Positions 1 through 64,000 of a stretch of 64,000 bases of DNA are shown one piece after another. The notes beneath the pieces are model-generated. The model had not been told where the DNA came from. It worked only from the letters and a program-made list of their open reading frames with translations, and ran no database searches. Location of the stretch: the NCBI GenBank assembly GCA_947301965.1, contig CAMYUM010000003.1:30127-94126 (forward strand). The letters are read 5' to 3'. This DNA comes from an uncultured Azospirillum sp. (lineage in GTDB: Bacteria; Pseudomonadota; Alphaproteobacteria; RF32; CAG-239). A program made the translations under genes and the position numbers. The number at the start of each line of letters is the position of its first letter. The first letter of the stretch is position 1.

Positions 1-132
1 AATCATGCCGGCAATGGATAAGAACACAAGGTTGGCATAGTCGGGAGTTAGGTAATAAATAACACCGTGAAAATATTTAAGGTAATTGATGAGCATATAA
101 CTCAGCAATATTATAATAACAAAAAACATAGG
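1..132 (-). CDS. hypothetical membrane protein, N-terminal fragment (gene continues past window start)
   Basis: reverse-strand ATG at 130-132; translation MFFVIIILLSYMLINYLKYFHGVIYYLTPDYANLVFLSIAGMI... is hydrophobic and the frame stays open to the window edge. Confidence 0.3.
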
Positions 133-142
133 ACGATTGCGA

Positions 143-370
143 TTATAAAACATTAACAAAGCGATGTTGGAAAATGTAGCCGCATAAAAGGTTATATGTA
201 AAATATTTTGCACAAGATCGGGTAAGGGGGAAAAAAGCATAAATAAACATGCGGCAACCAGCAAAAGTCCGGCCGGAAGCCAAGAATTTTTCAAAAGCGG
301 GAGAATTTGCCACAGGTAATTTATATATTTTTTCAGCAATGTCGTTCCTTTCGAAACGGGAGTCTAGCAC
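143..370 (-). CDS. small hypothetical protein (75 aa) between queA and the edge gene
   Basis: ORF track only; no recognisable motif; could be spurious or part of a frameshifted neighbour. Confidence 0.2.
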   Translation of the reverse strand: MLDSRFERNDIAEKIYKLPVANSPAFEKFLASGRTFAGCRMFIYAFFPLTRSCAKYFTYNLLCGYIFQHRFVNVL

Positions 371-378
371 CGATAAGT

Positions 379-1464
379 TTAAATTTTATTTACGCATTTG
401 ATTATTGAACTGTCACCGTACGAATAAAAACGATATTTTTGTTCAATGGCGTGCTGATAAGCTTTTTTCATACGGTCAATGCCGGCGATGGCACAGATGA
501 GCATGAAAAGCGTGGATTTAGGTAGGTGAAAGTTGGTAATAATCATATCAATCATCTTAAATTTATAACCGGGAGTTATAAAAATATCAGTTGAGCCGGC
601 AAATGGGTGCAAAATCCCTTTGTCGTCGGCGGCACTTTCAAGCAGACGCAAAGATGTGGTGCCGACAGCAATTATACGGCGACCTTCACGCTTGGCACGG
701 TTGATGATTTCACAGGTCTCGGGAGTTATTTCACCATATTCGGCATGCATTTTGTGGTCTTTGGTGTCATCGGTTTTGACCGGCAGAAAAGTTCCGGCAC
801 CGACGTGCAGGGTAATAAATACTTTTTCAATTCCCTTTTTATCAAGAGCCTCAAATACTCTCGGCGTAAAATGCAGACCTGCAGTCGGGGCGGCAACGGC
901 TCCTTCATAATGGGCATAGATGGTCTGATAGTTTTCTTTGTCGTTATATTTGTCCCAAATGCCGTTAACGGTGGGTTTATCGCGCTTGATGTAGGGCGGA
1001 AGCGGCATAAGTCCGTACTTTTGCAAGTTGGTCGCTAATATTTCTGCCGGACAACCAAAACGAATTAAAACTCCGTCATCATCTTTTTTTTCAAGTACTT
1101 CGGCAAAAAAGTCGCTTTGTTCGGGGGTGATTTGGTCGGTATAAAAATTTACTCGGTCGCCGGGGTGCAGGCGCTTGGCGTTTTTGATAAAAGCCCACCA
1201 CGAAATGCCATCAAGCGGACGATAAAGAGTGACCTCAACTTTAGCCTCTCCACGAGCTCCATAGAGGCGGGCAGGAATAACTTTAGTATCATTAAAAACC
1301 AACAGGTCGCCTTTTTGAAGTAAATCCGGCAAATCATAAAAATGATGGTCGGTAATCTCGTCTTCAACGCTTAAGTCAAGCAAACGTGAAGTGTCGCGAG
1401 GATTTGCCGGTTGTGAAGCAATTAAGCTGCGGTCTAAAGTAAAATCAAAAATATCCACTTGCAT
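379..1464 (-). CDS. queA: S-adenosylmethionine:tRNA ribosyltransferase-isomerase
   Basis: ORF 379..1530 trimmed to the internal ATG at 1464 (MQVDIFDFTLDRSLIASQPANPRD...); full-length similarity to QueA (LLVFNDTKVIPARL, GTTSLRLLES motifs). Confidence 0.9.
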   Translation of the reverse strand: MQVDIFDFTLDRSLIASQPANPRDTSRLLDLSVEDEITDHHFYDLPDLLQKGDLLVFNDTKVIPARLYGARGEAKVEVTLYRPLDGISWWAFIKNAKRLHPGDRVNFYTDQITPEQSDFFAEVLEKKDDDGVLIRFGCPAEILATNLQKYGLMPLPPYIKRDKPTVNGIWDKYNDKENYQTIYAHYEGAVAAPTAGLHFTPRVFEALDKKGIEKVFITLHVGAGTFLPVKTDDTKDHKMHAEYGEITPETCEIINRAKREGRRIIAVGTTSLRLLESAADDKGILHPFAGSTDIFITPGYKFKMIDMIITNFHLPKSTLFMLICAIAGIDRMKKAYQHAIEQKYRFYSYGDSSIIKCVNKI

Positions 1465-1541
1465 AGTTGTTTTGTCCTTTTCTTTGCCGTTGTTATAGTA
1501 TATAGAATAATTATTTGCAAGAACTATCAAGGGAGATACCG

Positions 1542-2315
1542 ATGTCTAAAATTGTTACCATGATTCCGGTGCGTATGGCTTCAACACGCCTGCCAAACAA
1601 GCCTTTGCTTGATATAAACGGCAAAAGTTTGTTGCAAAGAGTTTATGAGAATGTAAAAAAATATGTGCCGGGAGATATTTATGTTGCCGCCGGGGATCAG
1701 GTGATTGTAGAAGCGTGCGAGAAGTTCGGGGCTAAAGCAATTTTGACCGATCCTAAACTGCCATCGGGTACCGACCGTATTGCCGCGGCATTAAAAGAGA
1801 TTGACCCGAGCGGTGATAAATATGATATTGTAGTTAATTTCCAAGGTGATGCGGTTAATGTTAATCCGGAAATTAATAATCAACTGATTAAAATTGTTGA
1901 AGAAAGCGGCTGTGATATTGCGACAGTCGGTATGGTGTTTAAAACCCAAGAGGAAATTGACAGCCCGAATAACGTAAAAATTGTTATGGGATTGCGTGAC
2001 GGGGAGACGGAAGGACGTTGTTTGTACTTTACACGGGCGGCGGCTCCGTATATTCGTAATCCGGAAAAATGCAGTAATCATGACTTTTACCATCATATCG
2101 GTATTTATGTTTATAATGCTAAATCATTGCGAAAAATCGTATCATTGCCGGTAGGGGTATTGGAAGCAAGAGAATCGCTTGAACAGTTGCGTGCGCTTGA
2201 AAACGGAATGGTTATAAGAGCTAAATTGGTCAATAACCTTAAGCTTAATCAGGAAGCTCCGGCAGATATCGATACAATGGAAGAGCTGGAAGAAGCCCGT
2301 AAAACGCTAATATAG
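1542..2315 (+). CDS. kdsB: 3-deoxy-manno-octulosonate cytidylyltransferase (CMP-KDO synthetase)
   Basis: MSKIVTMIPVRMASTRLPNKPL N-terminus typical of KdsB; GGGAGA RBS at 1531-1536; ATG at 1542. Confidence 0.9.
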   Translation: MSKIVTMIPVRMASTRLPNKPLLDINGKSLLQRVYENVKKYVPGDIYVAAGDQVIVEACEKFGAKAILTDPKLPSGTDRIAAALKEIDPSGDKYDIVVNFQGDAVNVNPEINNQLIKIVEESGCDIATVGMVFKTQEEIDSPNNVKIVMGLRDGETEGRCLYFTRAAAPYIRNPEKCSNHDFYHHIGIYVYNAKSLRKIVSLPVGVLEARESLEQLRALENGMVIRAKLVNNLKLNQEAPADIDTMEELEEARKTLI

Positions 2316-2330
2316 TCGGATACTGTTTGT

Positions 2331-2359
2331 TTGATATTGTGATGTTTTTGTGATACAAT
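2331..2359 (+). promoter_or_regulatory. sigma70-like promoter candidate TTGATA-17-TACAAT upstream of the pilin gene
   Basis: TTGATA 2331-2336, 17-nt spacer, TACAAT 2354-2359; about 40 nt upstream of the RBS/ATG at 2401. Confidence 0.4.
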
Positions 2360-2400
2360 ATTACGTAAGGTGTGTTTTTCCTTTTTGAGGGGCTGAACCT

Positions 2401-2970
2401 ATGAAGTCGACGGAACAAAAAGGGCGTTCAATGGTTGAGATGCTGGGCGTTTTAGCTATTATCGGCGTTTTGTCGATAGGTGGAATTGCGGGTTATTCAA
2501 AAGCAATGGAAAAATATAACACCAATAAGTTGGTTGATCAGTTTTTTATGATTCTTCATAATTTAACAACAGCAGTAGCAGCGGGACAGCCGGTGACGCA
2601 GTTGGCCAACAATTCGGTTGTTGATGCTTTAGGAATTTTGCCCAAGGAAATGGGCAAAGCCTCGCAATGTCGCCATGCCTTGGGCGGGCAATGTTATATT
2701 ACCGGCGGCGGAGACGGAACAATTATATCGGTAAGGTTTAAGGATTTGCCACCGAAAGGGTGTGTCGAACTATCCACGATAGATTTGAGAGGGGCAAAAG
2801 GAAACAGCATTGTTAATGCTGCCAACAGTATTAGCGTAACATCAAGTACGTGTGCTGTCGAAGACGGGCAGGGCAACTGCAAGTCATCGCAGTTCAGAAC
2901 GGTTACGCAGGCGACCAAAGAGTGTCGAGGCAAACTTAATGCGGTTATATTTACATTTAAGGTTTTGTAA
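2401..2970 (+). CDS. type IV pilin / pseudopilin-like protein (prepilin N-terminal cleavage-methylation domain)
   Basis: MKSTEQKGRSMVEMLGVLAIIGVLSIGGIAGY: KG|xxxxE + hydrophobic helix typical of class III signal peptides; C-terminal Cys pairs; GAGGGG RBS. Confidence 0.7.
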   Translation: MKSTEQKGRSMVEMLGVLAIIGVLSIGGIAGYSKAMEKYNTNKLVDQFFMILHNLTTAVAAGQPVTQLANNSVVDALGILPKEMGKASQCRHALGGQCYITGGGDGTIISVRFKDLPPKGCVELSTIDLRGAKGNSIVNAANSISVTSSTCAVEDGQGNCKSSQFRTVTQATKECRGKLNAVIFTFKVL

Positions 2971-2977
2971 TTAATTT

Positions 2978-3904
2978 TTATTTTTTACCGATTAGGGCGT
3001 GGCGCTCCCAAAAGATGCCGTCAGAATAGCCCTGAATTTGTTTGTTTTTTTGCGCCAACTCAAGCCGTCTTTCAGCCCAAATGCAATAATTTGGGTTTTG
3101 TTCTATGCCGACGTAACGACGTCCGAGTTTGCGTGCGGTTACGGAAGTTGTACCCGAGCCTAAAAACGGGTCAAAAACAATATCGTTTTTGTTGGAACTG
3201 GCCAAGATTAATTTAGCAATCAATTTTTCGGGCTTTTGGGTAGGATGAGCGGTGTTTTCGGGCATCGACCAATAAGGAATGGAAATATCATCCCAAAAAT
3301 TAGAAGGGCAGGTATTGCGAAAACGACCTTCCGAAGTCTGTTCCCAGTCTTTGGGTTTGCCGTCCTGTTTGTAGGGAGCCAAAACTTTGCGCCGGACTTT
3401 TACGGCATCAAGATTGAAAGTGTATTGTTTGTCCATGGTGGCAAACCAAATATCTTCCATGCCGTTTTTCCAATTTTGGGTGGCTCCGCGGCCTTTTTCA
3501 CGTTGCCAGGTAATACGGTTTTGAATATTGAAATAACGTGCCAAAACCGGACCGATAACCAGGCTTGATTTCCAATCACAACAAACATAAATGGAGGCAT
3601 CGGGCTTTAACAAAGGAAGAGCTTTTTCTATCCATTCAACAGTATATTTCTCGTATTCGTCATCGGCCGTTTGAGTAAATTTATTGCCGTGAAAATCTTT
3701 GCTAAGGTTATAAGGAGGGTCAACAATCAGCAGGTCTACAAAATGTCGGGGAAGTCTGGGCATGATTTTGAGCGAATCTCCGACGATGGTTTTGTTGATG
3801 ATTGCTGATAGGGTAGTTTTGCGGCTGACTTTAATACATCGTTTGAGATAAGCCCTGCCTTCAAGAAGTCCGATATCTATGGTTTTGTTTTTTTCTGATT
3901 TCAT
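2978..3904 (-). CDS. ccrM: beta-class N6-adenine DNA methyltransferase, CcrM/HinfI-like (orphan, no adjacent REase)
   Basis: motif IV DPPY (LLIVDPPYNL) precedes motif I FDPFLGSGTT; AHPTQKPEKL matches CcrM AHPTQKPEAL; ORF trimmed to ATG at 3904 (MKSEKNKTIDIGLLEGRAYLKR). Confidence 0.75.
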   Translation of the reverse strand: MKSEKNKTIDIGLLEGRAYLKRCIKVSRKTTLSAIINKTIVGDSLKIMPRLPRHFVDLLIVDPPYNLSKDFHGNKFTQTADDEYEKYTVEWIEKALPLLKPDASIYVCCDWKSSLVIGPVLARYFNIQNRITWQREKGRGATQNWKNGMEDIWFATMDKQYTFNLDAVKVRRKVLAPYKQDGKPKDWEQTSEGRFRNTCPSNFWDDISIPYWSMPENTAHPTQKPEKLIAKLILASSNKNDIVFDPFLGSGTTSVTARKLGRRYVGIEQNPNYCIWAERRLELAQKNKQIQGYSDGIFWERHALIGKK

Positions 3905-4055
3905 TTTTGCCTCATTGTTGAATTGATAGCAAATAAAAGCACAAAAACCAAGATGTTTTATAGTTTTTGTTGATATCTGTTCTGTAAATGTTATAGACAT
4001 GATTATAAAAACGATGTATGAAAAATGTGAAAGTGTAAGGCGTTAGGAAAACAAT

Positions 4056-4916
4056 ATGGATTGGGCAATAATCAGTAATGTCATTTTTGATAGTTTGAAA
4101 GACAGTGCATGGCTGTTTCTTTTTTTGCTGTTAACGTATATATTGCTTGAATATATAGAGCATAAAAACGGCAGTAAGTCGCTTAATTTAATCGGCAAAT
4201 CAGGTAAATTGGGGGCGGCGATCGGCGCGGTGAGCGGGATTGTGCCGCAATGCGGTTTTGCGGCGGCAGCAGCAAATTTTTATGCGGCGAGAGCAATTTC
4301 AGTAGGAACATTGCTGGCCGTGTTTTTGACGACCTCAGATGAAATGTTGCCGATTATGGTTTCCAATGCCGTAGAGCCGATGATTATTATTAAAATATTG
4401 GGAATTAAATTGGTTTTGGGAATGACAATCGGAATTTTGTGCGACGTTGTCCTAAACTCAAAACCGCAGACAGTTAATATTGAGCCGTTGTGCGAAGATG
4501 CCGCTTGTCATTGTGCAGGGGAGGGAATATTTAAGCCGGCACTGTTCCATGCAATAAAAATTACGGTTTTTGTGATGTTGGTTACATTTGCTCTAAATGC
4601 GGTTATAGCTGTTTGGGGAGAGCATTGTTTGAGCGAAATGGTGCTTAATCGCCCAATTGCCGGAGTGGCGGCGGCGGGGCTGATCGGGTTGGTTCCGAAT
4701 TGTTCGGCTTCGGTCATAATTACCCAATTGTGGTTGGAGGGCGCTATTAATTTCGGGGCAATGCTGGCCGGTCTTTTGTCGGGAGCAGGAGCAGGGCTGT
4801 TGGTGTTGTTTAAGGTAAATAAAAACAGAAAAGAAAATTTTAAAATAGTTGCGATTTTATATTTTTCGGCAGTTGCAACAGGGGGTTTAATTAATATTTT
4901 GCAAATAAATTTATAA
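4056..4916 (+). CDS. polytopic inner-membrane protein with internal duplication (GIVPQCGF / GLVPNCSAS motifs); putative transporter
   Basis: two hydrophobic halves each carrying P-x-C-G/S motif; AGGAAA RBS; no family assigned. Confidence 0.5.
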   Translation: MDWAIISNVIFDSLKDSAWLFLFLLLTYILLEYIEHKNGSKSLNLIGKSGKLGAAIGAVSGIVPQCGFAAAAANFYAARAISVGTLLAVFLTTSDEMLPIMVSNAVEPMIIIKILGIKLVLGMTIGILCDVVLNSKPQTVNIEPLCEDAACHCAGEGIFKPALFHAIKITVFVMLVTFALNAVIAVWGEHCLSEMVLNRPIAGVAAAGLIGLVPNCSASVIITQLWLEGAINFGAMLAGLLSGAGAGLLVLFKVNKNRKENFKIVAILYFSAVATGGLINILQINL

Positions 4917-4967
4917 TCTTTTAGTAATTTGGAGTTATATTAATAGTTTGAATGCGAGGTGTGATTA

Positions 4968-5936
4968 ATGTCGTTTCAGACTAAAAAGGTTGTAAAAAAA
5001 GTAATATCGTGGTCAGGACTGTTCTTTTTCGGTCTGGCGGTATATATGTTGTATCACCAGCTGTCGAAGTACAGTATTAACGACATTAAAGAGGCATTGT
5101 TCAGCATTCCGCACCATAATTTAATATTGGCGATGTTGGCGGCATTAGGCGGATATGTGGCATTGTCATCATATGATTTTTTGGCTCTTTGTTATATCAA
5201 GCGCAAAATTAGGGCGTGGAAATGGATTTTTGCCGGATTTGTGGGCTTTTCTGTCAGTAATAATGCCGGACACGCCATAGTTTCGGGCGGGACAATCAGG
5301 TACAGATTGTATACGAGATGGCGGTTTCGCGGTACCGAAATTGTACGGATGGTGACTTTTTCTGGCTTTACGTATTTGGTGGCGTGTTTCTTTTTGATTA
5401 TTGTCGGATATATGCTGACCCCTTCTCATGCCTTTGGCGCAGGGTCGGTTTCTAAAATGACAACGCAGATAGTTACGGCGGTCTCCGTTGTGGGATTAAT
5501 CGGATATTTTGCGTTGAGCCTGTTTTATAAAAAGCCGATGTATATTAAAGATGTTGAGTTTGATATGCCAAACTGGAAAATGGCAATCGCTCAGGTATTT
5601 TTGGGTTCGGCAGACATTATTATGGATTCAATCGTATTATATTTGGTGTTGATACCGTTTGTGCCGCTTGATTTTACGACTTTTATGGGCGTATTTATTA
5701 TTGCTAAGGTGTTGGGCGTATTCAGCCAGGTGCCGGGAGGATTAGGAGTATTTGAAGGTTTGTTTATGTATATTATTCCCGGAGAACACAATGATTTGAC
5801 ATTATTTGGAGCATTAATTGCATATCGTATCTTGTACTATTTGGTGCCGCTGTTGGTTTCGGGAATAGCTCTGATGAGCTATGAATGGTATTTGGCGTGG
5901 CGGCGCAGGCGGATGATAAATAAGATCAGAAGGTAG
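4968..5936 (+). CDS. UPF0104 / YbhN-family membrane protein (lysylphosphatidylglycerol-synthase-TM-like flippase domain)
   Basis: multi-TM; C-terminal PGGLGVFEGLF motif characteristic of LPG_synthase_TM/UPF0104. Confidence 0.65.
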   Translation: MSFQTKKVVKKVISWSGLFFFGLAVYMLYHQLSKYSINDIKEALFSIPHHNLILAMLAALGGYVALSSYDFLALCYIKRKIRAWKWIFAGFVGFSVSNNAGHAIVSGGTIRYRLYTRWRFRGTEIVRMVTFSGFTYLVACFFLIIVGYMLTPSHAFGAGSVSKMTTQIVTAVSVVGLIGYFALSLFYKKPMYIKDVEFDMPNWKMAIAQVFLGSADIIMDSIVLYLVLIPFVPLDFTTFMGVFIIAKVLGVFSQVPGGLGVFEGLFMYIIPGEHNDLTLFGALIAYRILYYLVPLLVSGIALMSYEWYLAWRRRRMINKIRR

Positions 5937-5941
5937 AAAAA

Positions 5942-5970
5942 ATCCCACCCTTGCGGTGGGATTTGTTTTG
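5942..5970 (+). terminator. rho-independent terminator (ATCCCACC-cttgc-GGTGGGAT + TTGTTTTG)
   Basis: 8-bp perfect stem directly after the stop at 5934-5936, then a T-rich tract. Confidence 0.7.
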
Positions 5971-6209
5971 TTGGTCGGGCACACCGCCACTAAATCAGAA
6001 AAATGATACCATTTTTTGATTGTTTCATTTTCACCTCTAAAATAGTGTGGACGCGTTTTTACGACCATTCCGGACACCCAAGGTGCAGATACCAGCCACG
6101 TGCTTTTTTTATTTCAAAAACAATAACATATACTGTCCACGTGGGAATTAAACTTGACTTTTATATTTTTTAAGCGATATAGCTATACAAGTGAAGTAAG
6201 AGGACAAAT

Positions 6210-7115
6210 ATGACATATATAACGAAAGAGACGGCTGATAATCTTGATTTAATCCGCAAAATTTTGGTAGATAGTGGTTTTTCGGAAATTAAGAATATTA
6301 CGCGTTTGCAAAGCGGCTCGCGTTCGGTTGCCTATTATGCCGATGATTATATCGTGCGTTTTCCCAAAGCGGAAATAATCTGGCAGACCATGCAACGTGA
6401 AAAAATGATAATTGACACGATTTATCCGCATTTAATGCCGTATTTTGAGGGCAAAATCCACAAAATTGAACTGATTGACGGCACTTATCCGTTTTCTGTT
6501 TCCAAGCGTATATATGGTAAAATTTGTGACGGACGGCCGGAAAGCGACTATGCCGTTTTATATCAAAATATTATACCGGAGCGACAGCTTAAACTGGCGC
6601 AAGATTTAGCGATGTTTTTTCATTTAATGCACCAAATTGATTATAAAAAGCTAAATATGCCGGAGCCGACCGAGGCTATTGATAATTGGGACGTTAGCAC
6701 AAGAGAAGATTTTGATTATGCCAGTGTCAGAGAAGCTTTATTGCCACATAAAATTGATTTAGATTACAATAAACCGACTTTGCCAAATACCGATAAAGCC
6801 TTATGCCACAACGATTTAAGCGGCTCTAATCTGTTACTCAATCCCGAAAGCGATGATATTCTCGCCGGCATTATTGACTTTGGAAACATGGTTATTATGC
6901 CAAAATATCAGGATTTTTTCCCGCTTTACAAAATTGACCGCAAATTGGCGATTGATACGCTGACGGAATATAACAAATTGACAACTTCAAAAATAGAGCC
7001 AAAACAACTTGATTATATGATTTTGTGCTACATCGGCTATGGACTTTATAAAACAAAAGACAATTCTTCGCCGTATTTTATGAAACTCTTAAAGCCGTTT
7101 TTTATAAAAAAATAA
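6210..7115 (+). CDS. phosphotransferase-family kinase (APH/choline-kinase-like fold)
   Basis: HNDLSGSNLLL (Brenner HxDxxxxN) and IIDFGN (DFG-like) motifs. Confidence 0.7.
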   Translation: MTYITKETADNLDLIRKILVDSGFSEIKNITRLQSGSRSVAYYADDYIVRFPKAEIIWQTMQREKMIIDTIYPHLMPYFEGKIHKIELIDGTYPFSVSKRIYGKICDGRPESDYAVLYQNIIPERQLKLAQDLAMFFHLMHQIDYKKLNMPEPTEAIDNWDVSTREDFDYASVREALLPHKIDLDYNKPTLPNTDKALCHNDLSGSNLLLNPESDDILAGIIDFGNMVIMPKYQDFFPLYKIDRKLAIDTLTEYNKLTTSKIEPKQLDYMILCYIGYGLYKTKDNSSPYFMKLLKPFFIKK

Positions 7116-7146
7116 CATAGTAGGTATACACATACTATGTTATATA

Positions 7147-7166
7147 GCTGGTCGAAGTGACTGGAC
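7147..7166. repeat. 19-20 bp direct repeat of the tRNA-Pro 3' end (TGGTCGAAGTGACTGGACT); att-like scar
   Basis: identical to 7341-7359 (the 3' acceptor/T-stem of the minus-strand tRNA-Pro). Confidence 0.7.
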
Positions 7167-7302
7167 TGTCCTCGACATTGCTTAAAGCAATGCTCGTTCC
7201 ACTGCGCTCGTCGGCTAAAGCCGACCGTGATACTTTCGTCTCACTCTCGCTTGTAGTCAAACAGCTTCCCGCTGGTTCGTGTCTTACCGCTTTGCGGTTA
7301 AC

Positions 7303-7337
7303 ATAAAAAAACCGCCATAAAGGCGGTATTTTTTTTA
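7303..7337. terminator. bidirectional rho-independent terminator (A-run, ACCGCC-ataaa-GGCGGT, T-run)
   Basis: stem 7311-7316/7322-7327 flanked by A8 and T10. Confidence 0.7.
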
Positions 7338-7340
7338 TGT

Positions 7341-7417
7341 TGGTCGAAGTGACTGGACTCGAACCAGCGACCTCTGCGTCCCGAACGCAGCGTTCTACCA
7401 GGCTGAACTACACTTCG
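7341..7417 (-). tRNA. tRNA-Pro (anticodon CGG)
   Basis: reverse complement gives CGAAGTG-TA-GTTCAGCCTGGTAGAAC...CTGCG-TTCGGGA-CGCAG...GGTTCGAGTCC...CACTTCGACCA; acceptor stem pairs, anticodon loop UUCGGGA, CCA encoded. Confidence 0.85.
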
Positions 7418-7525
7418 ATAGTGCCATTATGTTTAGCACAAAAAAAATAGATGACAACCTTTTTTTTATTGCAACGGCGTTTTTTTTAATTTACGCTGTG
7501 TTTGTATTTGTTAATGGAGGGAAAT

Positions 7526-8011
7526 ATGCGTAAAAAATTGGCATATTGGCTGGCAACAATCAGCGGCGTAGGGTATTGTCCGTTTGCATCGGGAACGGCA
7601 GGTTCGCTGGTAACAATTCCGTTGGCGTGGCTTTTGGCCTTTTATTATGGAGTTGTCGGTATTACCTTGGGCGCGGTGGTGGTATTTTTTGCCGGAACGG
7701 CAGCAACCAAAGAGGTGTTGAAATACACAAAGCATGATCCCTCAATTGTTGTTATTGATGAAATGGCCGGACAGTTGCTGAGTTTCGGGTTGGTAGCTAA
7801 CCAATTGGTTGAGCGAACCGATTTGGGCGCAATTTTGATGTATATTATAGGTTTTGGTTTGTTCCGGTTGTTTGATATTATTAAACCGCAACCGGCAAAA
7901 TGGGCAGACAGCCAGGTTTTGAATGCATGGGGTGTTATGCTTGATGATGTGTTTGCCGGAATTTATGCCGCAGTAATTTTGTGGCTGATTAATTTAATCT
8001 TTGTTCTCTAG
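7526..8011 (+). CDS. pgpA: phosphatidylglycerophosphatase A
   Basis: SGVGYCPFASGTAGSL ... VIDEMAGQ ... FRLFDIIKP motifs of PgpA; GGAGGG RBS 7516-7521; ATG 7526. Confidence 0.8.
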   Translation: MRKKLAYWLATISGVGYCPFASGTAGSLVTIPLAWLLAFYYGVVGITLGAVVVFFAGTAATKEVLKYTKHDPSIVVIDEMAGQLLSFGLVANQLVERTDLGAILMYIIGFGLFRLFDIIKPQPAKWADSQVLNAWGVMLDDVFAGIYAAVILWLINLIFVL

Positions 8012-8057
8012 CAGTTGAAATCTTACTTGCGTTGATTATATAGGCAACGGAGGTGAG

Positions 8058-8142
8058 AATGTTTTTCTTTAAGCATAGGCATATGGTAATGATGTCATTG
8101 TTGGCGTTGTTGGTGGCAATGACGTTGGTGTTGTTTAATTGA
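8058..8142 (+). CDS. mini-ORF, 27-aa single-TM peptide (MFFFKHRHMVMMSLLALLVAMTLVLFN)
   Basis: GGAGGTGAGA Shine-Dalgarno 6 nt upstream of ATG 8058; hydrophobic core; not in ORF track (<60 aa). Confidence 0.35.
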
Positions 8143-8150
8143 GGTTAGGT

Positions 8151-8219
8151 ATGAAAATCTGGCATTGGATTGTGGTCGCGGTTTTTATTTTTGCGGTGGT
8201 GATTACGTTGTTTTTTTAA
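8151..8219 (+). CDS. mini-ORF, 22-aa single-TM peptide (MKIWHWIVVAVFIFAVVITLFF)
   Basis: GAGGTTAGGT SD directly upstream of ATG 8151; 9 nt after previous mini-ORF stop. Confidence 0.35.
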   Translation: MKIWHWIVVAVFIFAVVITLFF

Positions 8220-8280
8220 GCGAGGTGTTTTTTTAGCTTGACACGTATGGATAAAAGGCGTATACACGCTTCATATTTAT

Positions 8281-8357
<77 letters not shown>

Positions 8358-8362
8358 ATAAA

Positions 8363-8396
8363 AATAAAAAACCTTCCTTTATGGAAGGTTTTTTTG
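8363..8396. terminator. bidirectional terminator (ACCTTCC-tttat-GGAAGGT + T7) between tRNA-fMet and the autotransporter
   Basis: perfect 7-bp stem, A-run upstream, T-run downstream. Confidence 0.7.
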
Positions 8397-8403
8397 TTTT
8401 GAA

Positions 8404-11400
8404 TTATTCAAATGCGTACCTCAGAGATAGCATTCCGGTGTGTTCTTGGTATCCGGAACGATAAGTTCCCATATATGATACGGCAGCAGAAATGTTTTCG
8501 GTCAGTGATTTTGCAAAGCTTAGGCTCGTTTCATAACCTAAACGACGCAATTTGTCGCCGTCGACAACATAACCGCTTCCATTGGACAGATATACATGAG
8601 TGTTGTTTTTGTCAGCCATAAAGTCATAGGTTAAACCGAGATAGGCTTCTGCCCGAATATCATATATTTCTCTGGCAAATCTTAAACTGATGACACCCCG
8701 CAAAATATCAGCATTGTCGGCAGATACTTTTTGAGCGGCGCTATCGGTATATCGGTCTCGTTTGATGTGATAGTAGCGGAAACCTGCTTCCGGTGTGAAA
8801 TATTCAAATTGATAACCGGCCATGCTTGCAACAGATGCAACCCATACGTCATATCTGGCGTTATAAGTATCATCAAGAGCATATTTCTTTTCTTTATAAT
8901 TCGATTGTCCGTAGGAAATAATTCCATTGATAAACTGTCGGCAAGGCTTGTATTCCCCATAAACAAAGCCGGTGACAGAATTTATGTCTATGTCTCGGGA
9001 CATAATATCAACGTCTGTTCTGTCAATTTGTAAACCGGCACCGAACTTGTAAGCGCGGTCTAATTCTTTTTCAAGACCAAATATAATGCCGCGGCTGTTG
9101 GAGTTTGAACCATCAATATTTTGGCGAGTACGCATCTTGGTATCGCTCAAATAAGGATTGCCCCAGGCGGTAACGTCGCTGAATTCGTCACTCGATAATA
9201 AACCGATTTGTTTGTTGCGGAGATATGAATCAACGGTCTTAAATAAAATGGAATTTTGTTCTGTTACGGTATTTTGGACAACCGCAGTTTCTGTCGGAGC
9301 AAGAGCCTTGAGGTTATGGACAAATCCGGCAGCATCATGTTGCGCCAAAGCGGCAAGTTTATCTGCAGCAATTGCACCGCTCGATCCTTCGGCAAAAGGA
9401 GCTTCATCTACCCATGCTCCGGCGGCATTTGCTACCCAAGATCTGGCTCCTTGCTCTTTAGCAACATCTGCAGCAGTTGATTTTTGAAGAATAGAGAAAA
9501 CACCAAACTTGCCTTTGGTCTTGATAAATTTGTACATATTGTTTTCGGCAACATCAACGCCTTCTTCGGTATGTGATACATCTTTATCAGCAAAATCACC
9601 GTTGTGGCTGCCGGCTTTAATTAAAGTTACTTCGCCATAATTGATGCCTTGAGCCAGAGTAGCTTTTAGTTTTGCTCCGCTGTTGATGGTCATGTCGTCA
9701 GTAATATTTAACAGGCCGTGCTGTCCATCTTCAAGACCATTAATTTTTAATGATAATGTGGATGAACTATCAAGTTTCATAGATTTGAGATTAACGGTGT
9801 TGGCGCCAATGTCTATCTTAGAGTTTTTGGCGTTTATTGTATCGGTATTATCCAAATAATTTGAACCGACTTTTAATGTAGAATTATTAACATTAATTTT
9901 ATTGCCGCTGATGGTGTTGGACAGTGTCCAGTTATTGTTGACGTTGATTACGCCGTTGTTATTTGTGCTTGAGATTGCATTTGTAAGAGCGGTGCCGGTT
10001 TTCAAATTTAAAGTGCCATTGTTTGTAATATCGCCGTTAACAATAGTGTTAACCAAGTTTATTGTTCCGTTGTTTACGACGGAATTGCCAATTGTAGAAT
10101 TCTTTGTGGTCAAATTACCGGTATTGGTAATGTTGGCGTTGGTAACAGAGCCGTTTAACTGATTTGTTCCGGAAGTGGTCATATTAAACGCGGTAGCGCC
10201 GGTAATTGTGCCGTTGATAATGCTGTCTTTAATGCCTACGGTTGCGCTGCCGTTAGTAACATTTGCTATGGTAGAAGCCCCGCTGACGGTTACGTTATCA
10301 AAGTTTAACGCAGTAGCACCTTCGCCAAGTTGGAAACCATGTCCGTTAAGGTTGAGAGTTTCTGCAGCACCGCCGGAGATACCTTTGATGTTTAATGTTC
10401 CTTTGGTGTCACCCAAATCGTCGCCCACATTATATGTCTTACCTTGTTGATTAGCCGTAAAGTTTTTGGTTGCATTGGTAGTGTCGTTGTTGACCAATTT
10501 CAGAGTATCACCAAGAGAGGTGTCGGTAGTCGTGCCACCATCACGTCTTGAAAAAGCAACCTCAATTGAGAGTTTGTCGTCGCTCAATCCTAATTTGCCA
10601 TAATCGGTGCTGGCGGTGGTGGTGTGTTCCTGATATACTTTGTTCCAAGCGGTATTTGCTTCGATAGTATCTGTTGAAGTGGTCGCTCCCGATGTTCCAA
10701 TAATGTATTCCGTTGAATTAAATGCTGCTTGTACGGCACTACTCAATGCCAGTTTGAGGGTGCTTGATGTCGCCGGATTTAAGACTTGTACGCTGAAATC
10801 ATCGGCGAGAGAAGTTGTTGACGGATCCAAGATATTAACGGAAGTCAGGGTGAGAGTTCCGGAAGAGGCATTGGTCAAATTAAACGTATCGACGGAAGAA
10901 CTTGATAGATTCATATCTATGGCCAAATTGCCGTTACCGTTAATAGCACCGATGTCATGAGATGTGATGGTTCCGTTTGAAACAGTGATTGTTCCACTAT
11001 TTGCGTTTAACGTTCCTGCAACTTCGGCTCCACTATTTAGTGTCAACGTACTATTAACATATGTTGTACCGGTTCCGGCAATAGTCTTTGCCAATACGCC
11101 GGATAAGTACAAATTACTGCTGTTGGTGATACTTGAATCGGCAATATTTGCCGCGGTTGTGGTTAAATTACCGGTATTGGTAATGTTGGCGTTGGTAACG
11201 GCTCCATTTAATTGGCTGGTTCCGGAAGTGGTCATATTAAACGCGGTATCGCCAGTGATTGTACCATTGAGAATACTGTTTGTAACACCGATTGTAGCAG
11301 AACCGTTAGTAACGGTAGCTATGGCAGAACTTGAATTGACGGTTACGTCATTAAAGTTTAATGCGGTAGCATCATCACCGACTTGAAAACCCTGATGTGA

Positions 11401-14400
11401 GGCAAGATTAAGTGTCTCAGCGTTGCCGCCAGATACACCGTTGATGTTAACAGTGCCGTTGGTTGCACCTAAATCATCACTGAGGTTATATGTCGCACCT
11501 TGTTGATTAGCAGTAAAGTTCTTGGTCGTATTAATTGTATCTTGGTTAACCAACTTTAAGGTATCACCCAAAGGACCATCGTCAACTCTGTCTCCTTGAA
11601 CGGTTGTTTCATGATCTTGTATATAACCAATGGAATCATTAGTAGTAGTTGTTGTTGTAAGACCTATAGTTCCGTAATGTTCTATGGTATCTTCTCTATG
11701 CCAACTAGAGAGTTGGTCGTTCCAATTTGTTGTTGCAGTTATTTGATCTGACCCTGTAACGGTTTGTGTAGTTTCAAATAACTTATGTATGTCGCTACCA
11801 CCTAGCTGTGATATAACCGCATCGGATAAAGCGAGCTGTAGGGCAGATCCGGAGGCATTATTTATTATTTGTACTTTATAATTGGCATCTACTCCGGTAA
11901 AGTCTCCGGTGAGGTTCAAATGTGATAGAGTTATGGTGCCGGCAGAATTGTTTGTGGCAGAAATGACATCAGCCTGTTTGCCTGAGGCGTCAAAATCTAT
12001 GGTATAATTTACATTGGCATTACTGTTAAGGTGATTTATTGCATATGTATCATATGAAGACGTGTTGCCGAGATTTATAGAACCGGCAGTAAAGTTAACG
12101 GTGTTGGCATTGGTAAATGTATCCGTGTTAAAAATTAATCCACCGTTACTATCGTTCATAGTTGCATTTGCCATGCCGACGGTTCCATTGATGGTATTAT
12201 TACCGCTTAATGTTAATCCGTAAGCGGCAGTACTTGCGGCAATATTACCATTGAGAATACTGTTTGTAACACCGATTGTAGCAGAACCGTTAGTAACGGT
12301 AGCTATGGCAGAACTTGAATTGACGGTTACGTCATTAAAGTTTAATGCGGTAGCATCATCACCGACTTGAAAACCCTGATGTGAGGCAAGATTAAGTGTC
12401 TCAGCGTTGCCGCCAGATACACCGTTGATGTTAACAGTGCCGTTGGTTGCACCTAAATCATCACTGAGGTTATATGTCGCACCTTGTTGATTAGCAGTAA
12501 AGTTCTTGGTCGTATTAATTGTATCTTGGTTAACCAACTTTAAGGTATCACCCATGTTCTCGTAGGAAGTATCACCGCCTTCTGTTCTGGTAACTGTAAT
12601 GCCAATAGAGTCATCTGTCGTGGTCTTTGTTTTCAGGCCTAGTTGTCCGTAGATTTCTTTATCGGAAATAACGGTTGTTTGATATATTTTGTCCCATGCT
12701 GTTGTGGTAGCAATTGCTTCGTCGGTTGTTGAACCTTCGATCGTTTCTAATAAATGTTCTGAGTCCAGGCCTGATGCAAGTTGCAATTTTAAAGTAGAAT
12801 CGGCATTTCCATTACTAATAATTTGTATTACGTCTTCAGTACTTAAATCTTCGTAATTGCCAATAATATTAATATTCCCAATGGTAATGGTTCCGTGAGA
12901 CTCTGCTGTTGTAGTAATCTTGTCTGCCGTTTTTTCGGTAGCATCAACGTCAATTTTATAGATTAAGCCATTTGAACCTAGCTCAACTGTGTTAATGGTG
13001 TTTGAATCAATATGATCATTAATTTGATTGATTTCTCCGCTATTGTTATCGGTTGTCAGCAAGGCAATTTGATTAAAATTTCCGTAGGTGATGTCGCCAT
13101 TTGTTTGAGTAATTTTACCTAAAATTAATTTAGCACCATTGTATAAATTTACGTTACTGTTAAGTATGTCGTTGTTAAATACATAAGTTCCGCCCTGAAT
13201 GCCGGTTTTGTTGTTAATGTTGATTGTACCTGAAGAATAAAGTCTGCCGCCAAATGAAATTTTTTGCCCCTCGGCAGCGTTTAGTGATATCGTACCGCCA
13301 TCATTGAATATATCACTATAATTTTCGCCGGCTTTGTTGTTATAAAAAACGATATCTCCATCATCACTTGTAGCATCTATAGATATTGTTCCTCGGTTGT
13401 ATATTGCTCCGCCTTTTCCCCCTGCAATATTGCCGAGAAAACTTCCACGGATGCTGCCATATGTGGCGTTACTACCTACATAGATGGCACCACCGGAGCC
13501 ACCGGCTTTGTTGTTAATAAAGTCTCCGATAATGTTATTTATTTTGCTGTTGGTGTTCGTATAGGTATATATTGCTCCGCCATCCTCACCGGCAGTGTTG
13601 GCAATAAAGTCACTGGTAATGGTACCAATAGTGGCACTGTTATGATAGATTGCTCCAGCTTTCCTGAGAGCACTATTACCAATAAAATCACCGGTGATAT
13701 AATTTCTATTTCCTTGTTTTGTATATATTGCACCACCACCATCAGTAGGTTTGGAGGGGGCATCAACTTGCCATAAACCTTCAGATCTGTTACCAATAAA
13801 ATTACCGCGTATTTCATTGATTGTCTGGTCCGTTCCAAGATTTAGCGCGCCGGCATTTTCCTTATATGCTACGTTGCCAATAAAATTGCCAATGACGGAA
13901 GTTATTTTAGTTTTACCACTAATTGCGACAGCTCCGCCTCCATATTTGTGTATGGTAGAATTGTTGATGAAATCACTTTGAATAGTGTCAGTATAGGTGT
14001 GTGCAGAAGTGCTTTTAAGAAATACTGCACCACCTTGACCTGCTTCTTCAATATTAAAAAATAATTTATTATTAACAGCAAGTGTTGCCTCTTCGTCTCC
14101 GCTTCCACTTTCATTTGCGTAACGTGTTTCTGTTTCGGTATAACCAGTGGGCAGAGTATATTGATATATATAGTCTTTGACTGGTGAATCGCCGATGACA
14201 TGTGGTATTTCGAACGAGATTGATCCGGTGGCTGTTGATGTTCCTTCATTCCAAGAAGGATCGGCAGTTCCTGATGTCCAAGATATATTATCAATATCTT
14301 TAAGATTGATGTTGTAATATTGTGTATTACCGCTTCCATCATTGACGGCAAAGTCGTAGCTTTCGGATGTTGCATTAGACCGTTCCCATGCGGTTTCTGC

Positions 14401-14514
14401 TGCCGCTGTTGTCGGTAAGAAAAAGACACCGCAAAGTAAACTGACTGTTGTAGTCAATCTGTGGATTCTTAAGTTTTTTATCGGTTTGTAAGTCAACATT
14501 AGTTTTTCCGTCAC
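8404..14514 (-). CDS. giant autotransporter (2036 aa) with polymorphic-membrane-protein (Pmp)-type GGAI/FxxN repeats, ~330-aa tandem passenger repeats and a C-terminal beta-barrel translocator
   Basis: N-terminal signal (LLCGVFFLPTTAAA); repeated GGAIY/GGAVF + FIGN/FINN motifs; C-terminal ~280 aa ending ...LSLRYAFE with aromatic terminus typical of autotransporter barrels. Confidence 0.8.
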   Translation of the reverse strand: MTEKLMLTYKPIKNLRIHRLTTTVSLLCGVFFLPTTAAAETAWERSNATSESYDFAVNDGSGNTQYYNINLKDIDNISWTSGTADPSWNEGTSTATGSISFEIPHVIGDSPVKDYIYQYTLPTGYTETETRYANESGSGDEEATLAVNNKLFFNIEEAGQGGAVFLKSTSAHTYTDTIQSDFINNSTIHKYGGGAVAISGKTKITSVIGNFIGNVAYKENAGALNLGTDQTINEIRGNFIGNRSEGLWQVDAPSKPTDGGGAIYTKQGNRNYITGDFIGNSALRKAGAIYHNSATIGTITSDFIANTAGEDGGAIYTYTNTNSKINNIIGDFINNKAGGSGGAIYVGSNATYGSIRGSFLGNIAGGKGGAIYNRGTISIDATSDDGDIVFYNNKAGENYSDIFNDGGTISLNAAEGQKISFGGRLYSSGTININNKTGIQGGTYVFNNDILNSNVNLYNGAKLILGKITQTNGDITYGNFNQIALLTTDNNSGEINQINDHIDSNTINTVELGSNGLIYKIDVDATEKTADKITTTAESHGTITIGNINIIGNYEDLSTEDVIQIISNGNADSTLKLQLASGLDSEHLLETIEGSTTDEAIATTTAWDKIYQTTVISDKEIYGQLGLKTKTTTDDSIGITVTRTEGGDTSYENMGDTLKLVNQDTINTTKNFTANQQGATYNLSDDLGATNGTVNINGVSGGNAETLNLASHQGFQVGDDATALNFNDVTVNSSSAIATVTNGSATIGVTNSILNGNIAASTAAYGLTLSGNNTINGTVGMANATMNDSNGGLIFNTDTFTNANTVNFTAGSINLGNTSSYDTYAINHLNSNANVNYTIDFDASGKQADVISATNNSAGTITLSHLNLTGDFTGVDANYKVQIINNASGSALQLALSDAVISQLGGSDIHKLFETTQTVTGSDQITATTNWNDQLSSWHREDTIEHYGTIGLTTTTTTNDSIGYIQDHETTVQGDRVDDGPLGDTLKLVNQDTINTTKNFTANQQGATYNLSDDLGATNGTVNINGVSGGNAETLNLASHQGFQVGDDATALNFNDVTVNSSSAIATVTNGSATIGVTNSILNGTITGDTAFNMTTSGTSQLNGAVTNANITNTGNLTTTAANIADSSITNSSNLYLSGVLAKTIAGTGTTYVNSTLTLNSGAEVAGTLNANSGTITVSNGTITSHDIGAINGNGNLAIDMNLSSSSVDTFNLTNASSGTLTLTSVNILDPSTTSLADDFSVQVLNPATSSTLKLALSSAVQAAFNSTEYIIGTSGATTSTDTIEANTAWNKVYQEHTTTASTDYGKLGLSDDKLSIEVAFSRRDGGTTTDTSLGDTLKLVNNDTTNATKNFTANQQGKTYNVGDDLGDTKGTLNIKGISGGAAETLNLNGHGFQLGEGATALNFDNVTVSGASTIANVTNGSATVGIKDSIINGTITGATAFNMTTSGTNQLNGSVTNANITNTGNLTTKNSTIGNSVVNNGTINLVNTIVNGDITNNGTLNLKTGTALTNAISSTNNNGVINVNNNWTLSNTISGNKINVNNSTLKVGSNYLDNTDTINAKNSKIDIGANTVNLKSMKLDSSSTLSLKINGLEDGQHGLLNITDDMTINSGAKLKATLAQGINYGEVTLIKAGSHNGDFADKDVSHTEEGVDVAENNMYKFIKTKGKFGVFSILQKSTAADVAKEQGARSWVANAAGAWVDEAPFAEGSSGAIAADKLAALAQHDAAGFVHNLKALAPTETAVVQNTVTEQNSILFKTVDSYLRNKQIGLLSSDEFSDVTAWGNPYLSDTKMRTRQNIDGSNSNSRGIIFGLEKELDRAYKFGAGLQIDRTDVDIMSRDIDINSVTGFVYGEYKPCRQFINGIISYGQSNYKEKKYALDDTYNARYDVWVASVASMAGYQFEYFTPEAGFRYYHIKRDRYTDSAAQKVSADNADILRGVISLRFAREIYDIRAEAYLGLTYDFMADKNNTHVYLSNGSGYVVDGDKLRRLGYETSLSFAKSLTENISAAVSYMGTYRSGYQEHTGMLSLRYAFE
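11264..11570. repeat. 307-bp segment identical to 12248-12554 (intragenic tandem repeat unit, period ~984 bp)
   Basis: read directly: identical string ccattgagaatactgtttgtaacaccgattg...ggtatcaccca at both positions. Confidence 0.85.
12248..12554. repeat. second copy of the identical 307-bp segment; a diverged third unit lies at ~10120-10520
   Basis: as above; encodes duplicated DTLKLVNQDTINTTKNFTANQQGATYNLSDD... block. Confidence 0.85.
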
Positions 14515-14604
14515 GTCAAATCTGTATAAGTGTGGTATTACAGACTTTCCAAGTATATTTTATAAAATTTAAAAAAGTTTTAAATTTACGAGTAAAAGGT
14601 ATTT

Positions 14605-16893
14605 TTATCGTCCGTTGTTTTGGTTTTTGCTTAGTGGCAAAATAGTCTTATTGTCTCTAAGCTGTTGCTCGTCAGGTATGCTGGCAATAAGATTATTGGT
14701 TTTATAAAGCCATTGCTTGAAAGCAGGTATGTTCTCTCGGGGCAAAACATATTGCTTACTTGCGCCAAAGTAAGATAAAATCAAAATTTTTTGGTCTTTT
14801 TGCTTTTCAAGTGTCTGCCAAAGCTGTGATTTTAGGCCGTGATCTGCTACGAAGAAGCTACCATCACCGCGTTTAAGTTTCCACTGGTATATAAATTGTG
14901 CCTTAATGGTGTCTGTCTGTTCAATTTGTCTTCCTTGAACACACTGTTTCTTGGGCCTTGATGGCTTGTCAGCTGTTGTTTTAGGAGCTTTTGTCTTACG
15001 AGGTATGCTCTCACCTTTTTGATAGACTGTAAAACCACCAATTTGATAAAGTTTTTGCTTGAAAGCGGGTATGTTTTCTTTAGGCAGAACAAAAGCGTAT
15101 TGAACCTGAACCAAAAGACCATTGTTTTCTTGTTTTTTGATGGTGTTCCAGAGTTGAGATTTTTGTTTGTAAGAGAGTTTTTTCCCATCGCTTGTGAACA
15201 AACGCCATCCGGCACAAAAGGAAGTTTGTGTAATATCAGTTTCAGTCCTCTGGCGCACATGGGGAGCAGGTTTTTTAGGGAATTTTGTTTTTGAGGCAAT
15301 GATGCCTTTTTCCGTTAAAAGCCATCGTTCAAGTGCAGGAATGTTTTCTTCGGGTAAAACATAAGTTCGGTTATTGCCACTAAAAGCATAAATGAAAAAT
15401 TTGTTACGATTTAAAGATTTAAATTCCTTAAAAAGTGCAGATTTTGCTTTTGTACCCTTAATGGATTGTCCGTCAAGCCCATTTAGGTGCCAGTAGCGGA
15501 ATTGTGTTGTTGAAAGGTCGGTTTCAAGCTTTTGGCGTAATGATAGGGTGTCGTTGAGGATTTTTGTCTCTGATGCAATGATGCCCTTTGCTGTAAGAAG
15601 CCATTGCTGGAAGGCGGGTATATTTTCTTGTGGCAAGACATATTGTTTGTAAGTTTTAGATTTGCCGTGTTTAACTGGGATGAAGAGGTTTTGTTGGTTT
15701 AATAGGCATTCTTCAAAAAGTAAGGATTTGGTTTTATGATTCCAGATAGGGTCATTATTTTTATCTCTTACAAACCAAGATCTGCAAAAGTTGTTCTTAG
15801 TTAAATCAGTTTTAAGCAATTGTCTTAAGGGTTCCAGGGGTTTCTGAGCAATTAACCCTTTTTGTTTGATAAGCCATTGCTGAAAAGCGGGTATATTTTC
15901 TTGAGGTAAAACAATAACAGGATGTGCTGAAGAAACACAGACAAATAGATTTGGATTTTTGGATTTAACTTCTTCAAAGAGTGCGATTTTAGTTTCGTAG
16001 TTTAGGACTTTGCCTTTTTCAGACATTATCAGCCAAGAGGTAGAAAATTGTGATTTGGTGATATCGGTATTAAGTTTTGCTCTAACGGATTTTAGAGGCT
16101 CTTGAGCTATAATATGTTTTTTTTGCAAAAGCCAATCCTTAAAGAAATGAATGTTCTCCTGAGGTAAAATAAAAGATGTTTTTCCATGTGACGGAACCAT
16201 GATGAATAGGTCTTTGTGTTTTGAAGATTTAAACTCGTTCCAAAGAGAAGTTCTGATTGGTCCTGGCACAGATTTGCCATTTTCGTTAGTTAGAATCCAA
16301 TGAGTATAAAACTGCAGATTGGTCAAATCAGTTTCAAGCACTTTTCGTTGAGATTTTCTTGTTTTTGAAGCTGTAATGCCTTTTTCTTCAATAAGCCATT
16401 GTTGAAATGCAGAGATGTTTTCCTGTGGTAAGGCGAGGGCGGAAAATCCGGTAGTTGAAGCGGTGACGAAAAGTTCTTGATGTGAATTTCGAAAAGTGTT
16501 CCATAGATTGATTCGATCTTGAATGGTGGGGGCTTTGCCGTTTTTGTCTCTTAAATGCCAAGAATGCACAAAATTGCTTATTAAAAGATCCGTATCGAGC
16601 TTGGGTCTTTGTGACTTGGCCAAAATAAGGCCTTTTTCTGCCCAAAGGCGTTTTTTAAAAGCAGGAATGTTTTCTTCGGGTAAAACGTGAATGAAGTGAT
16701 ATTTTGCTGAAAGCTGAATAAAGAGTTCGGGGGCAAATAACACAAGTTCATCCCAAATCTTTAGTTTTTGTTTTCGGTCAATAGCTTTGCCGTTTTGGTC
16801 CTTCAGACCGCATGCTTTGAAGAACTTGTTTCGGGTTAAATCGGTATCAAGTTTGGTGCGTTCATTTTGAGTAAAAGGAGATGTCTCTTCCAT
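14605..16893 (-). CDS. tandem-repeat protein (762 aa; ~8 units of ~88 aa with VLPQENIPAFQQWL...KGIIA and KLxTDLTxxxF..W motifs); function unknown
   Basis: self-similarity obvious in the translation; no signal peptide; Lys-rich. Confidence 0.75.
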   Translation of the reverse strand: MEETSPFTQNERTKLDTDLTRNKFFKACGLKDQNGKAIDRKQKLKIWDELVLFAPELFIQLSAKYHFIHVLPEENIPAFKKRLWAEKGLILAKSQRPKLDTDLLISNFVHSWHLRDKNGKAPTIQDRINLWNTFRNSHQELFVTASTTGFSALALPQENISAFQQWLIEEKGITASKTRKSQRKVLETDLTNLQFYTHWILTNENGKSVPGPIRTSLWNEFKSSKHKDLFIMVPSHGKTSFILPQENIHFFKDWLLQKKHIIAQEPLKSVRAKLNTDITKSQFSTSWLIMSEKGKVLNYETKIALFEEVKSKNPNLFVCVSSAHPVIVLPQENIPAFQQWLIKQKGLIAQKPLEPLRQLLKTDLTKNNFCRSWFVRDKNNDPIWNHKTKSLLFEECLLNQQNLFIPVKHGKSKTYKQYVLPQENIPAFQQWLLTAKGIIASETKILNDTLSLRQKLETDLSTTQFRYWHLNGLDGQSIKGTKAKSALFKEFKSLNRNKFFIYAFSGNNRTYVLPEENIPALERWLLTEKGIIASKTKFPKKPAPHVRQRTETDITQTSFCAGWRLFTSDGKKLSYKQKSQLWNTIKKQENNGLLVQVQYAFVLPKENIPAFKQKLYQIGGFTVYQKGESIPRKTKAPKTTADKPSRPKKQCVQGRQIEQTDTIKAQFIYQWKLKRGDGSFFVADHGLKSQLWQTLEKQKDQKILILSYFGASKQYVLPRENIPAFKQWLYKTNNLIASIPDEQQLRDNKTILPLSKNQNNGR

Positions 16894-17063
16894 TAAATCA
16901 ATCCTTATAAGGAGTCAATCTAATTGCCGGGTATAACAGATTTGGGCGGAAAAGTCAATGAAGTTTTGTCCAATATGTCCATTCTAAAAAATGTAAGAGT
17001 TTTTAGGAGTTGCGGACTGTTTTTACATAAATTTAATATATTTTTTTGCTGTTTTGTGTTATC

Positions 17064-18353
17064 ATGGACAAAGATAGGGTGATGGAGACTGCTATGGCTG
17101 AAGATGAGGTAAATGAAGATAAAATCAACACTGAGGGATATAAGCGAGATGCGCAATATCAGGTTGATACCCTTAAAGGTGAATTGTTTAGTGCGGGTGG
17201 TTTTAACCTGACGACAAATGCGTTGACTCTCAATTATTCCGGAGATGACTGGTTTGGAACGGCTTGGGCAGAGCATTATACAACTCTGATCCATGAGCTT
17301 CATCATCATGATAATGCATGGGGGGGAATGTATACATATCCGGTAAGCGCCGAGCAGGCCTATAAAATAAATATGCATGATGAGATTTCGGCCAACCTGG
17401 CAGAGTTGGTTGCGATGCGTGAAGAATATTTGAAAAGCGGAGATATTTCGGTTTTTGATGAAAAGGGCAGTAAGTTTGATTTTTATAAAGAGGCGATTGA
17501 AAATGGCAAAATAGAAGTAAACAGCCAAAATGTTTCTAAATTTAATGATGAAATGGGTTTTATGGCTAACGGAGTCCGCGATATGTGGGAACGTGATCGT
17601 GCAGAAAGTTATATTAAACAAAATTCGAGTAACGCAAAACTTTTTTATGATAAGAGTGGAAAATATGGTCGATATTATGATGAAAATTATCAACGGGCGG
17701 TCAAAAAAGCCTATGATATCGGTGGTATCAATTTCAGTGACTACATGGACAGAGATGTCAATATTCCCGAAAAAGGACGGGAGGCGCTTGATGCAATAAA
17801 GTCGCGGAGCAACGAAATAAGTTTTGACAATAATGTTAAAAATGAACCGATTAACAGCCTTCCGCCGCGCGAGCCGGGGTGGCGTGAGCATGAGGATAAG
17901 GACGGCAGTCGGTTTTCTCCGGTGCAAACAAAATCGATAGTTGATTTAAGAAAACCCGTAATTAATCGTCCGCGGGGCTATGTGGGAGCGGAACAGGGGC
18001 AGCAGGTTAGGTCACCTTCTGACCATCCGGAAGCAAATAGAAAAGTTTTAGTGGAAAAAATGCAATCTCAACCATCTGAAAGGACTGCAAATAATTTTGA
18101 AGAATTAAGAGCAAGATTTAGTGCGGATCATGAGCGTTTGCAACAAGTGCGTGAAAAGTTGGGAAATGGACATGAAGAATTATCCTCGGAATCAAAACTT
18201 TCGGAACATAATCAGGCATCGGGAAAAAGTCTTGCCGAGATAATAAGAGAAAAAAGATTTGAATCGGCAACTCCAAGCCGTCCGGCAAATACACAGCCGT
18301 TTTCCAGAGAAGCAATGCAACGAGCTATGTCAGACCGGCAATCCGGCAGATGA
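17064..18353 (+). CDS. HExxH-motif protein (putative zincin-like metalloprotease fold) with long low-complexity C-terminal tail
   Basis: TLIHELHHHDNAWGG motif; the opposite-strand ORF 16920..17927 has I/F-rich antisense composition; start may be 17064, 17082 or 17095 (GGAGA RBS before 17095). Confidence 0.6.
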   Translation: MDKDRVMETAMAEDEVNEDKINTEGYKRDAQYQVDTLKGELFSAGGFNLTTNALTLNYSGDDWFGTAWAEHYTTLIHELHHHDNAWGGMYTYPVSAEQAYKINMHDEISANLAELVAMREEYLKSGDISVFDEKGSKFDFYKEAIENGKIEVNSQNVSKFNDEMGFMANGVRDMWERDRAESYIKQNSSNAKLFYDKSGKYGRYYDENYQRAVKKAYDIGGINFSDYMDRDVNIPEKGREALDAIKSRSNEISFDNNVKNEPINSLPPREPGWREHEDKDGSRFSPVQTKSIVDLRKPVINRPRGYVGAEQGQQVRSPSDHPEANRKVLVEKMQSQPSERTANNFEELRARFSADHERLQQVREKLGNGHEELSSESKLSEHNQASGKSLAEIIREKRFESATPSRPANTQPFSREAMQRAMSDRQSGR

Positions 18354-18394
18354 GTTTGAAAATACTATAATTTGATTTTTTTGAAAGGTGGAAA

Positions 18395-18661
18395 ATGAAA
18401 AAAGCTATATACCTGTTTTTGTTGTGTTTGTTATTGCCGGCGTGTCAGGAGCTTGACGGTTTGTTAAACACAAACAATTTTGTTGTTTCAGAAGCCGATG
18501 ACAATCGCATGGTGGTGTTGAACACCAATACGCGTGTTTATCACGACCCAAAATGTAAAATTGCAAAAAGTTGCTCTAAAAATTGTGTTGTAACGACAAA
18601 ATACGATGCAAAGTCAAAAGGAGCAACCGCCTGCCAAAAGTGTAACGGCGGTAATAAATAG
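18395..18661 (+). CDS. small Cys-rich lipoprotein (88 aa; lipobox LLPAC; YHDPKC...C..C zinc-ribbon-like motif)
   Basis: signal + lipobox; six Cys; GAAAGGTGG RBS. Confidence 0.6.
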   Translation: MKKAIYLFLLCLLLPACQELDGLLNTNNFVVSEADDNRMVVLNTNTRVYHDPKCKIAKSCSKNCVVTTKYDAKSKGATACQKCNGGNK

Positions 18662-18682
18662 TTTAGTTTTTTACAAAAAAAA

Positions 18683-18716
18683 GCGGAACAGCTAGTGCTG
18701 TTTCCACTCTTTTTTG
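18683..18716. terminator. bidirectional terminator between convergent genes (GGAACAGC-tagt-GCTGTTTCC + T-run)
   Basis: A8 upstream, T6 downstream. Confidence 0.65.
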
Positions 18717-18733
18717 ATGTCTTCGAGGTGAGA

Positions 18734-19945
18734 CTAGTTTTTGGCAAAGAAGGTGATGTAGCCTGTAGCGGCTTTTCCGTTAATGGTCATCTGGATTTTG
18801 ACTTCGACGTTGTAGATGTCGTCTTCAACGCTGGTCCAAGTGGTTTTAATGACTCGGACACTGTTTTCATCAAACATCATCTTGTCGGTCAACGGCTCAT
18901 ATAATATGCCATTATCAAGGTACACGTTTTCACGCTTAAACGCTATTTCTGTGGTAAAAACACCAAGATCCAGCTCCAGAATATCGGTATGTAATGTCTT
19001 GAGCAGATATGGAGATCCGCTGGAGAGTTTTTCAATCGACTTGGCATCGATCTTGAGTGTTGCCTTTTTGAACTGGAGGTCTGCACGGTTTGCAATTTTT
19101 ACCACATTGCCATTTGCAGGATGATAGCTGGTGTTTTCGCCGTAAGCATAAGCCGTTTCGGTAAATGTTTCAGTGTCCTTGGTTCCATCGGAATATTCCG
19201 ATGTTACTTTTGCCTTAGAAACAAAACCGGCACGCCCATCCTGATTTTTCAGGGGCAGCAAGCTTTTCTCTACCATATTGCTGGACAGGATATACTTGCC
19301 GTTTATCTTTTCAATCGGGCGTGAAGCTACAACCTCGTTGGTTACAACATAAGTTTCGCGGTTAACCATCACTGTAATTGAGTGATTGTAGATTCTGCGA
19401 GCATAGGCTTTACCATCCTTTTCTACCGAACTGGCGCTTTTTACGGTCATATCATTGTTGACAATCTCGTCATAGCCATAGTATGGCATTGTTATCTTGG
19501 TATAGCCGTCATCGTATTCAGCCACCTGAAAGGTGAGAGGATACTCAAATTTGATTGTGCCATAATCAACCGTATATACCTGTACCGAATCGGTAGTTTT
19601 GATGTATGCGTCGTGTTTTGATGCAGTTGCTTTGCGAGATGTTTTGACTTTTGGTTCATAAGTTGCCCAGTTGGCAACAGTCACATTTTCTTTCACGTTT
19701 TTTAAGCTGTTGATCAGCTCAATCGAGAACTTACTATCGAATTCAGCTCTGGTCTGACCATATACCTGAATCCAGCTTTTGTAAGAGATAGTAGTACCGC
19801 CGTCATTGGCTTCAACAGTCACAGTGGCATCTCTGCCACTGTCGGCAACCTCGCTGGTTGCAATGTTAGAGATAAAGGTCTCCTTCTCGCATGCGGCGAG
19901 GACAATCACCGCCAAGGCAGCGATGATGGTGTTCACGTGTTTCAT
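18734..19945 (-). CDS. lipoprotein of unknown function (403 aa), GC-rich/foreign codon usage
   Basis: MKHVNTIIAALAVIVLAAC lipobox; hand-counted GC ~57% in a 60-nt sample vs ~32-38% in backbone samples. Confidence 0.7.
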   Translation of the reverse strand: MKHVNTIIAALAVIVLAACEKETFISNIATSEVADSGRDATVTVEANDGGTTISYKSWIQVYGQTRAEFDSKFSIELINSLKNVKENVTVANWATYEPKVKTSRKATASKHDAYIKTTDSVQVYTVDYGTIKFEYPLTFQVAEYDDGYTKITMPYYGYDEIVNNDMTVKSASSVEKDGKAYARRIYNHSITVMVNRETYVVTNEVVASRPIEKINGKYILSSNMVEKSLLPLKNQDGRAGFVSKAKVTSEYSDGTKDTETFTETAYAYGENTSYHPANGNVVKIANRADLQFKKATLKIDAKSIEKLSSGSPYLLKTLHTDILELDLGVFTTEIAFKRENVYLDNGILYEPLTDKMMFDENSVRVIKTTWTSVEDDIYNVEVKIQMTINGKAATGYITFFAKN

Positions 19946-20135
19946 AAGCTATAGGATTAAATATTGTTTGACAAAGACCATTAATCAAAATTTTCATCAC
20001 CGGCAATTGTTTGCCTTTTTTTCTAATGATAGCATTAATAATTTTGATTTGAGATTATGTTTTATACCCAGAGGGCGGTTTTTGTCAATATTGTTGAGTT
20101 GAATGATATTGTAAAATTCGGTGCATATGAAAATA

Positions 20136-20175
20136 CGAAAAAACCACTGCAGAGCAAATGCCTGCAGTGGTTTTG
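20136..20175 (-). terminator. rho-independent terminator for the 208+142-aa gene pair (CCACTGCAG...CTGCAGTGG; T-run on minus strand)
   Basis: 9-bp perfect stem; A8 on plus strand is T8 on the minus strand, immediately downstream of the stop at 20188. Confidence 0.65.
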
Positions 20176-20187
20176 GGTGTAAAGATT

Positions 20188-20616
20188 CTAGCTAGAGGAG
20201 AGCTCGGAAAAGTTCTGTTTCTGCAAGATTTGCTTGTAGTTGGAATAACCATTCCTGTCAAACTTCTCAGCGTAGAAGTGTAGGGCGCGATCGTAGAGAG
20301 GAAGTAATTGATATTCCTTTGGACGGTAATCGCAGGGATGCTCCAATACTCTTTCGGTCTCGGAAAGCAGTCTGTTGCACAGGGCATGCTCCAAACCGGC
20401 AGCAAGGCGTTTGAACATCGGCAATTGCGGACGATAATCTTCTCCCTTAGGACCGCTGATCCACTCGATTCGCTGCTGTGCGAGAGCCCAGCAGATCATA
20501 GTCTCGGGAGCTCCTGCAGGGAGAACTTGGTCTTTTACCTGCCACAGTACACCATCAGCATAAGCGACATTCTTGATTGCGGCGTCAAGAAGTTGTCTTT
20601 TTACTTCGTTGTTCAT
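20188..20616 (-). CDS. hypothetical protein (142 aa), GC-rich block
   Basis: ORF with non-biased composition; ~50% GC; no recognisable motif. Confidence 0.55.
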   Translation of the reverse strand: MNNEVKRQLLDAAIKNVAYADGVLWQVKDQVLPAGAPETMICWALAQQRIEWISGPKGEDYRPQLPMFKRLAAGLEHALCNRLLSETERVLEHPCDYRPKEYQLLPLYDRALHFYAEKFDRNGYSNYKQILQKQNFSELSSS

Positions 20617-20668
20617 GGTACAGGGGATTAAAAATCTACATAATCGTGCCTGTTATGTTTGGCAACAA

Positions 20669-21295
20669 TCAATACTCCTCGGCATCGCAGATGACTTTCT
20701 GGTTCACCATCATGTCAGGCAAGCCGCCTTTCATTCCGTAGAGAATGACGGTTGAGACATGGCGATCGAGGATTCTGTCGTAGATATCATGCAGATTCAA
20801 AGAATCTACCGTTATCTCGAAGGCTTTGACTCGGTCCAAATCCACGCTGGGTGGAATCTGCGAAAGGACTTCGTCAGTTCCGGGACGGAAAAAAACATAG
20901 TAGCCGCCGTACCTGTGATAGCAGGTAAACGAGGTAATAACCTCTAGTTCCGGCACTTCCAGGGGGACATCAGTTGTTCCGGTGTTGATGGTTACGATGT
21001 TTTCCGGTTTGAAATTGTAGAGGTAGCTCTGCCGGATATCGCACGGTTTGACGAACACGAGCTTGTCATCGGGCTTAAAATCTCCGTAAGAACGCTTGTC
21101 GCCGTTTCTGTCCAAGCGGACCAGTGGCTTAATTTTTACCGCACGCCTGGTGAGCTCATCAATGGGCATTTGATCTGCCTCTACGATGTGGCGATAGAGC
21201 GTGGCATAATTTTTAAGAGTGATGCCGCAAACCTCTTGCTTCAGTCTTTCCCCGAAAGAGTGAAGTTTTTCCTCGATGTAGTCTGAGTTGTACAT
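20669..21295 (-). CDS. hypothetical protein (208 aa), GC-rich block, likely co-transcribed with the 142-aa gene
   Basis: ORF; ~48% GC; 52-bp spacing to downstream gene, same strand. Confidence 0.55.
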   Translation of the reverse strand: MYNSDYIEEKLHSFGERLKQEVCGITLKNYATLYRHIVEADQMPIDELTRRAVKIKPLVRLDRNGDKRSYGDFKPDDKLVFVKPCDIRQSYLYNFKPENIVTINTGTTDVPLEVPELEVITSFTCYHRYGGYYVFFRPGTDEVLSQIPPSVDLDRVKAFEITVDSLNLHDIYDRILDRHVSTVILYGMKGGLPDMMVNQKVICDAEEY

Positions 21296-21398
21296 ATTGA
21301 AGGGTTTAAAATAATGGGAATAATTCTTATAAAACTGTGCTTTCTATATCATTTTTGGACAAAAAAGTCAAGTTTAAAACTGGAAGAAAGTTTTTTAT

Positions 21399-22361
21399 CT
21401 ATAAGATGACCCTTTTGATAATGATTAAATATTGAGCATATAAATATGCCACATAACAACAAAACATGAAAAGACCTTCGCAACGTCTTAACTTGTCTTT
21501 ATAAAGCAACAAAGGTAATAATAACGTTGTTGAGGCTAGCATAATCCATATGTCAAAAACAAAAAACTGGTATGAGATCTTGACGTCTAAAATAGATGCT
21601 GTGATTCCCATGATAAGAACGATATTCCAAATATTGGATCCCATTACATTACCAAGGGCAATGCCGTTTTGGTGGCGATACGCAGCAACACAGCTTGTAG
21701 CAAGTTCGGGGGCTGATGTTCCGACAGCAATAATGGTGAGCCCGATGACTTCTTGTGAAACACCGCATAAGCTTGCCAGGTTGGCAGCTCCTTTTACCAA
21801 AAAATCTGAACCATAAATAATCCCAGCCAGTCCGATAATGGTAGCTAACAAAATATAGAGCCAATTTTTTCCGATTAAATTGCCGGGAATGTCCAAATCA
21901 GTCTCGTCTTTATTACGCCGAAGCATATAGTAGTTGTAAAATATAAACCAGAATGAAATTAAAAGTAAAACCCAACCGTGCCAACGAGACAGTGTCCCTG
22001 TTAAGCAAAAACATACAAAAATCAAAGTGGTAAAGAACAAAAATACAAAATCACGTATAAAGGCGTTTTTGTTCACGTTAATAGGATAGATTAGGGCAGA
22101 TAGTCCGAGGACAAGTAAAATATTGGCAATATTTGATCCAATAACGTTGCCAAGTGAGATTGCGGAATTTCCGCTAATTGCGGCTTTAACACTAACGGTT
22201 AGTTCAGGCAACGATGTACCAAGTGCGACAATGGTCAAACCAATAATGAGGGTCGAAATTTTTAAGCGATTTGCTATAGCGACAGCACCAAGTACAAAAA
22301 AGTCAGCGCCACAAAGGAGGAATATCAGTCCAATTAAAATAAAAATAACAGCAGTAAGCAT
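21399..22361 (-). CDS. Ca2+/cation antiporter, CaCA family (YrbG-like Na+/Ca2+ exchanger)
   Basis: duplicated alpha-repeat motifs GTSLPEL and GTSAPELATS; 10 TM; AT-rich native-like codon usage. Confidence 0.8.
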   Translation of the reverse strand: MLTAVIFILIGLIFLLCGADFFVLGAVAIANRLKISTLIIGLTIVALGTSLPELTVSVKAAISGNSAISLGNVIGSNIANILLVLGLSALIYPINVNKNAFIRDFVFLFFTTLIFVCFCLTGTLSRWHGWVLLLISFWFIFYNYYMLRRNKDETDLDIPGNLIGKNWLYILLATIIGLAGIIYGSDFLVKGAANLASLCGVSQEVIGLTIIAVGTSAPELATSCVAAYRHQNGIALGNVMGSNIWNIVLIMGITASILDVKISYQFFVFDIWIMLASTTLLLPLLLYKDKLRRCEGLFMFCCYVAYLYAQYLIIIKRVIL

Positions 22362-22460
22362 TTTTAGTCTCTTTGAAAGTTGTACCGACGAAAGTATATA
22401 TTACAATAAAATAAAAGCAATAGATATGTTAAATAACGATTCGGTTTGATACTGCGCATA

Positions 22461-22490
22461 AAAAAAAGCACTTTTTAGGTGCTTTTTTTT
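22461..22490. terminator. bidirectional terminator overlapping the stop of the 148-aa gene (AAGCAC-loop-GTGCTT + T8)
   Basis: A7 / hairpin / T8. Confidence 0.55.
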
Positions 22491-22921
22491 ATAAAGTTGC
22501 CTTGATAACGGAGTTTTGCCGGCTGATTTCCGCCGTAATAATCCGCACTCAGGGTGTTGAATTCATTGTCGTCAAAACCAACCAGCCAACCACAACCATG
22601 CATATAATTACTGTCGGCCAAATAGATGCCTTCAAGTAAAGGTTGTTTAAGCTCGGTCAAATGTTGGTTCAACTGTTCTTTGATTTTGAAAACTTCGTTA
22701 CAAAAGCTAACATCTAGCAGGCGCTGTGTATTGACATCACGGTCGGTGTGCTTTTTGTTTTCGCATTCCTCAAGTTCGATGTAGCGATTGTCTTCGGCAA
22801 AAGGGAAGATGGCTATCGGCTTTAATAAATGACGAAAGCTGAAAGGCAGGCGAACCATTTTGTCATCGTCATAGACGTAGAGTAAATCAAAAGCGTTGGG
22901 TTTACGTTTATTTTTTTCCAT
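22475..22921 (-). CDS. hypothetical protein (148 aa)
   Basis: ORF; moderate GC; own terminator; 275-bp AT-rich upstream region. Confidence 0.5.
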   Translation of the reverse strand: MEKNKRKPNAFDLLYVYDDDKMVRLPFSFRHLLKPIAIFPFAEDNRYIELEECENKKHTDRDVNTQRLLDVSFCNEVFKIKEQLNQHLTELKQPLLEGIYLADSNYMHGCGWLVGFDDNEFNTLSADYYGGNQPAKLRYQGNFIKKST

Positions 22922-23204
22922 TTTAATAATATGACCGTGTCCTTGGCACGGGGTTTAATATTTATATAATAATAGTCTTTTGTTGCGTGTAACATATATA
23001 GGGATACAACATAAGTCAACATTAAAATCAGGCGTATATAGAAATTGAAAATGAAAAAACTTGGTTTTACCACTCTTTAGAAAGGGAGGCTTTAAATTTT
23101 GGTTTTATGTTAAAAAATAGATTTTATTATGTGAAAAATTTGAAGATATTGTGGAATGATGCTCTAAATTGGGAGTATCTGAAAATAAAAAGCGAGCGAA
23201 CAAA

Positions 23205-23240
23205 ATCCGCAGAACATGTGTTCTGCGGATTTTGATTCGG
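23205..23240. terminator. terminator with 12-bp perfect stem (ATCCGCAGAACA-tg-TGTTCTGCGGAT) immediately downstream of the 151-aa gene
   Basis: read directly; T-rich flanks on both sides. Confidence 0.7.
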
Positions 23241-23246
23241 ATTTTC

Positions 23247-23702
23247 TTAAATTTCATACCCACGATAACGTAGGATTTCGATGGTTAAACGCCCGAACAT
23301 GCGAGCTCTTGCGGCGTATTTCATGCATAAATCTCCATGGTTCGTAACGTCTACAGCTATGTCTGTGCGAATATCCCAAAGAGTAAATAAATCCAAAGGG
23401 GCCGTTTTAGGATCAGGCAGTTTTTCCAGATGGTAGAGCATACTATCAACATACAAATGCAAAGCCGCATCTTCCTTTGATAACCTCTCTTTGTTTAGGG
23501 CTTTTTTACAAACATCTGTCTGTACCAGGTCTTTTTGGAGGCCTTCGAAGCACATGCTTTCGTAGTGGCGTCGTGCCAGTAAGCAGGTTGTAGCAATGGG
23601 GCATGTTTTGCATTTGTTGCCACCAACATTGTAGTAGTTGGGTTCTAACTTTGGCTCGGAAGCGAATTCAAAGCCGACATCAAAAGGTGTCAACGGTTCC
23701 AT
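23247..23702 (-). CDS. hypothetical Cys-cluster protein (151 aa; CKTC-x5-C-x10-C)
   Basis: ORF; ~50% GC; metal-binding-like Cys spacing near N-terminus. Confidence 0.5.
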   Translation of the reverse strand: MEPLTPFDVGFEFASEPKLEPNYYNVGGNKCKTCPIATTCLLARRHYESMCFEGLQKDLVQTDVCKKALNKERLSKEDAALHLYVDSMLYHLEKLPDPKTAPLDLFTLWDIRTDIAVDVTNHGDLCMKYAARARMFGRLTIEILRYRGYEI

Positions 23703-23880
23703 AATTTAATAATGCATGGACTTTTACCATAGCAAGTTTTCTTGAGTTATATTTTAGATAATATTGTTAATAATTAGATAATGGATTCGGAGGGTAGATG
23801 AATTTTATCGAAAAAGCAAGAAAAAATTATATAGGATGTGGCTTTATTATTTAGTTGAACGAGACTATGAGTGTGATATT

Positions 23881-23921
23881 TATAATTTTAAAAGAAACCG
23901 CTCCCCCGGTAGGGAGAGCGG
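23881..23921 (-). terminator. terminator for the 160-aa gene (CCGCTCCCC-cggta-GGGAGAGCGG, T-rich on minus strand)
   Basis: imperfect 9-bp stem 18 nt downstream of stop 23939. Confidence 0.5.
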
Positions 23922-23938
23922 AAGATATGCAGGAACTT

Positions 23939-24421
23939 TTAATTCTCCTTCTTTTCTTTTTCCGTCACATACATTGCCTCGCGGCAGTGATAACACTTGG
24001 CCTTGTCCTCGGCGGTGTTGACGGCGTTGATGAGGTTTTCGGGCAGGGGGTGATCCCACTCGCCTTGGTCGTACTTGTTGACCAGAATGACCTCGATTTT
24101 TCCCTTTGCCTGTTCACCTTCGCCCTCTTTGAAGGCTCTGGTAATCCGGTAAACCTCGTGGATGAAGTCGCCTCTGTGGTGGTACGACTTGATGAGGTAG
24201 TAACCGGGGTGGACGGGAACGAGCGCGTGTTGCGCGCAGGATAAATGCCCGCCGCGGCGGATGTAGGTGGCTGTTGGCTTGGTGCCGTCGGCCTTGCAGA
24301 TGATGGTGGCATCACCTGTGTTTGTTGCTCCGCCGCCTTCCTCCCATACAGAAACGAGACCGCTCTTGGTGAGAGGAGCAAGCAAAATTGTGCCTTGGTT
24401 TTTCTTATTCGCCATACACAA
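23939..24421 (-). CDS. hypothetical protein (160 aa; His/Cys motifs SCAQH...SYHH...CYHC, possible zinc-finger/His-Me-like)
   Basis: ORF; ~48-60% GC; start may be the MANKK ATG at 24415. Confidence 0.5.
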   Translation of the reverse strand: MCMANKKNQGTILLAPLTKSGLVSVWEEGGGATNTGDATIICKADGTKPTATYIRRGGHLSCAQHALVPVHPGYYLIKSYHHRGDFIHEVYRITRAFKEGEGEQAKGKIEVILVNKYDQGEWDHPLPENLINAVNTAEDKAKCYHCREAMYVTEKEKKEN

Positions 24422-24737
24422 AAATTTATTTTCCCGTGAGCAGTTCCATTGAATATGATGTTTTTATCTTTCCGACTTTAATCTTTCCCTGTAACACGTA
24501 GTCACAAACCATAAAATGGCGGGCAGTTTGCACATACTCTTTCAGTCGTAGTCAATAAGTAACATATTCGTTGGAATATGCCGGCTCTTGGGGTGCTTTC
24601 TATTGGTTAATATTATTTTGACGGCTTGCATTTGACATAATCAAAAGGAAAGCTCAAACGCGCCAAAACTACTAATTGTCATAATAATCAAATGACAAAC
24701 TTGATTATAGCATATTTTTTGAAGGTTAACAAGAGGG

Positions 24738-25949
24738 TTATTGCTCGGAAGAAACCAGTTCGGCAAATTTTTGTGCCATGGTGGGGTTGTTTTTGGTCAA
24801 TTTCTTTACCGAAAGATCTTGAGCTTTGTTATTGGCAAGCCGCAGGTTGCTTTCTGATGACAAGAGAGCGTCTTTGGTCTTTTGCAGGTGGTCTATGGTC
24901 TTGTCAATCTCCTCAATGGCTTTGCGAAATTTGTCGCTGGCCAATTGATAATTACGCCCGAATTTTTCTTTGAAATCGTTCATGTCATCTTCAAAGTGAG
25001 AAATATCAATGTTTTGATTTTTATATTCGACCAATTGACGGCGGTATTGCACCGAATTTAGGGCGGCATTGCGCAAAACAGTTATCATTGAAATGAAAAA
25101 CTGGGGGCGAATTACATACATTTTGGGGTATTTGTGAGAAACATCAACAATCCCGGAATTATATAGTTCGTTGTCGGATTCCAAAAGCGAGACCAAAACC
25201 GCATATTCGCAGCCTTTTTCCTGGCGGTCTTTGTCAAGTTCTTTGAAAAAGTCCTCGTTTTTGTGTTTGGTGGCGGTGGTGTCCATCTCGTTTTTCATTT
25301 CAAACATAATGGAGATGAACTCAATGCCGTCGGTAGTGCTTTCGCGAAAAATATAGTCGCCTTTGCTACCGGTGCGGGCATCGTTGTCTTTTTCAAAATA
25401 AGCATTAGGAAAAGCACCGGCGCGGATTTTGTTAAACTCGGTCTCACAATGTTGTTCCAAAGTTTCGCCGACCATTTTGGTAGACATTTTGGTTTTGAGA
25501 TCTTTATAAAACTCAATGGTTTCGTCTTTGGCTTTGAGCTGAATTTCAAAATTTTCTTTTAGAGATTTTTCTTTGATTTCGCTGTCTTTTTCAGTTTCTT
25601 TTATCTTGCTTTCAAGCAAAATAATTTTTTGGTCTTTGGCGGCAATCTCGTCTTTTTGTTGATTAATGGCGTTAGTTACGGCGAGTTCCTGCGCTTGTCT
25701 GCCGCTTTCAATTTGGGATTTTAGGCGTTCAATCTCTTGTTTGAGTTCGGAGAGGCTTTTTTCTTTTTCGGCTTGTGCCTGGGTGGTCAACAGTCTGAGT
25801 TCAATGTCTTTGTCTTTAAGGAGTTGACGCTCGCGTTCCTGCAGGTCTTTAGTAAATTCGCTGTTGCGAACCTGGCTGACAATGGCGGCATATCCGCTCT
25901 CATCAACAGTAAAAACTTCGCCGCATTTGGGGCATTTGATTTCAGGCAT
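24738..25949 (-). CDS. DUF2130-like protein: N-terminal zinc ribbon (CPKCGEVF), long coiled coil, C-terminal globular domain
   Basis: [24 protein letters not shown] start; heptad-rich 40-170 region; architecture matches DUF2130 family as I recall it. Confidence 0.6.
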
Positions 25950-26024
25950 AACAATACTCTCCGTTTGACAAATTGTACGATATTGCGTACTTTATACTAA
26001 AATATTTTTGCAGGAAAGAAAAAA

Positions 26025-26873
26025 ATGAAAACAGCGTTGGTACTTGAGGGCGGGGCAAAAAGAGGAATTTATACCGCAGGTGTGCTTGATGTGATGTTGG
26101 AGCATAATTTGCTGGTTGATGGTGTGTTCGGAGTTTCGGCGGGGGCAATACACGGTTGTTCTTATGCCTCAAAGCAGATCGGCAGAAGTATCCGTTACAA
26201 TATTAAATACGGAAATGATTATCGTTTTATGAGTTTTAAGTCGTTGTTTTTGACCGGAAATATGGTCGAAACCGATTTTTGTTATCACGAACTGCCGGAA
26301 AAACTCGACCCCTACGATAATGAGGCATTTATGAAATCGGGGATTGAGTTTTATGCCGTATGTTCAAATGTTGAAACGGGAAAACCGGAATATATAAAAT
26401 GCAAAGATATGTTTGCCGAAATTGATTATATAAGAGCTTCAGCGTCTATGCCGCTGGTTTCGCAAATTGTGGAAGTCGGCGGAAAAAAACTGTTGGACGG
26501 AGGAATTGCTGACAGTATACCGTTGAAGGCGGCAGAACAACACGGCTTTGAAAAAAATATTGTGGTCTTGACACGCCCTAAAGGATATCGCAAAAAATCA
26601 GCGTCACTAAAATGGCTGGTGGCGTGGGTTTATCGCAAATATCCGAAATTTGTTGAGGCATTTGCAATGCGTCCGGATATGTATAATGCCGAACTTGATT
26701 ATATCGAAAAACAGGAAAACGCCGGCAAAGCTTTGGTGATCAGTCCAAGTCGGCTGGTAAAAATTAAAAAAATGGAGTCGAATTTGGATATTGTGCGTGA
26801 AATGTACGAATTGGGACGGCACGACGCATTGAAAATGCTTGATAAAATCAGTAAATATATAAAATCTGTCTAA
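26025..26873 (+). CDS. patatin-like phospholipase
   Basis: oxyanion GGAKRG and nucleophile elbow GVSAG (GxSxG) at the expected spacing; size 282 aa. Confidence 0.8.
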   Translation: MKTALVLEGGAKRGIYTAGVLDVMLEHNLLVDGVFGVSAGAIHGCSYASKQIGRSIRYNIKYGNDYRFMSFKSLFLTGNMVETDFCYHELPEKLDPYDNEAFMKSGIEFYAVCSNVETGKPEYIKCKDMFAEIDYIRASASMPLVSQIVEVGGKKLLDGGIADSIPLKAAEQHGFEKNIVVLTRPKGYRKKSASLKWLVAWVYRKYPKFVEAFAMRPDMYNAELDYIEKQENAGKALVISPSRLVKIKKMESNLDIVREMYELGRHDALKMLDKISKYIKSV

Positions 26874-26887
26874 TTTTGACAAAATTC

Positions 26888-26916
26888 TTGCTAATAGTTT
26901 AAAACTGTGTTATATT
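26888..26916 (+). promoter_or_regulatory. promoter candidate TTGCTA-17-TGT-TATATT (extended -10) upstream of the 188-aa gene
   Basis: spacing and TGn motif read from sequence. Confidence 0.35.
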
Positions 26917-26952
26917 GCGATAAAACTTCATTATTAACTAAAATTCTTATGT

Positions 26953-27519
26953 ATGGAAAAAATCGCAAGCTACTTTCGATTTGACATTACGCAGACAGTG
27001 CAGGTTTTGCTCTATAAAATGCGTATGGGAAACGGCAAGCGCTGGTCGGTTGAAAAAACTGCCGGCGGGCTGATTTTGCACCAGATTTATGAAGAAGGTG
27101 CAGAAAAAGAGGACAACCAAACCAAGGTCGAACTCAAGGGAAAACATACAATGATTATCACTACGGTGAGCGGGTTTGTGTACACAATTGTGGATAAGGA
27201 ACCCGACGGCGCCGAGGTGAGCTTTCATGGTCCGCTCAATGCGTTGCTGATGCAGTCGCTGATGCCGCGCATGACCTATGTCCCCGGGACGCTTATCGGC
27301 ATGAACAACCTGATGGACGACTACGTCTCTATAGGTGAGTATATGCGGTTGCGCCAAGAACGTCACAAAGGTAATGGTGAAGAAAATCCTCAAGACCGGT
27401 TCGGATGGCGTATCAATATGCGTTTCAACAACGAGCTGGTGCCGTGGTTCCCGGCCTTTAACGGCAACAAAAATGTTCCCAAAGACAAGGTCAGGAAAGG
27501 CAAGTTTACCCGTCGGTAA
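26953..27519 (+). CDS. hypothetical protein (188 aa), GC-rich orphan
   Basis: ORF; ~50% GC; own promoter candidate and terminator. Confidence 0.5.
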   Translation: MEKIASYFRFDITQTVQVLLYKMRMGNGKRWSVEKTAGGLILHQIYEEGAEKEDNQTKVELKGKHTMIITTVSGFVYTIVDKEPDGAEVSFHGPLNALLMQSLMPRMTYVPGTLIGMNNLMDDYVSIGEYMRLRQERHKGNGEENPQDRFGWRINMRFNNELVPWFPAFNGNKNVPKDKVRKGKFTRR

Positions 27520-27532
27520 TTTTGAGTTAGTA

Positions 27533-27566
27533 AAAAGGGTTCGGAGTGACGAACCCTTTTTATTGT
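27533..27566 (+). terminator. rho-independent terminator (GGGTTCG-gagtga-CGAACCC + T5)
   Basis: 7-bp perfect stem after the stop at 27517-27519. Confidence 0.7.
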
Positions 27567-27584
27567 TTTAAAGAGCAAAAACTT

Positions 27585-27620
27585 TAAAAAAAAGACTGCG
27601 GAACTTGGAGACCCGCAGTC
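27585..27620 (-). terminator. rho-independent terminator for fadL (GACTGCGG...CCGCAGTC; T9 on minus strand)
   Basis: 8-bp stem 24 nt downstream of the fadL stop. Confidence 0.7.
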
Positions 27621-27644
27621 TTCTAACAACTAAACTATGCGAGT

Positions 27645-28889
27645 TTAGAAGTTATATTGGAACTGAACGCCAACCATGTTACTGTAGTTGTCATGTCTGG
27701 CTTTGATGTTGCTAACTTCTCCAAGAGGAGTATAGCTTGTTTCATCAGTTCTGCCCTTGCTCATGAACAAGTGGGCATAACCGACGTCAACCTGCCAGTT
27801 CTTTGCCTGATAGCTGACACCGAGTGTGGTCCACAAACGGTTGGAATCAGGAATACGGGCCGTGCGGTGGAATTTATCACGAATCGGTGTCGGGTCGTAA
27901 GAAATACCGGCACGGAACGTCCACTCAGGAGAGTAGTAATAATCTACACCCAAAGAATAAGTCCAAGTGTTTTTCCATTTTTCCGGAACGGCTGCAGTGA
28001 TACCAGTGGTCGGAGAACGCATTACAAAGTCATCAAAGATGTCCCATTTGGTCCAACGAACGGCACCAGAAAGACCAAATTTGTCATTGAGTTTGTGATA
28101 CCCAGAAATTAATAACTGGCTCGGTAAGGTCATTTTTGAAACGCCGGGATATGTGCCATCCTTAGCTGTGCCGGTGCGTTTGATTGTATGGTCTCCGGTA
28201 ACTTTTTGAGCAGTATTCAGGCGGTAAGAAACACCGAAACGAGTGTCTTTGACCGGTTCATACATAATACCAAAGTTGTAGGCAAATTCCCAACCGTCCA
28301 AGTCAAATTCGTTACGAGAGTTCGGCATAAGTGGGTGAGCAGTATTTATAATATCGCCGTGAACATAACGATAGATTAAGCTTGCGCCTAAAGTAACCTG
28401 ATCAGTTACCTTATAAGCTCCGCCGAAAGCTACGTCAACAACATCCAATTCAGTACTGATACCATGATGAGCCCCGAACCATTCTTTGTTGTAAATAGAA
28501 GCCAAGCCGAACGGAGTATAAACACCACCACCAATTACAGCCTTATCATTGATTTTGTATTGTGCGAATCCCGACGGTAAGAACTTATAAAAATTCATTT
28601 TTCCGTAAGGTTTGTCAGCGACGGGGGTGCCGTTGTAATAGGTTGTTCCATCAACAAAAGAGTGCATTTGAACGGTTGATAAACCTAATTGTCCGCCGGT
28701 GCCTTTCAAGATCATACCGGCAGGGTTGAATGAAATAGCAGAATAGTCATCACCGACCACGCCGATGCCGGCAAAAGCGCGGCCAAGACCTGTGGCAGAG
28801 TATTCGTTGAGTTGATAGCCTGATGCATTGGCATTATTAGCGGCAACCAAGCTCAAGCCCAGCAATAAAAACTTAGTGTAGTTCTTCAT
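27645..28889 (-). CDS. fadL: outer-membrane long-chain fatty acid / hydrophobic compound transporter, FadL/TodX/OmpP1 family
   Basis: signal peptide then SGYQLNEYSATGLGRAFAG N-terminal motif; C-terminal aromatic residue (F). Confidence 0.8.
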   Translation of the reverse strand: MKNYTKFLLLGLSLVAANNANASGYQLNEYSATGLGRAFAGIGVVGDDYSAISFNPAGMILKGTGGQLGLSTVQMHSFVDGTTYYNGTPVADKPYGKMNFYKFLPSGFAQYKINDKAVIGGGVYTPFGLASIYNKEWFGAHHGISTELDVVDVAFGGAYKVTDQVTLGASLIYRYVHGDIINTAHPLMPNSRNEFDLDGWEFAYNFGIMYEPVKDTRFGVSYRLNTAQKVTGDHTIKRTGTAKDGTYPGVSKMTLPSQLLISGYHKLNDKFGLSGAVRWTKWDIFDDFVMRSPTTGITAAVPEKWKNTWTYSLGVDYYYSPEWTFRAGISYDPTPIRDKFHRTARIPDSNRLWTTLGVSYQAKNWQVDVGYAHLFMSKGRTDETSYTPLGEVSNIKARHDNYSNMVGVQFQYNF

Positions 28890-29019
28890 GAAATTAGTCC
28901 TAGTTGTTAACGAAATAAATTTGTTGCTAATACTAAACAGTTGTGTTATTTAGTAAAGTAGGCACCGTGAGGGATAATAGGTTCCATTCGGAAACTATTG
29001 TATATTTTCTGCGACTGAG

Positions 29020-29418
29020 GTGGGATTAGAATTGTTGAAAAAGACTGACAAGAATCTGACGGAAATTGTGTTTGATGTAATCGGCGATCGCTGGAAAGTC
29101 AAAATTGTTGAGAGTTTGTTGCAAGGTACGCAACGTTTTGGCGAACTCAAAAAATCGGTCGGAAACATTACACAAAAAGTTCTGACTTCCAATTTGCGTA
29201 AATTGGAGGAACACGGTGTGCTTATTCGCAAAGTTTATGCGCAAATTCCGCCGAAAGTTGAGTATCGTTTGACCGCCCTCGGCAAAAAGCTGAAACCCAT
29301 GATTGATTCAATGATTGATTGGGGAATGGAATATACCTCAAAAATGGGCGGTATTTCGAGAAAATGGTTTGCGCAGGATAATAACGAAGATAAAAAAGAC
29401 GAATCCGAAAAATCTTGA
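29020..29418 (+). CDS. HxlR-family winged-helix transcriptional regulator
   Basis: IVFDVIGDRWKVKIVESLLQGTQRFGELKKSV...VEYRLT matches the HxlR family (PF01638) signature; GTG start uncertain. Confidence 0.65.
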   Translation: MGLELLKKTDKNLTEIVFDVIGDRWKVKIVESLLQGTQRFGELKKSVGNITQKVLTSNLRKLEEHGVLIRKVYAQIPPKVEYRLTALGKKLKPMIDSMIDWGMEYTSKMGGISRKWFAQDNNEDKKDESEKS

Positions 29419-29500
29419 TATATTTAACTTGCTTTTAACCTCATTTTAATGAATAATGTATAGTATGTAGTCTAAATACTTTTAGACGGGGATTCGCGCT

Positions 29501-32413
29501 ATGAGACTAAAACTTACAGGTTGTTTTTTAGCTGCAACATTGGCGGTTAGTTATAATGCTTTCGCTCAATACGGAGGGATTGCAAGTAACCTGTATGAGA
29601 ACGCAAGACGCGGCAATTACGGCGCGATTCAACGTGTTATCGACAGCGGATACTCAATTGATACCACAGATGTCAACGGCAATACGGCTTTGTGCATGGC
29701 TTTGATGCACAGAGATTCTTATGCGTACAGTTTTTTGAGAAAATTCGGGGCTGATTCGCAACATGTTTGCACGAGGTATTTGCAAGGTAATACATATGCG
29801 AGCAGGTATTCGGGACCGGGTTTTGAGTGGAAACCGGCTTACACCGTGGGTGCAGTAGCATTGTTGGGTGGAGCTGGTGTTGCTGCGGCACTTGCCGGCG
29901 GCGGAGGAGGAGGTTCTCATCATTCTTCCGGCGGCGGTTCGGGCGGCGGCGGTGATGACCCCGGCGGCGGCGGTTCCGGTGGCGGTGATGACCCCGGAGG
30001 CGATGAACCAGGTGGCGGTGATGATCCGAGCGGCGGCGGTTCCGGCGGTGAGAGCGGAATTATTTCAGATAAAGAAATTGTTACCCCGTTGAACTCAAGC
30101 TTTTTTGAAACCGACGAATACAAAAAAGGCAATTTTTTAAGCAAAATTAATGCCTCAAAAGCTTATGCGCGTTTTTACGGTTTGGATGAAGACGGGAATA
30201 TGGCAACCCAACTTAATCGTGTGATGGTCGGAGTGATTGATACCGGTATTTATGCGGATAATGCCGATTTTGCAACCACAATTACGAGCGGCTTTAACTC
30301 TGACTATGGTCCGTGTTTGAACGGTGATAATAAGAACTGCTGGAAATATTCGGGCGGAAAAGTTTATTTTTCGGAAGACAGCAACCAGTATTATACAATG
30401 TCGCAGGCCGATTATAATACATGGGTAGCGGAATATAGCAGCAATTATAATTGGGATAATAATAAAGATAATTTCTTCCCGGAAAGAGGAACCAGCAATA
30501 TGCATGGAACTCACGTTGCCGGTATTATCGGAGCCGATAAAAACGGTTCGGGTATGCACGGAGTTGCTTTTTCAAACGCGGTACTCTTGGGCGGAAGATG
30601 GGATTTTATGTCACGTCCGGGAGATGTTATATCTAAAATGGTTGATGAAGGCGCCCAAGTCATTAATATGAGTTTCGGGCTTGATGCCAGAGTATATCCG
30701 GCCACAGATTTGAATGATGATTATTACAGTCAATACAGAACCAGCACAAATAATTATATTGTATCGGGGGTTTTAAAAGCAGCAAATAATAATGTGGTTA
30801 TGGTTATGTCGGCAGGAAACGAATCGCAGACACAACCGGGGCTGTATAACGGTATGCCCAATCTAACGGCGTTAAACGGGGCTTTGAACAATTTGTTTGT
30901 TACGGTAGTGGCGACGGGATCAGACGGATCAATTGCAAATTATTCCAATGCGTGCGGTGTTGCCAAAAACTACTGTATTGCCGCACCGGGTGGAGATTCT
31001 TCGAGCAAAATTTGGTCAACCGGTACTTATGATGTGACAATGTACGGTTCGTACGGAACATCAATGGCGGCACCGGTGGTTTCAGGCAGTATTGCATTGC
31101 TGATGGGGGCATATCCTTATTTGACACCGCAACAGATTGTGTCGTTAATTTTTGAAAGTGCCAATAAGAGCGGTATATATGCTAATAAGGACCTTTATGG
31201 TAATGGTATGTTGGATTTAGCTGCGGCAACGAATCCACAGGGATATTTGGGTACGATTTCATCAACAGATGCAGATTCAAGTGTGGTTAACATAAATTCA
31301 AGCAGAGTTGTTGTTCCGTCAGTATTTAAGGAAGCCCTGCAGAATAATATGCCAAAAACTATGGCGGTGTTTGATAAATATAAACGCCCGTTTAATATCA
31401 AATTTGATTCAATGGTTCAAACAACCCACAGCGGGCATAAGAACTTTAAGAACGATTTGTATAATTTCTCTCGTCATCAGCCGAAAAAGACGGTCAGCGA
31501 TGACAGTTTTGCTTTTGCTTATGCGCCTTCTTCGTATAGCAATAATGACGGAGGCATAGGTATTGCAGATGTTTCGTACAAAGATGATAATGCCGAGACA
31601 TCATTCTTCTTTGCCGAAAACAGTTTATACAGCTCCGGCGATTATAATGATAAAGCTATGTATAATCCTTATTTGGCAATGAACGATGCTTATGGTGTTG
31701 CTCATAAAATGTATTGGGATGATAATCTCAGCTTTAAGATGAGCTTTATGACCGGTGAAAACGGGTTGTATGACGGCGATCGTAATTATCATGATTATAA
31801 CTTTGATAATCGCTCCTATGCGTTTAATACAGAGGTTTCGTACCAAGTTACACCTAAGTTTAATGTAACGGCAATGACCGGTATGTTGGCTGAAGATGAT
31901 GCTTTGCTTGGTATGAACGGACGCGGTGCGTTATCAATCGGTGACAGTAATACTTATTATGCCGGGCTGATGTTGGAATGGCAGCCGTTTGAAAATTGGA
32001 GTTTCGGCGGAGCTTATTATCATGGTTGGACCGATGCATCAAAAGTTTATGGCAGTATGATTAGCACATCGCAACTGATGAGCGACAGTTTTGCTTTGGA
32101 CGGACACTATAATATTAATAAGACCGATGTTGTCGGTTTGCAAATATCTTCTCCGTTGAGGATTTATAACGGTCATGCGGATTTTGATATTGCAACCGGG
32201 CGTGATAATTATTCTAATGAAGTTTATCGTGAAAAAATCAGGGCTAACCTGAAACCGTCTTCAAGAGAATATAAGTTTGCGCTGTATCATAACCGTGAAA
32301 TAACCGACAGCGTGTTGTTCAAGAGTGAATTTGCAGTTCGCTTGCACCCAGAACATCAAAAAGATGCCGAAACCGATTATCGAGCAATGTTCGGTTTGTC
32401 GTGGGCATTCTGA
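29501..32413 (+). CDS. subtilisin-like (S8) serine protease autotransporter with N-terminal ANK-like repeat and Gly/Asp/Pro-rich linker
   Basis: signal peptide; catalytic triad motifs VGVIDTG (D), HGTHVAGII (H), GTSMAAPVVSG (S); C-terminal ~300-aa beta-barrel ending FGLSWAF. Confidence 0.85.
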   Translation: MRLKLTGCFLAATLAVSYNAFAQYGGIASNLYENARRGNYGAIQRVIDSGYSIDTTDVNGNTALCMALMHRDSYAYSFLRKFGADSQHVCTRYLQGNTYASRYSGPGFEWKPAYTVGAVALLGGAGVAAALAGGGGGGSHHSSGGGSGGGGDDPGGGGSGGGDDPGGDEPGGGDDPSGGGSGGESGIISDKEIVTPLNSSFFETDEYKKGNFLSKINASKAYARFYGLDEDGNMATQLNRVMVGVIDTGIYADNADFATTITSGFNSDYGPCLNGDNKNCWKYSGGKVYFSEDSNQYYTMSQADYNTWVAEYSSNYNWDNNKDNFFPERGTSNMHGTHVAGIIGADKNGSGMHGVAFSNAVLLGGRWDFMSRPGDVISKMVDEGAQVINMSFGLDARVYPATDLNDDYYSQYRTSTNNYIVSGVLKAANNNVVMVMSAGNESQTQPGLYNGMPNLTALNGALNNLFVTVVATGSDGSIANYSNACGVAKNYCIAAPGGDSSSKIWSTGTYDVTMYGSYGTSMAAPVVSGSIALLMGAYPYLTPQQIVSLIFESANKSGIYANKDLYGNGMLDLAAATNPQGYLGTISSTDADSSVVNINSSRVVVPSVFKEALQNNMPKTMAVFDKYKRPFNIKFDSMVQTTHSGHKNFKNDLYNFSRHQPKKTVSDDSFAFAYAPSSYSNNDGGIGIADVSYKDDNAETSFFFAENSLYSSGDYNDKAMYNPYLAMNDAYGVAHKMYWDDNLSFKMSFMTGENGLYDGDRNYHDYNFDNRSYAFNTEVSYQVTPKFNVTAMTGMLAEDDALLGMNGRGALSIGDSNTYYAGLMLEWQPFENWSFGGAYYHGWTDASKVYGSMISTSQLMSDSFALDGHYNINKTDVVGLQISSPLRIYNGHADFDIATGRDNYSNEVYREKIRANLKPSSREYKFALYHNREITDSVLFKSEFAVRLHPEHQKDAETDYRAMFGLSWAF
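29880..30060 (+). repeat. simple-sequence region (GGCGGCGGTGATGACCCCGG-type units) encoding GGGSGGGGDDPGGGG linker
   Basis: three tandem copies of an imperfect ~30-nt unit (ggcggcggtgatgaccccgg-like, read directly from sequence). Confidence 0.7.
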
Positions 32414-32425
32414 TAGGATTGCTTA

Positions 32426-32458
32426 AAACAAAAGGCCTCGTTACGAGGCCTTTTTTAT
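32426..32458. terminator. bidirectional terminator (AGGCCTCG-ttac-GAGGCCT + T6)
   Basis: perfect stem; overlaps the stop of the minus-strand gltD-like gene. Confidence 0.7.
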
Positions 32459-33640
32459 ATATTTGTTGATAATGGTTTGCGCGGCCGATTTGCCGGAGGC
32501 AAGAGCTTCTACCAAAGTAGAACCGCCGGTTTTGCAATCACCGGCATAAATGATTTTTTCGGTATCATCAAAATGAGGAGAAGAACTTCCGATTGCTTTA
32601 ATTACAAGATCAAAGCCGGGGCGGGCAATGGTGGTGCCGGGAATTTCTTCAAGTTTGACATTAACAAAACGATTTTTGCAAGTGTATAAGGTTAGAAAGT
32701 TATCCTGCTTGGTGATTTTTTTGATTTTGGTCATGGTGGTCAAATCAATACCATTATCAAGCAGATTTTGGCGTTCTTCGCCGGTAACCCGCATATCGGA
32801 AACCCTACGGCGGACAAACATTTCAATATATGAAGCGCCGTTTTCTTTAGCCGTAAGCGCACAGTCAACGGCGACAGCGCCGCCGCCGATTACGGCAACA
32901 TTGCCGGAAGATATGTATTTTTGCGGAGTGCGGAGATAGTCAATGTATGATACTGCAAAATCTTCACCTTCTACTCCAAGATTAATGGCGTTCGGTTCTC
33001 CGAAAGCAACAATTATGTTCTCAAAGCCTTGCTGCAAAAGTGCATTAATATCGGTGACGGGGGTGTTGAACCTGACTTCAAGCGCCGGATTTTGTCTGAT
33101 AAATTCCCATTCTTTATTGATTACTTCAGAGGGAAGACGATTGGCGGGGATTAAGTTAAGAGCACCGCCGACACGGTCGGTACTTTCAAATAAAGTAATG
33201 CTGAATCCATTTTTGAGAAGCTGTGCGCAGGCGGCAATTCCGGCAGGACCGGCACCGATTATGGCAATCCGGTGTCCATTTGACGGTTGTTGTGATAAGG
33301 CTTGCGGCTGATTATGGTGGTCGTGCATAATGGAGGCCTGAACCTTGGGAATATTAATCGGAAAGTCAATACGGGAACGGGTGCAGGCTTTCATGCAGAA
33401 TTTGTCGGGGCATATCAAGCCGCAGGTTTGCCCCATGGGGTTGACGGAAGTTATTGAGTGAACCGCACCCTCAAAGTTGCCGGCTTTGGCAAGGCTGATA
33501 AACTCTTGCGGATTGCAGCCGACAGGGCAGGCATCCATGCAAGGGTGGTTTTTGCAATTGAGGCAGCGGCTGATTTCGGCTTCAAATTGAGAACGGTTAA
33601 GGTAAAGCGGTTTAGTCATAGCATTTCCATTTATTAACAC
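32441..33640 (-). CDS. GltD-family NAD(P)H-dependent FAD/Fe-S oxidoreductase (glutamate synthase small-subunit-like / PreT-like), stand-alone
   Basis: N-terminal Cys cluster (CLNCKNHPCMDACPVGC), then IAIIGAGPAGIA and VAVIGGGAVAVD dinucleotide-binding motifs; start 33640 or 33619. Confidence 0.7.
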   Translation of the reverse strand: MLINGNAMTKPLYLNRSQFEAEISRCLNCKNHPCMDACPVGCNPQEFISLAKAGNFEGAVHSITSVNPMGQTCGLICPDKFCMKACTRSRIDFPINIPKVQASIMHDHHNQPQALSQQPSNGHRIAIIGAGPAGIAACAQLLKNGFSITLFESTDRVGGALNLIPANRLPSEVINKEWEFIRQNPALEVRFNTPVTDINALLQQGFENIIVAFGEPNAINLGVEGEDFAVSYIDYLRTPQKYISSGNVAVIGGGAVAVDCALTAKENGASYIEMFVRRRVSDMRVTGEERQNLLDNGIDLTTMTKIKKITKQDNFLTLYTCKNRFVNVKLEEIPGTTIARPGFDLVIKAIGSSSPHFDDTEKIIYAGDCKTGGSTLVEALASGKSAAQTIINKYIKKAS

Positions 33641-33702
33641 AGCCTATAGTTTACGCCATTAATGGGAGCAAGAGTCAAGAGTTTTTGCCAAATGTTGAGC
33701 AT

Positions 33703-33733
33703 AAAAAAACCTCCTTGAAGAAGGAGGTTTTTT
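33703..33733. terminator. bidirectional terminator (CCTCCTT-gaag-AAGGAGG + T6)
   Basis: A7 / 7-bp stem / T6, downstream of the OMP gene stop. Confidence 0.7.
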
Positions 33734-33751
33734 GTAAAACCAATTGATGGT

Positions 33752-34381
33752 TTAGAATACGTAACGCAGACCACCGTAAATTTCGTGATCGTGGATTTGA
33801 CCGTCGCCAAGTTTGCCGAAGTCAAAGTAACGATAGCCGACATCAAGATTCAAACGGTTGGTCATCTTAGCAGAAAGACCGGCACCGACTGACCAAGTGA
33901 AGCGATCTTTCTTGTAGCTGTCTGATGCACCGTCAGAGTTGTCATATGTAAATGTATATTCAAGTTCGGTCCAACCGATACCGGCACTCAAATAAGGAGT
34001 GAACCATGAGTATGGAGCCAAATCCCAGTATACGTTGAACATATAGGATGTGTAGTCAAATTCGCCTTTACTTTTGCTGATAATGTCTTCACGTCCTTCA
34101 ATAGGGATTATGATTGTTTTTTCATCTTCGTTGGTATTACGCCAAATGTATTCAACTTCAGCGCGGAAATATTCGTAACGGTAACCAAGAGCACCGCTGA
34201 CCATAAGATCCGTACCGCCGATATCAAAACGGTTGTCGCCTTTATGTGTGTCGTCGATGGTCGGACTAGAGCCACCACCACGAACAGCAAGATAAATTCC
34301 GTCGCACTCTGCGCGAGCTGATCCGGCTACTGCTAAGCCTAATACTACGGCGGATATCCCGATCATCATTTTATTTAACAT
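33752..34381 (-). CDS. small outer-membrane beta-barrel protein (OmpA-like TM / OmpW/opacity-porin family)
   Basis: ORF trimmed to MLNKMMIGISAVVLGLAVAGSARA signal peptide; alternating amphipathic strands; C-terminal ...GGLRYVF. Confidence 0.65.
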   Translation of the reverse strand: MLNKMMIGISAVVLGLAVAGSARAECDGIYLAVRGGGSSPTIDDTHKGDNRFDIGGTDLMVSGALGYRYEYFRAEVEYIWRNTNEDEKTIIIPIEGREDIISKSKGEFDYTSYMFNVYWDLAPYSWFTPYLSAGIGWTELEYTFTYDNSDGASDSYKKDRFTWSVGAGLSAKMTNRLNLDVGYRYFDFGKLGDGQIHDHEIYGGLRYVF

Positions 34382-34531
34382 ATATAGAATTCCCTTTAAT
34401 GTGTTGGACAAAATTTTGTAGCAATTTCGAAAATACAATAATTTTTGTATAAAATCAAGTTTTTTTATCAATTTTCTTTAGATTAAACAAAAATGTTGAA
34501 AAAAAAGTTAATATTATGATATTTGTTATTT

Positions 34532-35050
34532 ATGAATTACAAAAAGCAAATATATGAAGAAAGAACCAGAGGAGTGAGTTCTTTGGCAATGGCGGCGTTA
34601 CCGCTGTTGAGAAAAATTATGCGCAAAAAAGGGATGGTGACGGCCGACATCGTGACAATGTGGGAGCAGATTGTCGGAGAAGATATGGCGCAATATACTT
34701 TTCCGGAAAAATTGGAGTTTGCTCGCGGAGAACAAAACCAGGGAACGCTGTGGTTAAAAGTTCCGGGAGGTGCGTTTGCGTTGGAATTGCAGCATCGAGA
34801 AAAATTCGTAATAGAAAAAGTCAATACGTTTTTCGGTTATAACGCAGTTGCAAACCTAAAAATTATACAAGATGCGGAATTTGTTAAAAAGATGATAAAG
34901 AGAAGTAATCAACCGCAAACGCAAAAAAAGCTTGTAAGCAAAGAAGAAGAAATTTATATTGAAGAGGTAACAGGCAATATCACTAATGCCGGGTTGAAAG
35001 AAAGACTGCAAAAACTCGGTAAGGCGGTGTTTAATCAGAATCGTGAGTAA
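34532..35050 (+). CDS. DUF721-like protein (possible DciA-family)
   Basis: weak recall-based match of the central region (WEQIVGEDMAQYTFPEKLEF...TLWLKV...ALELQ) to DUF721; low certainty. Confidence 0.4.
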   Translation: MNYKKQIYEERTRGVSSLAMAALPLLRKIMRKKGMVTADIVTMWEQIVGEDMAQYTFPEKLEFARGEQNQGTLWLKVPGGAFALELQHREKFVIEKVNTFFGYNAVANLKIIQDAEFVKKMIKRSNQPQTQKKLVSKEEEIYIEEVTGNITNAGLKERLQKLGKAVFNQNRE

Positions 35051-35055
35051 AAAGG

Positions 35056-35769
35056 ATGTTTGAAAAAAGTATTAAGTTAGTAAGTCATATTTTGACGGTG
35101 TTTGTAATGTTCTTTTTGGCTGATGGATTTTATCTTGCTCAAAAGGGTTTTGTATGGAATAACGGCACGATTGAATTGGTAAAACCGGCACAGGCGGCAG
35201 AGCCGGTATCACAAAACATTGATACGAGATCATTTAAGATTGATGCTCAATACGTTTTGGGCAGACACGATGCGCCGGTTACAATTTATGAGTTTTCGTC
35301 TTTAGGCTGTAGTCACTGCGCCGATTTTCATTTGGGCGTGTTGCCAAAGATAAAGCAGGATTATATCGAATCGGGAAAAGTTAAATTGATTTTTGCTGAT
35401 TTTCCGATTGATAAAAAATCTATGCAGGCCGCAATGTTGGCGCATTGTATGGCGCAAGATAAATACTTTGACTTTTTGGGATTGCTGTTTAAAAAACAGC
35501 TGACTTGGGGCTTGTCATTCAAGACCGAAAAATTGTTGAGCGGATATGCCGGAGGTTTCGGACTTGATTCGGAAACAGCAAAAAAATGTATGAAAGATGA
35601 TAAAATGGCGGCAGAGATTATGTATGTCCGCCAACAGGCAATGGAAAGGTTGAATATTAAAGCTACACCGTCGTTTTTGGTGCGTTCGTCCGGCGGTGAC
35701 GATTTGATTACCGGCGCGCCAAGTTACTCAGAATTAAGCGAGGTTTTGAATAAAAAACTTCTGGATTAA
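35056..35769 (+). CDS. dsbA: DsbA-family thiol:disulfide oxidoreductase (CSHC active site)
   Basis: N-terminal TM/signal; YEFSSLGCSHCADFH thioredoxin-fold CxxC. Confidence 0.75.
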   Translation: MFEKSIKLVSHILTVFVMFFLADGFYLAQKGFVWNNGTIELVKPAQAAEPVSQNIDTRSFKIDAQYVLGRHDAPVTIYEFSSLGCSHCADFHLGVLPKIKQDYIESGKVKLIFADFPIDKKSMQAAMLAHCMAQDKYFDFLGLLFKKQLTWGLSFKTEKLLSGYAGGFGLDSETAKKCMKDDKMAAEIMYVRQQAMERLNIKATPSFLVRSSGGDDLITGAPSYSELSEVLNKKLLD

Positions 35770-35801
35770 TAAGTCAGTAACCTTTAAGGGAGTATAAAGT
35801 C

Positions 35802-36107
35802 TTGAGTAGCGAAGATATTCCTGAAAATCTGCAAGCGCTTGAAGCAAAAATATGCAAAATGCGCGGAGCCGGAAACAATAATAAAAACCTATCATCGTCG
35901 GAATATGTTACGGCAGCGGGGGTAGGTGTTCAGATTACTGCCGATTTGTTGGCAGGTGTTTTGGTGGGGGCCGGAGTCGGTTATTTGTTGGATTTGGTTT
36001 TTGGTTCACGACCGATTATGTTGACCGTCTTTTTGCTTTTTGGCGGAGCCGCGGGTTTTCTGAATGTTTATCGCATGGTAAAAAATGAAGAGAAAAAAGG
36101 AAAGTGA
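35802..36107 (+). CDS. atpI: ATP synthase protein I-like small membrane protein (atpI/atpR-type)
   Basis: ~100 aa, two TM helices, immediately upstream of atpB as in alphaproteobacterial atpIBEFF' operons; TTG start with AAGGGA RBS. Confidence 0.55.
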   Translation: MSSEDIPENLQALEAKICKMRGAGNNNKNLSSSEYVTAAGVGVQITADLLAGVLVGAGVGYLLDLVFGSRPIMLTVFLLFGGAAGFLNVYRMVKNEEKKGK

Positions 36108-36122
36108 CAAAGGAGTATATTA

Positions 36123-36845
36123 TTGTCAAATCCACTGGAACAATTTAATATCAAGACGATTATTCCTATTCATATCGGAAATTATGATATTTCATTTACA
36201 AATTCGTCATTGTTTATGCTGTTGGCGGTTGTAGCCTGTTCGGCTGTTTTTGGCTTGTGTCTGACAAAGAGGTCGATTGTTCCGGAAAAAGGTCAGGCTT
36301 TTGCGGAAATGATATACGGCTTTGTTCACGGGTTGGTGAAAAACAATGTCGGAGCTGAAGGCTTAAAGTATTTTGCTTTTATCTTTTCACTGTTTTTGTT
36401 TGTGGCTTTCGGTAATGTTTTGGGGCTGTTTCCGTATGCTTTTACGTTTACATCGCATGTGGCGGCGGTCGGTGCTTTGTCGGTACTGGCGTTGTTGTTT
36501 AATGTAGCGGTTGGTATAAAAAAGAAAAAATGGGGTTATATTCGTACTTTTATGCCCAAGGGAATTCCGTGGGTGTTGGCTCCGCTGGTGATGCCGATTG
36601 AGACAATTTCGTTATTATCAAAACCTTTTAGTTTGACCATTCGTTTGGTCGCTAATATGACGGTCGGGCATATTATGCTGAAGATAATTGCCGGATTTGT
36701 TGTAGCGTTGGGAGTTGCGGGCGTTGTTCCGTTGCTTTTTGATGCCGTTATTATTGTGTTTGAGTTGTTTATTGCGTTGTTGCAAGCTTTTATATATACG
36801 GTATTAAGCTGTATTTATTTGAGTGATGCAATACATGGTCATTAA
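36123..36845 (+). CDS. atpB: ATP synthase F0 subunit a
   Basis: 5-6 TM; conserved R in TM4 region (LSLTIRLVANM); TTG start with AAAGGAG RBS. Confidence 0.85.
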   Translation: MSNPLEQFNIKTIIPIHIGNYDISFTNSSLFMLLAVVACSAVFGLCLTKRSIVPEKGQAFAEMIYGFVHGLVKNNVGAEGLKYFAFIFSLFLFVAFGNVLGLFPYAFTFTSHVAAVGALSVLALLFNVAVGIKKKKWGYIRTFMPKGIPWVLAPLVMPIETISLLSKPFSLTIRLVANMTVGHIMLKIIAGFVVALGVAGVVPLLFDAVIIVFELFIALLQAFIYTVLSCIYLSDAIHGH

Positions 36846-36870
36846 ATTAATTTTTTTGAAAGGATAAAAA

Positions 36871-37098
36871 ATGGAACCTATGGCTTATATCAGTGCTGCT
36901 ATCTGCGCTGTAACCATGACTGTTGCCTCTTGGGGTGTTACTAAAATTTGGACAACAATTATTACTACCGTCGGACGCAATCCGCAGGTTAAGAAAGATG
37001 TTGATATTTACGGTTGGGCCGGATTTGCTGCGGTCGAAGCCATTGCATTATATGCTTTGGTTATTGCTTTGGTTATGCTTACCGGCGGAAGCAACTGA
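36871..37098 (+). CDS. atpE: ATP synthase F0 subunit c
   Basis: 75 aa hairpin; GRNP loop and conserved carboxylate in FAAVEAIALYALVIAL. Confidence 0.9.
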   Translation: MEPMAYISAAICAVTMTVASWGVTKIWTTIITTVGRNPQVKKDVDIYGWAGFAAVEAIALYALVIALVMLTGGSN

Positions 37099-37114
37099 CA
37101 AATAAGGCTTGGCG

Positions 37115-37603
37115 ATGCCGCAACTTAATAGTGCAACTTTTGTATCGCAAATTTTTTGGCTCGTAATCAGCTTTATGTTAATGTGGCTGGTTGTGGGGCG
37201 TTTTATTGTACCTAAAATAAATGATATTTGGAAACGTCGTCAAAGAAAAATTGATGATTATGTTGCGGCGGCCGAGGAATTTAGAACGTCGGCGGAAGAT
37301 TTGATTGCCCGTTATAATTCGGCGGTTGATAAAGCGGAAAAGCAGGCCGAAGACAGCTGGCAAGCGGTTTATGATGAGCTAAAACGCCAGTCTGATGAGC
37401 TGCATGCGGATATGGATGAGCGTTTGAAAAAACAACTTGCCGAGAGCAGTGAAAATTTACGGCGTGTGGAGCAAATGATTAAAACAAAGGTTGACGTTAT
37501 GGTGGCTGATTTGTCTGAAGCTGTCGTAAACAAACTTGAGATTTCCGACATTGAACGTAAAGATATTGAAAAGGCGTTAGAGCGGGAGAACCATAATGGA
37601 TGA
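37115..37603 (+). CDS. atpF2: ATP synthase F0 subunit b'
   Basis: single N-terminal TM then charged coiled coil; position after atpE typical of alphaproteobacteria. Confidence 0.75.
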   Translation: MPQLNSATFVSQIFWLVISFMLMWLVVGRFIVPKINDIWKRRQRKIDDYVAAAEEFRTSAEDLIARYNSAVDKAEKQAEDSWQAVYDELKRQSDELHADMDERLKKQLAESSENLRRVEQMIKTKVDVMVADLSEAVVNKLEISDIERKDIEKALERENHNG

Positions 37604-38213
37604 ATTGCTCGAAAATAACGCCGGAAAAGAGCTTATTGAAGCAACACAAGAAGTTGTGATTGATGCCGTAAACGATGTGGGCAATATTATTAAAACCACA
37701 ACCGAGGGCATTGCCAATACCAACCATGAGCTGTTCTATCAATCTCCGGAATTTTGGGTGGGGATGGCATTTGTGACAGTGGTGGCGGTTTTGTACATTC
37801 CGCTCAAAAAAATATTTTCGAGGTTGTTGCAAAAACGGATTGATAATGTTGTTACCCAAATAAAAGATGCCGAACAACTCCGAGACGAAGCACGCGGTAT
37901 TTTGGCGGAGTACGAACAAAAGGTTGAAGGCGTAAAATCAAAAACAGCACGAATTGTGCGCAAAGCCAAAAGCGATACGGAGGCTTTTAAGGCCGCGGAA
38001 ATGAAAAAAATAGATGAAGAATTATCAGCTCAAAAGCGGCAAGTTGAGGCAATAATTAAATCAAATGAAGAAAAAATGGTGGCCGAATCGTCAAAGATAA
38101 TTGTAGATCGTGCAAACAAAGTTTTACAAACCGCAATCGGTGTCGGTTTGAGTACAAAAAGCAAAAAAAATCTGATTGATAAATCAATTAAGGCTATATC
38201 TGAACTGAAATAG
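37596..38213 (+). CDS. atpF: ATP synthase F0 subunit b (with ~50-aa N-terminal extension before the TM helix)
   Basis: TM (FWVGMAFVTVVAVLYIPL) followed by long charged helix; overlaps atpF2 stop. Confidence 0.75.
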   Translation: MDELLENNAGKELIEATQEVVIDAVNDVGNIIKTTTEGIANTNHELFYQSPEFWVGMAFVTVVAVLYIPLKKIFSRLLQKRIDNVVTQIKDAEQLRDEARGILAEYEQKVEGVKSKTARIVRKAKSDTEAFKAAEMKKIDEELSAQKRQVEAIIKSNEEKMVAESSKIIVDRANKVLQTAIGVGLSTKSKKNLIDKSIKAISELK

Positions 38214-38385
38214 TGCAAATTCTGCGCAATGCTTTCCGATATAAAAAGAGTCTGTGAAAGCAATATATTTTTTTCTTGAAGAATCAATGTAAGTGTTATA
38301 AATTATGCCCGAATTTTAAGTGGAAAATCGTAGTTTATATGATTTTTGTTTTTTAACCTAATGCTAATAGGAGCACAGATAAACC

Positions 38386-41070
38386 ATGAGTAAATGGGTA
38401 TATACATTTGGAAACGGCAAAGCCGAGGGCGATGCCACCATGCGTAATCTCCTTGGCGGTAAAGGTGCTAACCTTGCAGAAATGAACAAGGTTGGATTGC
38501 CGGTTCCTCCGGGATTTACGGTTACTACTGAAGTTTGTACATATTATTATAATAACAATCATACCTATCCGGCTGATTTGAAAGAACAGGTAAAAGAGGC
38601 TGTTGCCGGTGTTGAGAAAATTATGGGCAAAAAGTTTGCTGATGCTAACAATCCTTTGCTTTTCTCAGTTCGTTCCGGTGCAAGAGTTTCGATGCCGGGT
38701 ATGATGGATACCGTTTTGAACCTCGGTTTGAATGATGAAACAGTTAAAGCTTTGGCTAAAGCTTCGGGTTCAGAGCGTTTTGCGTATGACTCATATCGTC
38801 GTTTTCTCCAAATGTTTTCTGACGTGGTTTTGGGTGCTGACCTGGAATTGTATGAAGAAGCTTTGGAAAATATGAAAAAGTCAAAAGGTTATAAATCTGA
38901 TACAGATTTGACCGCTGATGACTTGAAAGCATTGGTTGCTCAATATAAAGAAATCGGTCAGAAAATCGGTAAAGTTGTTCCGCAAGATCCATGGGATCAA
39001 TTGTGGGCAGGTATCGGTGCCGTATTCGGTTCTTGGATGGTTGATCGTGCCATTACTTATCGTAAATTGAACAATATTCCAGGTGACTGGGGTACAGCCG
39101 TTAACGTTCAAACCATGGTATTCGGTAACGCCGGTGATGACTGTGCAACAGGTGTTTGCTTCTCACGTGACCCGGCAACTGGTGAAAACGTATATTACGG
39201 TGAATATTTGGTTAATGCTCAAGGTGAAGACGTTGTGGCCGGTATTCGTACTCCGCAACCGATGGGCTCAAAAGGTGACGGAACTTCTTTGGAAGAAAAA
39301 TGGCCGCACCTGTATAAAGAATTGGTTGATGTTCGTAACAACCTCGAAGCTCACTACAAAGATATGCAGGATATGGAATTTACCATTGAGCACGGCAAAC
39401 TCTGGATGTTGCAATGCCGTAACGGTAAACGTACAGCACAAGCCGCTGTTCGTATGGCCGTAGAAATGGTTGAAGAAGGCCTGCTTAATAAAGAAGAAGC
39501 TATTATGCGCGTTGGTGCTGATCAGTTGGATCAGTTATTGCACCCGATGCTTGACCCGAAAGCCAAGAAAAATGTTATTGCTACAGGTCTTCCGGCTTCT
39601 CCCGGTGCTGCCGTAGGTCGCGCCGTATTTTGTGCCGAAGATGCTGAAGCTTGGGCTGCCAAAGGTGAAAAAGTTATCTTGATTCGTAACGAAACTTCTC
39701 CTGAAGATATCGGCGGTATGCATGCTTCTCAAGGTGTTATTACTGCTCGCGGCGGTATGACTTCTCACGCAGCCGTTGTTGCTCGCGGTATGGGAACTCC
39801 TTGCGTTTCCGGTTCTCATGATATTGTTATAAGCTATAAAGACAAAACCATGAGCACCAAGTCAGGTGTTGTTATTAAAGAAGGTGATTGGGTATCTTTG
39901 GATGGTGCCAAAGGTCAAATCATTGAAGGTCAGGTTCCGACAGTTAAAGCCGATACCAACAGCGGTAACTTCGGTAAATTGATGGGTTGGGTTGATGAAA
40001 TCCGTACAATGGAAGTTCGTGCTAATGCCGAAACTCCTAAAGATGCTCAACAAGCCCGTGATTTTGGCGCTCAAGGTATTGGTTTGGCTCGTACCGAACA
40101 CATGTTCTTTGATGCCGATCGTATTCCTAATATGAGAGCAATGATTTTGTCTGACAACGAAGAAGGTCGCCGTGCGGCTTTGGCTCGCTTGTTGCCTTAT
40201 CAAAAACAAGACTTTAAAGACTTGTTCAAGATTATGGATGGTCTGCCGGTTGTTATTCGTTTGCTCGATCCTCCGCTTCATGAGTTCTTGCCGCATACTG
40301 ATGCTGAAATGCAAGAATTGGCAGATAAAATGGGAATGACTTTGCAACAAGTTAAGAATCGTTCCGATGCTTTGCACGAAGCTAATCCGATGCTCGGTCA
40401 CCGCGGTTGCCGTTTGCCGATTACCTATCCGGAAATTTGCGAAATGCAAACCCGTGCTATTTTGGAAGCTGCTATTGAGAGCGCCGATGCCGGTGTTAAG
40501 GTAGTACCGGAAATCGAAGTTCCTTTGACAGGTTCTAAGAAAGAACTCGATATTGTTAAAAACATTATTGATACTACTGCCGAGAAAGTTTTTGCTGAAA
40601 AAGGCAAAAAGGTTAAGTATGAAGTCGGTTCAATGATTGAACTGCCTCGCGCAGCTTTGAAAGCTGATGAGTTGGCTCAGTCTGCCGAGTTCTTCGGCTT
40701 CGGTACCAATGACCTGACTCAGACGACTCTTGGTATGAGCCGTGATGATACAGGTGCCATCTTGGATGAATATCGCGCTCGCGGTGTTTATGTTGCCGAT
40801 CCGTTTGCTTCAATTGACGTTGAAGGTGTCGGTATGTTGGTTAAGATGGCTTGCCACAAAGCTCGTTCATCGAATCCGAAAATTTGGCTCGGTGTTTGCG
40901 GTGAACACGGTGGTGATCCTGCATCAATCGACTTCTTCCAGACTTGCGGTATGAACTATGTTTCATGCTCACCGTTCCGTGTACCGGTAGCTCGTCTGGC
41001 GGCTGCTCAAGCTGCGGTTCGTCATAAAAATGATAAGCCGGAAGATTGCTGCTGCAAGAAAGCCTGCTAA
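38386..41070 (+). CDS. ppdK: pyruvate, phosphate dikinase
   Basis: full-length match: MSKWVYTFGNGKAEGDATMRNLLGGKGANLAEM..., catalytic His region GGMTSHAAVVARG, C-terminal PEP-utilising TIM barrel; unusual C-terminal EDCCCKKAC tail. Confidence 0.95.
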   Translation: MSKWVYTFGNGKAEGDATMRNLLGGKGANLAEMNKVGLPVPPGFTVTTEVCTYYYNNNHTYPADLKEQVKEAVAGVEKIMGKKFADANNPLLFSVRSGARVSMPGMMDTVLNLGLNDETVKALAKASGSERFAYDSYRRFLQMFSDVVLGADLELYEEALENMKKSKGYKSDTDLTADDLKALVAQYKEIGQKIGKVVPQDPWDQLWAGIGAVFGSWMVDRAITYRKLNNIPGDWGTAVNVQTMVFGNAGDDCATGVCFSRDPATGENVYYGEYLVNAQGEDVVAGIRTPQPMGSKGDGTSLEEKWPHLYKELVDVRNNLEAHYKDMQDMEFTIEHGKLWMLQCRNGKRTAQAAVRMAVEMVEEGLLNKEEAIMRVGADQLDQLLHPMLDPKAKKNVIATGLPASPGAAVGRAVFCAEDAEAWAAKGEKVILIRNETSPEDIGGMHASQGVITARGGMTSHAAVVARGMGTPCVSGSHDIVISYKDKTMSTKSGVVIKEGDWVSLDGAKGQIIEGQVPTVKADTNSGNFGKLMGWVDEIRTMEVRANAETPKDAQQARDFGAQGIGLARTEHMFFDADRIPNMRAMILSDNEEGRRAALARLLPYQKQDFKDLFKIMDGLPVVIRLLDPPLHEFLPHTDAEMQELADKMGMTLQQVKNRSDALHEANPMLGHRGCRLPITYPEICEMQTRAILEAAIESADAGVKVVPEIEVPLTGSKKELDIVKNIIDTTAEKVFAEKGKKVKYEVGSMIELPRAALKADELAQSAEFFGFGTNDLTQTTLGMSRDDTGAILDEYRARGVYVADPFASIDVEGVGMLVKMACHKARSSNPKIWLGVCGEHGGDPASIDFFQTCGMNYVSCSPFRVPVARLAAAQAAVRHKNDKPEDCCCKKAC

Positions 41071-41076
41071 AAAACG

Positions 41077-41197
41077 CATATAACAAGCTCATCTAGAGCT
41101 AAAATTGCGAAAAGGGAAAAATTCATGTACTTCTTTGTACACTGGGATTTTTCCCTTTCTTATTTTGACTCTATCTGAACTGTTTTCTGTGTTTTTT
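41077..41197. repeat. intergenic repeat element copy 1 (~121 bp) with nested hairpins and T-run end
   Basis: ATAACAAGCTCATCTAGAGCTAAAAT...GGGAAAAATTCATGTACTTCTTTGTACACTGGGATTTTTCCC...; 9-bp inverted repeat GGGAAAAAT/ATTTTTCCC enclosing TGTAC..GTACA. Confidence 0.8.
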
Positions 41198-41202
41198 AGG
41201 GT

Positions 41203-41325
41203 ATATATAACAAGCTCATCTAGAGCTAAAATTGTTCAATAAGGAAAAATTCATGTACTTCTTTGTACACTGGAATTTTTCCCTTTCTTATTTTAACTTT
41301 ATCTGAACTGTTCTCTACGTTTTTT
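41203..41325. repeat. intergenic repeat element copy 2 (tandem to copy 1, ~90% identical)
   Basis: direct read; period ~126 bp. Confidence 0.8.
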
Positions 41326-41591
41326 GTACGCTCCTGTCGCTAAAGGAGTTTTTTCTTATTATTAGCCTCATAAATCACCTTCTAAGGAAAGTGCATATAT
41401 ATCTGTAGAAAAAATTTCTTTGCTCATTTTAACCATATATTAATGATTGTCGGAGGTTTTGGGGCAATAAAATATAAGAAAAAAGTTATATTTTTTATTT
41501 TTTTGTAATTTTGTTATTGAAAAATTAATTCTTATTGCTTAATTTAGCTAATGTATATTTATGAATATAAAACCATATATGGAGAAATAAT

Positions 41592-42047
41592 ATGAAAAAA
41601 CTTTTAGGTCTGTTTTGTGTAGTTGCTTTGTTATCTGCATGCTCTACCACAAGTGAACTTTTTGGCGGTAGCGAATGCGACTCTAGAGATGCACGCAACT
41701 TTATGGCTAATGCTGAAGACAGAGTATACTTTGACTTCGACAGCTCTGCTTTGACTAACAATGCTAAAGAAGCTCTTGATACTCAAGTTAAATGGTTGAA
41801 GAAACATGAGAAAGTTGACGTTGTTGTTCAAGGTTACTGCGATGAACGCGGTACAAGAGAATACAACTTGGCTTTGGGTGAACGTCGTGCCAATGCTATC
41901 AAGTCTTACTTGGTAAGCAACGGTATTGCCGCTAACAGAATTTCTACCATTTCTTATGGCAAAGAAAGACCGGCTGTTTTGGGTAGCAACGAAGCTGCTT
42001 GGGCCCAGAATCGTCGTGGTGTAACAGTTGTTAAATCTGCTCGCTAA
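41592..42047 (+). CDS. pal: peptidoglycan-associated lipoprotein (OmpA-like domain)
   Basis: lipobox LLSAC; OmpA-C domain motifs (YCDERGTREYNLALGERRANAIKSYL). Confidence 0.9.
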   Translation: MKKLLGLFCVVALLSACSTTSELFGGSECDSRDARNFMANAEDRVYFDFDSSALTNNAKEALDTQVKWLKKHEKVDVVVQGYCDERGTREYNLALGERRANAIKSYLVSNGIAANRISTISYGKERPAVLGSNEAAWAQNRRGVTVVKSAR

Positions 42048-42065
42048 TACGACAGACTTACATGT

Positions 42066-42103
42066 TGAAAAAAGAGGTATCTGTTGGATACCTCTTTTTT
42101 TGT
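42066..42103 (+). terminator. rho-independent terminator after pal (AGAGGTATC-tgttg-GATACCTCT + T7)
   Basis: perfect 9-bp stem. Confidence 0.8.
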
Positions 42104-42160
42104 CTTGAGATATTGAAAATTTTGCAATATTTTTAAGAAAAGTAACTTTGGGATGGAAAA

Positions 42161-42988
42161 ATGAAAAAATATTGGTTGTTTATTTTGGTTTCGCTATTGG
42201 TCGGAACCCCTGTTGCAAAAGCTCAAGATATTTCGGTATTGCAACAAGAACTGGAAGATGTGCGAGAGGATATTAAAATCCTGCAGCGTCGAGCTTATAA
42301 TAATGAAGATAAAGGCGATACCGTCGTACAGGTAAGCAGACTCGATGAACAAGTTCGCAGTACATCGGGAAAACTGGATGAGCTGGAATATAGAATTAAG
42401 CAACTTGATGAAAAAATTGATATGATTAATAGGGATATTGATATCCGTATTAAGATGCTTGAGGGTAAAAAAATAGACAGTTCCGTCAGTGCCAATGTTC
42501 CGGATAATACCCCGAAGTTTGCTGCTCCGGTAGCGACGGAAGCTCCGCAATCGATTGTCGGCGGAAGTATCAGCGGGGAAGACTTGAAGCCCGCTAACGG
42601 AGATACGGCGCCGGAAATTTATCAATCAGGATTGGAAGCATTGAAGGCAAATCAATATGCCGATGCCGAAAAAGCTTTTACCAAAGTTGTAACCCGGTTT
42701 TCGGGTGATAAATTGGCCGGTAATGCACAATATTGGTTGGGCGAAACGTTTTATGCCCGCCAGGAATATGACAAGGCAGCAATAACTTTTGCCAAAGGAT
42801 ATCAGCAGTATCATGATAATGCTAAAGCGGCTGACAGTTTGTTGAAGCTGGGAATGTCAATGAAAGCCTTAAAGAAGAATAAAGAGGCTTGCGCAGCTTT
42901 TGTCAGTTTGCCGACAGAATTTCCCAATGCTGATAAAAATGTAAAAGATAAAGCGGCTGCGGAAAAGAAAAATTTGGGCTGTAAATAA
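42161..42988 (+). CDS. cpoB: Tol-Pal system protein CpoB/YbgF (signal peptide, coiled coil, C-terminal TPR)
   Basis: position after pal; coiled-coil 25-110; TPR-like YWLGETFYARQEYDKAAITF. Confidence 0.8.
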   Translation: MKKYWLFILVSLLVGTPVAKAQDISVLQQELEDVREDIKILQRRAYNNEDKGDTVVQVSRLDEQVRSTSGKLDELEYRIKQLDEKIDMINRDIDIRIKMLEGKKIDSSVSANVPDNTPKFAAPVATEAPQSIVGGSISGEDLKPANGDTAPEIYQSGLEALKANQYADAEKAFTKVVTRFSGDKLAGNAQYWLGETFYARQEYDKAAITFAKGYQQYHDNAKAADSLLKLGMSMKALKKNKEACAAFVSLPTEFPNADKNVKDKAAAEKKNLGCK

Positions 42989-44109
42989 TGCCGGGTTTGC
43001 AACAACTTTTTAATTCAGAACTAAATCGAATCGCAAAACAATACAATCTTAATCAAAAAAAGATGGCGATAGCCGTGTCCGGTGGTGCGGATTCTTTGGC
43101 GTTGGCTTTTTTGATCAAAGAGTATGCACAAAAATTTAATGTCAAAATTATTGCGTTGACGGTTAATCACAATTTGCGACCGGAAGCAAAAGAAGAAGCT
43201 GAGTATGTGGCTCGTTTGATGAAAAAAAACGGAATCGAACACCACGTACTGGAGTGGAAACATTTGAAATTAAGTACGGGAATTGAAACTAAAGCCCGTG
43301 AGGCGCGTTATAATTTGCTCTTTGACTGGTGCAGGAAGAATAAGGTGAAGAATTTGCTCACGGCACACCACTTGCGGGATCAGGCAGAAACTTTTTTGAT
43401 GAGGTTGCAAAGAGGAAGCGGCGTTGATGGTTTGGCCTCAATGTCAAGTGTGGTTGAGCGTGACGGAGTGTGGGTTGTTCGTCCGTTGTTAAATGTTGAG
43501 CCGCAGGCTTTACGAGATTTTTTGGTCGAAAATAAAATTGAATGGAAAGAAGATGCTTCCAATGAGTGTGATGATTTTCTGCGGGTAAGAGTGCGAAAGA
43601 TGTTACCAAAGCTGGAAAAAGAGCTGGGTATCACCATTCAAAAAATCGGAGTTGCCGTGAATGCTTTGAACGGTGCGCGAGAATATTTTGCCGCTCAAGC
43701 AAATGAGTTTATAGAGAATCGTTGCCGTAATTGGTATGGGTGCGGTTGGAGCTTTAATCCCGAAATGTTTGCTCAACTGCATAACGAAATTAAAATTCGT
43801 GTGGTTGCAGAACTGATAAAAAATATCGGCAACGATGATTATGCTCCCGAGTATGTTGCGTTGGAACGATTGTGTGAGGCAATAGCCGGGAAAGATTTCA
43901 GAGGAGCTACACTCGGGAAATGTGAGGTTTTGAAATTTAATCGGCGGATTTGGTTCGTGGCCGAAAACAAGACAAATTCAGTTTTAAGCAAAGAACAGTG
44001 GAATACTTATATATTAAAGCATCCAAGGGTATTGACGCACGGATTGCCATATAAGTTAAAACTTAATTTGTATGAAAAAAGCGGTAAAGCGGTTGAGTTT
44101 GATAAATAA
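42988..44109 (+). CDS. tilS: tRNA(Ile)-lysidine synthetase
   Basis: PP-loop SGGADS; start ATG overlaps cpoB stop (TAATG). Confidence 0.85.
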   Translation: MPGLQQLFNSELNRIAKQYNLNQKKMAIAVSGGADSLALAFLIKEYAQKFNVKIIALTVNHNLRPEAKEEAEYVARLMKKNGIEHHVLEWKHLKLSTGIETKAREARYNLLFDWCRKNKVKNLLTAHHLRDQAETFLMRLQRGSGVDGLASMSSVVERDGVWVVRPLLNVEPQALRDFLVENKIEWKEDASNECDDFLRVRVRKMLPKLEKELGITIQKIGVAVNALNGAREYFAAQANEFIENRCRNWYGCGWSFNPEMFAQLHNEIKIRVVAELIKNIGNDDYAPEYVALERLCEAIAGKDFRGATLGKCEVLKFNRRIWFVAENKTNSVLSKEQWNTYILKHPRVLTHGLPYKLKLNLYEKSGKAVEFDK

Positions 44110-44150
44110 AAAAACTATATTATGAGAAGTTGAATTTTTATAAGGAATAA

Positions 44151-46025
44151 ATGATGAAAGCTGGAAAAAACTTGTTATTTTGGATTGCGGCAATAGTAGT
44201 GATTGCGTTGCTCAGCAATTTGGCCGGTGTGAGCAGAGGAACTCCGATGTCACGCGGAAATAATTTGGCTTTTTCCGATTTTATGAATTTTGTTGAGAAT
44301 AAAAATATCGAATCGGTTTCTATTTCCGGTCATGATATTACCGGCAGTATGAGCGATGGCAGTCGTTTTTATACTTATGCTCCTAATGATCCTTCAATGT
44401 TTGAAACTTTACGAAAGTCCGGAGTTAAGGTCGAAGCTAAACCACAGGATAATACGGCAGATACTTTTTGGGGAGTGTTTATTTCGTGGTTCCCGATGAT
44501 TTTGTTGATCGGGGTTTGGATATTTTTTATGCGTCAGGCAAATTCAGGCAACAATAAGGCTATGAGTTTCGGAAAATCACGGGCGAGATTAATTGAAAAT
44601 ACCAAAAAAGTTACTTTTGCCGATGTTGCCGGATGTGACGAATCAAAACAAGAGCTTGAAGAAATAATAGACTTTTTAAAAGACCCGCAAAAATTTCAAC
44701 GTTTGGGCGGAAAAATTCCGAAGGGCGTTTTGTTGGTAGGTCCTCCGGGAACAGGTAAAACTTTGTTGGCAAAAGCAGTTGCCGGCGAAGCAGACGTGCC
44801 GTTCTTCTCAATTTCTGGTTCAGATTTTGTGGAGATGTTTGTCGGTGTGGGTGCATCACGTGTGCGTGATATGTTTGCACAAGCAAAGAAAAATGCACCA
44901 TGCCTGCTGTTTATTGATGAAATTGATGCTGTGGGGCGTCATCGCGGTGCTGGTCTGGGCGGTGGAAATGACGAGCGCGAGCAGACATTAAACCAACTGT
45001 TGGTTGAGATGGATGGTTTTGATGAAAATGAAAATGTAATTCTAATTGCCGCAACTAACCGTCCTGATGTTTTGGATCCGGCCTTATTGCGTCCGGGGCG
45101 TTTTGACCGTCAGGTGGTTGTAACTAATCCGGATTTGAAAGGGCGTGAAGAAATTTTGAAAGTGCACGTCAAAAAAGTTCCGCTGGCTAAAGATGTTAAT
45201 CTTGCAGTTATTGCCCGCGGTACTCCGGGGTTTTCGGGAGCGGATTTGGCTAATTTGGTGAACGAGGCGGCATTGCTTGCAGCGCGTAAAAACAAGCGTA
45301 AAGTTACTTCAAAAGACTTTGATGATGCCAAAGATAAAGTGATGATGGGTAATGAGCGCAAATCAATGGCGATGGATGAGCAAGAAAAAATGCTGACGGC
45401 TTATCACGAAGCCGGACATGCAATATGCTCTCTTAATGTACCGGAAACCGATCCTATTCATAAAGCAACAATTATACCGAGAGGGCGGGCTCTCGGCATG
45501 GTGCAGCAGTTGCCGGAAAAAGATCAATATTCTTACTCGCGGGCAAAGATGCTTTCACGCCTTATTATTACTATGGGCGGACGTGCTGCGGAAGAAATTA
45601 AGTTCGGTTATGATAAAGTAACCAGCGGCGCATCATCAGACATTGCCGCGGCAACCAAATTGGCGCGGGCGATGGTTACCGAATGGGGAATGAGCGACAA
45701 ATTAGGTCCAATTTTGTACGTCGACAACTCTGAAGAAGTCTTTTTGGGTAAGTCTGTTACGCAAAATAAAAATATGAGTGAAGAAACCGCACGTCTGATT
45801 GATGCGGAAATTAAGCGTTTAGTCAGCGAAGCTCACGAATCAGCACTTAAAATTTTGCATGATAAAAAAGACGATTGGGAACACTTGGCTCAGGCCCTGA
45901 TTGAGTATGAAACCTTGAGCGGTGACGAGATAAAAGCTATCTTGCGCGGTGAAGAGATTTTGAAGAATAAAGATGCTCCGGTTCCTGAGGAGAAAAAGAC
46001 TAAGAGTTCAGTCCCCGAAGTATGA
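44151..46025 (+). CDS. ftsH: ATP-dependent zinc metalloprotease FtsH
   Basis: two N-terminal TM, Walker [18 protein letters not shown] zinc motif. Confidence 0.95.
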
Positions 46026-46033
46026 TAAAAAAG

Positions 46034-46100
46034 TGCGTATAACAGCTCATCTAGAGCTAAAATCGCAAAAAGGAAAAATTCATGTACTTCTTTGTACACT
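46034..46100. repeat. intergenic repeat element copy 3 (5' ~68 bp of the 41.1-kb element)
   Basis: GTGCGTATAACAGCTCATCTAGAGCTAAAATCGCAAAAAGGAAAAATTCATGTACTTCTTTGTACACTG matches copies 1/2 then diverges. Confidence 0.75.
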
Positions 46101-46247
46101 GCGGTGCTTTCGCTCTTGTTTCTTGTTATTTACCTCATTCTCCGAGTTTTTGACAAATGGATAACTAGCACATAAATTTCATTTTTTTATATTTGTTACC
46201 ATTTGTTAGGAATATTTATGTATTATCATATCCGAGGAGATTTTGAT

Positions 46248-47600
46248 ATGGCAGGAAAATTGTTTGGTACAGACGGTGTGCGCGGTGTGGCAAATCAATA
46301 TCCGATGAATGTTGATTTTGCGTCTAAACTCGGTATGGCTTGCGGATTGGAAATTTGTAAGAATCGGCATCGTGTTGCAATCGGGCGTGATACGCGAATT
46401 TCGGGAGAAATGTTGCAATCGTCTTTAACTGCGGGTTTTTTGGCTGCCGGTGTTGATGTAGTTTTGCTCGGGGTTTTGCCTACACCGGCCATAACCGCAA
46501 TTACGTCAGAGCTTGATGTTGACATGTCGGTTATGATTACGGCTTCACATAATCCTTATTATGATAATGGAATTAAGCTGATTGATAATCAGGGTGAAAA
46601 GTTCAGTGATGAGGTTACATCAAAGATAGAAGACCTTGTTGCGGCCGGAAATTTTGAATTAAGTCATGATAAACTCGGACGTATTATTGAGAGTAAAGAC
46701 GCAATAGAATTATATTTGCAAAAACTTAATCAGATTGTTGAAGATGAACGCCCGTTGCGTGGTTTAAAGGTGGTTTTGGATTGTGCCAACGGCTGCTTTG
46801 CCGGCATTATGCCGCAGGTTTTCAAAAATCTGGGAGCCGGGGTTATAAGCCTGGGTAATGAGCCGGATGGTTATAATATCAACCGTGACTGCGGTTCACA
46901 ACATCCGGAAAAACTTTATGAAACCGTCAAAGGTTCGCACGCTCATATCGGAATCGCCGTAGATGGTGACGGTGACAGAATCTTGGTCTGTGATGATAAC
47001 GGAAATAAAATTCCGGGAGAGGCTTTAATTGCTTTCTTAGCGCGATATTTGAAAGAGTGCGGAAAATACAGAGGTAATGCCGTTGTTTCGACAATTATTT
47101 CAAATACGGCAATGGAACGCTATATCAAAAAAATGGGCTTTGATTATTATAGTGTAAAAGTCGGAGAACGTGCAATTATTGCCAAAATGAAAGAAGTCGG
47201 TTGCAGTTTGGGCGGTGAAGAATCGGGACATATCGTGGCCGGAGACTATTGTAAAAGCGGTGACGGCATGATTAATGCCGTGCTGGTTTGTTTGGCGTTG
47301 GTTAAAAGCGGTAAAAAAATGAGCGAGATTTTTCCAGAGTTTGAATTTGATCCGTACGTTTTTGTCAGCGTTGGCGTAAAAGATCGCGAAACCGTGAAGA
47401 AAGCCGCTACCTCCGAGGAGGTATTGAATGCAGTGGCAAAAGCAGAAGCCAAAATGGCGGGTAACGGACGTGTGGTTTTACATCCGTCGGGTACCGAACC
47501 GAAAATCAGAGTTTGGGTTTCGGGAAGTGATGAAAAAATTGTACAAGAATCTGCAGATATGATTATAAATGAGGTTAAGAAGTTTCAGGAGGAAAAATGA
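46248..47600 (+). CDS. glmM: phosphoglucosamine mutase
   Basis: ORF trimmed to MAGKLFGTDGVRG (GAGGAGA RBS 46234-46240); active-site TASHNPYYDNGIK. Confidence 0.9.
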   Translation: MAGKLFGTDGVRGVANQYPMNVDFASKLGMACGLEICKNRHRVAIGRDTRISGEMLQSSLTAGFLAAGVDVVLLGVLPTPAITAITSELDVDMSVMITASHNPYYDNGIKLIDNQGEKFSDEVTSKIEDLVAAGNFELSHDKLGRIIESKDAIELYLQKLNQIVEDERPLRGLKVVLDCANGCFAGIMPQVFKNLGAGVISLGNEPDGYNINRDCGSQHPEKLYETVKGSHAHIGIAVDGDGDRILVCDDNGNKIPGEALIAFLARYLKECGKYRGNAVVSTIISNTAMERYIKKMGFDYYSVKVGERAIIAKMKEVGCSLGGEESGHIVAGDYCKSGDGMINAVLVCLALVKSGKKMSEIFPEFEFDPYVFVSVGVKDRETVKKAATSEEVLNAVAKAEAKMAGNGRVVLHPSGTEPKIRVWVSGSDEKIVQESADMIINEVKKFQEEK

Positions 47601-47914
47601 TTAAAGGAATTATTGCATTATTTTCAAGCGGTACCATATTAAACCCGATGGTGTGGCTGGGGGTTTTGGGAGGACTGTTCCTTTCGTATCGTCTCGGGCT
47701 TGAAAAAATTTATGATGTTTTTAAAGACTATAATTTTTATTTGATCAGTTTTTGTGTGGCTTTTGTTTACACATTTGCCTTCAATCAGGTTTATAAAGGT
47801 TATAGCAATGTGATTGATTGGATGGGTACGGTAAAAAGATTTTTCGGACATTGGTGGATGTTAATGCTATCGACATTTTTAGCCGCAATCTTCTTTACAA
47901 CATTGATTTTCTAG
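47597..47914 (+). CDS. small hypothetical membrane protein (105 aa, 3 TM)
   Basis: ATGA overlap with glmM stop; hydrophobic; no family recognised. Confidence 0.4.
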   Translation: MIKGIIALFSSGTILNPMVWLGVLGGLFLSYRLGLEKIYDVFKDYNFYLISFCVAFVYTFAFNQVYKGYSNVIDWMGTVKRFFGHWWMLMLSTFLAAIFFTTLIF

Positions 47915-47917
47915 GAA

Positions 47918-49732
47918 ATGACAGCAACATTCGATATAAAAAAAGGGTTGGAAATTTTGGAGCAAAATATCAAAATTGCTCCGGAAAAGCCAGGTGTTTA
48001 TCGAATGATTGATGAAAACGAAAAGGTTTTGTATGTCGGCAAGGCTAAAAATATAAAAAAACGTATTGTTGCCTATTCGCGAATCAACCAGTTGCCGGCA
48101 AGATTGCAGCGTATGGTTGCACAAATCAGGCGTATGGAATTTATTATTGTTGAGAGTGAGGCCAAAGCTTTATTGCTCGAAAATGAGCTGATAAAAAAAC
48201 TTGAGCCAAAGTATAACATTTTACTTAAAGATGATAAAACTTTTCCCTACTTAAGCCTTAATCTTAAAGAAGATTTTCCGGTTTTGAAAAAGTATCGCGG
48301 AGCTAAGAAAAACGGGTATAAATATTTTGGTCCGTTTGCCAGCGTCGGTGCGGTTAATGATGTATTGGACCTTTTGCAAAAGGCTTTTTTGCTGCGTTCG
48401 TGCAGTGATGCAAATTTTAGGAATCGCGAACGCCCATGTCTGATGTATCAGATTAAACGTTGTTCGGCACCGTGTGTCGGAAAGATTTCTAAAAAAGATT
48501 ATCGTGCGCTGATAGATGAAGCAGTTCGTTTTCTTGAGGGTAAAAGTACAAATATCCAAGAAGAAATGTCGCAAAAAATGCAGGAAGCCAGCGACAGTTG
48601 TGATTTTGAAACAGCGATGGTTTTTCGTGACAGAATAAGGGCGTTGACCAATGTTCAACAGGAAAAATCAGTGGAATACGGCAATATCAAATCGGCCGAT
48701 GTAGCGGCAATTTATACTGAGCATAATCATTGTTGTATACAAATATTTTTTATCCGCGGCGGGCAGAACTGCGGGAATATGGCGTTTTTTCCGAAACAAA
48801 CCGAAGATGCAAGCCAAAGTGAAATTTTGGGTGCTTTTTTAAGCAGCTTTTATGCATCACATCAATTGCCGGAAGAAGTGATTGTATCAACAGAGCCGGA
48901 AGATAAAGGATTTTTGCAAGAGGCTTTAGGAATAAAGATAAATTTGTATCAACGAGGTATAAAGGCCAAAATAGCAGATAATATCGTACAAAATGCCAAA
49001 GAAGCCTTGGAACGAAAAATTGCTCTTGAAACGTCAATTTTGAATAATTTGAAAGAAATGCAACAGGTGTTCGGGTTGGCAAAAGTGCCGCGACGGATAG
49101 AGGTATATGACAACTCACACATTCAGGGAAGTTATGCCGTCGGGGCGATGATTGTGGCGACGCCGGACGGATTTGATCGTAAGTCTTATCGAACATTCAA
49201 TATTAAAAACAGTGAAATTACAAATGATGATTTTGCAATGATGAAAGAAGTGCTGACCAGAAGGTTTGAAAGCATGAATGAGGCGAATCATCCTGATGTG
49301 ATTTTGCTTGATGGTGGTTTGGGACAATTGCATGCAGTGCATGAGTGTCTGAAAGATTATGATTTGTCCGACATTGCCATAATTGCAATTTCAAAAGGGC
49401 CGGAACGTAATGCCGGAAAAGAATTTTATCATCAAATGGGAAAAGAGAGTTTTGCTTTGCCGTTTCGTTCTCCGCTGGCGTTTTATATGCAAAATATCAG
49501 AGATGAGGCGCATCGTTTTGCAATCGGAACCCATCGCAAAAAACGCGGAAAATCAATGTTTGTATCACAATTGGATGAAATAGAAGGTGTGGGACATGAC
49601 CGCAAAAAGTCGTTGCTTAATCATTTCGGATCAGTTGAGGCAATAAGCCAGGCATCGGTTATGGAATTACAAAAAGTTTCAGGCATAAGCAAAAAAACAG
49701 CGGAAAAGATATTTAACTACTTCCATAAATAA
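47918..49732 (+). CDS. uvrC: excinuclease ABC subunit C
   Basis: GIY-YIG (PGVYRMIDENEKVLYVGKAKNIKKR), UvrBC-interaction, RNase-H-like and C-terminal HhH. Confidence 0.9.
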   Translation: MTATFDIKKGLEILEQNIKIAPEKPGVYRMIDENEKVLYVGKAKNIKKRIVAYSRINQLPARLQRMVAQIRRMEFIIVESEAKALLLENELIKKLEPKYNILLKDDKTFPYLSLNLKEDFPVLKKYRGAKKNGYKYFGPFASVGAVNDVLDLLQKAFLLRSCSDANFRNRERPCLMYQIKRCSAPCVGKISKKDYRALIDEAVRFLEGKSTNIQEEMSQKMQEASDSCDFETAMVFRDRIRALTNVQQEKSVEYGNIKSADVAAIYTEHNHCCIQIFFIRGGQNCGNMAFFPKQTEDASQSEILGAFLSSFYASHQLPEEVIVSTEPEDKGFLQEALGIKINLYQRGIKAKIADNIVQNAKEALERKIALETSILNNLKEMQQVFGLAKVPRRIEVYDNSHIQGSYAVGAMIVATPDGFDRKSYRTFNIKNSEITNDDFAMMKEVLTRRFESMNEANHPDVILLDGGLGQLHAVHECLKDYDLSDIAIIAISKGPERNAGKEFYHQMGKESFALPFRSPLAFYMQNIRDEAHRFAIGTHRKKRGKSMFVSQLDEIEGVGHDRKKSLLNHFGSVEAISQASVMELQKVSGISKKTAEKIFNYFHK

Positions 49733-49785
49733 AATTTATACAATAATATGGTTACAAATGTTAATTAACAGATAGGTGTAAAGCT

Positions 49786-50559
49786 ATGTATAATCTTCCT
49801 AATATTTTGACAATTTCGCGAATTGTCGTTATTCCGGTTATCTTTTTGGCGATATATATTCATTCGGCACTATGGTCGATTTTGGCCGGTGTGCTGTTTG
49901 TGATGGCGTCAATTACAGATTATTTGGACGGATATTTTGCCCGTTCTCGTAACCAAAACTCAGTTTTAGGTCGTTTGCTTGATCCGATTGCCGACAAGCT
50001 TTTGGTAGTTTCGGCCTTGTTGATTATTGTTGCCAATCAAATGGTAAGTCCGATTACATATATTCCGGTGATTATCATTATGTGCCGTGAAGTTTTGGTT
50101 TCGGGTATGCGTGAATTTTTGGCCGAATTTCGTGTCGGAATGCCGGTTACTCGTTTGGCTAAGTGGAAAACAGCCTGCCAAATGACAGCAATTTCGATGA
50201 TTTTGTTGCAAAGATTGTACTTTATTGGCGATGCTGTCGGATTTATCGGTGAATGGTTGCTGTGGATTGCCGGTATTTTGACTTTTGTTACCGGATATCA
50301 ATATTTTGAAAAATGTATTGATTATATTTATACGGTCGAAAACAATAAGAAAAATCCGGTAAAAACGGTTGAGCAGGAAGTAATAAAAATTGCCGAAAGA
50401 GTTAGAACGGTAGTTTCGGAAAAAGTAAAACAACAGGTGCAAAAAAGTAAATCCGCAACTGGTGCAAAAAAGTCGGCATCACACAAAACTTCAGCAAAGA
50501 AAAAGACAAAACGTTCGGTTAAAAAAGTTGCACCAGAGCCAACTGTTGCCGAAAAATAA
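49786..50559 (+). CDS. pgsA: CDP-diacylglycerol--glycerol-3-phosphate 3-phosphatidyltransferase with ~70-aa Lys-rich C-terminal extension
   Basis: CDP-alcohol phosphatidyltransferase motif DYLDGYFAR...G...DPIADK; tail KSKSATGAKKSASHKTSAKKKTKRSVKKVAPEPTVAEK. Confidence 0.85.
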   Translation: MYNLPNILTISRIVVIPVIFLAIYIHSALWSILAGVLFVMASITDYLDGYFARSRNQNSVLGRLLDPIADKLLVVSALLIIVANQMVSPITYIPVIIIMCREVLVSGMREFLAEFRVGMPVTRLAKWKTACQMTAISMILLQRLYFIGDAVGFIGEWLLWIAGILTFVTGYQYFEKCIDYIYTVENNKKNPVKTVEQEVIKIAERVRTVVSEKVKQQVQKSKSATGAKKSASHKTSAKKKTKRSVKKVAPEPTVAEK

Positions 50560-50574
50560 TTTCGGAGTTGGGGC

Positions 50575-51264
50575 ATGATTGATAAAAAAGCCCACATATT
50601 AGCGGTTGACGATGATACCAGATTACGCTCTCTCTTGACAAGATTTTTAAGAGAGAGCGGATTTATGGTTTCTGCAGCAAAGGGAGCAGCGGAAGCCAGG
50701 GAGATGATGCGTCAATATAAATTTGATTTGCTGGTGGTTGATATAATGATGCCGGGCGAAAGCGGTTTGGAATTTTTGGAAAAACTGCGCAAAGAAGATA
50801 CTGTTCCGGTGATTTTGTTGACGGCGATGGGGGCAAGCGGCGACAGAATTAATGGTTTGGAGTGTGGAGCCGATGACTATCTGCCTAAACCGTTCGAACC
50901 AAAAGAGCTGGTTTTGCGGATTAAAAATATTTTAAAGCGCACTCCGCAGGTTGATGAAGCTGCCAACAGCAAACTTAATTTGGGTATGTGCGTGTATGAT
51001 ATGGATAAGAAAGAACTGGCCGATAAACAAGGTCGCATAATCCATATTACGCCGGTTGAACAAGCAATGCTGTCACTTTTGGGACAGAAATCGGGGCAGA
51101 TTTTCAGCCGAGACAGGTTGGCAGAGTTGCTGGGAGCCGGTCAGGGACCTCGTTCGATTGATGTTCAGGTTACAAGACTGCGCAAAAAAATTGAAAAAGA
51201 TTCAAAAAATCCCCGCTATCTGCAGACAGTCAGAGGCAAGGGGTATATGTTGTTGACGGAGTAA
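50575..51264 (+). CDS. OmpR-family response regulator
   Basis: receiver (ILAVDDDTRLRSLL...LLVVDIMMPGESG...) + winged-helix output; close to E. coli OmpR pattern. Confidence 0.85.
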   Translation: MIDKKAHILAVDDDTRLRSLLTRFLRESGFMVSAAKGAAEAREMMRQYKFDLLVVDIMMPGESGLEFLEKLRKEDTVPVILLTAMGASGDRINGLECGADDYLPKPFEPKELVLRIKNILKRTPQVDEAANSKLNLGMCVYDMDKKELADKQGRIIHITPVEQAMLSLLGQKSGQIFSRDRLAELLGAGQGPRSIDVQVTRLRKKIEKDSKNPRYLQTVRGKGYMLLTE

Positions 51265-51277
51265 ACGGAGAAAAGTA

Positions 51278-52648
51278 ATGCATTTAAAGCTTCCAAGTAA
51301 AGTTGACGAGATGTTGAAGTACGTGCGTATTAAGTATATGCCGAAAACATTGTTCTTCAGAACAATGTTGTTGATTTTTATACCGCTGATTGTGGTTCAG
51401 GTGGTTTCAATCGTAGCTTTTTTTGACGGTTCATGGGGAAGGGTCGGACGCAGACTTTCAAGTAATTTGACGTCAAATATGGCATTTACGATGAAATTGG
51501 CAGAAGAAGCTCCGGAGAATATTGACGAAATTCAACGTCTGGCTGAAAAGTATTATGATTTAGGTTTTAAGACTTATAATAATGAAGAAAGGCACGATGT
51601 TATCCGCAAAGTCCGCCGCAATAACAAGATGATTACAGGTTTTTTGGAAGAATCGTTAAATCGTGAATTTCCTGATTATATAACAAGTATTTATTTGAAA
51701 CATTCCAACTTGGTGGTTTTTGTAGAAACACAAAACGGTTTATATGAGTTTACGACAAGTTCCAAAAATATATTTTCAACATCTATTTTCGGATTTATGG
51801 CATGGATGATAGGTACATCATTGCTGTTATTCTTGGTCGCGGTCGGCTTTTTACGTATTCAGGTTCGATCAATCGCAAATTTGGCTGAGGCTGCGGAAGA
51901 TTTTGGTAAAGGTGTTGATAATAAAAACTTTAAACCATACGGTTCATCAGAAGTACGCAAGGCCGGTATTGCTTTTATTAAAATGAAGGAGCGTATTCAA
52001 CGTCAGATCAGTGAACGTACCAGAATGTTGGCGGGGGTTTCTCATGATTTGCGCACACCATTGACAAGAATGCGTTTGCAGCTAGCTTTGTTGCCGGACG
52101 AAAAAAGCAAAGACGGAATCGATAAAGAAGAATTTTTGCAAGATGTGACCGAGATGGAAAAAATGCTTGAGGGTTACCTGTCGTTCGTCAGCGGAGAAGG
52201 CGGAGAAGAACCAACCTTTGTTGATTTGAATGAGATGATTTTGAGCATTATTAATAAATTCAGAACTTCAAACAAAGCCCTGATACGCTACTCTACCAAT
52301 GATCAGGTGAGTGCGGTACAGGGAAGAGAACAAGCATTGAAGAGAGCTTTGAGCAATGTTATCGGAAATGCTTTTAAATATGCTAAAACGATTGCGGTGA
52401 ACTTGGAAAGTGTCGGTAATAAGGTAGAGGTTATCGTAGACGATGACGGACCGGGAATTCCGGAAGATAAGCGTGAAGATGTGTTTAAGGCGTTTTATCG
52501 TCTTGAAGAATCGCGTAATAAAGAGACCGGAGGCGTCGGTCTGGGACTTTCGATTGCCAAAGATGTGATTACATCTCACGGCGGAAACATTGAACTGCAA
52601 GATTCACCAATGGGAGGCTTGAGGGTACTCATTAGTATTCCCTTATAA
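51278..52648 (+). CDS. EnvZ-like sensor histidine kinase
   Basis: two TM, HAMP, H-box SHDLRTPLTRMRL, G2 box GGVGLGLSI; start could be 51311. Confidence 0.85.
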   Translation: MHLKLPSKVDEMLKYVRIKYMPKTLFFRTMLLIFIPLIVVQVVSIVAFFDGSWGRVGRRLSSNLTSNMAFTMKLAEEAPENIDEIQRLAEKYYDLGFKTYNNEERHDVIRKVRRNNKMITGFLEESLNREFPDYITSIYLKHSNLVVFVETQNGLYEFTTSSKNIFSTSIFGFMAWMIGTSLLLFLVAVGFLRIQVRSIANLAEAAEDFGKGVDNKNFKPYGSSEVRKAGIAFIKMKERIQRQISERTRMLAGVSHDLRTPLTRMRLQLALLPDEKSKDGIDKEEFLQDVTEMEKMLEGYLSFVSGEGGEEPTFVDLNEMILSIINKFRTSNKALIRYSTNDQVSAVQGREQALKRALSNVIGNAFKYAKTIAVNLESVGNKVEVIVDDDGPGIPEDKREDVFKAFYRLEESRNKETGGVGLGLSIAKDVITSHGGNIELQDSPMGGLRVLISIPL

Positions 52649-52744
52649 TTCGCATGTCCGAAAATATGTTTTTCGTTAAGTGAACATTCGGTGTTGAATT
52701 AAATTATTATACCAGATAATAAAAAAACTTTAGAGGAAGTCAAA

Positions 52745-53635
52745 ATGGCCGAAGAAGAAGAGTTGGATATTGAGTTGAATGATGCCGCGGATAAAGATCA
52801 TGAGGTTGAGGAGATCAATCTTGATGATGTTAAAGATGCCGGGCTTGATGACTTTTTAAAAGAGGTTGATTCTAAAGAAGACCTGCCTGATATAAATTAT
52901 CAGGATGAGGTGGCGCATACCTCTTACAGTGATGATGTTGCCGCTTTGTCAGAGGCAACTGAAGCTGATTTTGCCAATTTGAATCTCAATGACTTTAATG
53001 CAGCTCTTGATTCATATAAAGCGGCAAGGTCCGGAAAAGTGTCGACGGCATCAGTTGCTACGGACGATGTTGCGCAAATTGATGTGCCGACAGATAACGG
53101 TGTTGCGGCAGAAGACGAAGATCCGATAACTTATGAACAGGAGCGGGAGTTTACGGTCGAGGCCGATAATACAGATAAGAAAGAAGAAAGTGAGGTTTCC
53201 GCATCCGCAGCCGAAAATGAAGAATCGAAAGAGGCCGTTGAGGAGCTGCCGATTGAAGAAGAAAGTTTTGATGATTTGCCGGTCATTAAAAACAAAGATG
53301 ATGCCGGACAGGAAATTATGAACTGGTACAGCGGTTCATTGAAGGATAAGACATATAAAATATCGGACAATGATATGCCGGAGTTTTTGGATGGAGACAG
53401 AACTACCCGGGTTATCCATGTTAGTGTTGAGTCTCCGTATGGATGGAATGTGTTTTTTGATAACGGGATGTTTATGAGTTTACGCGATGTGAAGGAATAT
53501 CAGGAGCGTCATGGTGAGTTGCCTTGTCAGGAAGGAAAAATTATTTATGGTGACAAAACCTGTTCGTTTGAACAAATTCTTAAAATTGTGGTGTATGAGC
53601 AACCGCGATATTTTTCGTATCAAGTAAAACAATAA
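52745..53635 (+). CDS. acidic, probably intrinsically disordered protein (N-terminal ~200 aa D/E-rich) with ~100-aa C-terminal folded domain
   Basis: MAEEEELDIELNDAADKDHEVEEINLDD...; no TM/signal. Confidence 0.55.
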   Translation: MAEEEELDIELNDAADKDHEVEEINLDDVKDAGLDDFLKEVDSKEDLPDINYQDEVAHTSYSDDVAALSEATEADFANLNLNDFNAALDSYKAARSGKVSTASVATDDVAQIDVPTDNGVAAEDEDPITYEQEREFTVEADNTDKKEESEVSASAAENEESKEAVEELPIEEESFDDLPVIKNKDDAGQEIMNWYSGSLKDKTYKISDNDMPEFLDGDRTTRVIHVSVESPYGWNVFFDNGMFMSLRDVKEYQERHGELPCQEGKIIYGDKTCSFEQILKIVVYEQPRYFSYQVKQ

Positions 53636-53649
53636 ATGAATTATGATAC

Positions 53650-53682
53650 AAAAAAGACCACCTTTGCGGTGGTCTTTTTTTG
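53650..53682. terminator. bidirectional terminator (AGACCACC-tttgc-GGTGGTCT + T7)
   Basis: perfect 8-bp stem between convergent genes. Confidence 0.8.
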
Positions 53683-53696
53683 TGTATGTTGATAAT

Positions 53697-54560
53697 TTAT
53701 TTGCGGTTGATCGGAAATACCTGAACCCCGTTTGTCGGCTTTGATGCGTCCTCAGAACTCATCGGAGCCTGCATATATTCATCAGCCTTCTTTTGGGCTT
53801 TAGTCTTTTCTTCCGGAGCCACAAAGTTGGCTTTGAGCGGATAGGACATGTTGGGTAAACGCAAAAGCATATACCCGCTTCCGCCACCGTAAGCAGGGCC
53901 GGAAAGACCGATTGAGTAGTAACCGCCGATAAAGCCGTAATCAAGATCAATGTAGTCAACCAGGAACAAGGTTTTAATTGTGGTTGTGCCGATGGTGGTC
54001 ATTTTACATTGATAACCATTGTCTTCCATTACAATATTATCGGTATTTTTGACAAACATGAGGGTGCGATCCGGAGCACAATCCGGGGTTTGCCCGTTGT
54101 AGGTAACATTATAATTGAGTACCAGTTTAATTGATGAAGAGCCTTTGGAAATATGAACATCGCTGATCTTTACATAATCGATGTACATATATGCCGGAGT
54201 AATACCGACAGTAATAGGCAGGGATATATAATTCATGTAGCAGTTGTGACCGCCGGTATCAGCGGTACAAAGCAATGCACGTTGGTTGTTGTTGTTTTGC
54301 ATCAGCTGTACAAGACTGTTGTATATATATTCTTTTGACATGGACAGTTTGAGCGGAGCGCATTGTTTGGCGCGGCAAACAACAATATTACGCGGCATTT
54401 GCAACGGTGTCATATAAACGCTGCGTTTAGTGGCATCAGCACGATTTTGGCTGTCAAAAGGGTCGTTTAATACTTGTTGCAAACTGCGGTTCCAAAAACT
54501 GCAGTTGCTGGCGGTAAACAGGATTAAACCAAACAAGGCAAACGCTTTCAACCTAGACAC
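53697..54560 (-). CDS. secreted/lipo-protein, Cys-rich (287 aa), unknown function
   Basis: signal peptide LFGLILFTASNC; 10+ Cys; Gly-rich GGYYSIGLSGPAYGGGSGY segment. Confidence 0.55.
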   Translation of the reverse strand: MSRLKAFALFGLILFTASNCSFWNRSLQQVLNDPFDSQNRADATKRSVYMTPLQMPRNIVVCRAKQCAPLKLSMSKEYIYNSLVQLMQNNNNQRALLCTADTGGHNCYMNYISLPITVGITPAYMYIDYVKISDVHISKGSSSIKLVLNYNVTYNGQTPDCAPDRTLMFVKNTDNIVMEDNGYQCKMTTIGTTTIKTLFLVDYIDLDYGFIGGYYSIGLSGPAYGGGSGYMLLRLPNMSYPLKANFVAPEEKTKAQKKADEYMQAPMSSEDASKPTNGVQVFPINRK

Positions 54561-54711
54561 GACTTTGAATCCTTTAACAATTAATCTAAAACTGAACTTA
54601 TAATAAGATAAAAAACATAAACTACCAAGTATTTTTTAAGTTTATTAAATGATAATTTAGAGTTTGCATATTTCGGGCGGTTAATTTATACTCTCGGCAA
54701 GGAGTTTGAAT

Positions 54712-55215
54712 ATGTGGAAAATATTGAGAGGGTTAATTTTTGCTGTATTGGTACTTGGGGTCTGGTATCTCGGCTTTAAGGAGAACACCATAACGGTAAA
54801 TGCCAATGAGAAAATTAAGGTTGTGGACGGAGACAGCTTGGAACTGGGGCGCCGAAGAATAAGGTTGTTGGGAATCGACTCGCCGGAATATGTGCAGGAT
54901 TGTTATGATAAACAACATAAAAAATATTCTTGCGGGATTAAGGCAAAAAAATATATGGAAAAACTGATTGCTCAAGGAAACGTTGAGTGCCGTGAGGTGT
55001 CAAAGGACAGATATGAGCGCAGTTTGTCGGTATGTTATTCCGGCAGTCAGAATTTGAATGAGGAAATGGTGCGGGCAGGCTGGGCGGTGGCATATCGTGA
55101 CGAGGAGGGGCTTTATGATCGTGCCGAAGAAGAAGCTAAAGAGTACAAACGCGGTATTTGGCAAGGAAAATTTATGCGCCCGGAGCTGTTTCGGTTCAAA
55201 AACCGGCGTGAATAG
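54712..55215 (+). CDS. staphylococcal-nuclease-like (thermonuclease/SNase fold) protein with N-terminal TM anchor
   Basis: VVDGDSLEL...IRLLGIDSPE...GWAVAY...EEAKEYKRGIW motifs; AAGGAGT RBS, ATG 54712. Confidence 0.75.
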   Translation: MWKILRGLIFAVLVLGVWYLGFKENTITVNANEKIKVVDGDSLELGRRRIRLLGIDSPEYVQDCYDKQHKKYSCGIKAKKYMEKLIAQGNVECREVSKDRYERSLSVCYSGSQNLNEEMVRAGWAVAYRDEEGLYDRAEEEAKEYKRGIWQGKFMRPELFRFKNRRE

Positions 55216-55237
55216 TTAATTTTTATTGAAAATGTTG

Positions 55238-55265
55238 TTGACAGCAAAAAAAACTTATGTATATT
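55238..55265 (+). promoter_or_regulatory. sigma70-like promoter TTGACA-16/17-TATATT upstream of rplU-rpmA-obg
   Basis: TTGACA 55238-55243; TATATT 55260-55265. Confidence 0.45.
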
Positions 55266-55314
55266 GCAAACAACGTTTTGTGTTTAAATAATCAAAATAA
55301 ATTAGGTGAATAAA

Positions 55315-55611
55315 ATGTACGCAGTAATTAGAACAGGCGGAAAACAATATAAAGTAACCACCGGCGACGTTATAAAAATCGAAAAAATTGCCGGCGAAGA
55401 AGGCGGAAAAGTTGTTTTCGGCGAAGTGTTAGCAAAAGACGGTGTAGTCGGCACTCCATTGGTTGCCGGTGCATCGGTTAATGCAACCATTGTTAAACAG
55501 GCTAAGGCTGACAAAGTCGTTGTCTTCAAAAAGAAAAGAAGACAAAACTATCGTCGTAAAAACGGCCACAGACAGAATATTACTATCGTTAAAATCGGCG
55601 AAATCGCCTAA
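55315..55611 (+). CDS. rplU: 50S ribosomal protein L21
   Basis: MYAVIRTGGKQYKV signature; AGGTGA RBS. Confidence 0.9.
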   Translation: MYAVIRTGGKQYKVTTGDVIKIEKIAGEEGGKVVFGEVLAKDGVVGTPLVAGASVNATIVKQAKADKVVVFKKKRRQNYRRKNGHRQNITIVKIGEIA

Positions 55612-55640
55612 TCGGTAGAGAGTTATAGAGGAGAGAAGTT

Positions 55641-55892
55641 ATGGCACACAAGAAGTCAGGTGGTAGCAGCGATAACGGACGCGATACCGAAGGCCGTCGT
55701 CTGGGTTTGAAAAAATCAGGCGGTCAGGCTGTTATTGCGGGTAACATCATTATCCGTCAACGCGGTACCAAATATCATCCGGGTGAAAATGTCGGCATGG
55801 GTAAAGACCATACAATTTTTGCTTTGGTTGAAGGAAAAGTTGCTTTCAGAAAGTCCGGCGATAAGACTTTTGTTTCGGTTGTTACCGAGTAA
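55641..55892 (+). CDS. rpmA: 50S ribosomal protein L27
   Basis: [10 protein letters not shown]...[17 protein letters not shown] signature. Confidence 0.9.
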
Positions 55893-55963
55893 TAGATACA
55901 GTCTTTATGGTGGAGGGGGCTTGAAAGCCCCCTTTGCTTTATGTTAGAAAGAATGTTGAGTAA

Positions 55964-57019
<1,056 letters not shown>

Positions 57020-57037
57020 TCAGAGAGGGTTGGAAAA

Positions 57038-57388
57038 TTGGTAAAGAAAAAAGAAGAAGATAAGATTTTGAAAATTGTTGAAGAATCGCTTGATGACGGT
57101 AAAGCGGAAGATGTTACTGTTATTGATTTGCGCGGCAAAACTTCAATTGCAAACGAGATGGTGGTTGCTTCGGGAACATCAGACCGTCATGTGATTTCTT
57201 TGGCACAAAGAGTGCAGGAAAACCTGAAAGCTGCCGGTTACAGATCTGTAAGCGAAGGTGAAAATAAGGGGGATTGGGTGCTGATAGATGCTTATGATGT
57301 TATTGTTCATATATTCAGACCCGAGGTTCGCGAATTTTATAATCTCGAAAAAATGTGGAACGCGGTAGCAAATCTGCGTGAAGAGTAA
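57038..57388 (+). CDS. rsfS: ribosomal silencing factor RsfS (Iojap-like)
   Basis: DVTVIDL...MVVASGTSDRHV...DWVLIDAYDVIVHIF. Confidence 0.8.
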   Translation: MVKKKEEDKILKIVEESLDDGKAEDVTVIDLRGKTSIANEMVVASGTSDRHVISLAQRVQENLKAAGYRSVSEGENKGDWVLIDAYDVIVHIFRPEVREFYNLEKMWNAVANLREE

Positions 57389-57390
57389 AT

Positions 57391-57831
57391 ATGAAGGTTA
57401 CGATTGCGGCAATCGGAAAATGTAAGAAGGGTTCTCCGGAAAGAACGTTGGTAGATGAATATATCAAGCGTTCAACTTGGGATGTGACAATAAAAGAAGC
57501 AGACAACTCCAATCAAGATGACGAAGCCAAATTTTTGCAGGCGGCAGTTCCGCATGGTGCAAAAGTGATAGTGCTTGATGAGCGCGGTGTAAATATTAAA
57601 AGTATTGAGTTGGCGGCAAAAATTGCAGATTGGCAACTGAATGGGTGCTCCGAAATTTGTTTTTTAATCGGCGGAGCTGACGGGCATTTGCAGTCAACCA
57701 GAGATAAAGCTGATTTAATCTTATCATTTGGTAAACTGACTTTGCCTCATATGTTAATGAGGGCAGTGTTGGCGGAGCAGATCTATCGAATTCAAACGAT
57801 AATTGCCGGTCACCCGTATCACCGGGAATAA
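57391..57831 (+). CDS. rlmH: 23S rRNA (pseudouridine1915-N3)-methyltransferase RlmH (SPOUT)
   Basis: MKVTIAAIGK...GGADGH...SFGKLTLPHMLMRAVLAEQIYR. Confidence 0.8.
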   Translation: MKVTIAAIGKCKKGSPERTLVDEYIKRSTWDVTIKEADNSNQDDEAKFLQAAVPHGAKVIVLDERGVNIKSIELAAKIADWQLNGCSEICFLIGGADGHLQSTRDKADLILSFGKLTLPHMLMRAVLAEQIYRIQTIIAGHPYHRE

Positions 57832-57834
57832 TTT

Positions 57835-58884
57835 TTAGTTATAGACCTGCAAATTAAAGACATTTGCCAATACAAACAGTGAAATGTAACAAATTAATGC
57901 ACTGATTATCGGGGTGGCAATCCAACCGATTATGATTTTGCCGATTAAATGCCAGTTGATGGAACTTCCGCCCTTTATTAGTCCGATAGCCATGACAGCA
58001 CCGATTACGGCTTGAGAACTGGATACCGGAACCAGCGGAATAGCAGGGAAATTGTGCGAGATTAAAAATTCGTGCAAGGCAGGAGAGGCAAACAAGAATA
58101 AGACTAAAGATTGTGAGATAACAACAATCCAAGCGGCAATAGGACTCATTTGCATAATGTTGCGTCCGACGGTAGCCATGGTTTTGTGTGAATAAGTAAA
58201 AATACCGATGGCAACAGCTATGGCTCCGAGCATGAACAAAACCTGTTCAGGTGATAATGAGAATCCATAAGGTAAAGGCAAACTGTGAAGCATATTGGCG
58301 CCGACAAACACACCCATAACATTAGCAATATTGTTTGCACCCAAGGCGTAGGCTCCGAAGGCACCGGCAATAATGAGACCGATGCGGGTATATGTATCTT
58401 GAGTAAGCAAAGATACGCAATGCAGCTTCAGAAACATTTTGGTGAGATAATAAATTATGATTGCAAAAATTCCTGACAGAATCGGACAGAGAATCCAAGT
58501 TGATGCAATGGTTGATACAAGAGATAAGTCAGTAGGTTTGGCACTGTAGATGTTCCAACCGATAATGGCTCCTACAATGGCTTGTGAACTGGAAGTCAAA
58601 ATCCGCGAACGTACCATCAGATAAATTGTAAAGGCAGCGGCAAGTTCGGCCATAAAAGCACCGGGGAGGGCGTTGATGTTACCCAATCGATTGAGGGTGT
58701 TGGCGGCACCGCTTCCGGCCAAAACCGCACCGAGAACAACAAATACGGAGGCAATAATTGCGGCGGTTTTAAAGCGCAACATTCTGGTGCCGACGGCAGT
58801 GCCGAATATGTTGGCTCCATCGTTGGCTCCTAATGACCAGCCGAGAAAAAGTCCGCTACTTAAGAAAAAAAGAAACGCTCCCAT
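57835..58884 (-). CDS. inorganic phosphate transporter, PiT/PHO4 family
   Basis: duplicated GANDGANIFGTAVG / GANNIANVMG motifs; 10+ TM. Confidence 0.85.
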   Translation of the reverse strand: MGAFLFFLSSGLFLGWSLGANDGANIFGTAVGTRMLRFKTAAIIASVFVVLGAVLAGSGAANTLNRLGNINALPGAFMAELAAAFTIYLMVRSRILTSSSQAIVGAIIGWNIYSAKPTDLSLVSTIASTWILCPILSGIFAIIIYYLTKMFLKLHCVSLLTQDTYTRIGLIIAGAFGAYALGANNIANVMGVFVGANMLHSLPLPYGFSLSPEQVLFMLGAIAVAIGIFTYSHKTMATVGRNIMQMSPIAAWIVVISQSLVLFLFASPALHEFLISHNFPAIPLVPVSSSQAVIGAVMAIGLIKGGSSINWHLIGKIIIGWIATPIISALICYISLFVLANVFNLQVYN

Positions 58885-59543
58885 TATATATCTCTCTTAA
58901 TTGCAAAAATTAGCAATTTGTCGGCACAGTCTTCGGCAATGTCAGCAATTTGATCAATTTCAGTAATCAGTAAGTCAAGCTGGATTTTGTTGGCTAAAGG
59001 AAGATCAGAAGCAAAAATCGATTTTTTTATTTCATTACAGGTGAGGTCGGATTCTTGCTCCATCAGATAAACTTTGTGCGTGTAGTCGCGGACAATGCTT
59101 AAATCTTTGAAAAAAGCGCGAGAAGCAATACCCATGTTTTCGCAACATTCGGCGACCTGCTTGCATAAGATTTCGACGGAACGGTGGAGTTCTGCTGGAA
59201 TTTCGGGTTGTTCAACATGAAATTTATAGACAACATCGTGTATTTGATTATTGATCTTGTCCATGCTTTCAATCAGCTCAAGAACGTCAGCCTGCAAGTT
59301 AGGAAGCAGATTTTGAGCGTAGAGTTGGTTTTCAATTTCGCGGCGCAGACCATCGGCATCGTGTTCAATTTTTTTAATTTGTTTATTGACTGAGCGGTAT
59401 TCTTCACGTCCGTCCTGGCTTAAAAAAACTTTGATTGCTTTGCGAAAAAGCACAGCCGAATCGATAACTTTGTCGTGAAAACTGTCAATTTTGTTTTCCA
59501 GAGATTTGGTTTTGGGGAAAAGCGAAATTTTAATTTTAAACAT
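58884..59543 (-). CDS. PhoU-like Pit accessory protein (DUF47)
   Basis: ~220-aa all-helical; HDADGLRREI motif; immediately upstream of and overlapping pit. Confidence 0.7.
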   Translation of the reverse strand: MFKIKISLFPKTKSLENKIDSFHDKVIDSAVLFRKAIKVFLSQDGREEYRSVNKQIKKIEHDADGLRREIENQLYAQNLLPNLQADVLELIESMDKINNQIHDVVYKFHVEQPEIPAELHRSVEILCKQVAECCENMGIASRAFFKDLSIVRDYTHKVYLMEQESDLTCNEIKKSIFASDLPLANKIQLDLLITEIDQIADIAEDCADKLLIFAIKRDI

Positions 59544-59693
59544 TATTTTTCTCCGTTAATATCTGCTGATAACATAGGACATAAAGGTTAAATAACAATA
59601 AATATTTTTTAACTTGTAATCTTGTTTTAGATTGGCTAAATTATTCTTTGTCTTATGATTTTTTAGGGTTAATTAACACTTAAGGAAAATATT

Positions 59694-60416
59694 ATGAAAA
59701 AAGCAATTGTTATTTCATTGTTGGCATTGTTGGTTGCGGTTGCCGCATTGGTTAAAGTTTATTTGCCATGCACACAAAAGGTTGATTCAGCCGCTTCCGT
59801 TGATGTTGAACAGGTTTTGAAAGCTCATCCGGAATATGTTGTAAATGCTTTGCAAGCATATGACCAGAAAATGAGAGAAGAAGAAGAAAACAGAATAAAA
59901 GCTTTGGTTAAGGATAATGAAGCAGCTTTGAACGAAAGTAATGCTCCGTTCCAAGGCCCTGCCGACTCGAAGATTGTTTTGGTTGAGTTCTTTGATTATG
60001 CCTGTGGATACTGCCGCAGATTATATCCGGAATTGAACGAGATTATTGCACAGAATGCTGACGTAAAAGTTTTGTACAGACCGTTGGCTTTTGTTTCTCA
60101 ATATTCTGAATATGCTGCTCGTGCCGTTTTGGCTGCTAACGAACAGGGTAAATTCAGTGAATTGCATACCGCTTTGTTTACTGTTCAAAAACCATTGGAT
60201 GAAAAATTGGTTGATGAATTAGCTGAAAAAGCCGGTATTGATGTTGAAAAAATGAAAGCCGATATGAAATCTGATAAGGTTAATGCCGCTTTTGCCACCA
60301 ATAATTCGTTGGCCGAAAAAATTCAAATTAACGGCGTTCCGACTCTGATTTTGAATGGTGAAATGTTGCAACCTGCACCAAAAGCTATTCAAGAAAAAAT
60401 TGACCAAGCAAAATAA
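59694..60416 (+). CDS. DsbA-family thiol:disulfide oxidoreductase (CGYC active site), second paralog
   Basis: signal/TM; FFDYACGYCRRLYPE. Confidence 0.75.
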   Translation: MKKAIVISLLALLVAVAALVKVYLPCTQKVDSAASVDVEQVLKAHPEYVVNALQAYDQKMREEEENRIKALVKDNEAALNESNAPFQGPADSKIVLVEFFDYACGYCRRLYPELNEIIAQNADVKVLYRPLAFVSQYSEYAARAVLAANEQGKFSELHTALFTVQKPLDEKLVDELAEKAGIDVEKMKADMKSDKVNAAFATNNSLAEKIQINGVPTLILNGEMLQPAPKAIQEKIDQAK

Positions 60417-60434
60417 TTTGATTTGGTTGATAAT

Positions 60435-60468
60435 AAAAAAGCCGCTCGTTAAAGAGCGGCTTTTTTTA
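60435..60468. terminator. bidirectional terminator (AGCCGCTC-gttaaa-GAGCGGCT + T7)
   Basis: perfect 8-bp stem between convergent genes. Confidence 0.8.
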
Positions 60469-61227
60469 TACCTTGTGCGGCAATTTTGAATATATGTAAG
60501 TGCTGATACAATTTGGGACAATGGATAACGCCCAGGTGGCAAATCGCATCGGCCAAGGAAAAGCTATAAGTCCGACATTTTTTTCCAACCGTGAAGCTAT
60601 GATATCAGCAGCTTTTTCAGCAGACATAAAAAACGGCATCGGGCAAGTGTTTTTGTCGGTTATGCGTGATTTTACAAAACCAGGGCAAATAACATTGATT
60701 TGAATATTTTGTTTTAAGTAAGCGGCACGCAGGGCCTCGCCATAAGCTTTTACGCAGGCTTTGCTGGCACTATAGGACGGGCAGGCCGCCAGTCCGTGAT
60801 ATCCGGCAATCGAACTCAAAATCGCAACAGCTTTAGGCGAATCGTCTTTACGGTTTTGATAAATGTCAAGTGCGGGATGAATGGTATTTAGAACGCCAAA
60901 AACATTGATATTGAAGGTGTTATAAATGTTGTTGGGGGTTTCCTGCAAAGTAGCAACTCCGGCGTTGGCGACAACAAGGTTGAGCGGAGCCTTTTTATCG
61001 GCTTCATTAATCCAATCGTTAACGGCCTCTTTGTTGCTGACATCAAGAATTTTGGAATGAACCTTAATGTTTTTTTGAGAGCATTTTTGAGCAACCTGTT
61101 CAAGGCGTTCGGCGTTGCGTCCGCAAATAAAAATATTTTCGGCGCCAATTGCGGCGTAATGCAAGGCCAAAGCTTCACCGATACCTGATGAGGCACCGGT
61201 TATCAGAATGTTTTTGAATTTGGTCAT
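60466..61227 (-). CDS. short-chain dehydrogenase/reductase (SDR)
   Basis: TGASSGIG cofactor motif; YSASK active site. Confidence 0.85.
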   Translation of the reverse strand: MTKFKNILITGASSGIGEALALHYAAIGAENIFICGRNAERLEQVAQKCSQKNIKVHSKILDVSNKEAVNDWINEADKKAPLNLVVANAGVATLQETPNNIYNTFNINVFGVLNTIHPALDIYQNRKDDSPKAVAILSSIAGYHGLAACPSYSASKACVKAYGEALRAAYLKQNIQINVICPGFVKSRITDKNTCPMPFFMSAEKAADIIASRLEKNVGLIAFPWPMRFATWALSIVPNCISTYIYSKLPHKV

Positions 61228-61297
61228 CGTTTTTATCCATTAATTGTTAATCTTTTATGGATATAATAACAAAAAATTTAATTTAAGGAGAAAATTT

Positions 61298-62197
61298 TTG
61301 AATATATCCAGTATGACAGGTTTCGGGCGTGCGAGCGGACATTGCGAAATCGGAGATGTGGCTTTTGATTGGGCATTTGAGGCCAAAAGCGTTAATGCTA
61401 AAAATTTTGATTTTAAGATGAGAGCACCGCAAATGTTAGAAAATATGGGCGGTGAACTGAAAACAATCGCTCAAAAATATTTTGAACGCGGCACAATCAG
61501 TGTAAGTTTAGATGTAAAAACCGAGCAAAACGCCGATAATGTAAAAATCAATAATGAGTTGTTGGCAAAGTTGATGGAAACGTCAAAAGAATTTTGCAAG
61601 AATGAAAATTTGCAAATGCCGACGATGGGTGAGTTGTTGAATGTTAACGGTGTAATCGAAATTGAGCGCAGAACTTTTGATGACGAAATGTTGGCAAAAT
61701 TAAGTGATGAACTGAAAAACGGGTTTGAAAAATGTTGTGCCGAATTGCAAGCGGACAGGCAACGAGAAGGGGAAAAAATTGCCGGAGCATTGGCTGTTTT
61801 ATTGCAAAAAATTAAAAATATCGTGAATGATATTGTGGCCAAAGCGGATAAAATGCCGGAGCAAATTGCTGAAAAACTTAAACAGCAAATTGCTGACTTT
61901 TTGGGCGAAAACACAGATGTAGGCGAGGATAGGTTGGCGCAAGAGATTGTGTTTTTGGTAAATCGTGCCGACATCAGAGAGGAAACCGACCGTTTGCAGG
62001 CACATATTAAGACAGCGGAGCAGTTGTTGCAAAGCGGGCAAAGTGTAGGACGCAGACTGGATTTTTTGTGTCAGGAACTTAATCGTGAAGCAAATACAAC
62101 TTGCTCTAAAGCCGCAGATGTAGAAATCATAAATTGCGGTATGGAGTTAAAGGCAACAATTGAGCAGTTTAGAGAACAAGTGCAAAATATGGAGTAG
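61298..62197 (+). CDS. yicC: YicC-family protein
   Basis: N-terminal (M)NISSMTGFGRA parallels E. coli MIRSMTAYAR; TTG start 7 nt after GGAG (alternative ATG 61313). Confidence 0.75.
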   Translation: MNISSMTGFGRASGHCEIGDVAFDWAFEAKSVNAKNFDFKMRAPQMLENMGGELKTIAQKYFERGTISVSLDVKTEQNADNVKINNELLAKLMETSKEFCKNENLQMPTMGELLNVNGVIEIERRTFDDEMLAKLSDELKNGFEKCCAELQADRQREGEKIAGALAVLLQKIKNIVNDIVAKADKMPEQIAEKLKQQIADFLGENTDVGEDRLAQEIVFLVNRADIREETDRLQAHIKTAEQLLQSGQSVGRRLDFLCQELNREANTTCSKAADVEIINCGMELKATIEQFREQVQNME

Positions 62198-62200
62198 GCT

Positions 62201-62869
62201 ATGGAAGATATCATTAATTATTTACGTCGAGTAAGACGTGGGGCAATGTTTTTGATTGAGGCACCGTCAGGAACAGGGAAAGGAACGGTTATTAAAGAGT
62301 TATTGAGGCGTGATGACAAGCTGAAATTTTCAATTTCGGTAACCACACGTGCTCCACGCCACAATGAAGTTGATGGAGTTGATTATTATTTTATTTCAGA
62401 TGAGCAATATGATAAGTACAAAGCAGAAGACGCTTTTTATGAGTATGTTGATTCCCAATACGGTAGCCGTTACGGTACATTGCGCTCGGAAGTTGACAGT
62501 TTTTTGAATGTCGGTGAAGACGTTATTTTTGATATAGACTGGATGGGAGCACGGCAGATGAAAGAAAAAGCTCCGCAAGAAGTGGTTACGATTTATATGT
62601 TGCCGCCGTCAATCAAAGAAGTAAGATCTCGTTTGGAAAACCGCAGAACCGACAGTAAAGAGGTGATTGAAAAGCGCATGAAACTTGTTACTGAAAAAAT
62701 TTGCCATTGGCAAGAATTTGACTATGTAGTGGTAAATGCCAATTTGGAAGATACGGTTGAGAAAATCAGACGTATTATCTCGGGCGAAAGAATGAAACGC
62801 GTGCGTCAGCAACAAGGGCTTGAAAACTTTGTTAATGAGTTGATGGAAGAAGCAAAATCAATGAAATGA
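62201..62869 (+). CDS. gmk: guanylate kinase
   Basis: P-loop SGTGKGT, ...TTRAPR... guanylate kinase signature. Confidence 0.9.
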   Translation: MEDIINYLRRVRRGAMFLIEAPSGTGKGTVIKELLRRDDKLKFSISVTTRAPRHNEVDGVDYYFISDEQYDKYKAEDAFYEYVDSQYGSRYGTLRSEVDSFLNVGEDVIFDIDWMGARQMKEKAPQEVVTIYMLPPSIKEVRSRLENRRTDSKEVIEKRMKLVTEKICHWQEFDYVVVNANLEDTVEKIRRIISGERMKRVRQQQGLENFVNELMEEAKSMK

Positions 62870-62925
62870 TTGCTTGCCAAAAATAATATTTTTGGTTATG
62901 CTCCAGTCAATTGATTGAGGAAGAA

Positions 62926-64000
62926 AATGAAACCGAATTCGATTTTAGGCAGATATCTATCACGTCAGATGCTGATGAGTTTTTTAGCAGTATTGCTAAT
63001 GATTGTCGGCATTATTATGATGTTTGATATTATTGAGCTGTTGCGTCGTACGGCTAACCGGCCGGATGTCGGTTTTGACTTTGTTGTTAAAATGGCATTA
63101 GTAAAAATGCCGCGTTCTTTTGAACTGGTCTTTCCGTTTGTAATGATGATTGCGGCGATGGTGACTTTTTGGAAAGTCAGTCGGTCCAACGAATTTGTGA
63201 TTATGCGGGCAGCAGGTGTTTCAATTTGGGGATTTTTAACACCGGTACTGACAATTGTATTTGTGGTTGGAATGCTCAATATTACGGTTATCAACCCGAT
63301 TTCTTCTTATATGTATGAAGTATATGAAACAATGAACTATCGGTTTAAGACCAAAAATCCTGATGCGGTATTGTTTTCAAACAAAGGTTTATGGATAAGA
63401 GAAGCCGGAGAAAATGATAATATTTTAGTGTTGGAAGCAAAGTCGGTACGCCAGGAAGATGATCTTTTGTTGTTGCGCAAAGTGAGTTTGTTGGAGTTGA
63501 GTAAGAATTCTCACCTGTTACGGCGTATTGAGGCCTATGCGGCAGAATTGCACAATGATAAGGTGGAAATGAAAGACGTTAAGATATTTGAGCCGGGAAA
63601 GCCGACACAAAAACTTAATGATTTTGATTATAAAACGTCGCTGACTATTGATCGTATTAAGGAAAACTTTGTTGATCCGGAGGCAATTTCATTTTGGAGT
63701 CTGCCGGAAACTATAGAGTTTTATGAAAAATCAGGCTTTTCGGTTGTGCGGCATAAGATGCGCTATTTGTCGCTGTGGGCATCACCGTTTTTGTTGATGG
63801 CGATGGTTTTGATTGCTGCGGTATTTTCTTTACGCGGAAACAATCGTCGAGGCGGCGTAATGTATATGATTGTCGGGGGGATTACGACGGGTTTTGTAGT
63901 ATATTTTATGTCGCAGATTATTTATGCTTTCGGGGTAAACAATTATATTCCGATATTGTTGGCGGTGTGGGCTCCGACGTTGATTATCGTGATGGTGGCA
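62926..64000 (+). CDS. LPS export ABC permease LptF/LptG (YjgP/YjgQ family), 3'-truncated by window end
   Basis: GAGGAAG RBS, ATG 62926; MKPNSILGRYLSRQMLMSFLAVLLMIVGIIMMFDIIELL typical family N-terminus; open to window end. Confidence 0.75.

Follow-up and report, generated by a model that had tools for sequence, protein, structure and literature searches.

Genes and features of the locus

The block at positions 18734-21295 lies in a 64-kb window (the whole stretch of DNA analysed) from an uncultured gut or rumen alphaproteobacterium, and holds three genes on the minus strand (Table 1). A gene for a 208-aa protein is followed after 52 bp by one for a 142-aa protein, and a gap of 242 bp separates the latter from the gene of a 403-aa lipoprotein. 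This anatomy agrees with the preliminary description, which had reported the three open reading frames, the 52-bp spacing, a ~240-bp region upstream of the lipoprotein gene and a strong terminator behind the gene pair. The terminator stem (20174-20140 on the minus strand, 14 bp, T-tract after it) is 13/13 complementary in an inverted-repeat check. The hairpin is also kept 3′ of the 140-aa gene in the related genome L001. The 208-aa and 142-aa genes are probably co-transcribed. A second hairpin, between the lipoprotein gene and its convergent neighbour, is likely to serve as a bidirectional terminator; in L034, a relative at 88% identity, a hairpin equivalent in position to this second one comes directly after the 208-aa gene and is followed by the 88-aa gene. 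Sigma-70-like matches in the region upstream of the 208-aa gene are not meaningful.

Table 1. Positions of genes, putative regulatory elements and variable segments at the locus (window coordinates)
Feature	Position	Strand	Description
208-aa gene	20669..21295	-	Solitary, lineage-restricted, conserved cytoplasmic protein; three N-terminal helices and beta-rich core
Upstream region of the 208-aa gene, 103 bp	21296..21398	-	Presumed promoter of the 208/142 transcript
142-aa gene	20188..20616	-	Soluble accessory protein; variable cassette restricted to the species cluster
Intrinsic terminator of the 208/142 unit	20130..20174	-	14-bp stem, 7-nt loop, T-tract
Intergenic region, 242 bp	19946..20187	-	Presumed to hold a separate promoter for the lipoprotein gene
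403-aa lipoprotein gene	18734..19945	-	Signal peptide with LAAC lipobox (Cys19), all-beta two-part body, Y-D-D-G motif at 144-147
Hairpin separating the lipoprotein gene from the convergent 88-aa gene	18685..18704	.	Detected on both strands; likely bidirectional terminator
Segment missing in L034 (142-aa gene, terminator, lipoprotein gene)	18662..20652	.	Defined by blastn junctions
Within-species divergent tract, window versus L035	19950..20790	.	Defined by sliding identity and mismatch density

As the preliminary description had anticipated, none of the three proteins belongs to a nameable family: scans against Pfam, NCBIfam, PADLOC and PHROGs (E<=0.01) are all empty, and so is a PADLOC scan that includes the immediate neighbours. 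The block is surrounded by transport, envelope and housekeeping genes, with no defence genes among them. Its borders carry a Na/Ca exchanger and small hypothetical genes, no mobility genes and no significant flanking repeats; the junction alignments are free of scars, and an Rfam scan of 17-25 kb, which would include tRNA genes, gives no match. Homologs of the block proteins have no clear association with phages or plasmids. The single match in a viral collection (L040) is a truncated homolog that sits beside a Lon-like protease and has no evident viral genes around it. A literature search on the lineage yielded MAG catalogue papers, with nothing on the three proteins.

Base composition

The block had been described as compositionally foreign, with ~48-57% GC against ~32-38% for the backbone, on the basis of hand counts in 60-nt samples. 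The arithmetic of the five counts is exact (recomputed values 0.567, 0.50, 0.483, 0.317 and 0.383). Windows of 60 nt, however, have a mean GC of 0.411 with an sd of 0.084, and the five samples are ordinary scatter chosen at the extremes; those giving a ‘32-38% backbone’ are unrepresentative of the window. Measured over its whole length, the block reaches 44.5% GC where the window averages 41.2% (z=2.06), and the claim is overstated. The methodological lesson is that a few hand-counted 60-nt samples gave the impression of a break of 15-20 GC points where the true excess is ~3 points. The block is nonetheless one of the four most GC-rich stretches of its size in the window, since only 1.3% of same-size windows reach its GC or above (at about 27.5-27.8 kb, 31.8 kb and 38.3-38.6 kb). 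Its tetranucleotide distance is unremarkable (z=1.34, with 8.5% of windows deviating more). With the 64-kb window as host reference, no sharp break in GC, GC3 or tetranucleotides is seen at the block borders. The real tetranucleotide outlier of the window lies at 9-11.5 kb.

The claim of GC3-rich codons holds in direction and less so in degree. Against a reference of 0.43±0.07, GC3 is raised in the lipoprotein gene (0.498, z=1.05), the 142-aa gene (0.538, z=1.66) and the 208-aa gene (0.608, z=2.68), but these values are matched or surpassed in two further small genes (23939-24421 with 0.683 and 26953-27519 with 0.608). The 208-aa gene is enriched in C-ending codons at two-fold and four-fold sites. 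Members of its family in L003 and L004, set in other neighbourhoods, share the GC3 excess, and the distant homologs in L006 and L007 do not. Strand was considered as a cause and rejected, other minus-strand genes being GC3-poor. Expression fared no better: the PPDK gene, probably highly expressed, is GC3-poor (GC3 0.374, four-fold GC 0.285), so that codon bias tied to expression does not readily explain the persistently high GC3. Within the explanation that we find the most probable as a whole, the three genes have had their mildly raised GC3 for a long time, and it does not betray a recent import from a foreign source.

The conserved 208-aa gene

The 208-aa gene belongs to a family of 41 relative clusters, found in 25 species-representative genomes, all of them (25/25) MAGs of uncultured gut or rumen Alphaproteobacteria, and is present in every relative examined. 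Conserved motifs (IKPLVR, F-x-CYHRYGGY, RPG-x-DEV-x-QIP and LDRHVSTVILY) and invariant residues, among them H127, E142, Q146 and E160, mark the family alignment, and the gene evolves with a dN/dS of 0.06-0.19. The AF2 model has a pLDDT of 91.4, and a fold search of the PDB finds no counterpart. Sequence searches of the PDB with the family profile and the single sequence return noise only (FABP and eL29 at E≥0.2). No transmembrane segment or signal peptide is found. The protein would thus be soluble, with a predicted three-helix N-terminus and a beta-rich core bearing invariant His, Glu and Gln; we infer an enzyme or a ligand- or metal-binding protein with a cellular function independent of any partner.

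Neighbours of the family vary by subclade (SecY-like, Ffh-like, aldose-epimerase and HAD genes), and local synteny is kept inside each subclade. Each subclade has a different gene downstream, frequently one with a housekeeping role or a convergent one. Unrelated ORFs of 142, 101, 66 or 65 aa occupy this slot in different subclades, and in several subclades the small ORF is closely coupled to the 208-family gene (spacing -8 to 26 nt). No hidden homology is detected among these small families, or between them and the 208-aa family (hhalign probability <1%), and the window holds no paralogs of the 208-aa or lipoprotein families.

Comparison with relatives dates the gene pair. L001 keeps a 208+140 pair next to genes homologous to the 435-aa and 2036-aa ones, and the synonymous divergence from the window is in step between the pair (dS 1.05-1.26) and its flanks (1.22), with GC3 remaining at 0.61-0.63. 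Matching dS and high GC3 retained in both lineages indicate that the pair is old, and not recent DNA awaiting amelioration. The preliminary description had named orthologs in syntenic position and of native composition as grounds against its own proposal; for the pair this holds in part, since the orthologs are syntenic, but they are GC3-rich as well. Against L034, the 208-aa gene has a dS of 1.24 and the GC3-rich gene at 23939-24421 one of 1.03, whereas the adjacent Na/Ca-exchanger and 148-aa genes, with 0.33-0.39, are 3-4 times less diverged. The 208-aa gene may therefore have been exchanged between relatives, and its inheritance would not be strictly vertical, although it appears to be resident in the genome and passed on vertically, as part of a family specific to the lineage. 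Identity between the window and L034 falls from 5′ to 3′ within the gene. A clean crossover inside it was considered and rejected, as the window, L034 and L001 are roughly equidistant in three-way segments and the 3′ third is generally more variable.

The variable 142-aa gene

The 142-aa protein lacks any match to families (Pfam, NCBIfam, PADLOC, PHROGs), PDB entries, phages or plasmids. Its gene occurs only in this species and in L001 and L002, and the sole relative outside the species is P0093 of L001, at 78% identity. It is under purifying selection (dN/dS 0.12 between the window and L001, 0.08 between the window and L035). In L034 the gene is absent and the 208-aa gene intact; the blastn junctions of the missing segment place L034 position 4840 at window position 20653 and L034 position 4877 at window position 18661. 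In L036 a 92-bp deletion shifts the frame of the 142-aa gene, though the 208-aa protein is 97.6% identical.

Two deep alleles of the 142-aa gene coexist inside one species. Between the window and L035 the divergent tract takes in the gene, the intergenic regions on either side of it and the final ~100 nt of the 208-aa gene, and has an identity of 62-92% against 99-100% in the flanks; the 242-bp intergenic region by itself is 91.7% identical. Synonymous divergence is 0.64 for the 142-aa gene, 0.087 for the 208-aa gene and 0.067 for the Na/Ca exchanger. Two genes outside the block deserve mention. Within the species no hot spot is stronger than FadL (dS 0.83), which has an average GC3 (0.453), and a 188-aa gene with a GC3 of 0.61 is 100% identical between strains. 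The pattern at the 142-aa gene suggests a small accessory cassette, in a slot just 3′ of the 208-aa gene, that would share the 208-aa transcript up to the hairpin at 20174-20140. Such a cassette would be functional yet dispensable, and recombination between strains may swap, lose or inactivate it.

The lipoprotein gene

The lipoprotein begins with MKHVNTIIAALAVIVLAAC, which includes an LAAC lipobox. The pattern [LVI][ASTVI][GAS]C is found at MKHVNTIIAALAVIVLAA-C19, hydropathy reaches its maximum of 1.93 at residues 7-25, Cys19 is invariant across 72 family members and one relative carries the source label ‘lipoprotein’. These features match those of lipoproteins cleaved by signal peptidase II, and the 403-aa gene, with its own upstream region, presumably encodes a protein processed and lipidated in this manner. 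The family, an unnamed one, comprises 124 cluster representatives. None of the 72 relatives, nor the protein itself, has a Pfam match, the cadherin models PF00028 and PF17803 included. A PDB sequence search with the family profile matches the signal peptide only, and a fold search of the PDB finds no counterpart of the predicted fold, which is modelled with a pLDDT≈91, as is that of the 208-aa protein. The mature part is modelled almost wholly as long antiparallel beta-hairpins, which recalls Borrelia OspA, an all-beta surface lipoprotein. A profile segment at ~108-180, containing the conserved Y-D-D-G motif, resembles 6-26 repeats of giant multi-cadherin proteins that carry T9SS sorting tails, an indirect likeness to cadherin-like or bacterial Ig-like modules. 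The protein is probably an all-beta, adhesin-like or ligand-binding component of the envelope.

Its taxonomic reach was sampled in five contexts, each a chromosome of an uncultured Alphaproteobacteria MAG. Relatives adjoin TolB and EttA in L037 and L038 (named Alphaproteobacteria), genes homologous to those for the S8 peptidase and the Fer4_20 oxidoreductase of the window in L039, and a formate-THF ligase in L008; in L021 the relative lies about 5 kb from the 208-aa homolog of the same genome. GC3 of the relatives is equal to or below that of neighbouring genes. The gene is missing in both of the closest sister species (L034 and L001), and its closest relative outside the species, at 59% identity, is that of L008, in DNA of 48-50% GC, so that import from a higher-GC relative within the group is conceivable. 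Apparent indels in L035 were discarded, being a run of N in the scaffold. The lipoprotein would be gained or lost within a variable cell-envelope locus, of which the 88-aa, 435-aa, 762-aa and 2036-aa genes are also part.

Origin of the block and of its composition

The 208-aa, 142-aa and lipoprotein genes differ in their patterns of presence and absence, and are thus not one unit. Among the sister genomes the 208-aa gene is found in all relatives examined, the 142-aa and lipoprotein genes are missing from L034 and the lipoprotein gene from L001 as well. In a weaker form the preliminary reading stands for part of the block: the 142-aa and lipoprotein genes are flexible gene content, exchanged or lost between close relatives, and the 208-aa gene is not patchy in this way. 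Taken together, the data make it probable that the block is a mosaic, made up of three chromosomal units of an uncultured gut or rumen alphaproteobacterium that are independent of one another, and not one imported island. The preliminary proposal, by which the whole 2.6-kb block would be a recent island from a higher-GC donor, appears unlikely. It draws on the rank of the block among the four GC-richest stretches, on the GC3 of all three genes, on the patchy distribution of the 142-aa and lipoprotein genes among close relatives and on relatives in the group that reach 46-50% GC, including L008 with the nearest lipoprotein homolog. However, an excess of ~3 GC points with ordinary tetranucleotide usage is a faint signature, and the 208/142 pair is syntenic in L001, as diverged as its flanks and unchanged in its high GC3. 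The 208-aa family keeps a raised GC3 in other neighbourhoods (L003, L004). Mobility genes, tRNA genes and flanking repeats are all lacking, as is a common pattern of presence and absence, and the named or contextualised homologs of the block proteins, namely the 208-aa family and the sampled lipoprotein contexts, are confined to MAGs of uncultured gut or rumen Alphaproteobacteria, a group that itself spans about 34-49% GC. For the 208-aa gene, recent import is already contradicted.

Two further proposals concern composition only. GC-biased gene conversion has been proposed for bacteria, and raised GC3 could be a by-product of frequent homologous recombination, a possibility of some substance that we nevertheless regard as doubtful. 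GC3-rich genes coincide with local hot spots of divergence or recombination, namely the 142-aa tract among strains of the species and, in the comparison with L034, the genes of 208 and 160 aa, and high GC3 held over dS>1 in separate lineages fits a continuing process better than a historical accident. On the other hand, FadL, hottest within the species, is average in GC3, and the GC3-rich 188-aa gene does not vary between strains; the sample amounts to a handful of genes. Codon selection for high expression of small genes, which would agree with the C-ending codons of the 208-aa gene and with GC3 maintained across lineages, is improbable given the GC3-poor PPDK gene and the L006 and L007 homologs without excess, in a window that offers no reference set of ribosomal-protein genes. 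The mosaic of three chromosomal units resembles the flexible genomic islets and strain-variable cell-envelope loci known as a general concept for bacterial populations: near-identical strains differ by presence or absence and by deep alleles, chiefly where envelope proteins are encoded (FadL, the lipoprotein and a surface protein of 2036 aa), and the lack of mobile-element scars fits homologous recombination in conserved flanks. It differs in that the unit is very small (about 0.8-2 kb) and includes the cytoplasmic 142-aa protein besides envelope components.

A proposed toxin or defence function

The preliminary description had likened the layout of the gene pair and the lipoprotein to toxin/immunity or small defence modules. 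On such a reading the pair, possibly working with the lipoprotein, would be a toxin-antitoxin or toxin-immunity module or a small system of anti-phage defence. The likeness to type II toxin-antitoxin and toxin-immunity pairs lies in two small, co-oriented and closely spaced genes with a dedicated terminator, the second of them variable and dispensable; presence or absence and deep within-species alleles are frequent in conflict genes, and tightly coupled, varied small ORFs follow 208-family genes in several subclades. Yet neither protein has a match in PADLOC, Pfam, NCBIfam or PHROGs, nor a PDB sequence match, and the pairing is not conserved, since the downstream genes are unrelated and often housekeeping or convergent. 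The setting is chromosomal and housekeeping, not defensive, and homologs are not found on phages or plasmids. The 208-aa gene also survives intact where its partner is deleted (L034) or frameshifted (L036), which rules out a 208-aa toxin with the 142-aa protein as its essential antitoxin; this persistence bears on that model and leaves the reverse one, with the 142-aa protein as toxin, unaffected. We hold such a function to be very unlikely.

It is tempting, though highly speculative and with very little chance of being right, to see in the 208-aa protein and its interchangeable downstream ORF a new two-component conflict system of gut Alphaproteobacteria. The downstream partner might then be a diversifying specificity or immunity element, or the 142-aa protein a toxin restrained by the conserved 208-aa protein, and the variable lipoprotein could belong to the same phage- or competitor-facing locus. 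If true, this would account for the deep within-species alleles and the presence or absence of the 142-aa gene.

Nothing in the locus points to a new biological mechanism. As the mosaic favoured above, it offers a compact case of gene flux at the micro-scale (cassette swap, loss, frameshift) in an uncultured gut or rumen alphaproteobacterial lineage. It also defines two uncharacterised families, a lineage-specific cytoplasmic protein of 208 aa and an all-beta lipoprotein of ~400 aa with about 124 clusters; as both have confident predicted folds without PDB counterparts, they are reasonable targets for structural and functional genomics of the lineage.

As a feature, the block at 18734–21295 is of an ordinary kind: a short, flexible stretch of the chromosome of a poorly known lineage, carrying uncharacterised genes specific to that lineage. 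It reveals no new system. What gives it value is a pair of new protein families, both structurally uncharacterised, together with a clean micro-example of cassette-level variation.

Gene layout and base composition

The open reading frames, spacings and signals of the preliminary description agree with the coordinates in the table, with the gaps of 52 bp (208-aa/142-aa genes) and 242 bp (142-aa/lipoprotein genes), with the 14-bp stem of the terminator and with the LAAC lipobox containing Cys19 at the lipoprotein N-terminus.

Features of the block and other genes of the window discussed in the text
Feature	Position	Strand	Basis or remark
340-aa DNA methylase gene	2978-4000	(-)	
2036-aa gene	8404-14514	(-)	
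762-aa gene	14605-16893	(-)	
88-aa gene	18395-18661	(+)	
403-aa lipoprotein gene	18734-19945	(-)	ORF call
Terminator	20174-20140	(-)	14-bp stem and T-tract
142-aa gene	20188-20616	(-)	ORF call
208-aa gene	20669-21295	(-)	ORF call
151-aa gene	23247-23702		
Terminator of 160-aa gene	23921-23898		strong, 10-bp, GC-rich
160-aa gene	23939-24421	(-)	
188-aa gene	26953-27519	(+)	
FadL/TodX gene	27645-28889	(-)	

The block had been called GC-atypical from five 60-nt hand counts, which are numerically exact but unrepresentative (60-nt windows: mean 41.1%, sd 8.4%). The GC content is 41.15% for the whole window and 44.5% for the block (z = 2.06 versus same-size windows), a value equalled near 27.5, 31.8 and 38.4 kb. 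Tetranucleotide usage does not set the block apart (z = 1.34); the real outlier of the window lies at 9–11.5 kb. The compositional signal is therefore weak, and what stands is a moderately raised GC3, above all in the 208-aa and 142-aa genes. Values are 0.498 for the lipoprotein gene, 0.538 for the 142-aa gene and 0.608 for the 208-aa gene, versus 0.426 ± 0.068 over 53 ORFs, and they are as high or higher in two other small genes, both hypothetical. The 160-aa gene has the top GC3 of the window (0.683); its exact TTG-start ORF is missing from the protein collection, and translation probably begins at the ATG two codons further on. The 188-aa gene, without a Pfam family, has the same GC3 as the 208-aa gene (0.608) and is 100% identical between strains; thus, high GC3 is not always paired with high divergence.

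Age and divergence of the 208/142 pair

Two related loci (L001 and L002) carry the pair next to homologs of the 435-aa and 2036-aa genes of the window, with identities of 80% for the 208-aa protein and 78% for the 142-aa protein. Between the window and L001, the pair has diverged at synonymous sites as much as its flanks (dS 1.05 for the 208-aa gene, 1.26 for the 142-aa gene and 1.22 for the flanking 435-aa gene), and the 208-aa gene has a GC3 of 0.61 and 0.63, respectively. Members of the 208-aa family also exceed their neighbours in GC3 in different neighbourhoods (L003, 0.56; L004, 0.53), and do not in the distant low-GC loci L006/L007 (0.30). Since GC3 stays high past dS > 1 in separate lineages, the pair is not un-ameliorated recent DNA. 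For this persistently higher GC3, our favoured guess is GC-biased gene conversion at recombination hot spots; expression-linked codon bias seems a less likely cause.

In comparison with an 88%-identity relative (L034), dS is 1.24 for the 208-aa gene and 1.03 for the GC3-rich 160-aa gene, versus 0.33 and 0.39 for the adjacent Na/Ca-exchanger and 148-aa genes. This excess suggests allele exchange between related lineages; a clean crossover within the 208-aa gene could not be placed. Another small replacement site is found ∼2 kb from the block (window 23026–23889), where L034 has a 309-aa TOD1_MUCI70-family gene (1390–2457) in place of the 151-aa gene.

The 208-aa family comprises 41 clusters at 90% identity, and the 208-aa gene is under purifying selection (dN/dS 0.06–0.19). 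Its sharply conserved motifs are IKPLVR, F-x-CYHRYGGY-x-F-x-RPG-x-DEV-x-QIP, AFE and LDRHVSTVILY; H127, E142, Q146 and E160 are among the invariant residues of the family alignment, and C125, R137, D141 and D177-R178-H179 among the near-invariant ones. No signal peptide or transmembrane segment was found in the 208-aa protein. The gene is solitary in 33 loci, and its downstream neighbour varies with subclade, local synteny being kept within each. This neighbour can be an ORF (140/142, 241, 101, 66 or 65 aa), a convergent gene, or a gene for a HAD hydrolase, an aldose epimerase or an Ffh-like or SecY-like protein. The small ORF families show no homology to each other or to the 208-aa family (hhalign probability <1%). 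The 208-aa homolog of L006 has prophage-like genes (Phage_capsid_2, head–tail connector; 10512–16630) ∼2 kb downstream; in L007, with an identical 208-family protein, acetyltransferase, resolvase and YpsA-like genes replace them, marking a variable or prophage insertion site in another lineage.

The 142-aa gene as a variable cassette

Outside the species, the 142-aa gene has a single cluster of relatives (P0093, 78% identity), and searches for family, PDB, phage and plasmid matches to the protein gave none. Its low dN/dS (0.12 versus L001, 0.08 versus the same-species contig L035) marks it as a real gene, though one that is dispensable and whose alleles are mobile. It is lacking in L034, where a hairpin and the 88-aa gene come next, in that order, after the stop codon of the 208-aa gene, and in L036, of the same species and with a 97.6% identical 208-aa protein, it carries a 92-bp frameshifting deletion. 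Against L035, a discrete tract (∼19950–20790) is only 62–92% identical, with flanks at 99–100%; it spans the 142-aa gene, both intergenic regions and the final ∼100 nt of the 208-aa gene, and its dS is 0.64 versus 0.07–0.09 for its neighbours. No repeats or element scars were found at the junctions. Elsewhere, the gene for a FadL/TodX outer-membrane transporter is 83% identical to L035/L036 between flanking genes at 99–100% (dS 0.83, dN/dS 0.09), a pattern resembling allelic replacement, or else a balanced polymorphism, of an outer-membrane protein gene.

The lipoprotein and the envelope locus

A word-indexed search gives one relative of the lipoprotein and an exhaustive profile search 124 representatives (96 at E ≤ 1e-10), mostly 400–430 aa long. 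Over a 72-sequence alignment, Cys19, Y55 and D119 are invariant and Y144, D146, G147 and P154 nearly so; no member has a meaningful Pfam match. Sampled relatives have chromosomal settings in Alphaproteobacteria MAGs: beside TolB, RuvX and EttA, named by their sources as alphaproteobacterial (L037/L038), beside homologs of the S8 peptidase (47% identity) and Fer4_20 oxidoreductase (63%) of the window (L039), beside formate-THF ligase (L008), and ∼5 kb from the 208-aa homolog of the same genome (L021). The gene is absent from L034 and L001. In L036 (11113–12000, a JGI contig of exactly 12,000 bp), homology ends at lipoprotein codon 129 (window 19560) and runs into an FtsW/RodA-family gene, either a real truncating rearrangement or a chimeric or cut assembly.

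The lipoprotein gene is at the edge of a variable envelope locus, which also holds the 88-aa lipoprotein-like protein, the 435-aa gene, a 762-aa repeat protein and a 2036-aa PMP-repeat protein. The 762-aa protein, of no family, has about seven to eight ∼90-residue repeats, undetectable at the DNA level, each ending in LP[QEKR]ENI[PH][AF][FL] (7 matches, spacing 86–114 aa); its gene is absent from the L001 locus and 99.9% identical in L035. The 2036-aa protein, with a weak Chlamydia PMP-repeat match, probably belongs to the variable surface or autotransporter-like proteins; no stretch of the window deviates more in tetranucleotide usage than its gene (about 9.2–11.5 kb), and within the species the 3′ part of the gene falls to 88% identity versus 99.9% for neighbours. 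The Cys-rich 88-aa protein begins like a lipoprotein (LLLPAC) and matches an Ada Zn-binding domain below threshold. Its gene has moved relative to the pair: it is downstream of the lipoprotein gene in the window, immediately behind the 208-aa gene in L034 and upstream of that gene in L001 (539–805).

Origin and possible function

Because the three genes differ in distribution and history, the block is not one unit. The horizontal acquisition proposed earlier holds in a diluted form, as flux of the 142-aa and lipoprotein genes among relatives, and not as one recently imported unit: the 142-aa cassette and the lipoprotein gene would have been gained, lost and allele-replaced by recombination among related gut Alphaproteobacteria. 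The suggested toxin/immunity or defence module fails every testable criterion except gene layout. Against it stand the lack of a family match and of conserved pairing, the survival of an intact 208-aa gene without the 142-aa gene, the housekeeping surroundings and the lack of a mobile-element link. The polarity might be reversed, the 142-aa protein being the toxin and the 208-aa protein a conserved antidote, or a conserved gene might be accompanied by a diversifying small partner; both readings draw on the variability of the slot downstream of the 208-aa gene, and positive support for them ends there.

Host and chromosomal setting

The window is ordinary chromosomal DNA, encoding QueA, a DNA methylase, PPDK, TilS, FtsH, a GlmM-like protein, UvrC, Obg, a two-component system, FadL and an S8 peptidase. 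The named homologs and all species-representative genomes with the 208-aa family (25/25) are MAGs of uncultured gut/rumen Alphaproteobacteria, such as RUG803 ‘Rhodospirillaceae’, UBA2723, RGIG isolates and ‘Azospirillum sp. 51_20’; GC content among loci of this group ranges from about 34% to 49%. No restriction partner is evident in the ORFs next to the 340-aa N6/N4 DNA methylase (PF01555), a possible orphan methyltransferase that has no relation to the block ∼15 kb away. GC skew is positive in essentially all 1-kb bins (1–64000) and its cumulative value climbs monotonically to 10.5; the whole window is thus on one replichore, with the plus strand leading, and the lagging strand carries the block genes and the large surface-protein genes.

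Follow-up and report, generated by a model that had tools for sequence, protein, structure and literature searches.

Three small genes lying side by side on one strand, each closed by its own hairpin, raise the question of whether they form a linked set or are separate acquisitions that happen to be neighbors. A sequence-only reading of the locus had leaned toward the former, describing three GC-rich, compositionally foreign genes, two of them with metal-binding-like motifs, in an unusual, operon-free packing. We analyzed genes A, B, and C within the window, the whole 64,000-nucleotide stretch of DNA studied here, and compared them with related genomes and with viral sequences. Most of what the locus holds proved to be ordinary accessory genes, together with one modestly novel cassette, that of gene C.

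Three small genes, one of deviant composition

The window does contain the three open reading frames of 148 (A), 151 (B), and 160 aa (C) that had been called there, all on the minus strand (Table 1); the protein of C on record starts at an ATG and is 158 aa long. The spacers of the array, earlier put at 240–320 bp, measure 325, 236, and 322 bp. A, B, and C are real genes, because their dN/dS ratios are low, indicating purifying selection (0.06–0.14 overall; 0.058 for A against the sister genome L015, 0.089 for B, and 0.10–0.14 for C), and because homologs with invariant residues were found for each of them. No paralogs of the three were found elsewhere in the window, and neither they nor the neighboring orphans matched any family in Pfam, NCBIfam, PHROGs, or PADLOC. 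Sequence-profile searches of the PDB gave no significant match, the best being to the glutathionylspermidine amidase GspA (E 0.3) and to PRP3 (E 0.4), which upon inspection we treat as leads only.

Table 1 Positions in the window of the three genes, their predicted signals, and the borders of the surrounding variable region.
Feature	Position	Strand	Description
tRNA-Met	8281–8357	+	Far border of the variable region holding A, B, and C
Segment absent from L015	8364–22460		No counterpart in sister genome L015
Predicted terminator of A	22460–22490	−	A8-GCAC-loop-GTGC-T9; −15.6 kcal/mol, z −4.6; bidirectional in form, with the TAA stop codon of A in the loop
Gene A	22475–22921	−	148 aa; lineage-restricted orphan without a metal motif
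Promoter candidate of A	22991–23019	−	Sigma-70-like, TTGACT-17-TATGTT; consensus match only
B cassette	23070–23886	−	No counterpart in L015, where the slot holds cas1-cas2-LPD3
Predicted terminator of B	23196–23236	−	Perfect 16-nt arms (23201–23216 and 23219–23234), then a U-rich tail; −27.8 kcal/mol, z −9.1
Gene B	23247–23702	−	151 aa, predicted helical; C31-x2-C34-x5-C40-x10-C51 invariant
Predicted terminator of C	23888–23921 (hairpin 23898–23921)	−	CCGCTCTCCC-TACC-GGGGGAGCGG, then UUUCUUUU; −20.3 kcal/mol, z −3.7
Gene C	23939–24415	−	158 aa; unannotated family of temperate-phage early regions
Putative 5′ leader of C	24416–24697	−	About 285 nt; domain I 24669–24615, domain II 24592–24433; consensus structure of 11 helices
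Promoter candidate of the C cassette	24704–24732	−	Extended −10, TTGTTA-17-TGCTATAAT; begins 6 nt past the DUF2130 stop codon
DUF2130 gene	24738–25949		Other border of the variable region

Compositionally, the description of the trio as GC-rich and foreign holds for C (GC 0.543 and GC3 0.686, against gene means of 0.424 ± 0.032 and 0.429 ± 0.068), but not for A (0.409 and 0.456) or B (0.439 and 0.441), which are typical of the window genes. The GC3 of C stays at 0.64–0.69 across two species that have kept the gene at the same site since before their split (dS 0.75), so its composition calls for more than a simple, recent gain from a foreign source. An overlapping gene was also considered as the cause of the high GC and rejected, as the alternative-frame open reading frames span 169, 137, and then 94 codons, becoming shorter in more distant copies.

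The homologs of gene A fall into 14 clusters at ≥58% identity, none of them named, and searches returned no phage or plasmid match and no viral relatives; A is a lineage-specific protein, and no clue to its biochemistry was found.

Probable single-gene units in a variable chromosomal region

Each gene is trailed by a hairpin, as the sequence-only reading had described, and computational folding bears this out, with all three folding far better than shuffled versions of the same sequence, against which the z-scores in Table 1 were calculated. All three predicted hairpins have the form of intrinsic (Rho-independent) terminators, that is, a stable stem-loop with a T-run just 3′ of the stop codon, and related GC-rich hairpins trail the chromosomal copies of C in four further genomes (L015, L007, L082, and L083). 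Since a terminator follows each gene and the breakpoints of homology with L015 coincide with these terminators, the earlier proposal that A, B, and C are each transcribed as a single-gene unit is supported. The packing as such was overstated as unusual: about 17 of the 52 genes of the window are likewise followed by a hairpin of ≤ −15 kcal/mol, and genes so trailed are enriched in the variable region (7/11 versus 10/41 elsewhere, Fisher p = 0.027). Consensus matches suggest promoters for two of the three units. The candidate for A sits within a 148-bp upstream block conserved with L015, and that for C is kept in L085, L086, and L083 both in position and in its TTGnnA / TGnTAnAnT pattern, while the region upstream of B gave no promoter consensus match of ≥9/12.

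The region between the tRNA-Met and the DUF2130 gene differs between sister genomes in a piecewise manner. The segment that L015 lacks encodes a 2036-aa PMP-repeat protein, a 762-aa repeat protein, a CaCA antiporter, and orphans of 435/335, 403, 142, and 208 aa, in place of which L015 has only two small open reading frames. Beyond it, a synteny block (8363–7270) is common to the window and L015, and a tRNA-Met stands at the border of the variable segment in both. On the other side, the synteny block that contains C stops at 23887, just beyond the terminator of C, and the block that contains A (23069–22461) stops at the terminator of A, such that L015 has kept C and A and carries cas1-cas2-LPD3 where B would be; no CRISPR array was found beside cas1-cas2 in L015. 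In having a variable segment beside a tRNA, in the varying content between the flanks tRNA-Met/PgpA and DUF2130, and in its wealth of orphans and deviant-GC genes, the region resembles tRNA-linked genomic islands and other flexible regions. Unlike such islands, it yielded no integrase family match among its open reading frames, no mobility genes, no transposase or tRNA-derived direct repeat that would mark a classical island, and no second copy of the 25-nt tRNA-Met 3′ end (≤3 mismatches) as an att site, and it varies cassette by cassette, not as one block. Viral relatives of the neighboring orphans (208, 188, and 403 aa) were not found either.

Gene B encodes a compact four-cysteine protein

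The CKTC-x5-C-x10-C motif noted earlier in B is present, and its four cysteines are invariant in 11/11 sequences, down to 32% identity; the C-terminus bears a conserved LRxRGY motif. The family is tiny, with 14 representatives among 1.84 billion proteins, and its genome matches are all rumen Alphaproteobacteria MAGs, with no viral relatives found. The AF2 model of B is poor (pLDDT 56.7). The invariance of the cysteines supports, short of proof, the metal-binding-like role that had been suggested, and from its sequence B is likely a metal or Fe-S protein. A [4Fe-4S] cluster or a zinc ion is most likely bound by the four cysteines of this small, predicted helical protein, and B may act as a redox- or metal-dependent regulator or adaptor.

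FNR is among the [4Fe-4S] proteins that contain a CX2CX5C sub-motif. In Wbl proteins and in NUBP1, [4Fe-4S] clusters are bound through this sub-motif (PMC7363131, PMC10108433), and the Wbl family is defined by the cysteine order CxnCx2Cx5C (PMC7363131). B resembles FNR, Wbl proteins, and the N-terminus of NUBP1 in combining C-x2-C-x5-C with a fourth invariant cysteine in a small, predicted helical protein, but differs from all of them in that its fourth cysteine lies 10 residues after the triad, not before it. Identity as a WhiB-like (Wbl) protein was rejected on this cysteine order, on the absence of a G[V/I]WGG motif and of a match to Pfam Whib, and on distribution, Wbl being found in actinomycetes and B in rumen Alphaproteobacteria.

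Gene C belongs to a temperate-phage protein family

The family of gene C is a phage protein family, common in the early regions of temperate phages. A homolog occurs in 57 IMG/VR loci, where its neighbors include Ant anti-repressors, repressors, SSB, and a DnaC-like loader, with other copies set beside dUTPase/NinG/ParB-methylase genes, an M78-HTH module, or Zot; no conserved neighbor gene of the phage copies was found. Four Fusobacterium phages carry a homolog as well, in their case a 346-aa fusion, and its extra 210 residues, like the other long members of the family, contain no Pfam domain. A Pfam search covering all 65 family members, with E-values of up to 1 admitted, returned scattered noise only. 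Within the family, residues E25, G27, G28, G34, H63, K138, Y142, H143, and C144 are invariant. Structurally, C is predicted with confidence (AF2 pLDDT 90.2, pTM 0.83) to fold into seven β-strands and a single helix that precedes the YHC motif, and this model has no convincing structural match in the PDB or BFVD, a Foldseek search of the PDB giving nothing at E < 0.06 or TM > 0.3.

One functional lead comes from the CHAP and NlpC/P60 Cys-His hydrolases. Over 29 residues (G-x-x-x-W-E-x-G-G-x-x-x-T-G-x-x-I-I), C can be aligned with the strand of the GspA amidase that bears its His, and C, like these enzymes, has an invariant Cys, His, and Glu. However, the E-value of 0.3 is not significant and makes this a lead only, the catalytic His of CHAP pairs with a variable residue of C, the Cys of C is C-terminal, and papain-like folds were not recovered by Foldseek. 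Given the invariant E/H/K/Y/H/C constellation, C could be an enzyme with a hydrolase-type Cys/His site or a protein that binds RNA or a ligand, engaged in phage–host conflict.

A conserved leader and its cassette

The region upstream of the chromosomal C copies surpasses the coding sequence itself in conservation: over 238 nt the leader shows 77% identity, whereas the coding sequence (56% amino-acid identity) gives no blastn match at E 1e-4, and the leader is the sole blastn-detectable homology to L086. Its consensus structure contains 56 pairs, with 96% of cells paired, and 12 compensatory pairs as opposed to 5.0 ± 1.6 in shuffles and 0–2 in slid controls, as drawn from about four independent lineages and scored on the same alignment from which the structure was derived. 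The z-score for folding of the single sequence is only −0.93. Many of the pairs are G-U, which ties the structure to the strand that is sense for C. In a metagenome scan, each match to the leader pattern had a C open reading frame 16–19 nt downstream, and the frame begins at this distance past the last helix in every copy. Rfam searches gave chance matches on the terminators only (cmscan of 22300–24800, E up to 1) and, for the whole window at gathering thresholds, only two tRNAs. The leader is apparently a conserved, folded RNA, and it may control the expression of C at the RNA level. It shares with riboswitches and other structured cis-regulatory leaders its place in a 5′ UTR of about 285 nt that is more conserved than the gene, its multi-helix consensus with compensatory changes, and its fixed distance to the start codon. 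It departs from them in matching no Rfam family searched, in having no known ligand or partner, in its range of only about four lineages, and in the absence of an evident expression platform, with neither an attenuator terminator nor a helix sequestering the Shine–Dalgarno sequence recognizable.

In the chromosomal copies, promoter candidate, leader, open reading frame, and terminator make up a conserved, self-contained cassette. It recurs in three or more genomic contexts, and its surroundings showed neither inverted nor direct terminal repeats. Phage morons are autonomous promoter–gene–terminator units described for lambdoid prophages. The C cassette is moron-like in that a single phage-family gene of deviant GC is flanked by a promoter-like site and a strong terminator of its own (predicted sites 24732–24704 and 23921–23888) and is inserted between unrelated genes. 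In contrast to morons, it sits in a bacterial chromosome, flanked by DUF2130, patatin, CaCA antiporter, and orphan genes, with no prophage around it (none of seven proteins scanned had a PHROG match at E < 0.01); it has been kept vertically since before the two species split; its long, conserved, structured leader is foreign to the moron concept; and those phage copies that were examined have no terminator of their own. The C family normally belongs among the early and lysogeny-control genes of temperate phages, and we posit that in a rumen bacterial clade C became a moron-like autonomous cassette that landed in several chromosomal contexts.

Alternative explanations

For C itself, two other readings merit attention. 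Its SCAQH...SYHH...KCYHC motif had been taken as compatible with a zinc ribbon or a His-Me-finger nuclease, an idea to which the C-terminal CYHC, the conserved His residues, and one BFVD neighbor annotated as “putative nuclease” (TM 0.47, E 0.13) lend some substance. Yet among the Cys and His residues of this motif, the invariance of H63, H143, and C144 stands, while C59 is variable, C141 is replaced by N, D, or E in some homologs, and the HH pair is RR in others. This leaves a single invariant Cys in place of the four conserved Cys/His ligands of a zinc ribbon across the 65 sequences, none of which is matched by the Pfam Zn_ribbon family. The predicted fold does not fit a His-Me finger, as it has no beta-beta-alpha unit around the motif, that is, no β-hairpin and helix bearing a catalytic His and a metal ligand, and Foldseek against the PDB, Pfam, and PDB sequence searches found no significant match, so that we consider either identity very unlikely. 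The second reading takes the conserved region upstream of C not as a regulatory RNA but as something acting at the DNA level (one end of a small mobile element, say, or a site of recombination or replication), or else as a separate small-RNA gene traveling with C. The recurrence of the whole unit in at least three unrelated contexts implies that something mobilizes it, and the weak single-sequence folding and the missing Shine–Dalgarno sequestration or attenuator would also fit such a reading; but the strand-specific G-U pairs match the sense of C, a position-conserved promoter candidate lies upstream, the open reading frame starts at the same short distance everywhere, and the cassette shows no terminal repeats, which together make it improbable.

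At the level of the locus, A, B, and C might be one functional three-component system, be it a defense, toxin–antitoxin, or metal-dependent nuclease module, transcribed as three units. The one-strand order C-B-A is kept in the closest relatives (L001–L003) and in an NCBI assembly, the function of all three genes is unknown, and the neighborhood differs between genomes, as it does in defense islands. Those relatives, however, are ~98% identical strains, beyond which the three never occur together within 5–10 kb. The neighborhood check proposed by the sequence-only reading, now run, found all three genes in no locus outside the window species’ own cluster among the loci examined: B homologs stand alone in six other loci, beside SIR2/PRA-PH or YgjV/SSF genes; C homologs stand alone near PcfJ/DUF1015, LptF/G, or an RND gene and a resolvase; a homolog of A sits near Hfq/HflX; and L015 pairs C and A with cas1-cas2-LPD3 instead of B. 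Moreover, the three families are mutually unrelated (hhalign probabilities ≤0.2%), viral relatives exist for C only, and PADLOC matches none of them. The implied grouping does not survive these comparisons, and a joint system is highly improbable. An integron-like cassette array (CALIN), in which promoterless genes each carry an attC recombination hairpin, would account for small same-strand genes of unknown function with an inverted repeat after each, and the cassette-wise replacement between genomes superficially resembles integron dynamics. It is effectively refuted, and we give it almost no credence: a regex scan of 22300–24800 found no RYYYAAC...GTTRRRY pair, the R″/R′ core sequences of attC sites, no open reading frame of the island matches an integrase family, the hairpins, with their short, perfectly paired stems and U-tails, have the form of intrinsic terminators, and the genes are separated by 236–325 bp spacers with promoter-like sites.

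We favor instead an account in which A, B, and C are accessory genes without relation to one another. Each would be a self-contained single-gene unit that was gained independently, and the three lie next to one another in a flexible region, from tRNA-Met to DUF2130, of a rumen alphaproteobacterial chromosome. The terminators would insulate each unit and mark the joints of segment swaps between related genomes. Taken as a whole, with unrelated accessory cassettes, a phage-family C cassette with its leader, and a cysteine protein B, this explanation is probably correct.

Significance

Seen in this light, the original framing of three linked metal-binding genes in an odd packing turns out to be mostly ordinary, and the interest of the locus lies in B and C. 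The compact four-cysteine family of B, met with in this analysis exclusively in rumen Alphaproteobacteria MAGs, could represent a new small regulator, of Fe-S or zinc type, in an uncultured gut lineage. A bolder scenario, which we hold only tentatively and think doubtful, would make C a new-fold phage effector, acting in phage–host conflict either as a Cys/His enzyme or by binding RNA or a ligand, that was domesticated in rumen Alphaproteobacteria as a mobile single-gene cassette and is governed by an undescribed, structured ~285-nt leader RNA, either a riboswitch or a site of autoregulation by C. The covariation-supported leader upstream of the chromosomal C copies, conserved and not in Rfam, is a testable candidate for a new cis-regulatory RNA. 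The C family is common across phage early regions yet has no annotation, and its confidently modeled fold is without a convincing counterpart in the PDB or BFVD, which makes it a good candidate in the search for new phage counter-defense or host-takeover proteins.

Chance neighbours in a mosaic region

The three small minus-strand genes A, B and C, which lie between a CaCA antiporter gene and a DUF2130 gene, are all real genes, with dN/dS against orthologues of 0.058 for A, 0.089 for B and 0.10-0.14 for C (flanking DUF2130 and patatin genes, 0.05-0.08). The protein on record for C has 158 aa and an ATG start at 24415. The sequence-only reading of this locus was right in its coordinates, ORFs, spacers (325 bp between A and B, 236 bp between B and C, 322 bp between C and the upstream DUF2130 gene) and hairpins, the last of which are stable on computed folding (z −3.7 to −9.1) and in all three cases far stabler than shuffled sequence. 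Its view that a terminator after each gene is unusual did not survive, as such elements are commonplace here: about 17 of the 52 window genes are followed by a hairpin of −15 kcal/mol or lower, with enrichment at 18.7-28.9 kb (7 of 11 genes versus 10 of the 41 others, Fisher p = 0.027). Overall, the observation was partly confirmed and its interpretation partly supported.

Features of the A-B-C locus (window coordinates)
Feature	Position	Strand	Description	Folding
Gene A	22475-22921	minus	ORF, 148 aa	
Gene B	23247-23702	minus	ORF, 151 aa	
Gene C	23939-24421	minus	ORF, 160 aa from TTG start	
Terminator hairpin of A	22460-22490		A8-GCAC...GTGC-T9, stop codon within loop	−15.6 kcal/mol, z −4.6
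Terminator hairpin of B	23201-23234		perfect 16-nt arms	−27.8 kcal/mol, z −9.1
Terminator hairpin of C	23888-23921		CCGCTCTCCC-TACC-GGGGGAGCGG-UUUCUUUU	−20.3 kcal/mol, z −3.7
Promoter-like site of C	24732-24704	minus	TTGTTA-17-TGCTATAAT	
Leader domain I	24669-24615	minus	helix mapping	
Leader domain II	24592-24433	minus	helix mapping	

Searches of Pfam, NCBIfam, PHROG, PADLOC and PDB sequence profiles with A, B and C gave zero matches, and the three families are mutually unrelated (hhalign probability ≤0.2%). The order DUF2130-C-B-A-CaCA occurs only in strains ~98% identical. Elsewhere, B homologues (59-72% identity) stand alone at six loci, five of them in rumen 'Alphaproteobacteria bacterium' MAGs, beside SIR2/PRA-PH or YgjV/sodium-solute-symporter genes and with neither A nor C within 5-10 kb. 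The 60% homologue of A is close to hfq-hflX, and C homologues (56-67% identity) occupy PcfJ/DUF1015, LptF/G and RND/resolvase sites, plus a fourth genomic context.

At the nucleotide level, the window and the sister-species genome L015 (core proteins 87-91% identical) form a clean mosaic of three common blocks: the first runs from a 188-aa orphan through DUF2130 and C to window 23887, just past the terminator of C; the second (23069-22461) comprises A with 148 bp upstream and ends exactly at the terminator of A; and the third (8363-7270) holds tRNA-Met/PgpA/tRNA-Pro. The B cassette (23070-23886) is swapped in L015 for type-II-like cas1-cas2 and an LPD3 protein (L015 7608-9498), which looks like a remnant adaptation module, since the 14.5 kb of L015 sequence covered yielded neither a cas9 call nor a CRISPR array. 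In place of the 14-kb stretch at 8364-22460, which encodes the CaCA antiporter, several orphans and two repeat proteins (a PMP-repeat protein of 2036 aa and another of 762 aa), L015 has two small ORFs. Terminators coincide with the joints of the mosaic blocks. Given this mosaic and the scattered homologue loci, it was chance insertion that brought A, B and C together in a flexible region whose borders are tRNA-Met and DUF2130; they are unremarkable accessory genes lying side by side, each insulated by a terminator, and do not form a system. No integrase family matches were obtained among the island ORFs and no tRNA-derived repeat was found; an integron array is ruled out by the absence of attC-like sites.

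Other features of the region were also recorded. The 2036-aa protein (8404-14514, minus; Chlamydia-PMP-type repeat match) and the 762-aa protein (14605-16893, minus; internal repeats of ~90-130 aa), both absent from L015, occupy its tRNA-Met side. ORFs of 335 aa (16920-17927, minus) and 435 aa (17046-18353, plus; the frame chosen by the gene caller) overlap almost fully on opposite strands, are both intact in the closely related strain L001 and have no Pfam or PADLOC match. Further orphans of 142 aa (20188-20616), 208 aa (20669-21295), 188 aa (26953-27519) and 403 aa (18734-19945) gave no match at E < 0.01 in four profile libraries; two of the four have a GC3 of 0.61, and each has a strong terminator of its own except the 208-aa ORF, which lies 52 nt upstream of the 142-aa ORF. 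No close viral relatives of the 208-, 188- and 403-aa orphans were found. In one strain, L002, a deletion (~6447-6451; window ~22362-22470) removes the loop of the terminator of A through the CaCA gene start, so that A directly adjoins a CaCA ORF called 13 codons longer; this means either that L002 can do without the terminator or that the assembly is faulty here. A 17-nt hairpin (CCGTGCCAAGGACACGG) at 22935-22951, 14 nt upstream of the A start codon and within the L015-conserved block, may serve to control translation or to terminate antisense transcripts.

Composition of C

The suggestion that all three genes are GC-rich and foreign held for C (GC 0.543, GC3 0.686) but not for A (0.409, 0.456) or B (0.439, 0.441), which are ordinary for a window of 41% GC whose 52 genes average 0.424 ± 0.032 GC and 0.429 ± 0.068 GC3. 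Evolutionarily, the arrival of C at the DUF2130 site predates the split between the window species and L015 (dS 0.75 between the two copies; flanking genes 1.08-1.15), and despite this the expected drift towards host composition is absent: GC3 stays at 0.64-0.69 in host genomes of 0.38-0.41 GC (window 23939-24415; L015 7001-7480; L007, another chromosomal locus, 6001-6477). An overlapping ORF does not account for this composition. In phage copies, the GC excess over neighbouring genes lies largely in codon positions 1 and 2 (+0.056), with only +0.044 at position 3. Among the ~98% identical strains (L001/L002), most single-base differences lie in C and its leader (23939-24737); B, A and their spacers (22362-23938) are nearly invariant.

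The C cassette and its leader

Conservation upstream of C, beyond the coordinates first flagged, is far greater than expected. The promoter-like site there keeps its position and TTGnnA / TGnTAnAnT pattern in four lineages, and this site plus the ~285-nt leader (window 24416-24732, minus; other chromosomal loci L085 10744-11072, L086 5940-6274, L083 3570-3898) are better conserved in nucleotides than the C coding sequence. At L086, which has a C protein of just 56% identity in another genomic context, blastn at E 1e-4 picks up homology in the leader alone (window 24654-24428, 77% over 238 nt) and none in the C coding sequence. Three leader blocks used to scan metagenome sequence gave five loci, and in all of them a C ORF starts 16-19 nt past the match.

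Structurally, RNAalifold on six leader sequences (about four lineages) gave a consensus of 56 pairs in 11 helices, in which 96.1% of cells pair. Compensatory changes occur in 12 pairs versus 5.0 ± 1.6 in shuffles (12 reached in 0 of 500), and in 0-2 pairs when partners are slid by 1-3 columns, scored on the same alignment from which the structure was derived and within few lineages; folding of a single sequence gives a z-score of only −0.93. Its many G-U pairs tie the consensus structure to the sense strand of C. Rfam gave no match. The leader is put forward as a new candidate cis-regulatory RNA.

The leader covariance model matches only upstream of the sub-clade of C genes that includes the window copy; neither phage copies nor the chromosomal copies at L007 and L082 are preceded by a match. 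These last two (L007 5816-6000; L082 1-147) have in common a different conserved upstream sequence (TAGGTATTT...TTTCTCA.GTTGTC), pointing to two or more types of leader or promoter for C. In rumen bacteria, the chromosomal copies carry GC-rich terminators downstream, with a common CCGC...GCGG stem in four of the five, and none of the phage copies examined has its own. We read window 24732-23888 as a self-contained, moron-like expression cassette of promoter, structured leader, ORF and terminator, which would have been placed in several chromosomal sites.

Protein B

The B family is very small, with 12 clusters in a word-indexed search and only 14 members in an exhaustive profile search of 1.84 billion representatives, and no phage or plasmid relatives were found. 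The CKTC-x5-C-x10-C motif noticed near the N-terminus is a conserved four-Cys site, because all four cysteines (C31, C34, C40, C51) are invariant in an alignment reaching 32% identity, together with N25, F52, L92 and a C-terminal L144-R-x-R-G-Y149. The AF2 model is helical and of low confidence (pLDDT 56.7). The CX2CX5C sub-motif binds [4Fe-4S] clusters in Wbl proteins and NUBP1 (PMC7363131, PMC10108433). A Wbl protein is ruled out, as the fourth cysteine of B lies on the other side of the triad, the G[V/I]WGG motif and a Pfam match are missing, and the taxon is wrong. We infer, with low confidence, a small Fe-S or zinc protein in a regulatory or adaptor role.

Protein C and its phage family

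The C family is far more extensive than an initial search indicated, with 30 clusters down to 34% identity and homologues in 57 loci of IMG/VR viral contigs (GC 0.26-0.66). In four Fusobacterium phages, the domain forms the N-terminal part of a 346-aa 'hypothetical protein'; in phage JD-Fnp1 (JDFnp1_34, L081 4016-5056) it is fused to ~210 C-terminal aa without a Pfam match, and phages with this fusion have genomes of 174-180 kb. Phage copies sit within runs of small same-strand genes, near Ant anti-repressors, repressors, SSB and a DnaC-like loader, or in contexts with dUTPase, NinG and ParB-methylase, an M78-peptidase/HTH module or Zot. No single conserved neighbour family was found, and the setting is the early, lysogeny-control and accessory region.

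Across 65 sequences, E25, G27, G28, G34, H63, K138, Y142, H143 and C144 are invariant. From the SCAQH...SYHH...KCYHC motif first noticed, H63, H143 and C144 therefore stand, but C59 and C141 vary, which rules out the proposed zinc ribbon or His-Me finger. Together, the invariant polar residues point to a catalytic or ligand-binding site. A 29-residue likeness to the His strand of a CHAP amidase (E 0.3) is non-significant and serves as a lead only.

The main remaining interest lies in the C cassette, which combines an unannotated phage protein family, a predicted fold that is unmatched and a putative new structured leader, and, less so, in the four-cysteine protein B.

Follow-up and report, generated by a model that had tools for sequence, protein, structure and literature searches.

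REPs stabilise the mRNA upstream of them, and Correia elements, RUP/BOX and Rickettsia RPE are short non-coding palindromic insertions which are co-transcribed and may form RNase III-sensitive hairpins. A REP unit measures 20-40 nt, has conserved stems and a 5' GTAG and is mobilised by a RAYT; MITEs are characterised by conserved terminal inverted repeats and target-site duplications. The ERIC element (RU-1), about 127 bp long, is an imperfect palindrome built around a conserved central inverted repeat; it is located in transcribed intergenic regions, is non-autonomous, varies in copy number and forms stable stem-loops (PMC2759123). According to the passage in PMC12306157 that cites Liang et al. 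2015, REPs located no more than 15 nt from a stop codon cause ribosomes to stall and reduce translation.

Here, we analysed a window of 64 kb, i.e. the whole stretch of DNA under study, for which an earlier note had reported intergenic repeats with nested hairpins and had proposed REP- or RPE-like elements, terminators or sRNA genes. These repeats belong to a widespread family of approximately 127-base hairpin repeats, placed at the stop codons of housekeeping genes in uncultured gut and rumen Proteobacteria, which is undescribed within Rfam and the searched literature. The family resembles REP and ERIC, yet at the sequence level it is a member of neither, nor of the classical MITEs. With ERIC it has in common the imperfect palindrome (median 127 nt), the stable fold and the intercistronic positions. 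However, there is no sequence similarity to ERIC: the apex of the present family finds no match in 5,426 E. coli genomes, nor in viral contigs and PLSDB plasmids, and the ERIC core (GTGAATCCCCAGGAGCTTACAT...) is presumably unrelated to it. Moreover, the present family is found in MAGs of Alphaproteobacteria and in one Gammaproteobacteria-like lineage, and it is strictly co-oriented with the upstream gene, whose stop codon it abuts. A match on a Novosphingobium plasmid was dismissed as probably due to chance, as it has no complementary arms.

Like REP/BIME sequences, the present repeats occur as extragenic palindromes both at 3' ends and in intercistronic positions, but here the stop codon lies inside the helix or within 3 nt of it, and the unit of about 127 nt combines free stem sequences with a conserved apex. 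No RAYT-like gene was seen in the 75 fetched loci with a single IS200-like TnpA query. In contrast to MITEs, the termini are the most variable part of the element, and in contrast to Rickettsia RPE the elements do not insert in frame into genes. Presence/absence polymorphism, as in the Correia elements of Neisseria, RUP/BOX and RPE, is observed in the present family too (locus L070 empty, L012 filled). It is the conserved apex with free arms, the strict co-orientation and the stop codon in the helix that set the family apart from REP, ERIC and classical MITEs. With it, a well-defined structured-repeat family is added for gut and rumen Proteobacteria, which are known mainly from MAGs.

Copies in the window and their fold

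According to Pfam, the gene order around the repeats is atpF, ppdK, copies A and B, an OmpA/Pal-like gene, a TPR protein gene, tilS, ftsH, copy C and glmM. Exact k-mer counts, repeat finding and MAFFT agree on the three repeats at two loci that had been described earlier, two in tandem after ppdK and one after ftsH. Hereby, the 20-mer AGCTCATCTAGAGCTAAAAT (positions 41086, 41213 and 46044) and the 22-mer ATTCATGTACTTCTTTGTACAC (41121, 41249 and 46078) each occur three times in the 64-kb window, also when three mismatches are allowed, while dinucleotide shuffles give zero expected occurrences of either. The same three copies are recovered by repeat finding and MAFFT.

The ppdK gene (38386-41070, plus strand) ends with the stop codon TAA at 41068..41070 and is directly followed by copy A (41071..41197, plus strand), a full type-1 unit scoring 137 bits with covariance model R1. 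Its apex, TCA-TGTAC-TTCTTT-GTACA-CT (41123..41143, plus strand), consists of a 5-bp stem and a 6-nt loop. Copy B, the second tandem unit (41198..41325, plus strand; apex at 41251..41271, plus strand), scores 106 bits with the covariance model. It is followed by a canonical terminator-like hairpin, GCTCCTGTCGCTAAAGGAGT, and a T-run (41330..41355, plus strand), which is probably the real terminator of ppdK; at locus L002 the corresponding hairpin sits between the two copies present there. The third copy, copy C (46030-46152, plus strand), is located 3' of ftsH (44151-46025, plus strand, assigned by Pfam), whose TGA stop codon (46023..46025) lies 4 nt before it. Copy C is composed of a type-1 left arm and apex (46030..46100, plus strand; apex at 46080-46100) and of the right arm of a type-2 unit, GCGGTRCTTTCGCTCTTG...CTCATTCTCCGAGTTTTTG (46101..46152, plus strand).

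Scanning the full window with the covariance model yielded no further family member apart from a possible decayed remnant at 41386..41465 (plus strand; nhmmer E = 0.003), a weak match for which the region 41345-41466 scores 12 bits (E = 4.7); L002 carries an intact copy at the corresponding place. The region 53609-53726 was rejected as a family member, since this weak match of 21 bits is an ordinary bidirectional terminator between convergent ORFs without the family apex.

A full unit of 127-128 nt is a single long imperfect palindrome that forms one hairpin, in which the left arm ATAACAAGCTCATCTAGAGCTAAAAT... pairs with the right arm ...ATTTTRACTCTATCTGAACTGTT and whose borders are an A-run at the left and a T-run at the right. 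Fold z-scores amount to -4.7 (plus strand) and -8.2 (minus strand) for copy A and to -4.35 and -6.75 for copy B, whose hairpin is weaker because its left linker stems from another copy type. The inverted repeats that had been named before are present in the sequence, but they do not form separate nested hairpins, as the whole unit is one palindrome. Specifically, the proposed AGCTC...GAGCT hairpin finds little support: among 27 homologues it is paired in 74% of cases compared to 70% in shuffles, whereas the competing long-range helix that uses the same bases reaches 94.6%. In copy A, the minimum-free-energy hairpin has its outermost pair 4 nt ahead of the final base of the ppdK stop codon, and the TAA is itself paired inside the basal helix (CTAAAAAAC.CA / TG.GTTTTTTAG). 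The single-palindrome unit, the stop codon in the basal helix, the apex ORFs of 17-23 codons and the recombinant copy C are features that were absent from the earlier note.

Copy C forms no hairpin (z = -0.3) and has only the left arm and the apex in common with the other copies. The complementarity score of its own arms is 22.5, compared to 19.9 with swapped arms. An intact type-2 unit, the source type of its right arm, is present 3' of ftsH in L002 and L047. L001 contains a chimera of the copy C type and L064 the reciprocal chimera, and the copies therefore recombine at the common apex. Copy C is a chimera, recombined from a type-1 left and a type-2 right part, and in our reading inactive. 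In this reading, copy B would be a tandem duplicate or a recombinant, and copy A an intact element on the ppdK 3' UTR.

In the window copies, an ATG in the apex is preceded by AAGGGA or AAGGA and opens a frame of 17-23 codons. In copy A this is the 17-codon ORF MYFFVHWDFSLSYFDSI (41125..41178, plus strand), with equivalents in copies B (41253-41306) and C (46082-46153) on the same strand. Such frames speak for the reading that each repeat is an independent gene, for an sRNA, a peptide of 17-23 residues or a type I toxin, with its own promoter (TAAAAT or TATAAC) and terminator. This reading would also suit the TATAAC/T motif that is common near the left end, and a tandem arrangement is known for some sRNAs. 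In relatives, however, a TAG or TAA replaces the TGG at codon seven of the apex ORF and cuts it down to 6 codons (L001, L002, L004 and the majority of family members), some copies have ATA or ACG in place of the start codon, and the Shine-Dalgarno sequence is missing in most members. Furthermore, all substitutions in the ORF between copies A and B, and between copy C and L001, are non-synonymous. Small-peptide genes (MYFFVHW...) were hence rejected because neither start nor stop codon is conserved among relatives, and a small protein or type I toxin gene because the conservation of frame and start codon fails there. All apex ORFs are judged to be non-coding and should stay uncalled as genes in annotation. 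Read-through of the ppdK stop codon into the apex ORF, which is in frame in the window, was likewise dismissed, as the distance from stop codon to apex takes all three frames across the family. The promoter scan found no plus-strand promoter inside the elements, nor was a conserved promoter found; the DNA upstream of first copies is unrelated coding sequence, and type 3 lacks the TATAAC motif. The sRNA option of the earlier note thus comes out weak, and we consider independent sRNA or peptide genes hardly credible. Just 3' of copy C, a sigma-70-like promoter match (TTGACA-17-TAAATT at 46150-46178), whose -35 hexamer overlaps the T-run ending this copy, is a candidate promoter of glmM.

A structured family with a common apex

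We searched genomes with the left-arm 20-mer and metagenomes with the 21-nt apex. The genome scan matched three rumen MAGs, labelled Alphaproteobacteria or Rhodospirillales, in which the element follows ppdK or ftsH. A fourth match, L003 (Megaera), was discarded as a chance occurrence of the 20-mer inside a coding region, which we take to be transposase-like. The metagenome scan retrieved 64 apex loci with G+C contents of 31-64%. The expectation that the repeats form a family with more copies is thereby confirmed, and the placement directly 3' of ppdK and ftsH recurs at both loci in relatives. Nearly all apex loci possess arms of about 50 nt. These differ between loci, but the two arms of one element are complementary: their score exceeds that of swapped arms in 57 of the 58 unique instances, with means of 48 and 19.5, respectively. 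Weak own-arm scores were obtained for the chimeras L001, L010 and window copy C, for L026 and L031, which are probable chance matches, and for L056.

The family comprises at least three subtypes with a common apex and differing basal motifs. The apical stem-loop TCA-TGTAC-TTYTTT-GTACA-CT is the best-conserved part, although its invariance is partly built in, as the loci were retrieved by searching with the apex; the termini vary most. About half of the secondary copies, which were retrieved via their arms, carry variant apexes. Hereby, changes in the apex stem are compensated (CGTAG/CTACG, TGTAG/CTACA, CGTAC/GTACG) and the loops are pyrimidine-rich. An alignment of 27 type-1 copies yields a consensus hairpin of 36 pairs, 27 of which show compensatory double changes. 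In this alignment 93.9% of the cells are paired, a proportion that none of 500 shuffles attains; pairing amounts to 78.9% in the shuffles and to 29-57% in the slid controls. The conserved structure that the earlier note had made a point to check is thereby established.

Going by the names of MAG homologues, the group of L006 and L025 from human gut metagenomes belongs to the Alphaproteobacteria. For L012 and L027 (64% GC), the FadB homologues with 87-89% identity are named Gammaproteobacteria, with Xanthomonadales at about 59%, and the synteny leuS-lptE-fadB-fadA is found in the orthologous loci L070 and L074. These Gammaproteobacteria-like FadB relatives indicate that the family crosses classes. 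In a search of Rfam 15 only tRNAs pass the gathering threshold, the best matches in E-value mode being generic hairpin families far below it, and the apex sequence occurs in no paper of the searched literature. The idea that the apex mimics 16S rRNA was abandoned, as only the 8-mer UUGUACAC matches (near position 1400 of the L021 16S rRNA, in what is presumably a universal 16S region; E about 1.4).

In 49 of 59 instances, RNAfold predicts the better fold for the strand antisense to the upstream gene. Counted over whole arms there is no asymmetry, with 205 G.U versus 224 A.C mismatches. Among isolated in-helix mismatches on the sense strand, after de-replication, 27 are G.U and 59 are A.C. This A.C excess is confined to type 1 (8 G.U versus 34 A.C), with other types near parity (19 versus 25), and can probably be traced to a few inherited mismatch positions. 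In view of the balanced whole-arm count and the restriction of the in-helix excess to type 1, a functional RNA on the minus strand, which the RNAfold bias had brought up, is not claimed here. Selection on the sense-strand RNA alone, in turn, predicts more G.U than A.C, and no subtype shows a sense-strand G.U excess. Compensatory changes in a DNA palindrome can also arise by gene conversion from arm to arm without selection on RNA.

By analogy with BIME binding of gyrase or IHF and with integron attC, the repeats might instead act as DNA-level sites, i.e. as a cruciform or bottom-strand hairpin for a recombinase, gyrase or nucleoid protein, or as an origin of cDNA or single-stranded DNA. The better fold of the bottom strand in type 1 would agree with this, as would the apex dyad TGTAC-N6-GTACA, whose sequence is of the type bound by dimeric proteins, and the neighbour change of pal (ppdK in the window, rlmH in L048), which hints at rearrangement at the elements. 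Double-stranded DNA sites, however, need no complementary arms of 50 bp, the strand asymmetry is limited to one subfamily and can probably be traced to a few inherited positions, and attC boxes (RYYYAAC ... GTTRRRY) as well as a cassette or integrase context are absent. Integron attC itself was rejected, since the right end lacks GTTRRRY and the neighbours are the core genes atpF, ppdK, pal, tilS, ftsH and glmM. A role as a DNA-level site therefore seems very unlikely to us.

Stop codons, orientation and transcription

In 35 unique instances, the co-oriented ORF mostly ends 47-55 nt before the apex. Pairing mostly starts at -13 to +3 nt relative to the final stop-codon base, and the hairpins have a median length of 127 nt. 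At its opposite end the element carries the complement of the stop codon, with which the stop codon pairs (TAA/TTA, TAG/CTA or TGA/TCA). About 28 distinct upstream gene contexts show a co-oriented element that starts at the stop codon, and 4 contexts deviate, namely L015, L044 and L019, in which the element does not abut a stop codon, and a reversed copy in a 16S-tRNA-Ile spacer. According to NCBIfam and Pfam, the upstream genes include ppdK, ftsH, fusA, tsf, infB, pnp, nusB, grpE, fabI, gpsA, pfkA, acnA, pheT, holA, rlmH, nadK, an ECF sigma factor gene and mscK-like, fadB-like and macB-like genes. At convergent gene pairs the co-oriented gene is the abutted one in 9 of 9 cases in which only one gene is abutted, and at L017 and L059 both stop codons of the convergent genes lie near the hairpin base. 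The reversed copy is located at 8650-8790 of L021, within an rRNA operon whose 16S rRNA has only about 80% identity to any plasmid-borne 16S.

Intercistronic elements (E) are found in the arrangements fusA-E-tuf-E, infB-E-next gene, fadB-E-fadA and moxR-E-next gene, with no room for a promoter. The many intercistronic copies thus point to an element that is co-transcribed and is not an obligatory terminator. This bears on the possibility that the repeats are unusually long Rho-independent, largely bidirectional terminators, in which A-run, hairpin and T-run stop transcription both ways. Most type-1 and type-2 copies indeed have an A-run before the hairpin and a T-run of T4-T8 after it, and, as with known bidirectional intrinsic terminators, A-tract, hairpin and T-tract directly follow stop codons and are sometimes placed between convergent genes with both stops near the hairpin base (L017, L059). 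In addition, the minus strand folds better, and its U-run overlaps the stop codon. On the other hand, many members are located inside operons 25-60 nt before the next start codon, GC-rich and type-3 members have no T-run, and a separate canonical terminator follows copy B as well as the element of L058. Furthermore, the stem of 45-55 bp differs from that of intrinsic terminators, and so does the apex, which is conserved across genomes of 31-64% GC and is not needed for termination. The terminator option put forward earlier is thereby weakened, and dedicated terminators appear to us a distinctly improbable explanation.

To our judgement, the chances are about even that the family represents a dispersed, once-mobile palindromic repeat of the ERIC/REP kind, which forms a co-transcribed hairpin at mRNA 3' ends and between cistrons and would play a role in mRNA stability or processing. 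Hereby, the element would be transcribed as the end of the upstream mRNA or as intercistronic spacer and would fold into a helix of about 50 bp. This helix could block 3'-to-5' exonucleases and/or serve double-strand-specific RNases, and would so set the stability of the upstream cistron, while copies ending in a U-run may also terminate some transcription. As the helix starts at the stop codon, the last ribosome would leave no unprotected RNA behind, and a terminating ribosome would have to melt the helix base. Through its conserved, orientation-specific apex the element might be contacted by a partner acting in trans, be it an RNA-binding factor of the host or the enzyme responsible for its former mobilisation; a partner protein or mobilising enzyme was not found in the fetched loci.

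In a more far-reaching version, which we consider unlikely, the repeats would be sense-specific 3'-end modules, with the apex read by a trans-acting factor that couples the fate of the mRNA to termination at a stop codon clamped by the basal helix. Were this the case, the family would be a bacterial counterpart of a 3' stem-loop tag, common to many housekeeping genes and spread between proteobacterial classes. The family lends itself to studying, in a natural setting, what a stable helix at the stop codon does to termination, mRNA decay and operon polarity, and it also provides a handle on how palindromic elements choose gene ends.

Insertion, divergence and recombination

All examined relatives have a first copy after ppdK, and the later tandem copies vary. 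The element diverges by 4.8% where four-fold sites of ppdK diverge by 23.8%, and by 9.1% where they diverge by 27.4%; in more distant relatives the element divergence reaches 36-40%, via paired changes. The slower change of the element over short distances speaks for constraint, but it could instead reflect gene conversion among copies.

Evidence on the origin of the elements comes from the fadB-fadA spacer. In the ortholog L070 (89% identity) the fadB stop codon TAA is followed by 11 nt and the ATG of fadA, and in L012 a 150-nt hairpin begins 1 nt after the fadB stop, the C-terminus of the protein being identical to that of L070. The empty site in L070 and the filled orthologous site in L012 thus identify the element as an insertion. 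Many copies read TA|A...T|TA, a pattern that palindrome extension produces as well, the empty and filled sites being too diverged to resolve a TA target duplication. More distant fadB-fadA orthologues have unrelated spacers. In a Gammaproteobacteria-like MAG (L071, 3060-3210), the same spacer contains an unrelated REP-like palindrome (CCCGGA/TCCGGG). With L070 empty, L012 carrying the apex family and L071 another palindrome, this spacer looks like a hot spot for palindromic insertions.

Taken together, the elements were inserted and then duplicated, recombined and lost, and they persist almost only directly after a gene of the same orientation. Close relatives differ in copy number and exhibit truncations, tandem arrays and reciprocal chimeras. 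Such a history is also expected of selfish or neutral palindromic mobile DNA (MITE- or REPIN-like) without host function, in which the hairpin serves only the mobilisation of single-stranded DNA or is kept by gene conversion, and the sites after stop codons are tolerated insertions in compact genomes. The empty site in L070, the unrelated palindrome in L071 and the arrays, truncations and chimeras speak for this reading, and so do the occurrence of the same apex across classes, which suggests horizontal spread, the lack of a G.U excess on the sense strand and the persistence of the broken copy C in the window and in L001. Tolerance alone, however, leaves the strict co-orientation unexplained (9 of 9 convergent cases, about 28 of 32 gene contexts), and likewise the start of the element within a few nt of the stop codon. 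The ends, which are the normal targets of transposases, are the least conserved part and the apex the most conserved. Moreover, no IS200-like transposase was found in the 75 fetched loci with the single query. We therefore regard purely selfish or neutral DNA as possible, yet somewhat unlikely, and retain the co-transcribed hairpin of a once-mobile repeat as our working model.

The pal gene is preceded by rlmH and an element in L048 (7260-7740), and by ppdK and elements in the window (41071-41591); in the genome of L048, the same contig has ppdK with an element at another place (L061). This arrangement points to a rearrangement involving ppdK, rlmH and pal, with the break at the elements. Together with the tandem arrays and reciprocal chimeras, this possible rearrangement makes the elements appear to mark local recombination hot spots.

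Further observations concern the window outside the repeats. The PpdK tail (41020-41067; also in L002, L004, L030, L009 and L061) is variable in length and carries the conserved Cys-rich motif ...CCCKKAC, which reads CCCKKSA or KCCSKCA in more distant relatives; to our knowledge, such a Cys-rich tail is unusual for pyruvate phosphate dikinases. Three ordinary terminators with GC-stem and T-run at 7302-7335, 33700-33733 and 53648-53681 are similar to one another, the last of them belonging to the extended bidirectional terminator at 53609-53726. On the minus strand there are two repetitive ORFs, neither with a Pfam match: one of 2036 aa (8404-14514), made up of long direct repeats (periods of 984 and 1053 nt) that include two copies with 100% identity over 300 nt, and one of 762 aa (14605-16893), composed of 5-6 repeats of a unit of about 270 nt (90 aa). 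Finally, the gene for an S8 subtilase-family protein (29501-32413, plus strand) contains a GGCGGCGG-rich repeat at 29892-30048 with a period of 15-18 nt, which probably codes for a Gly/Asp/Pro-rich linker.
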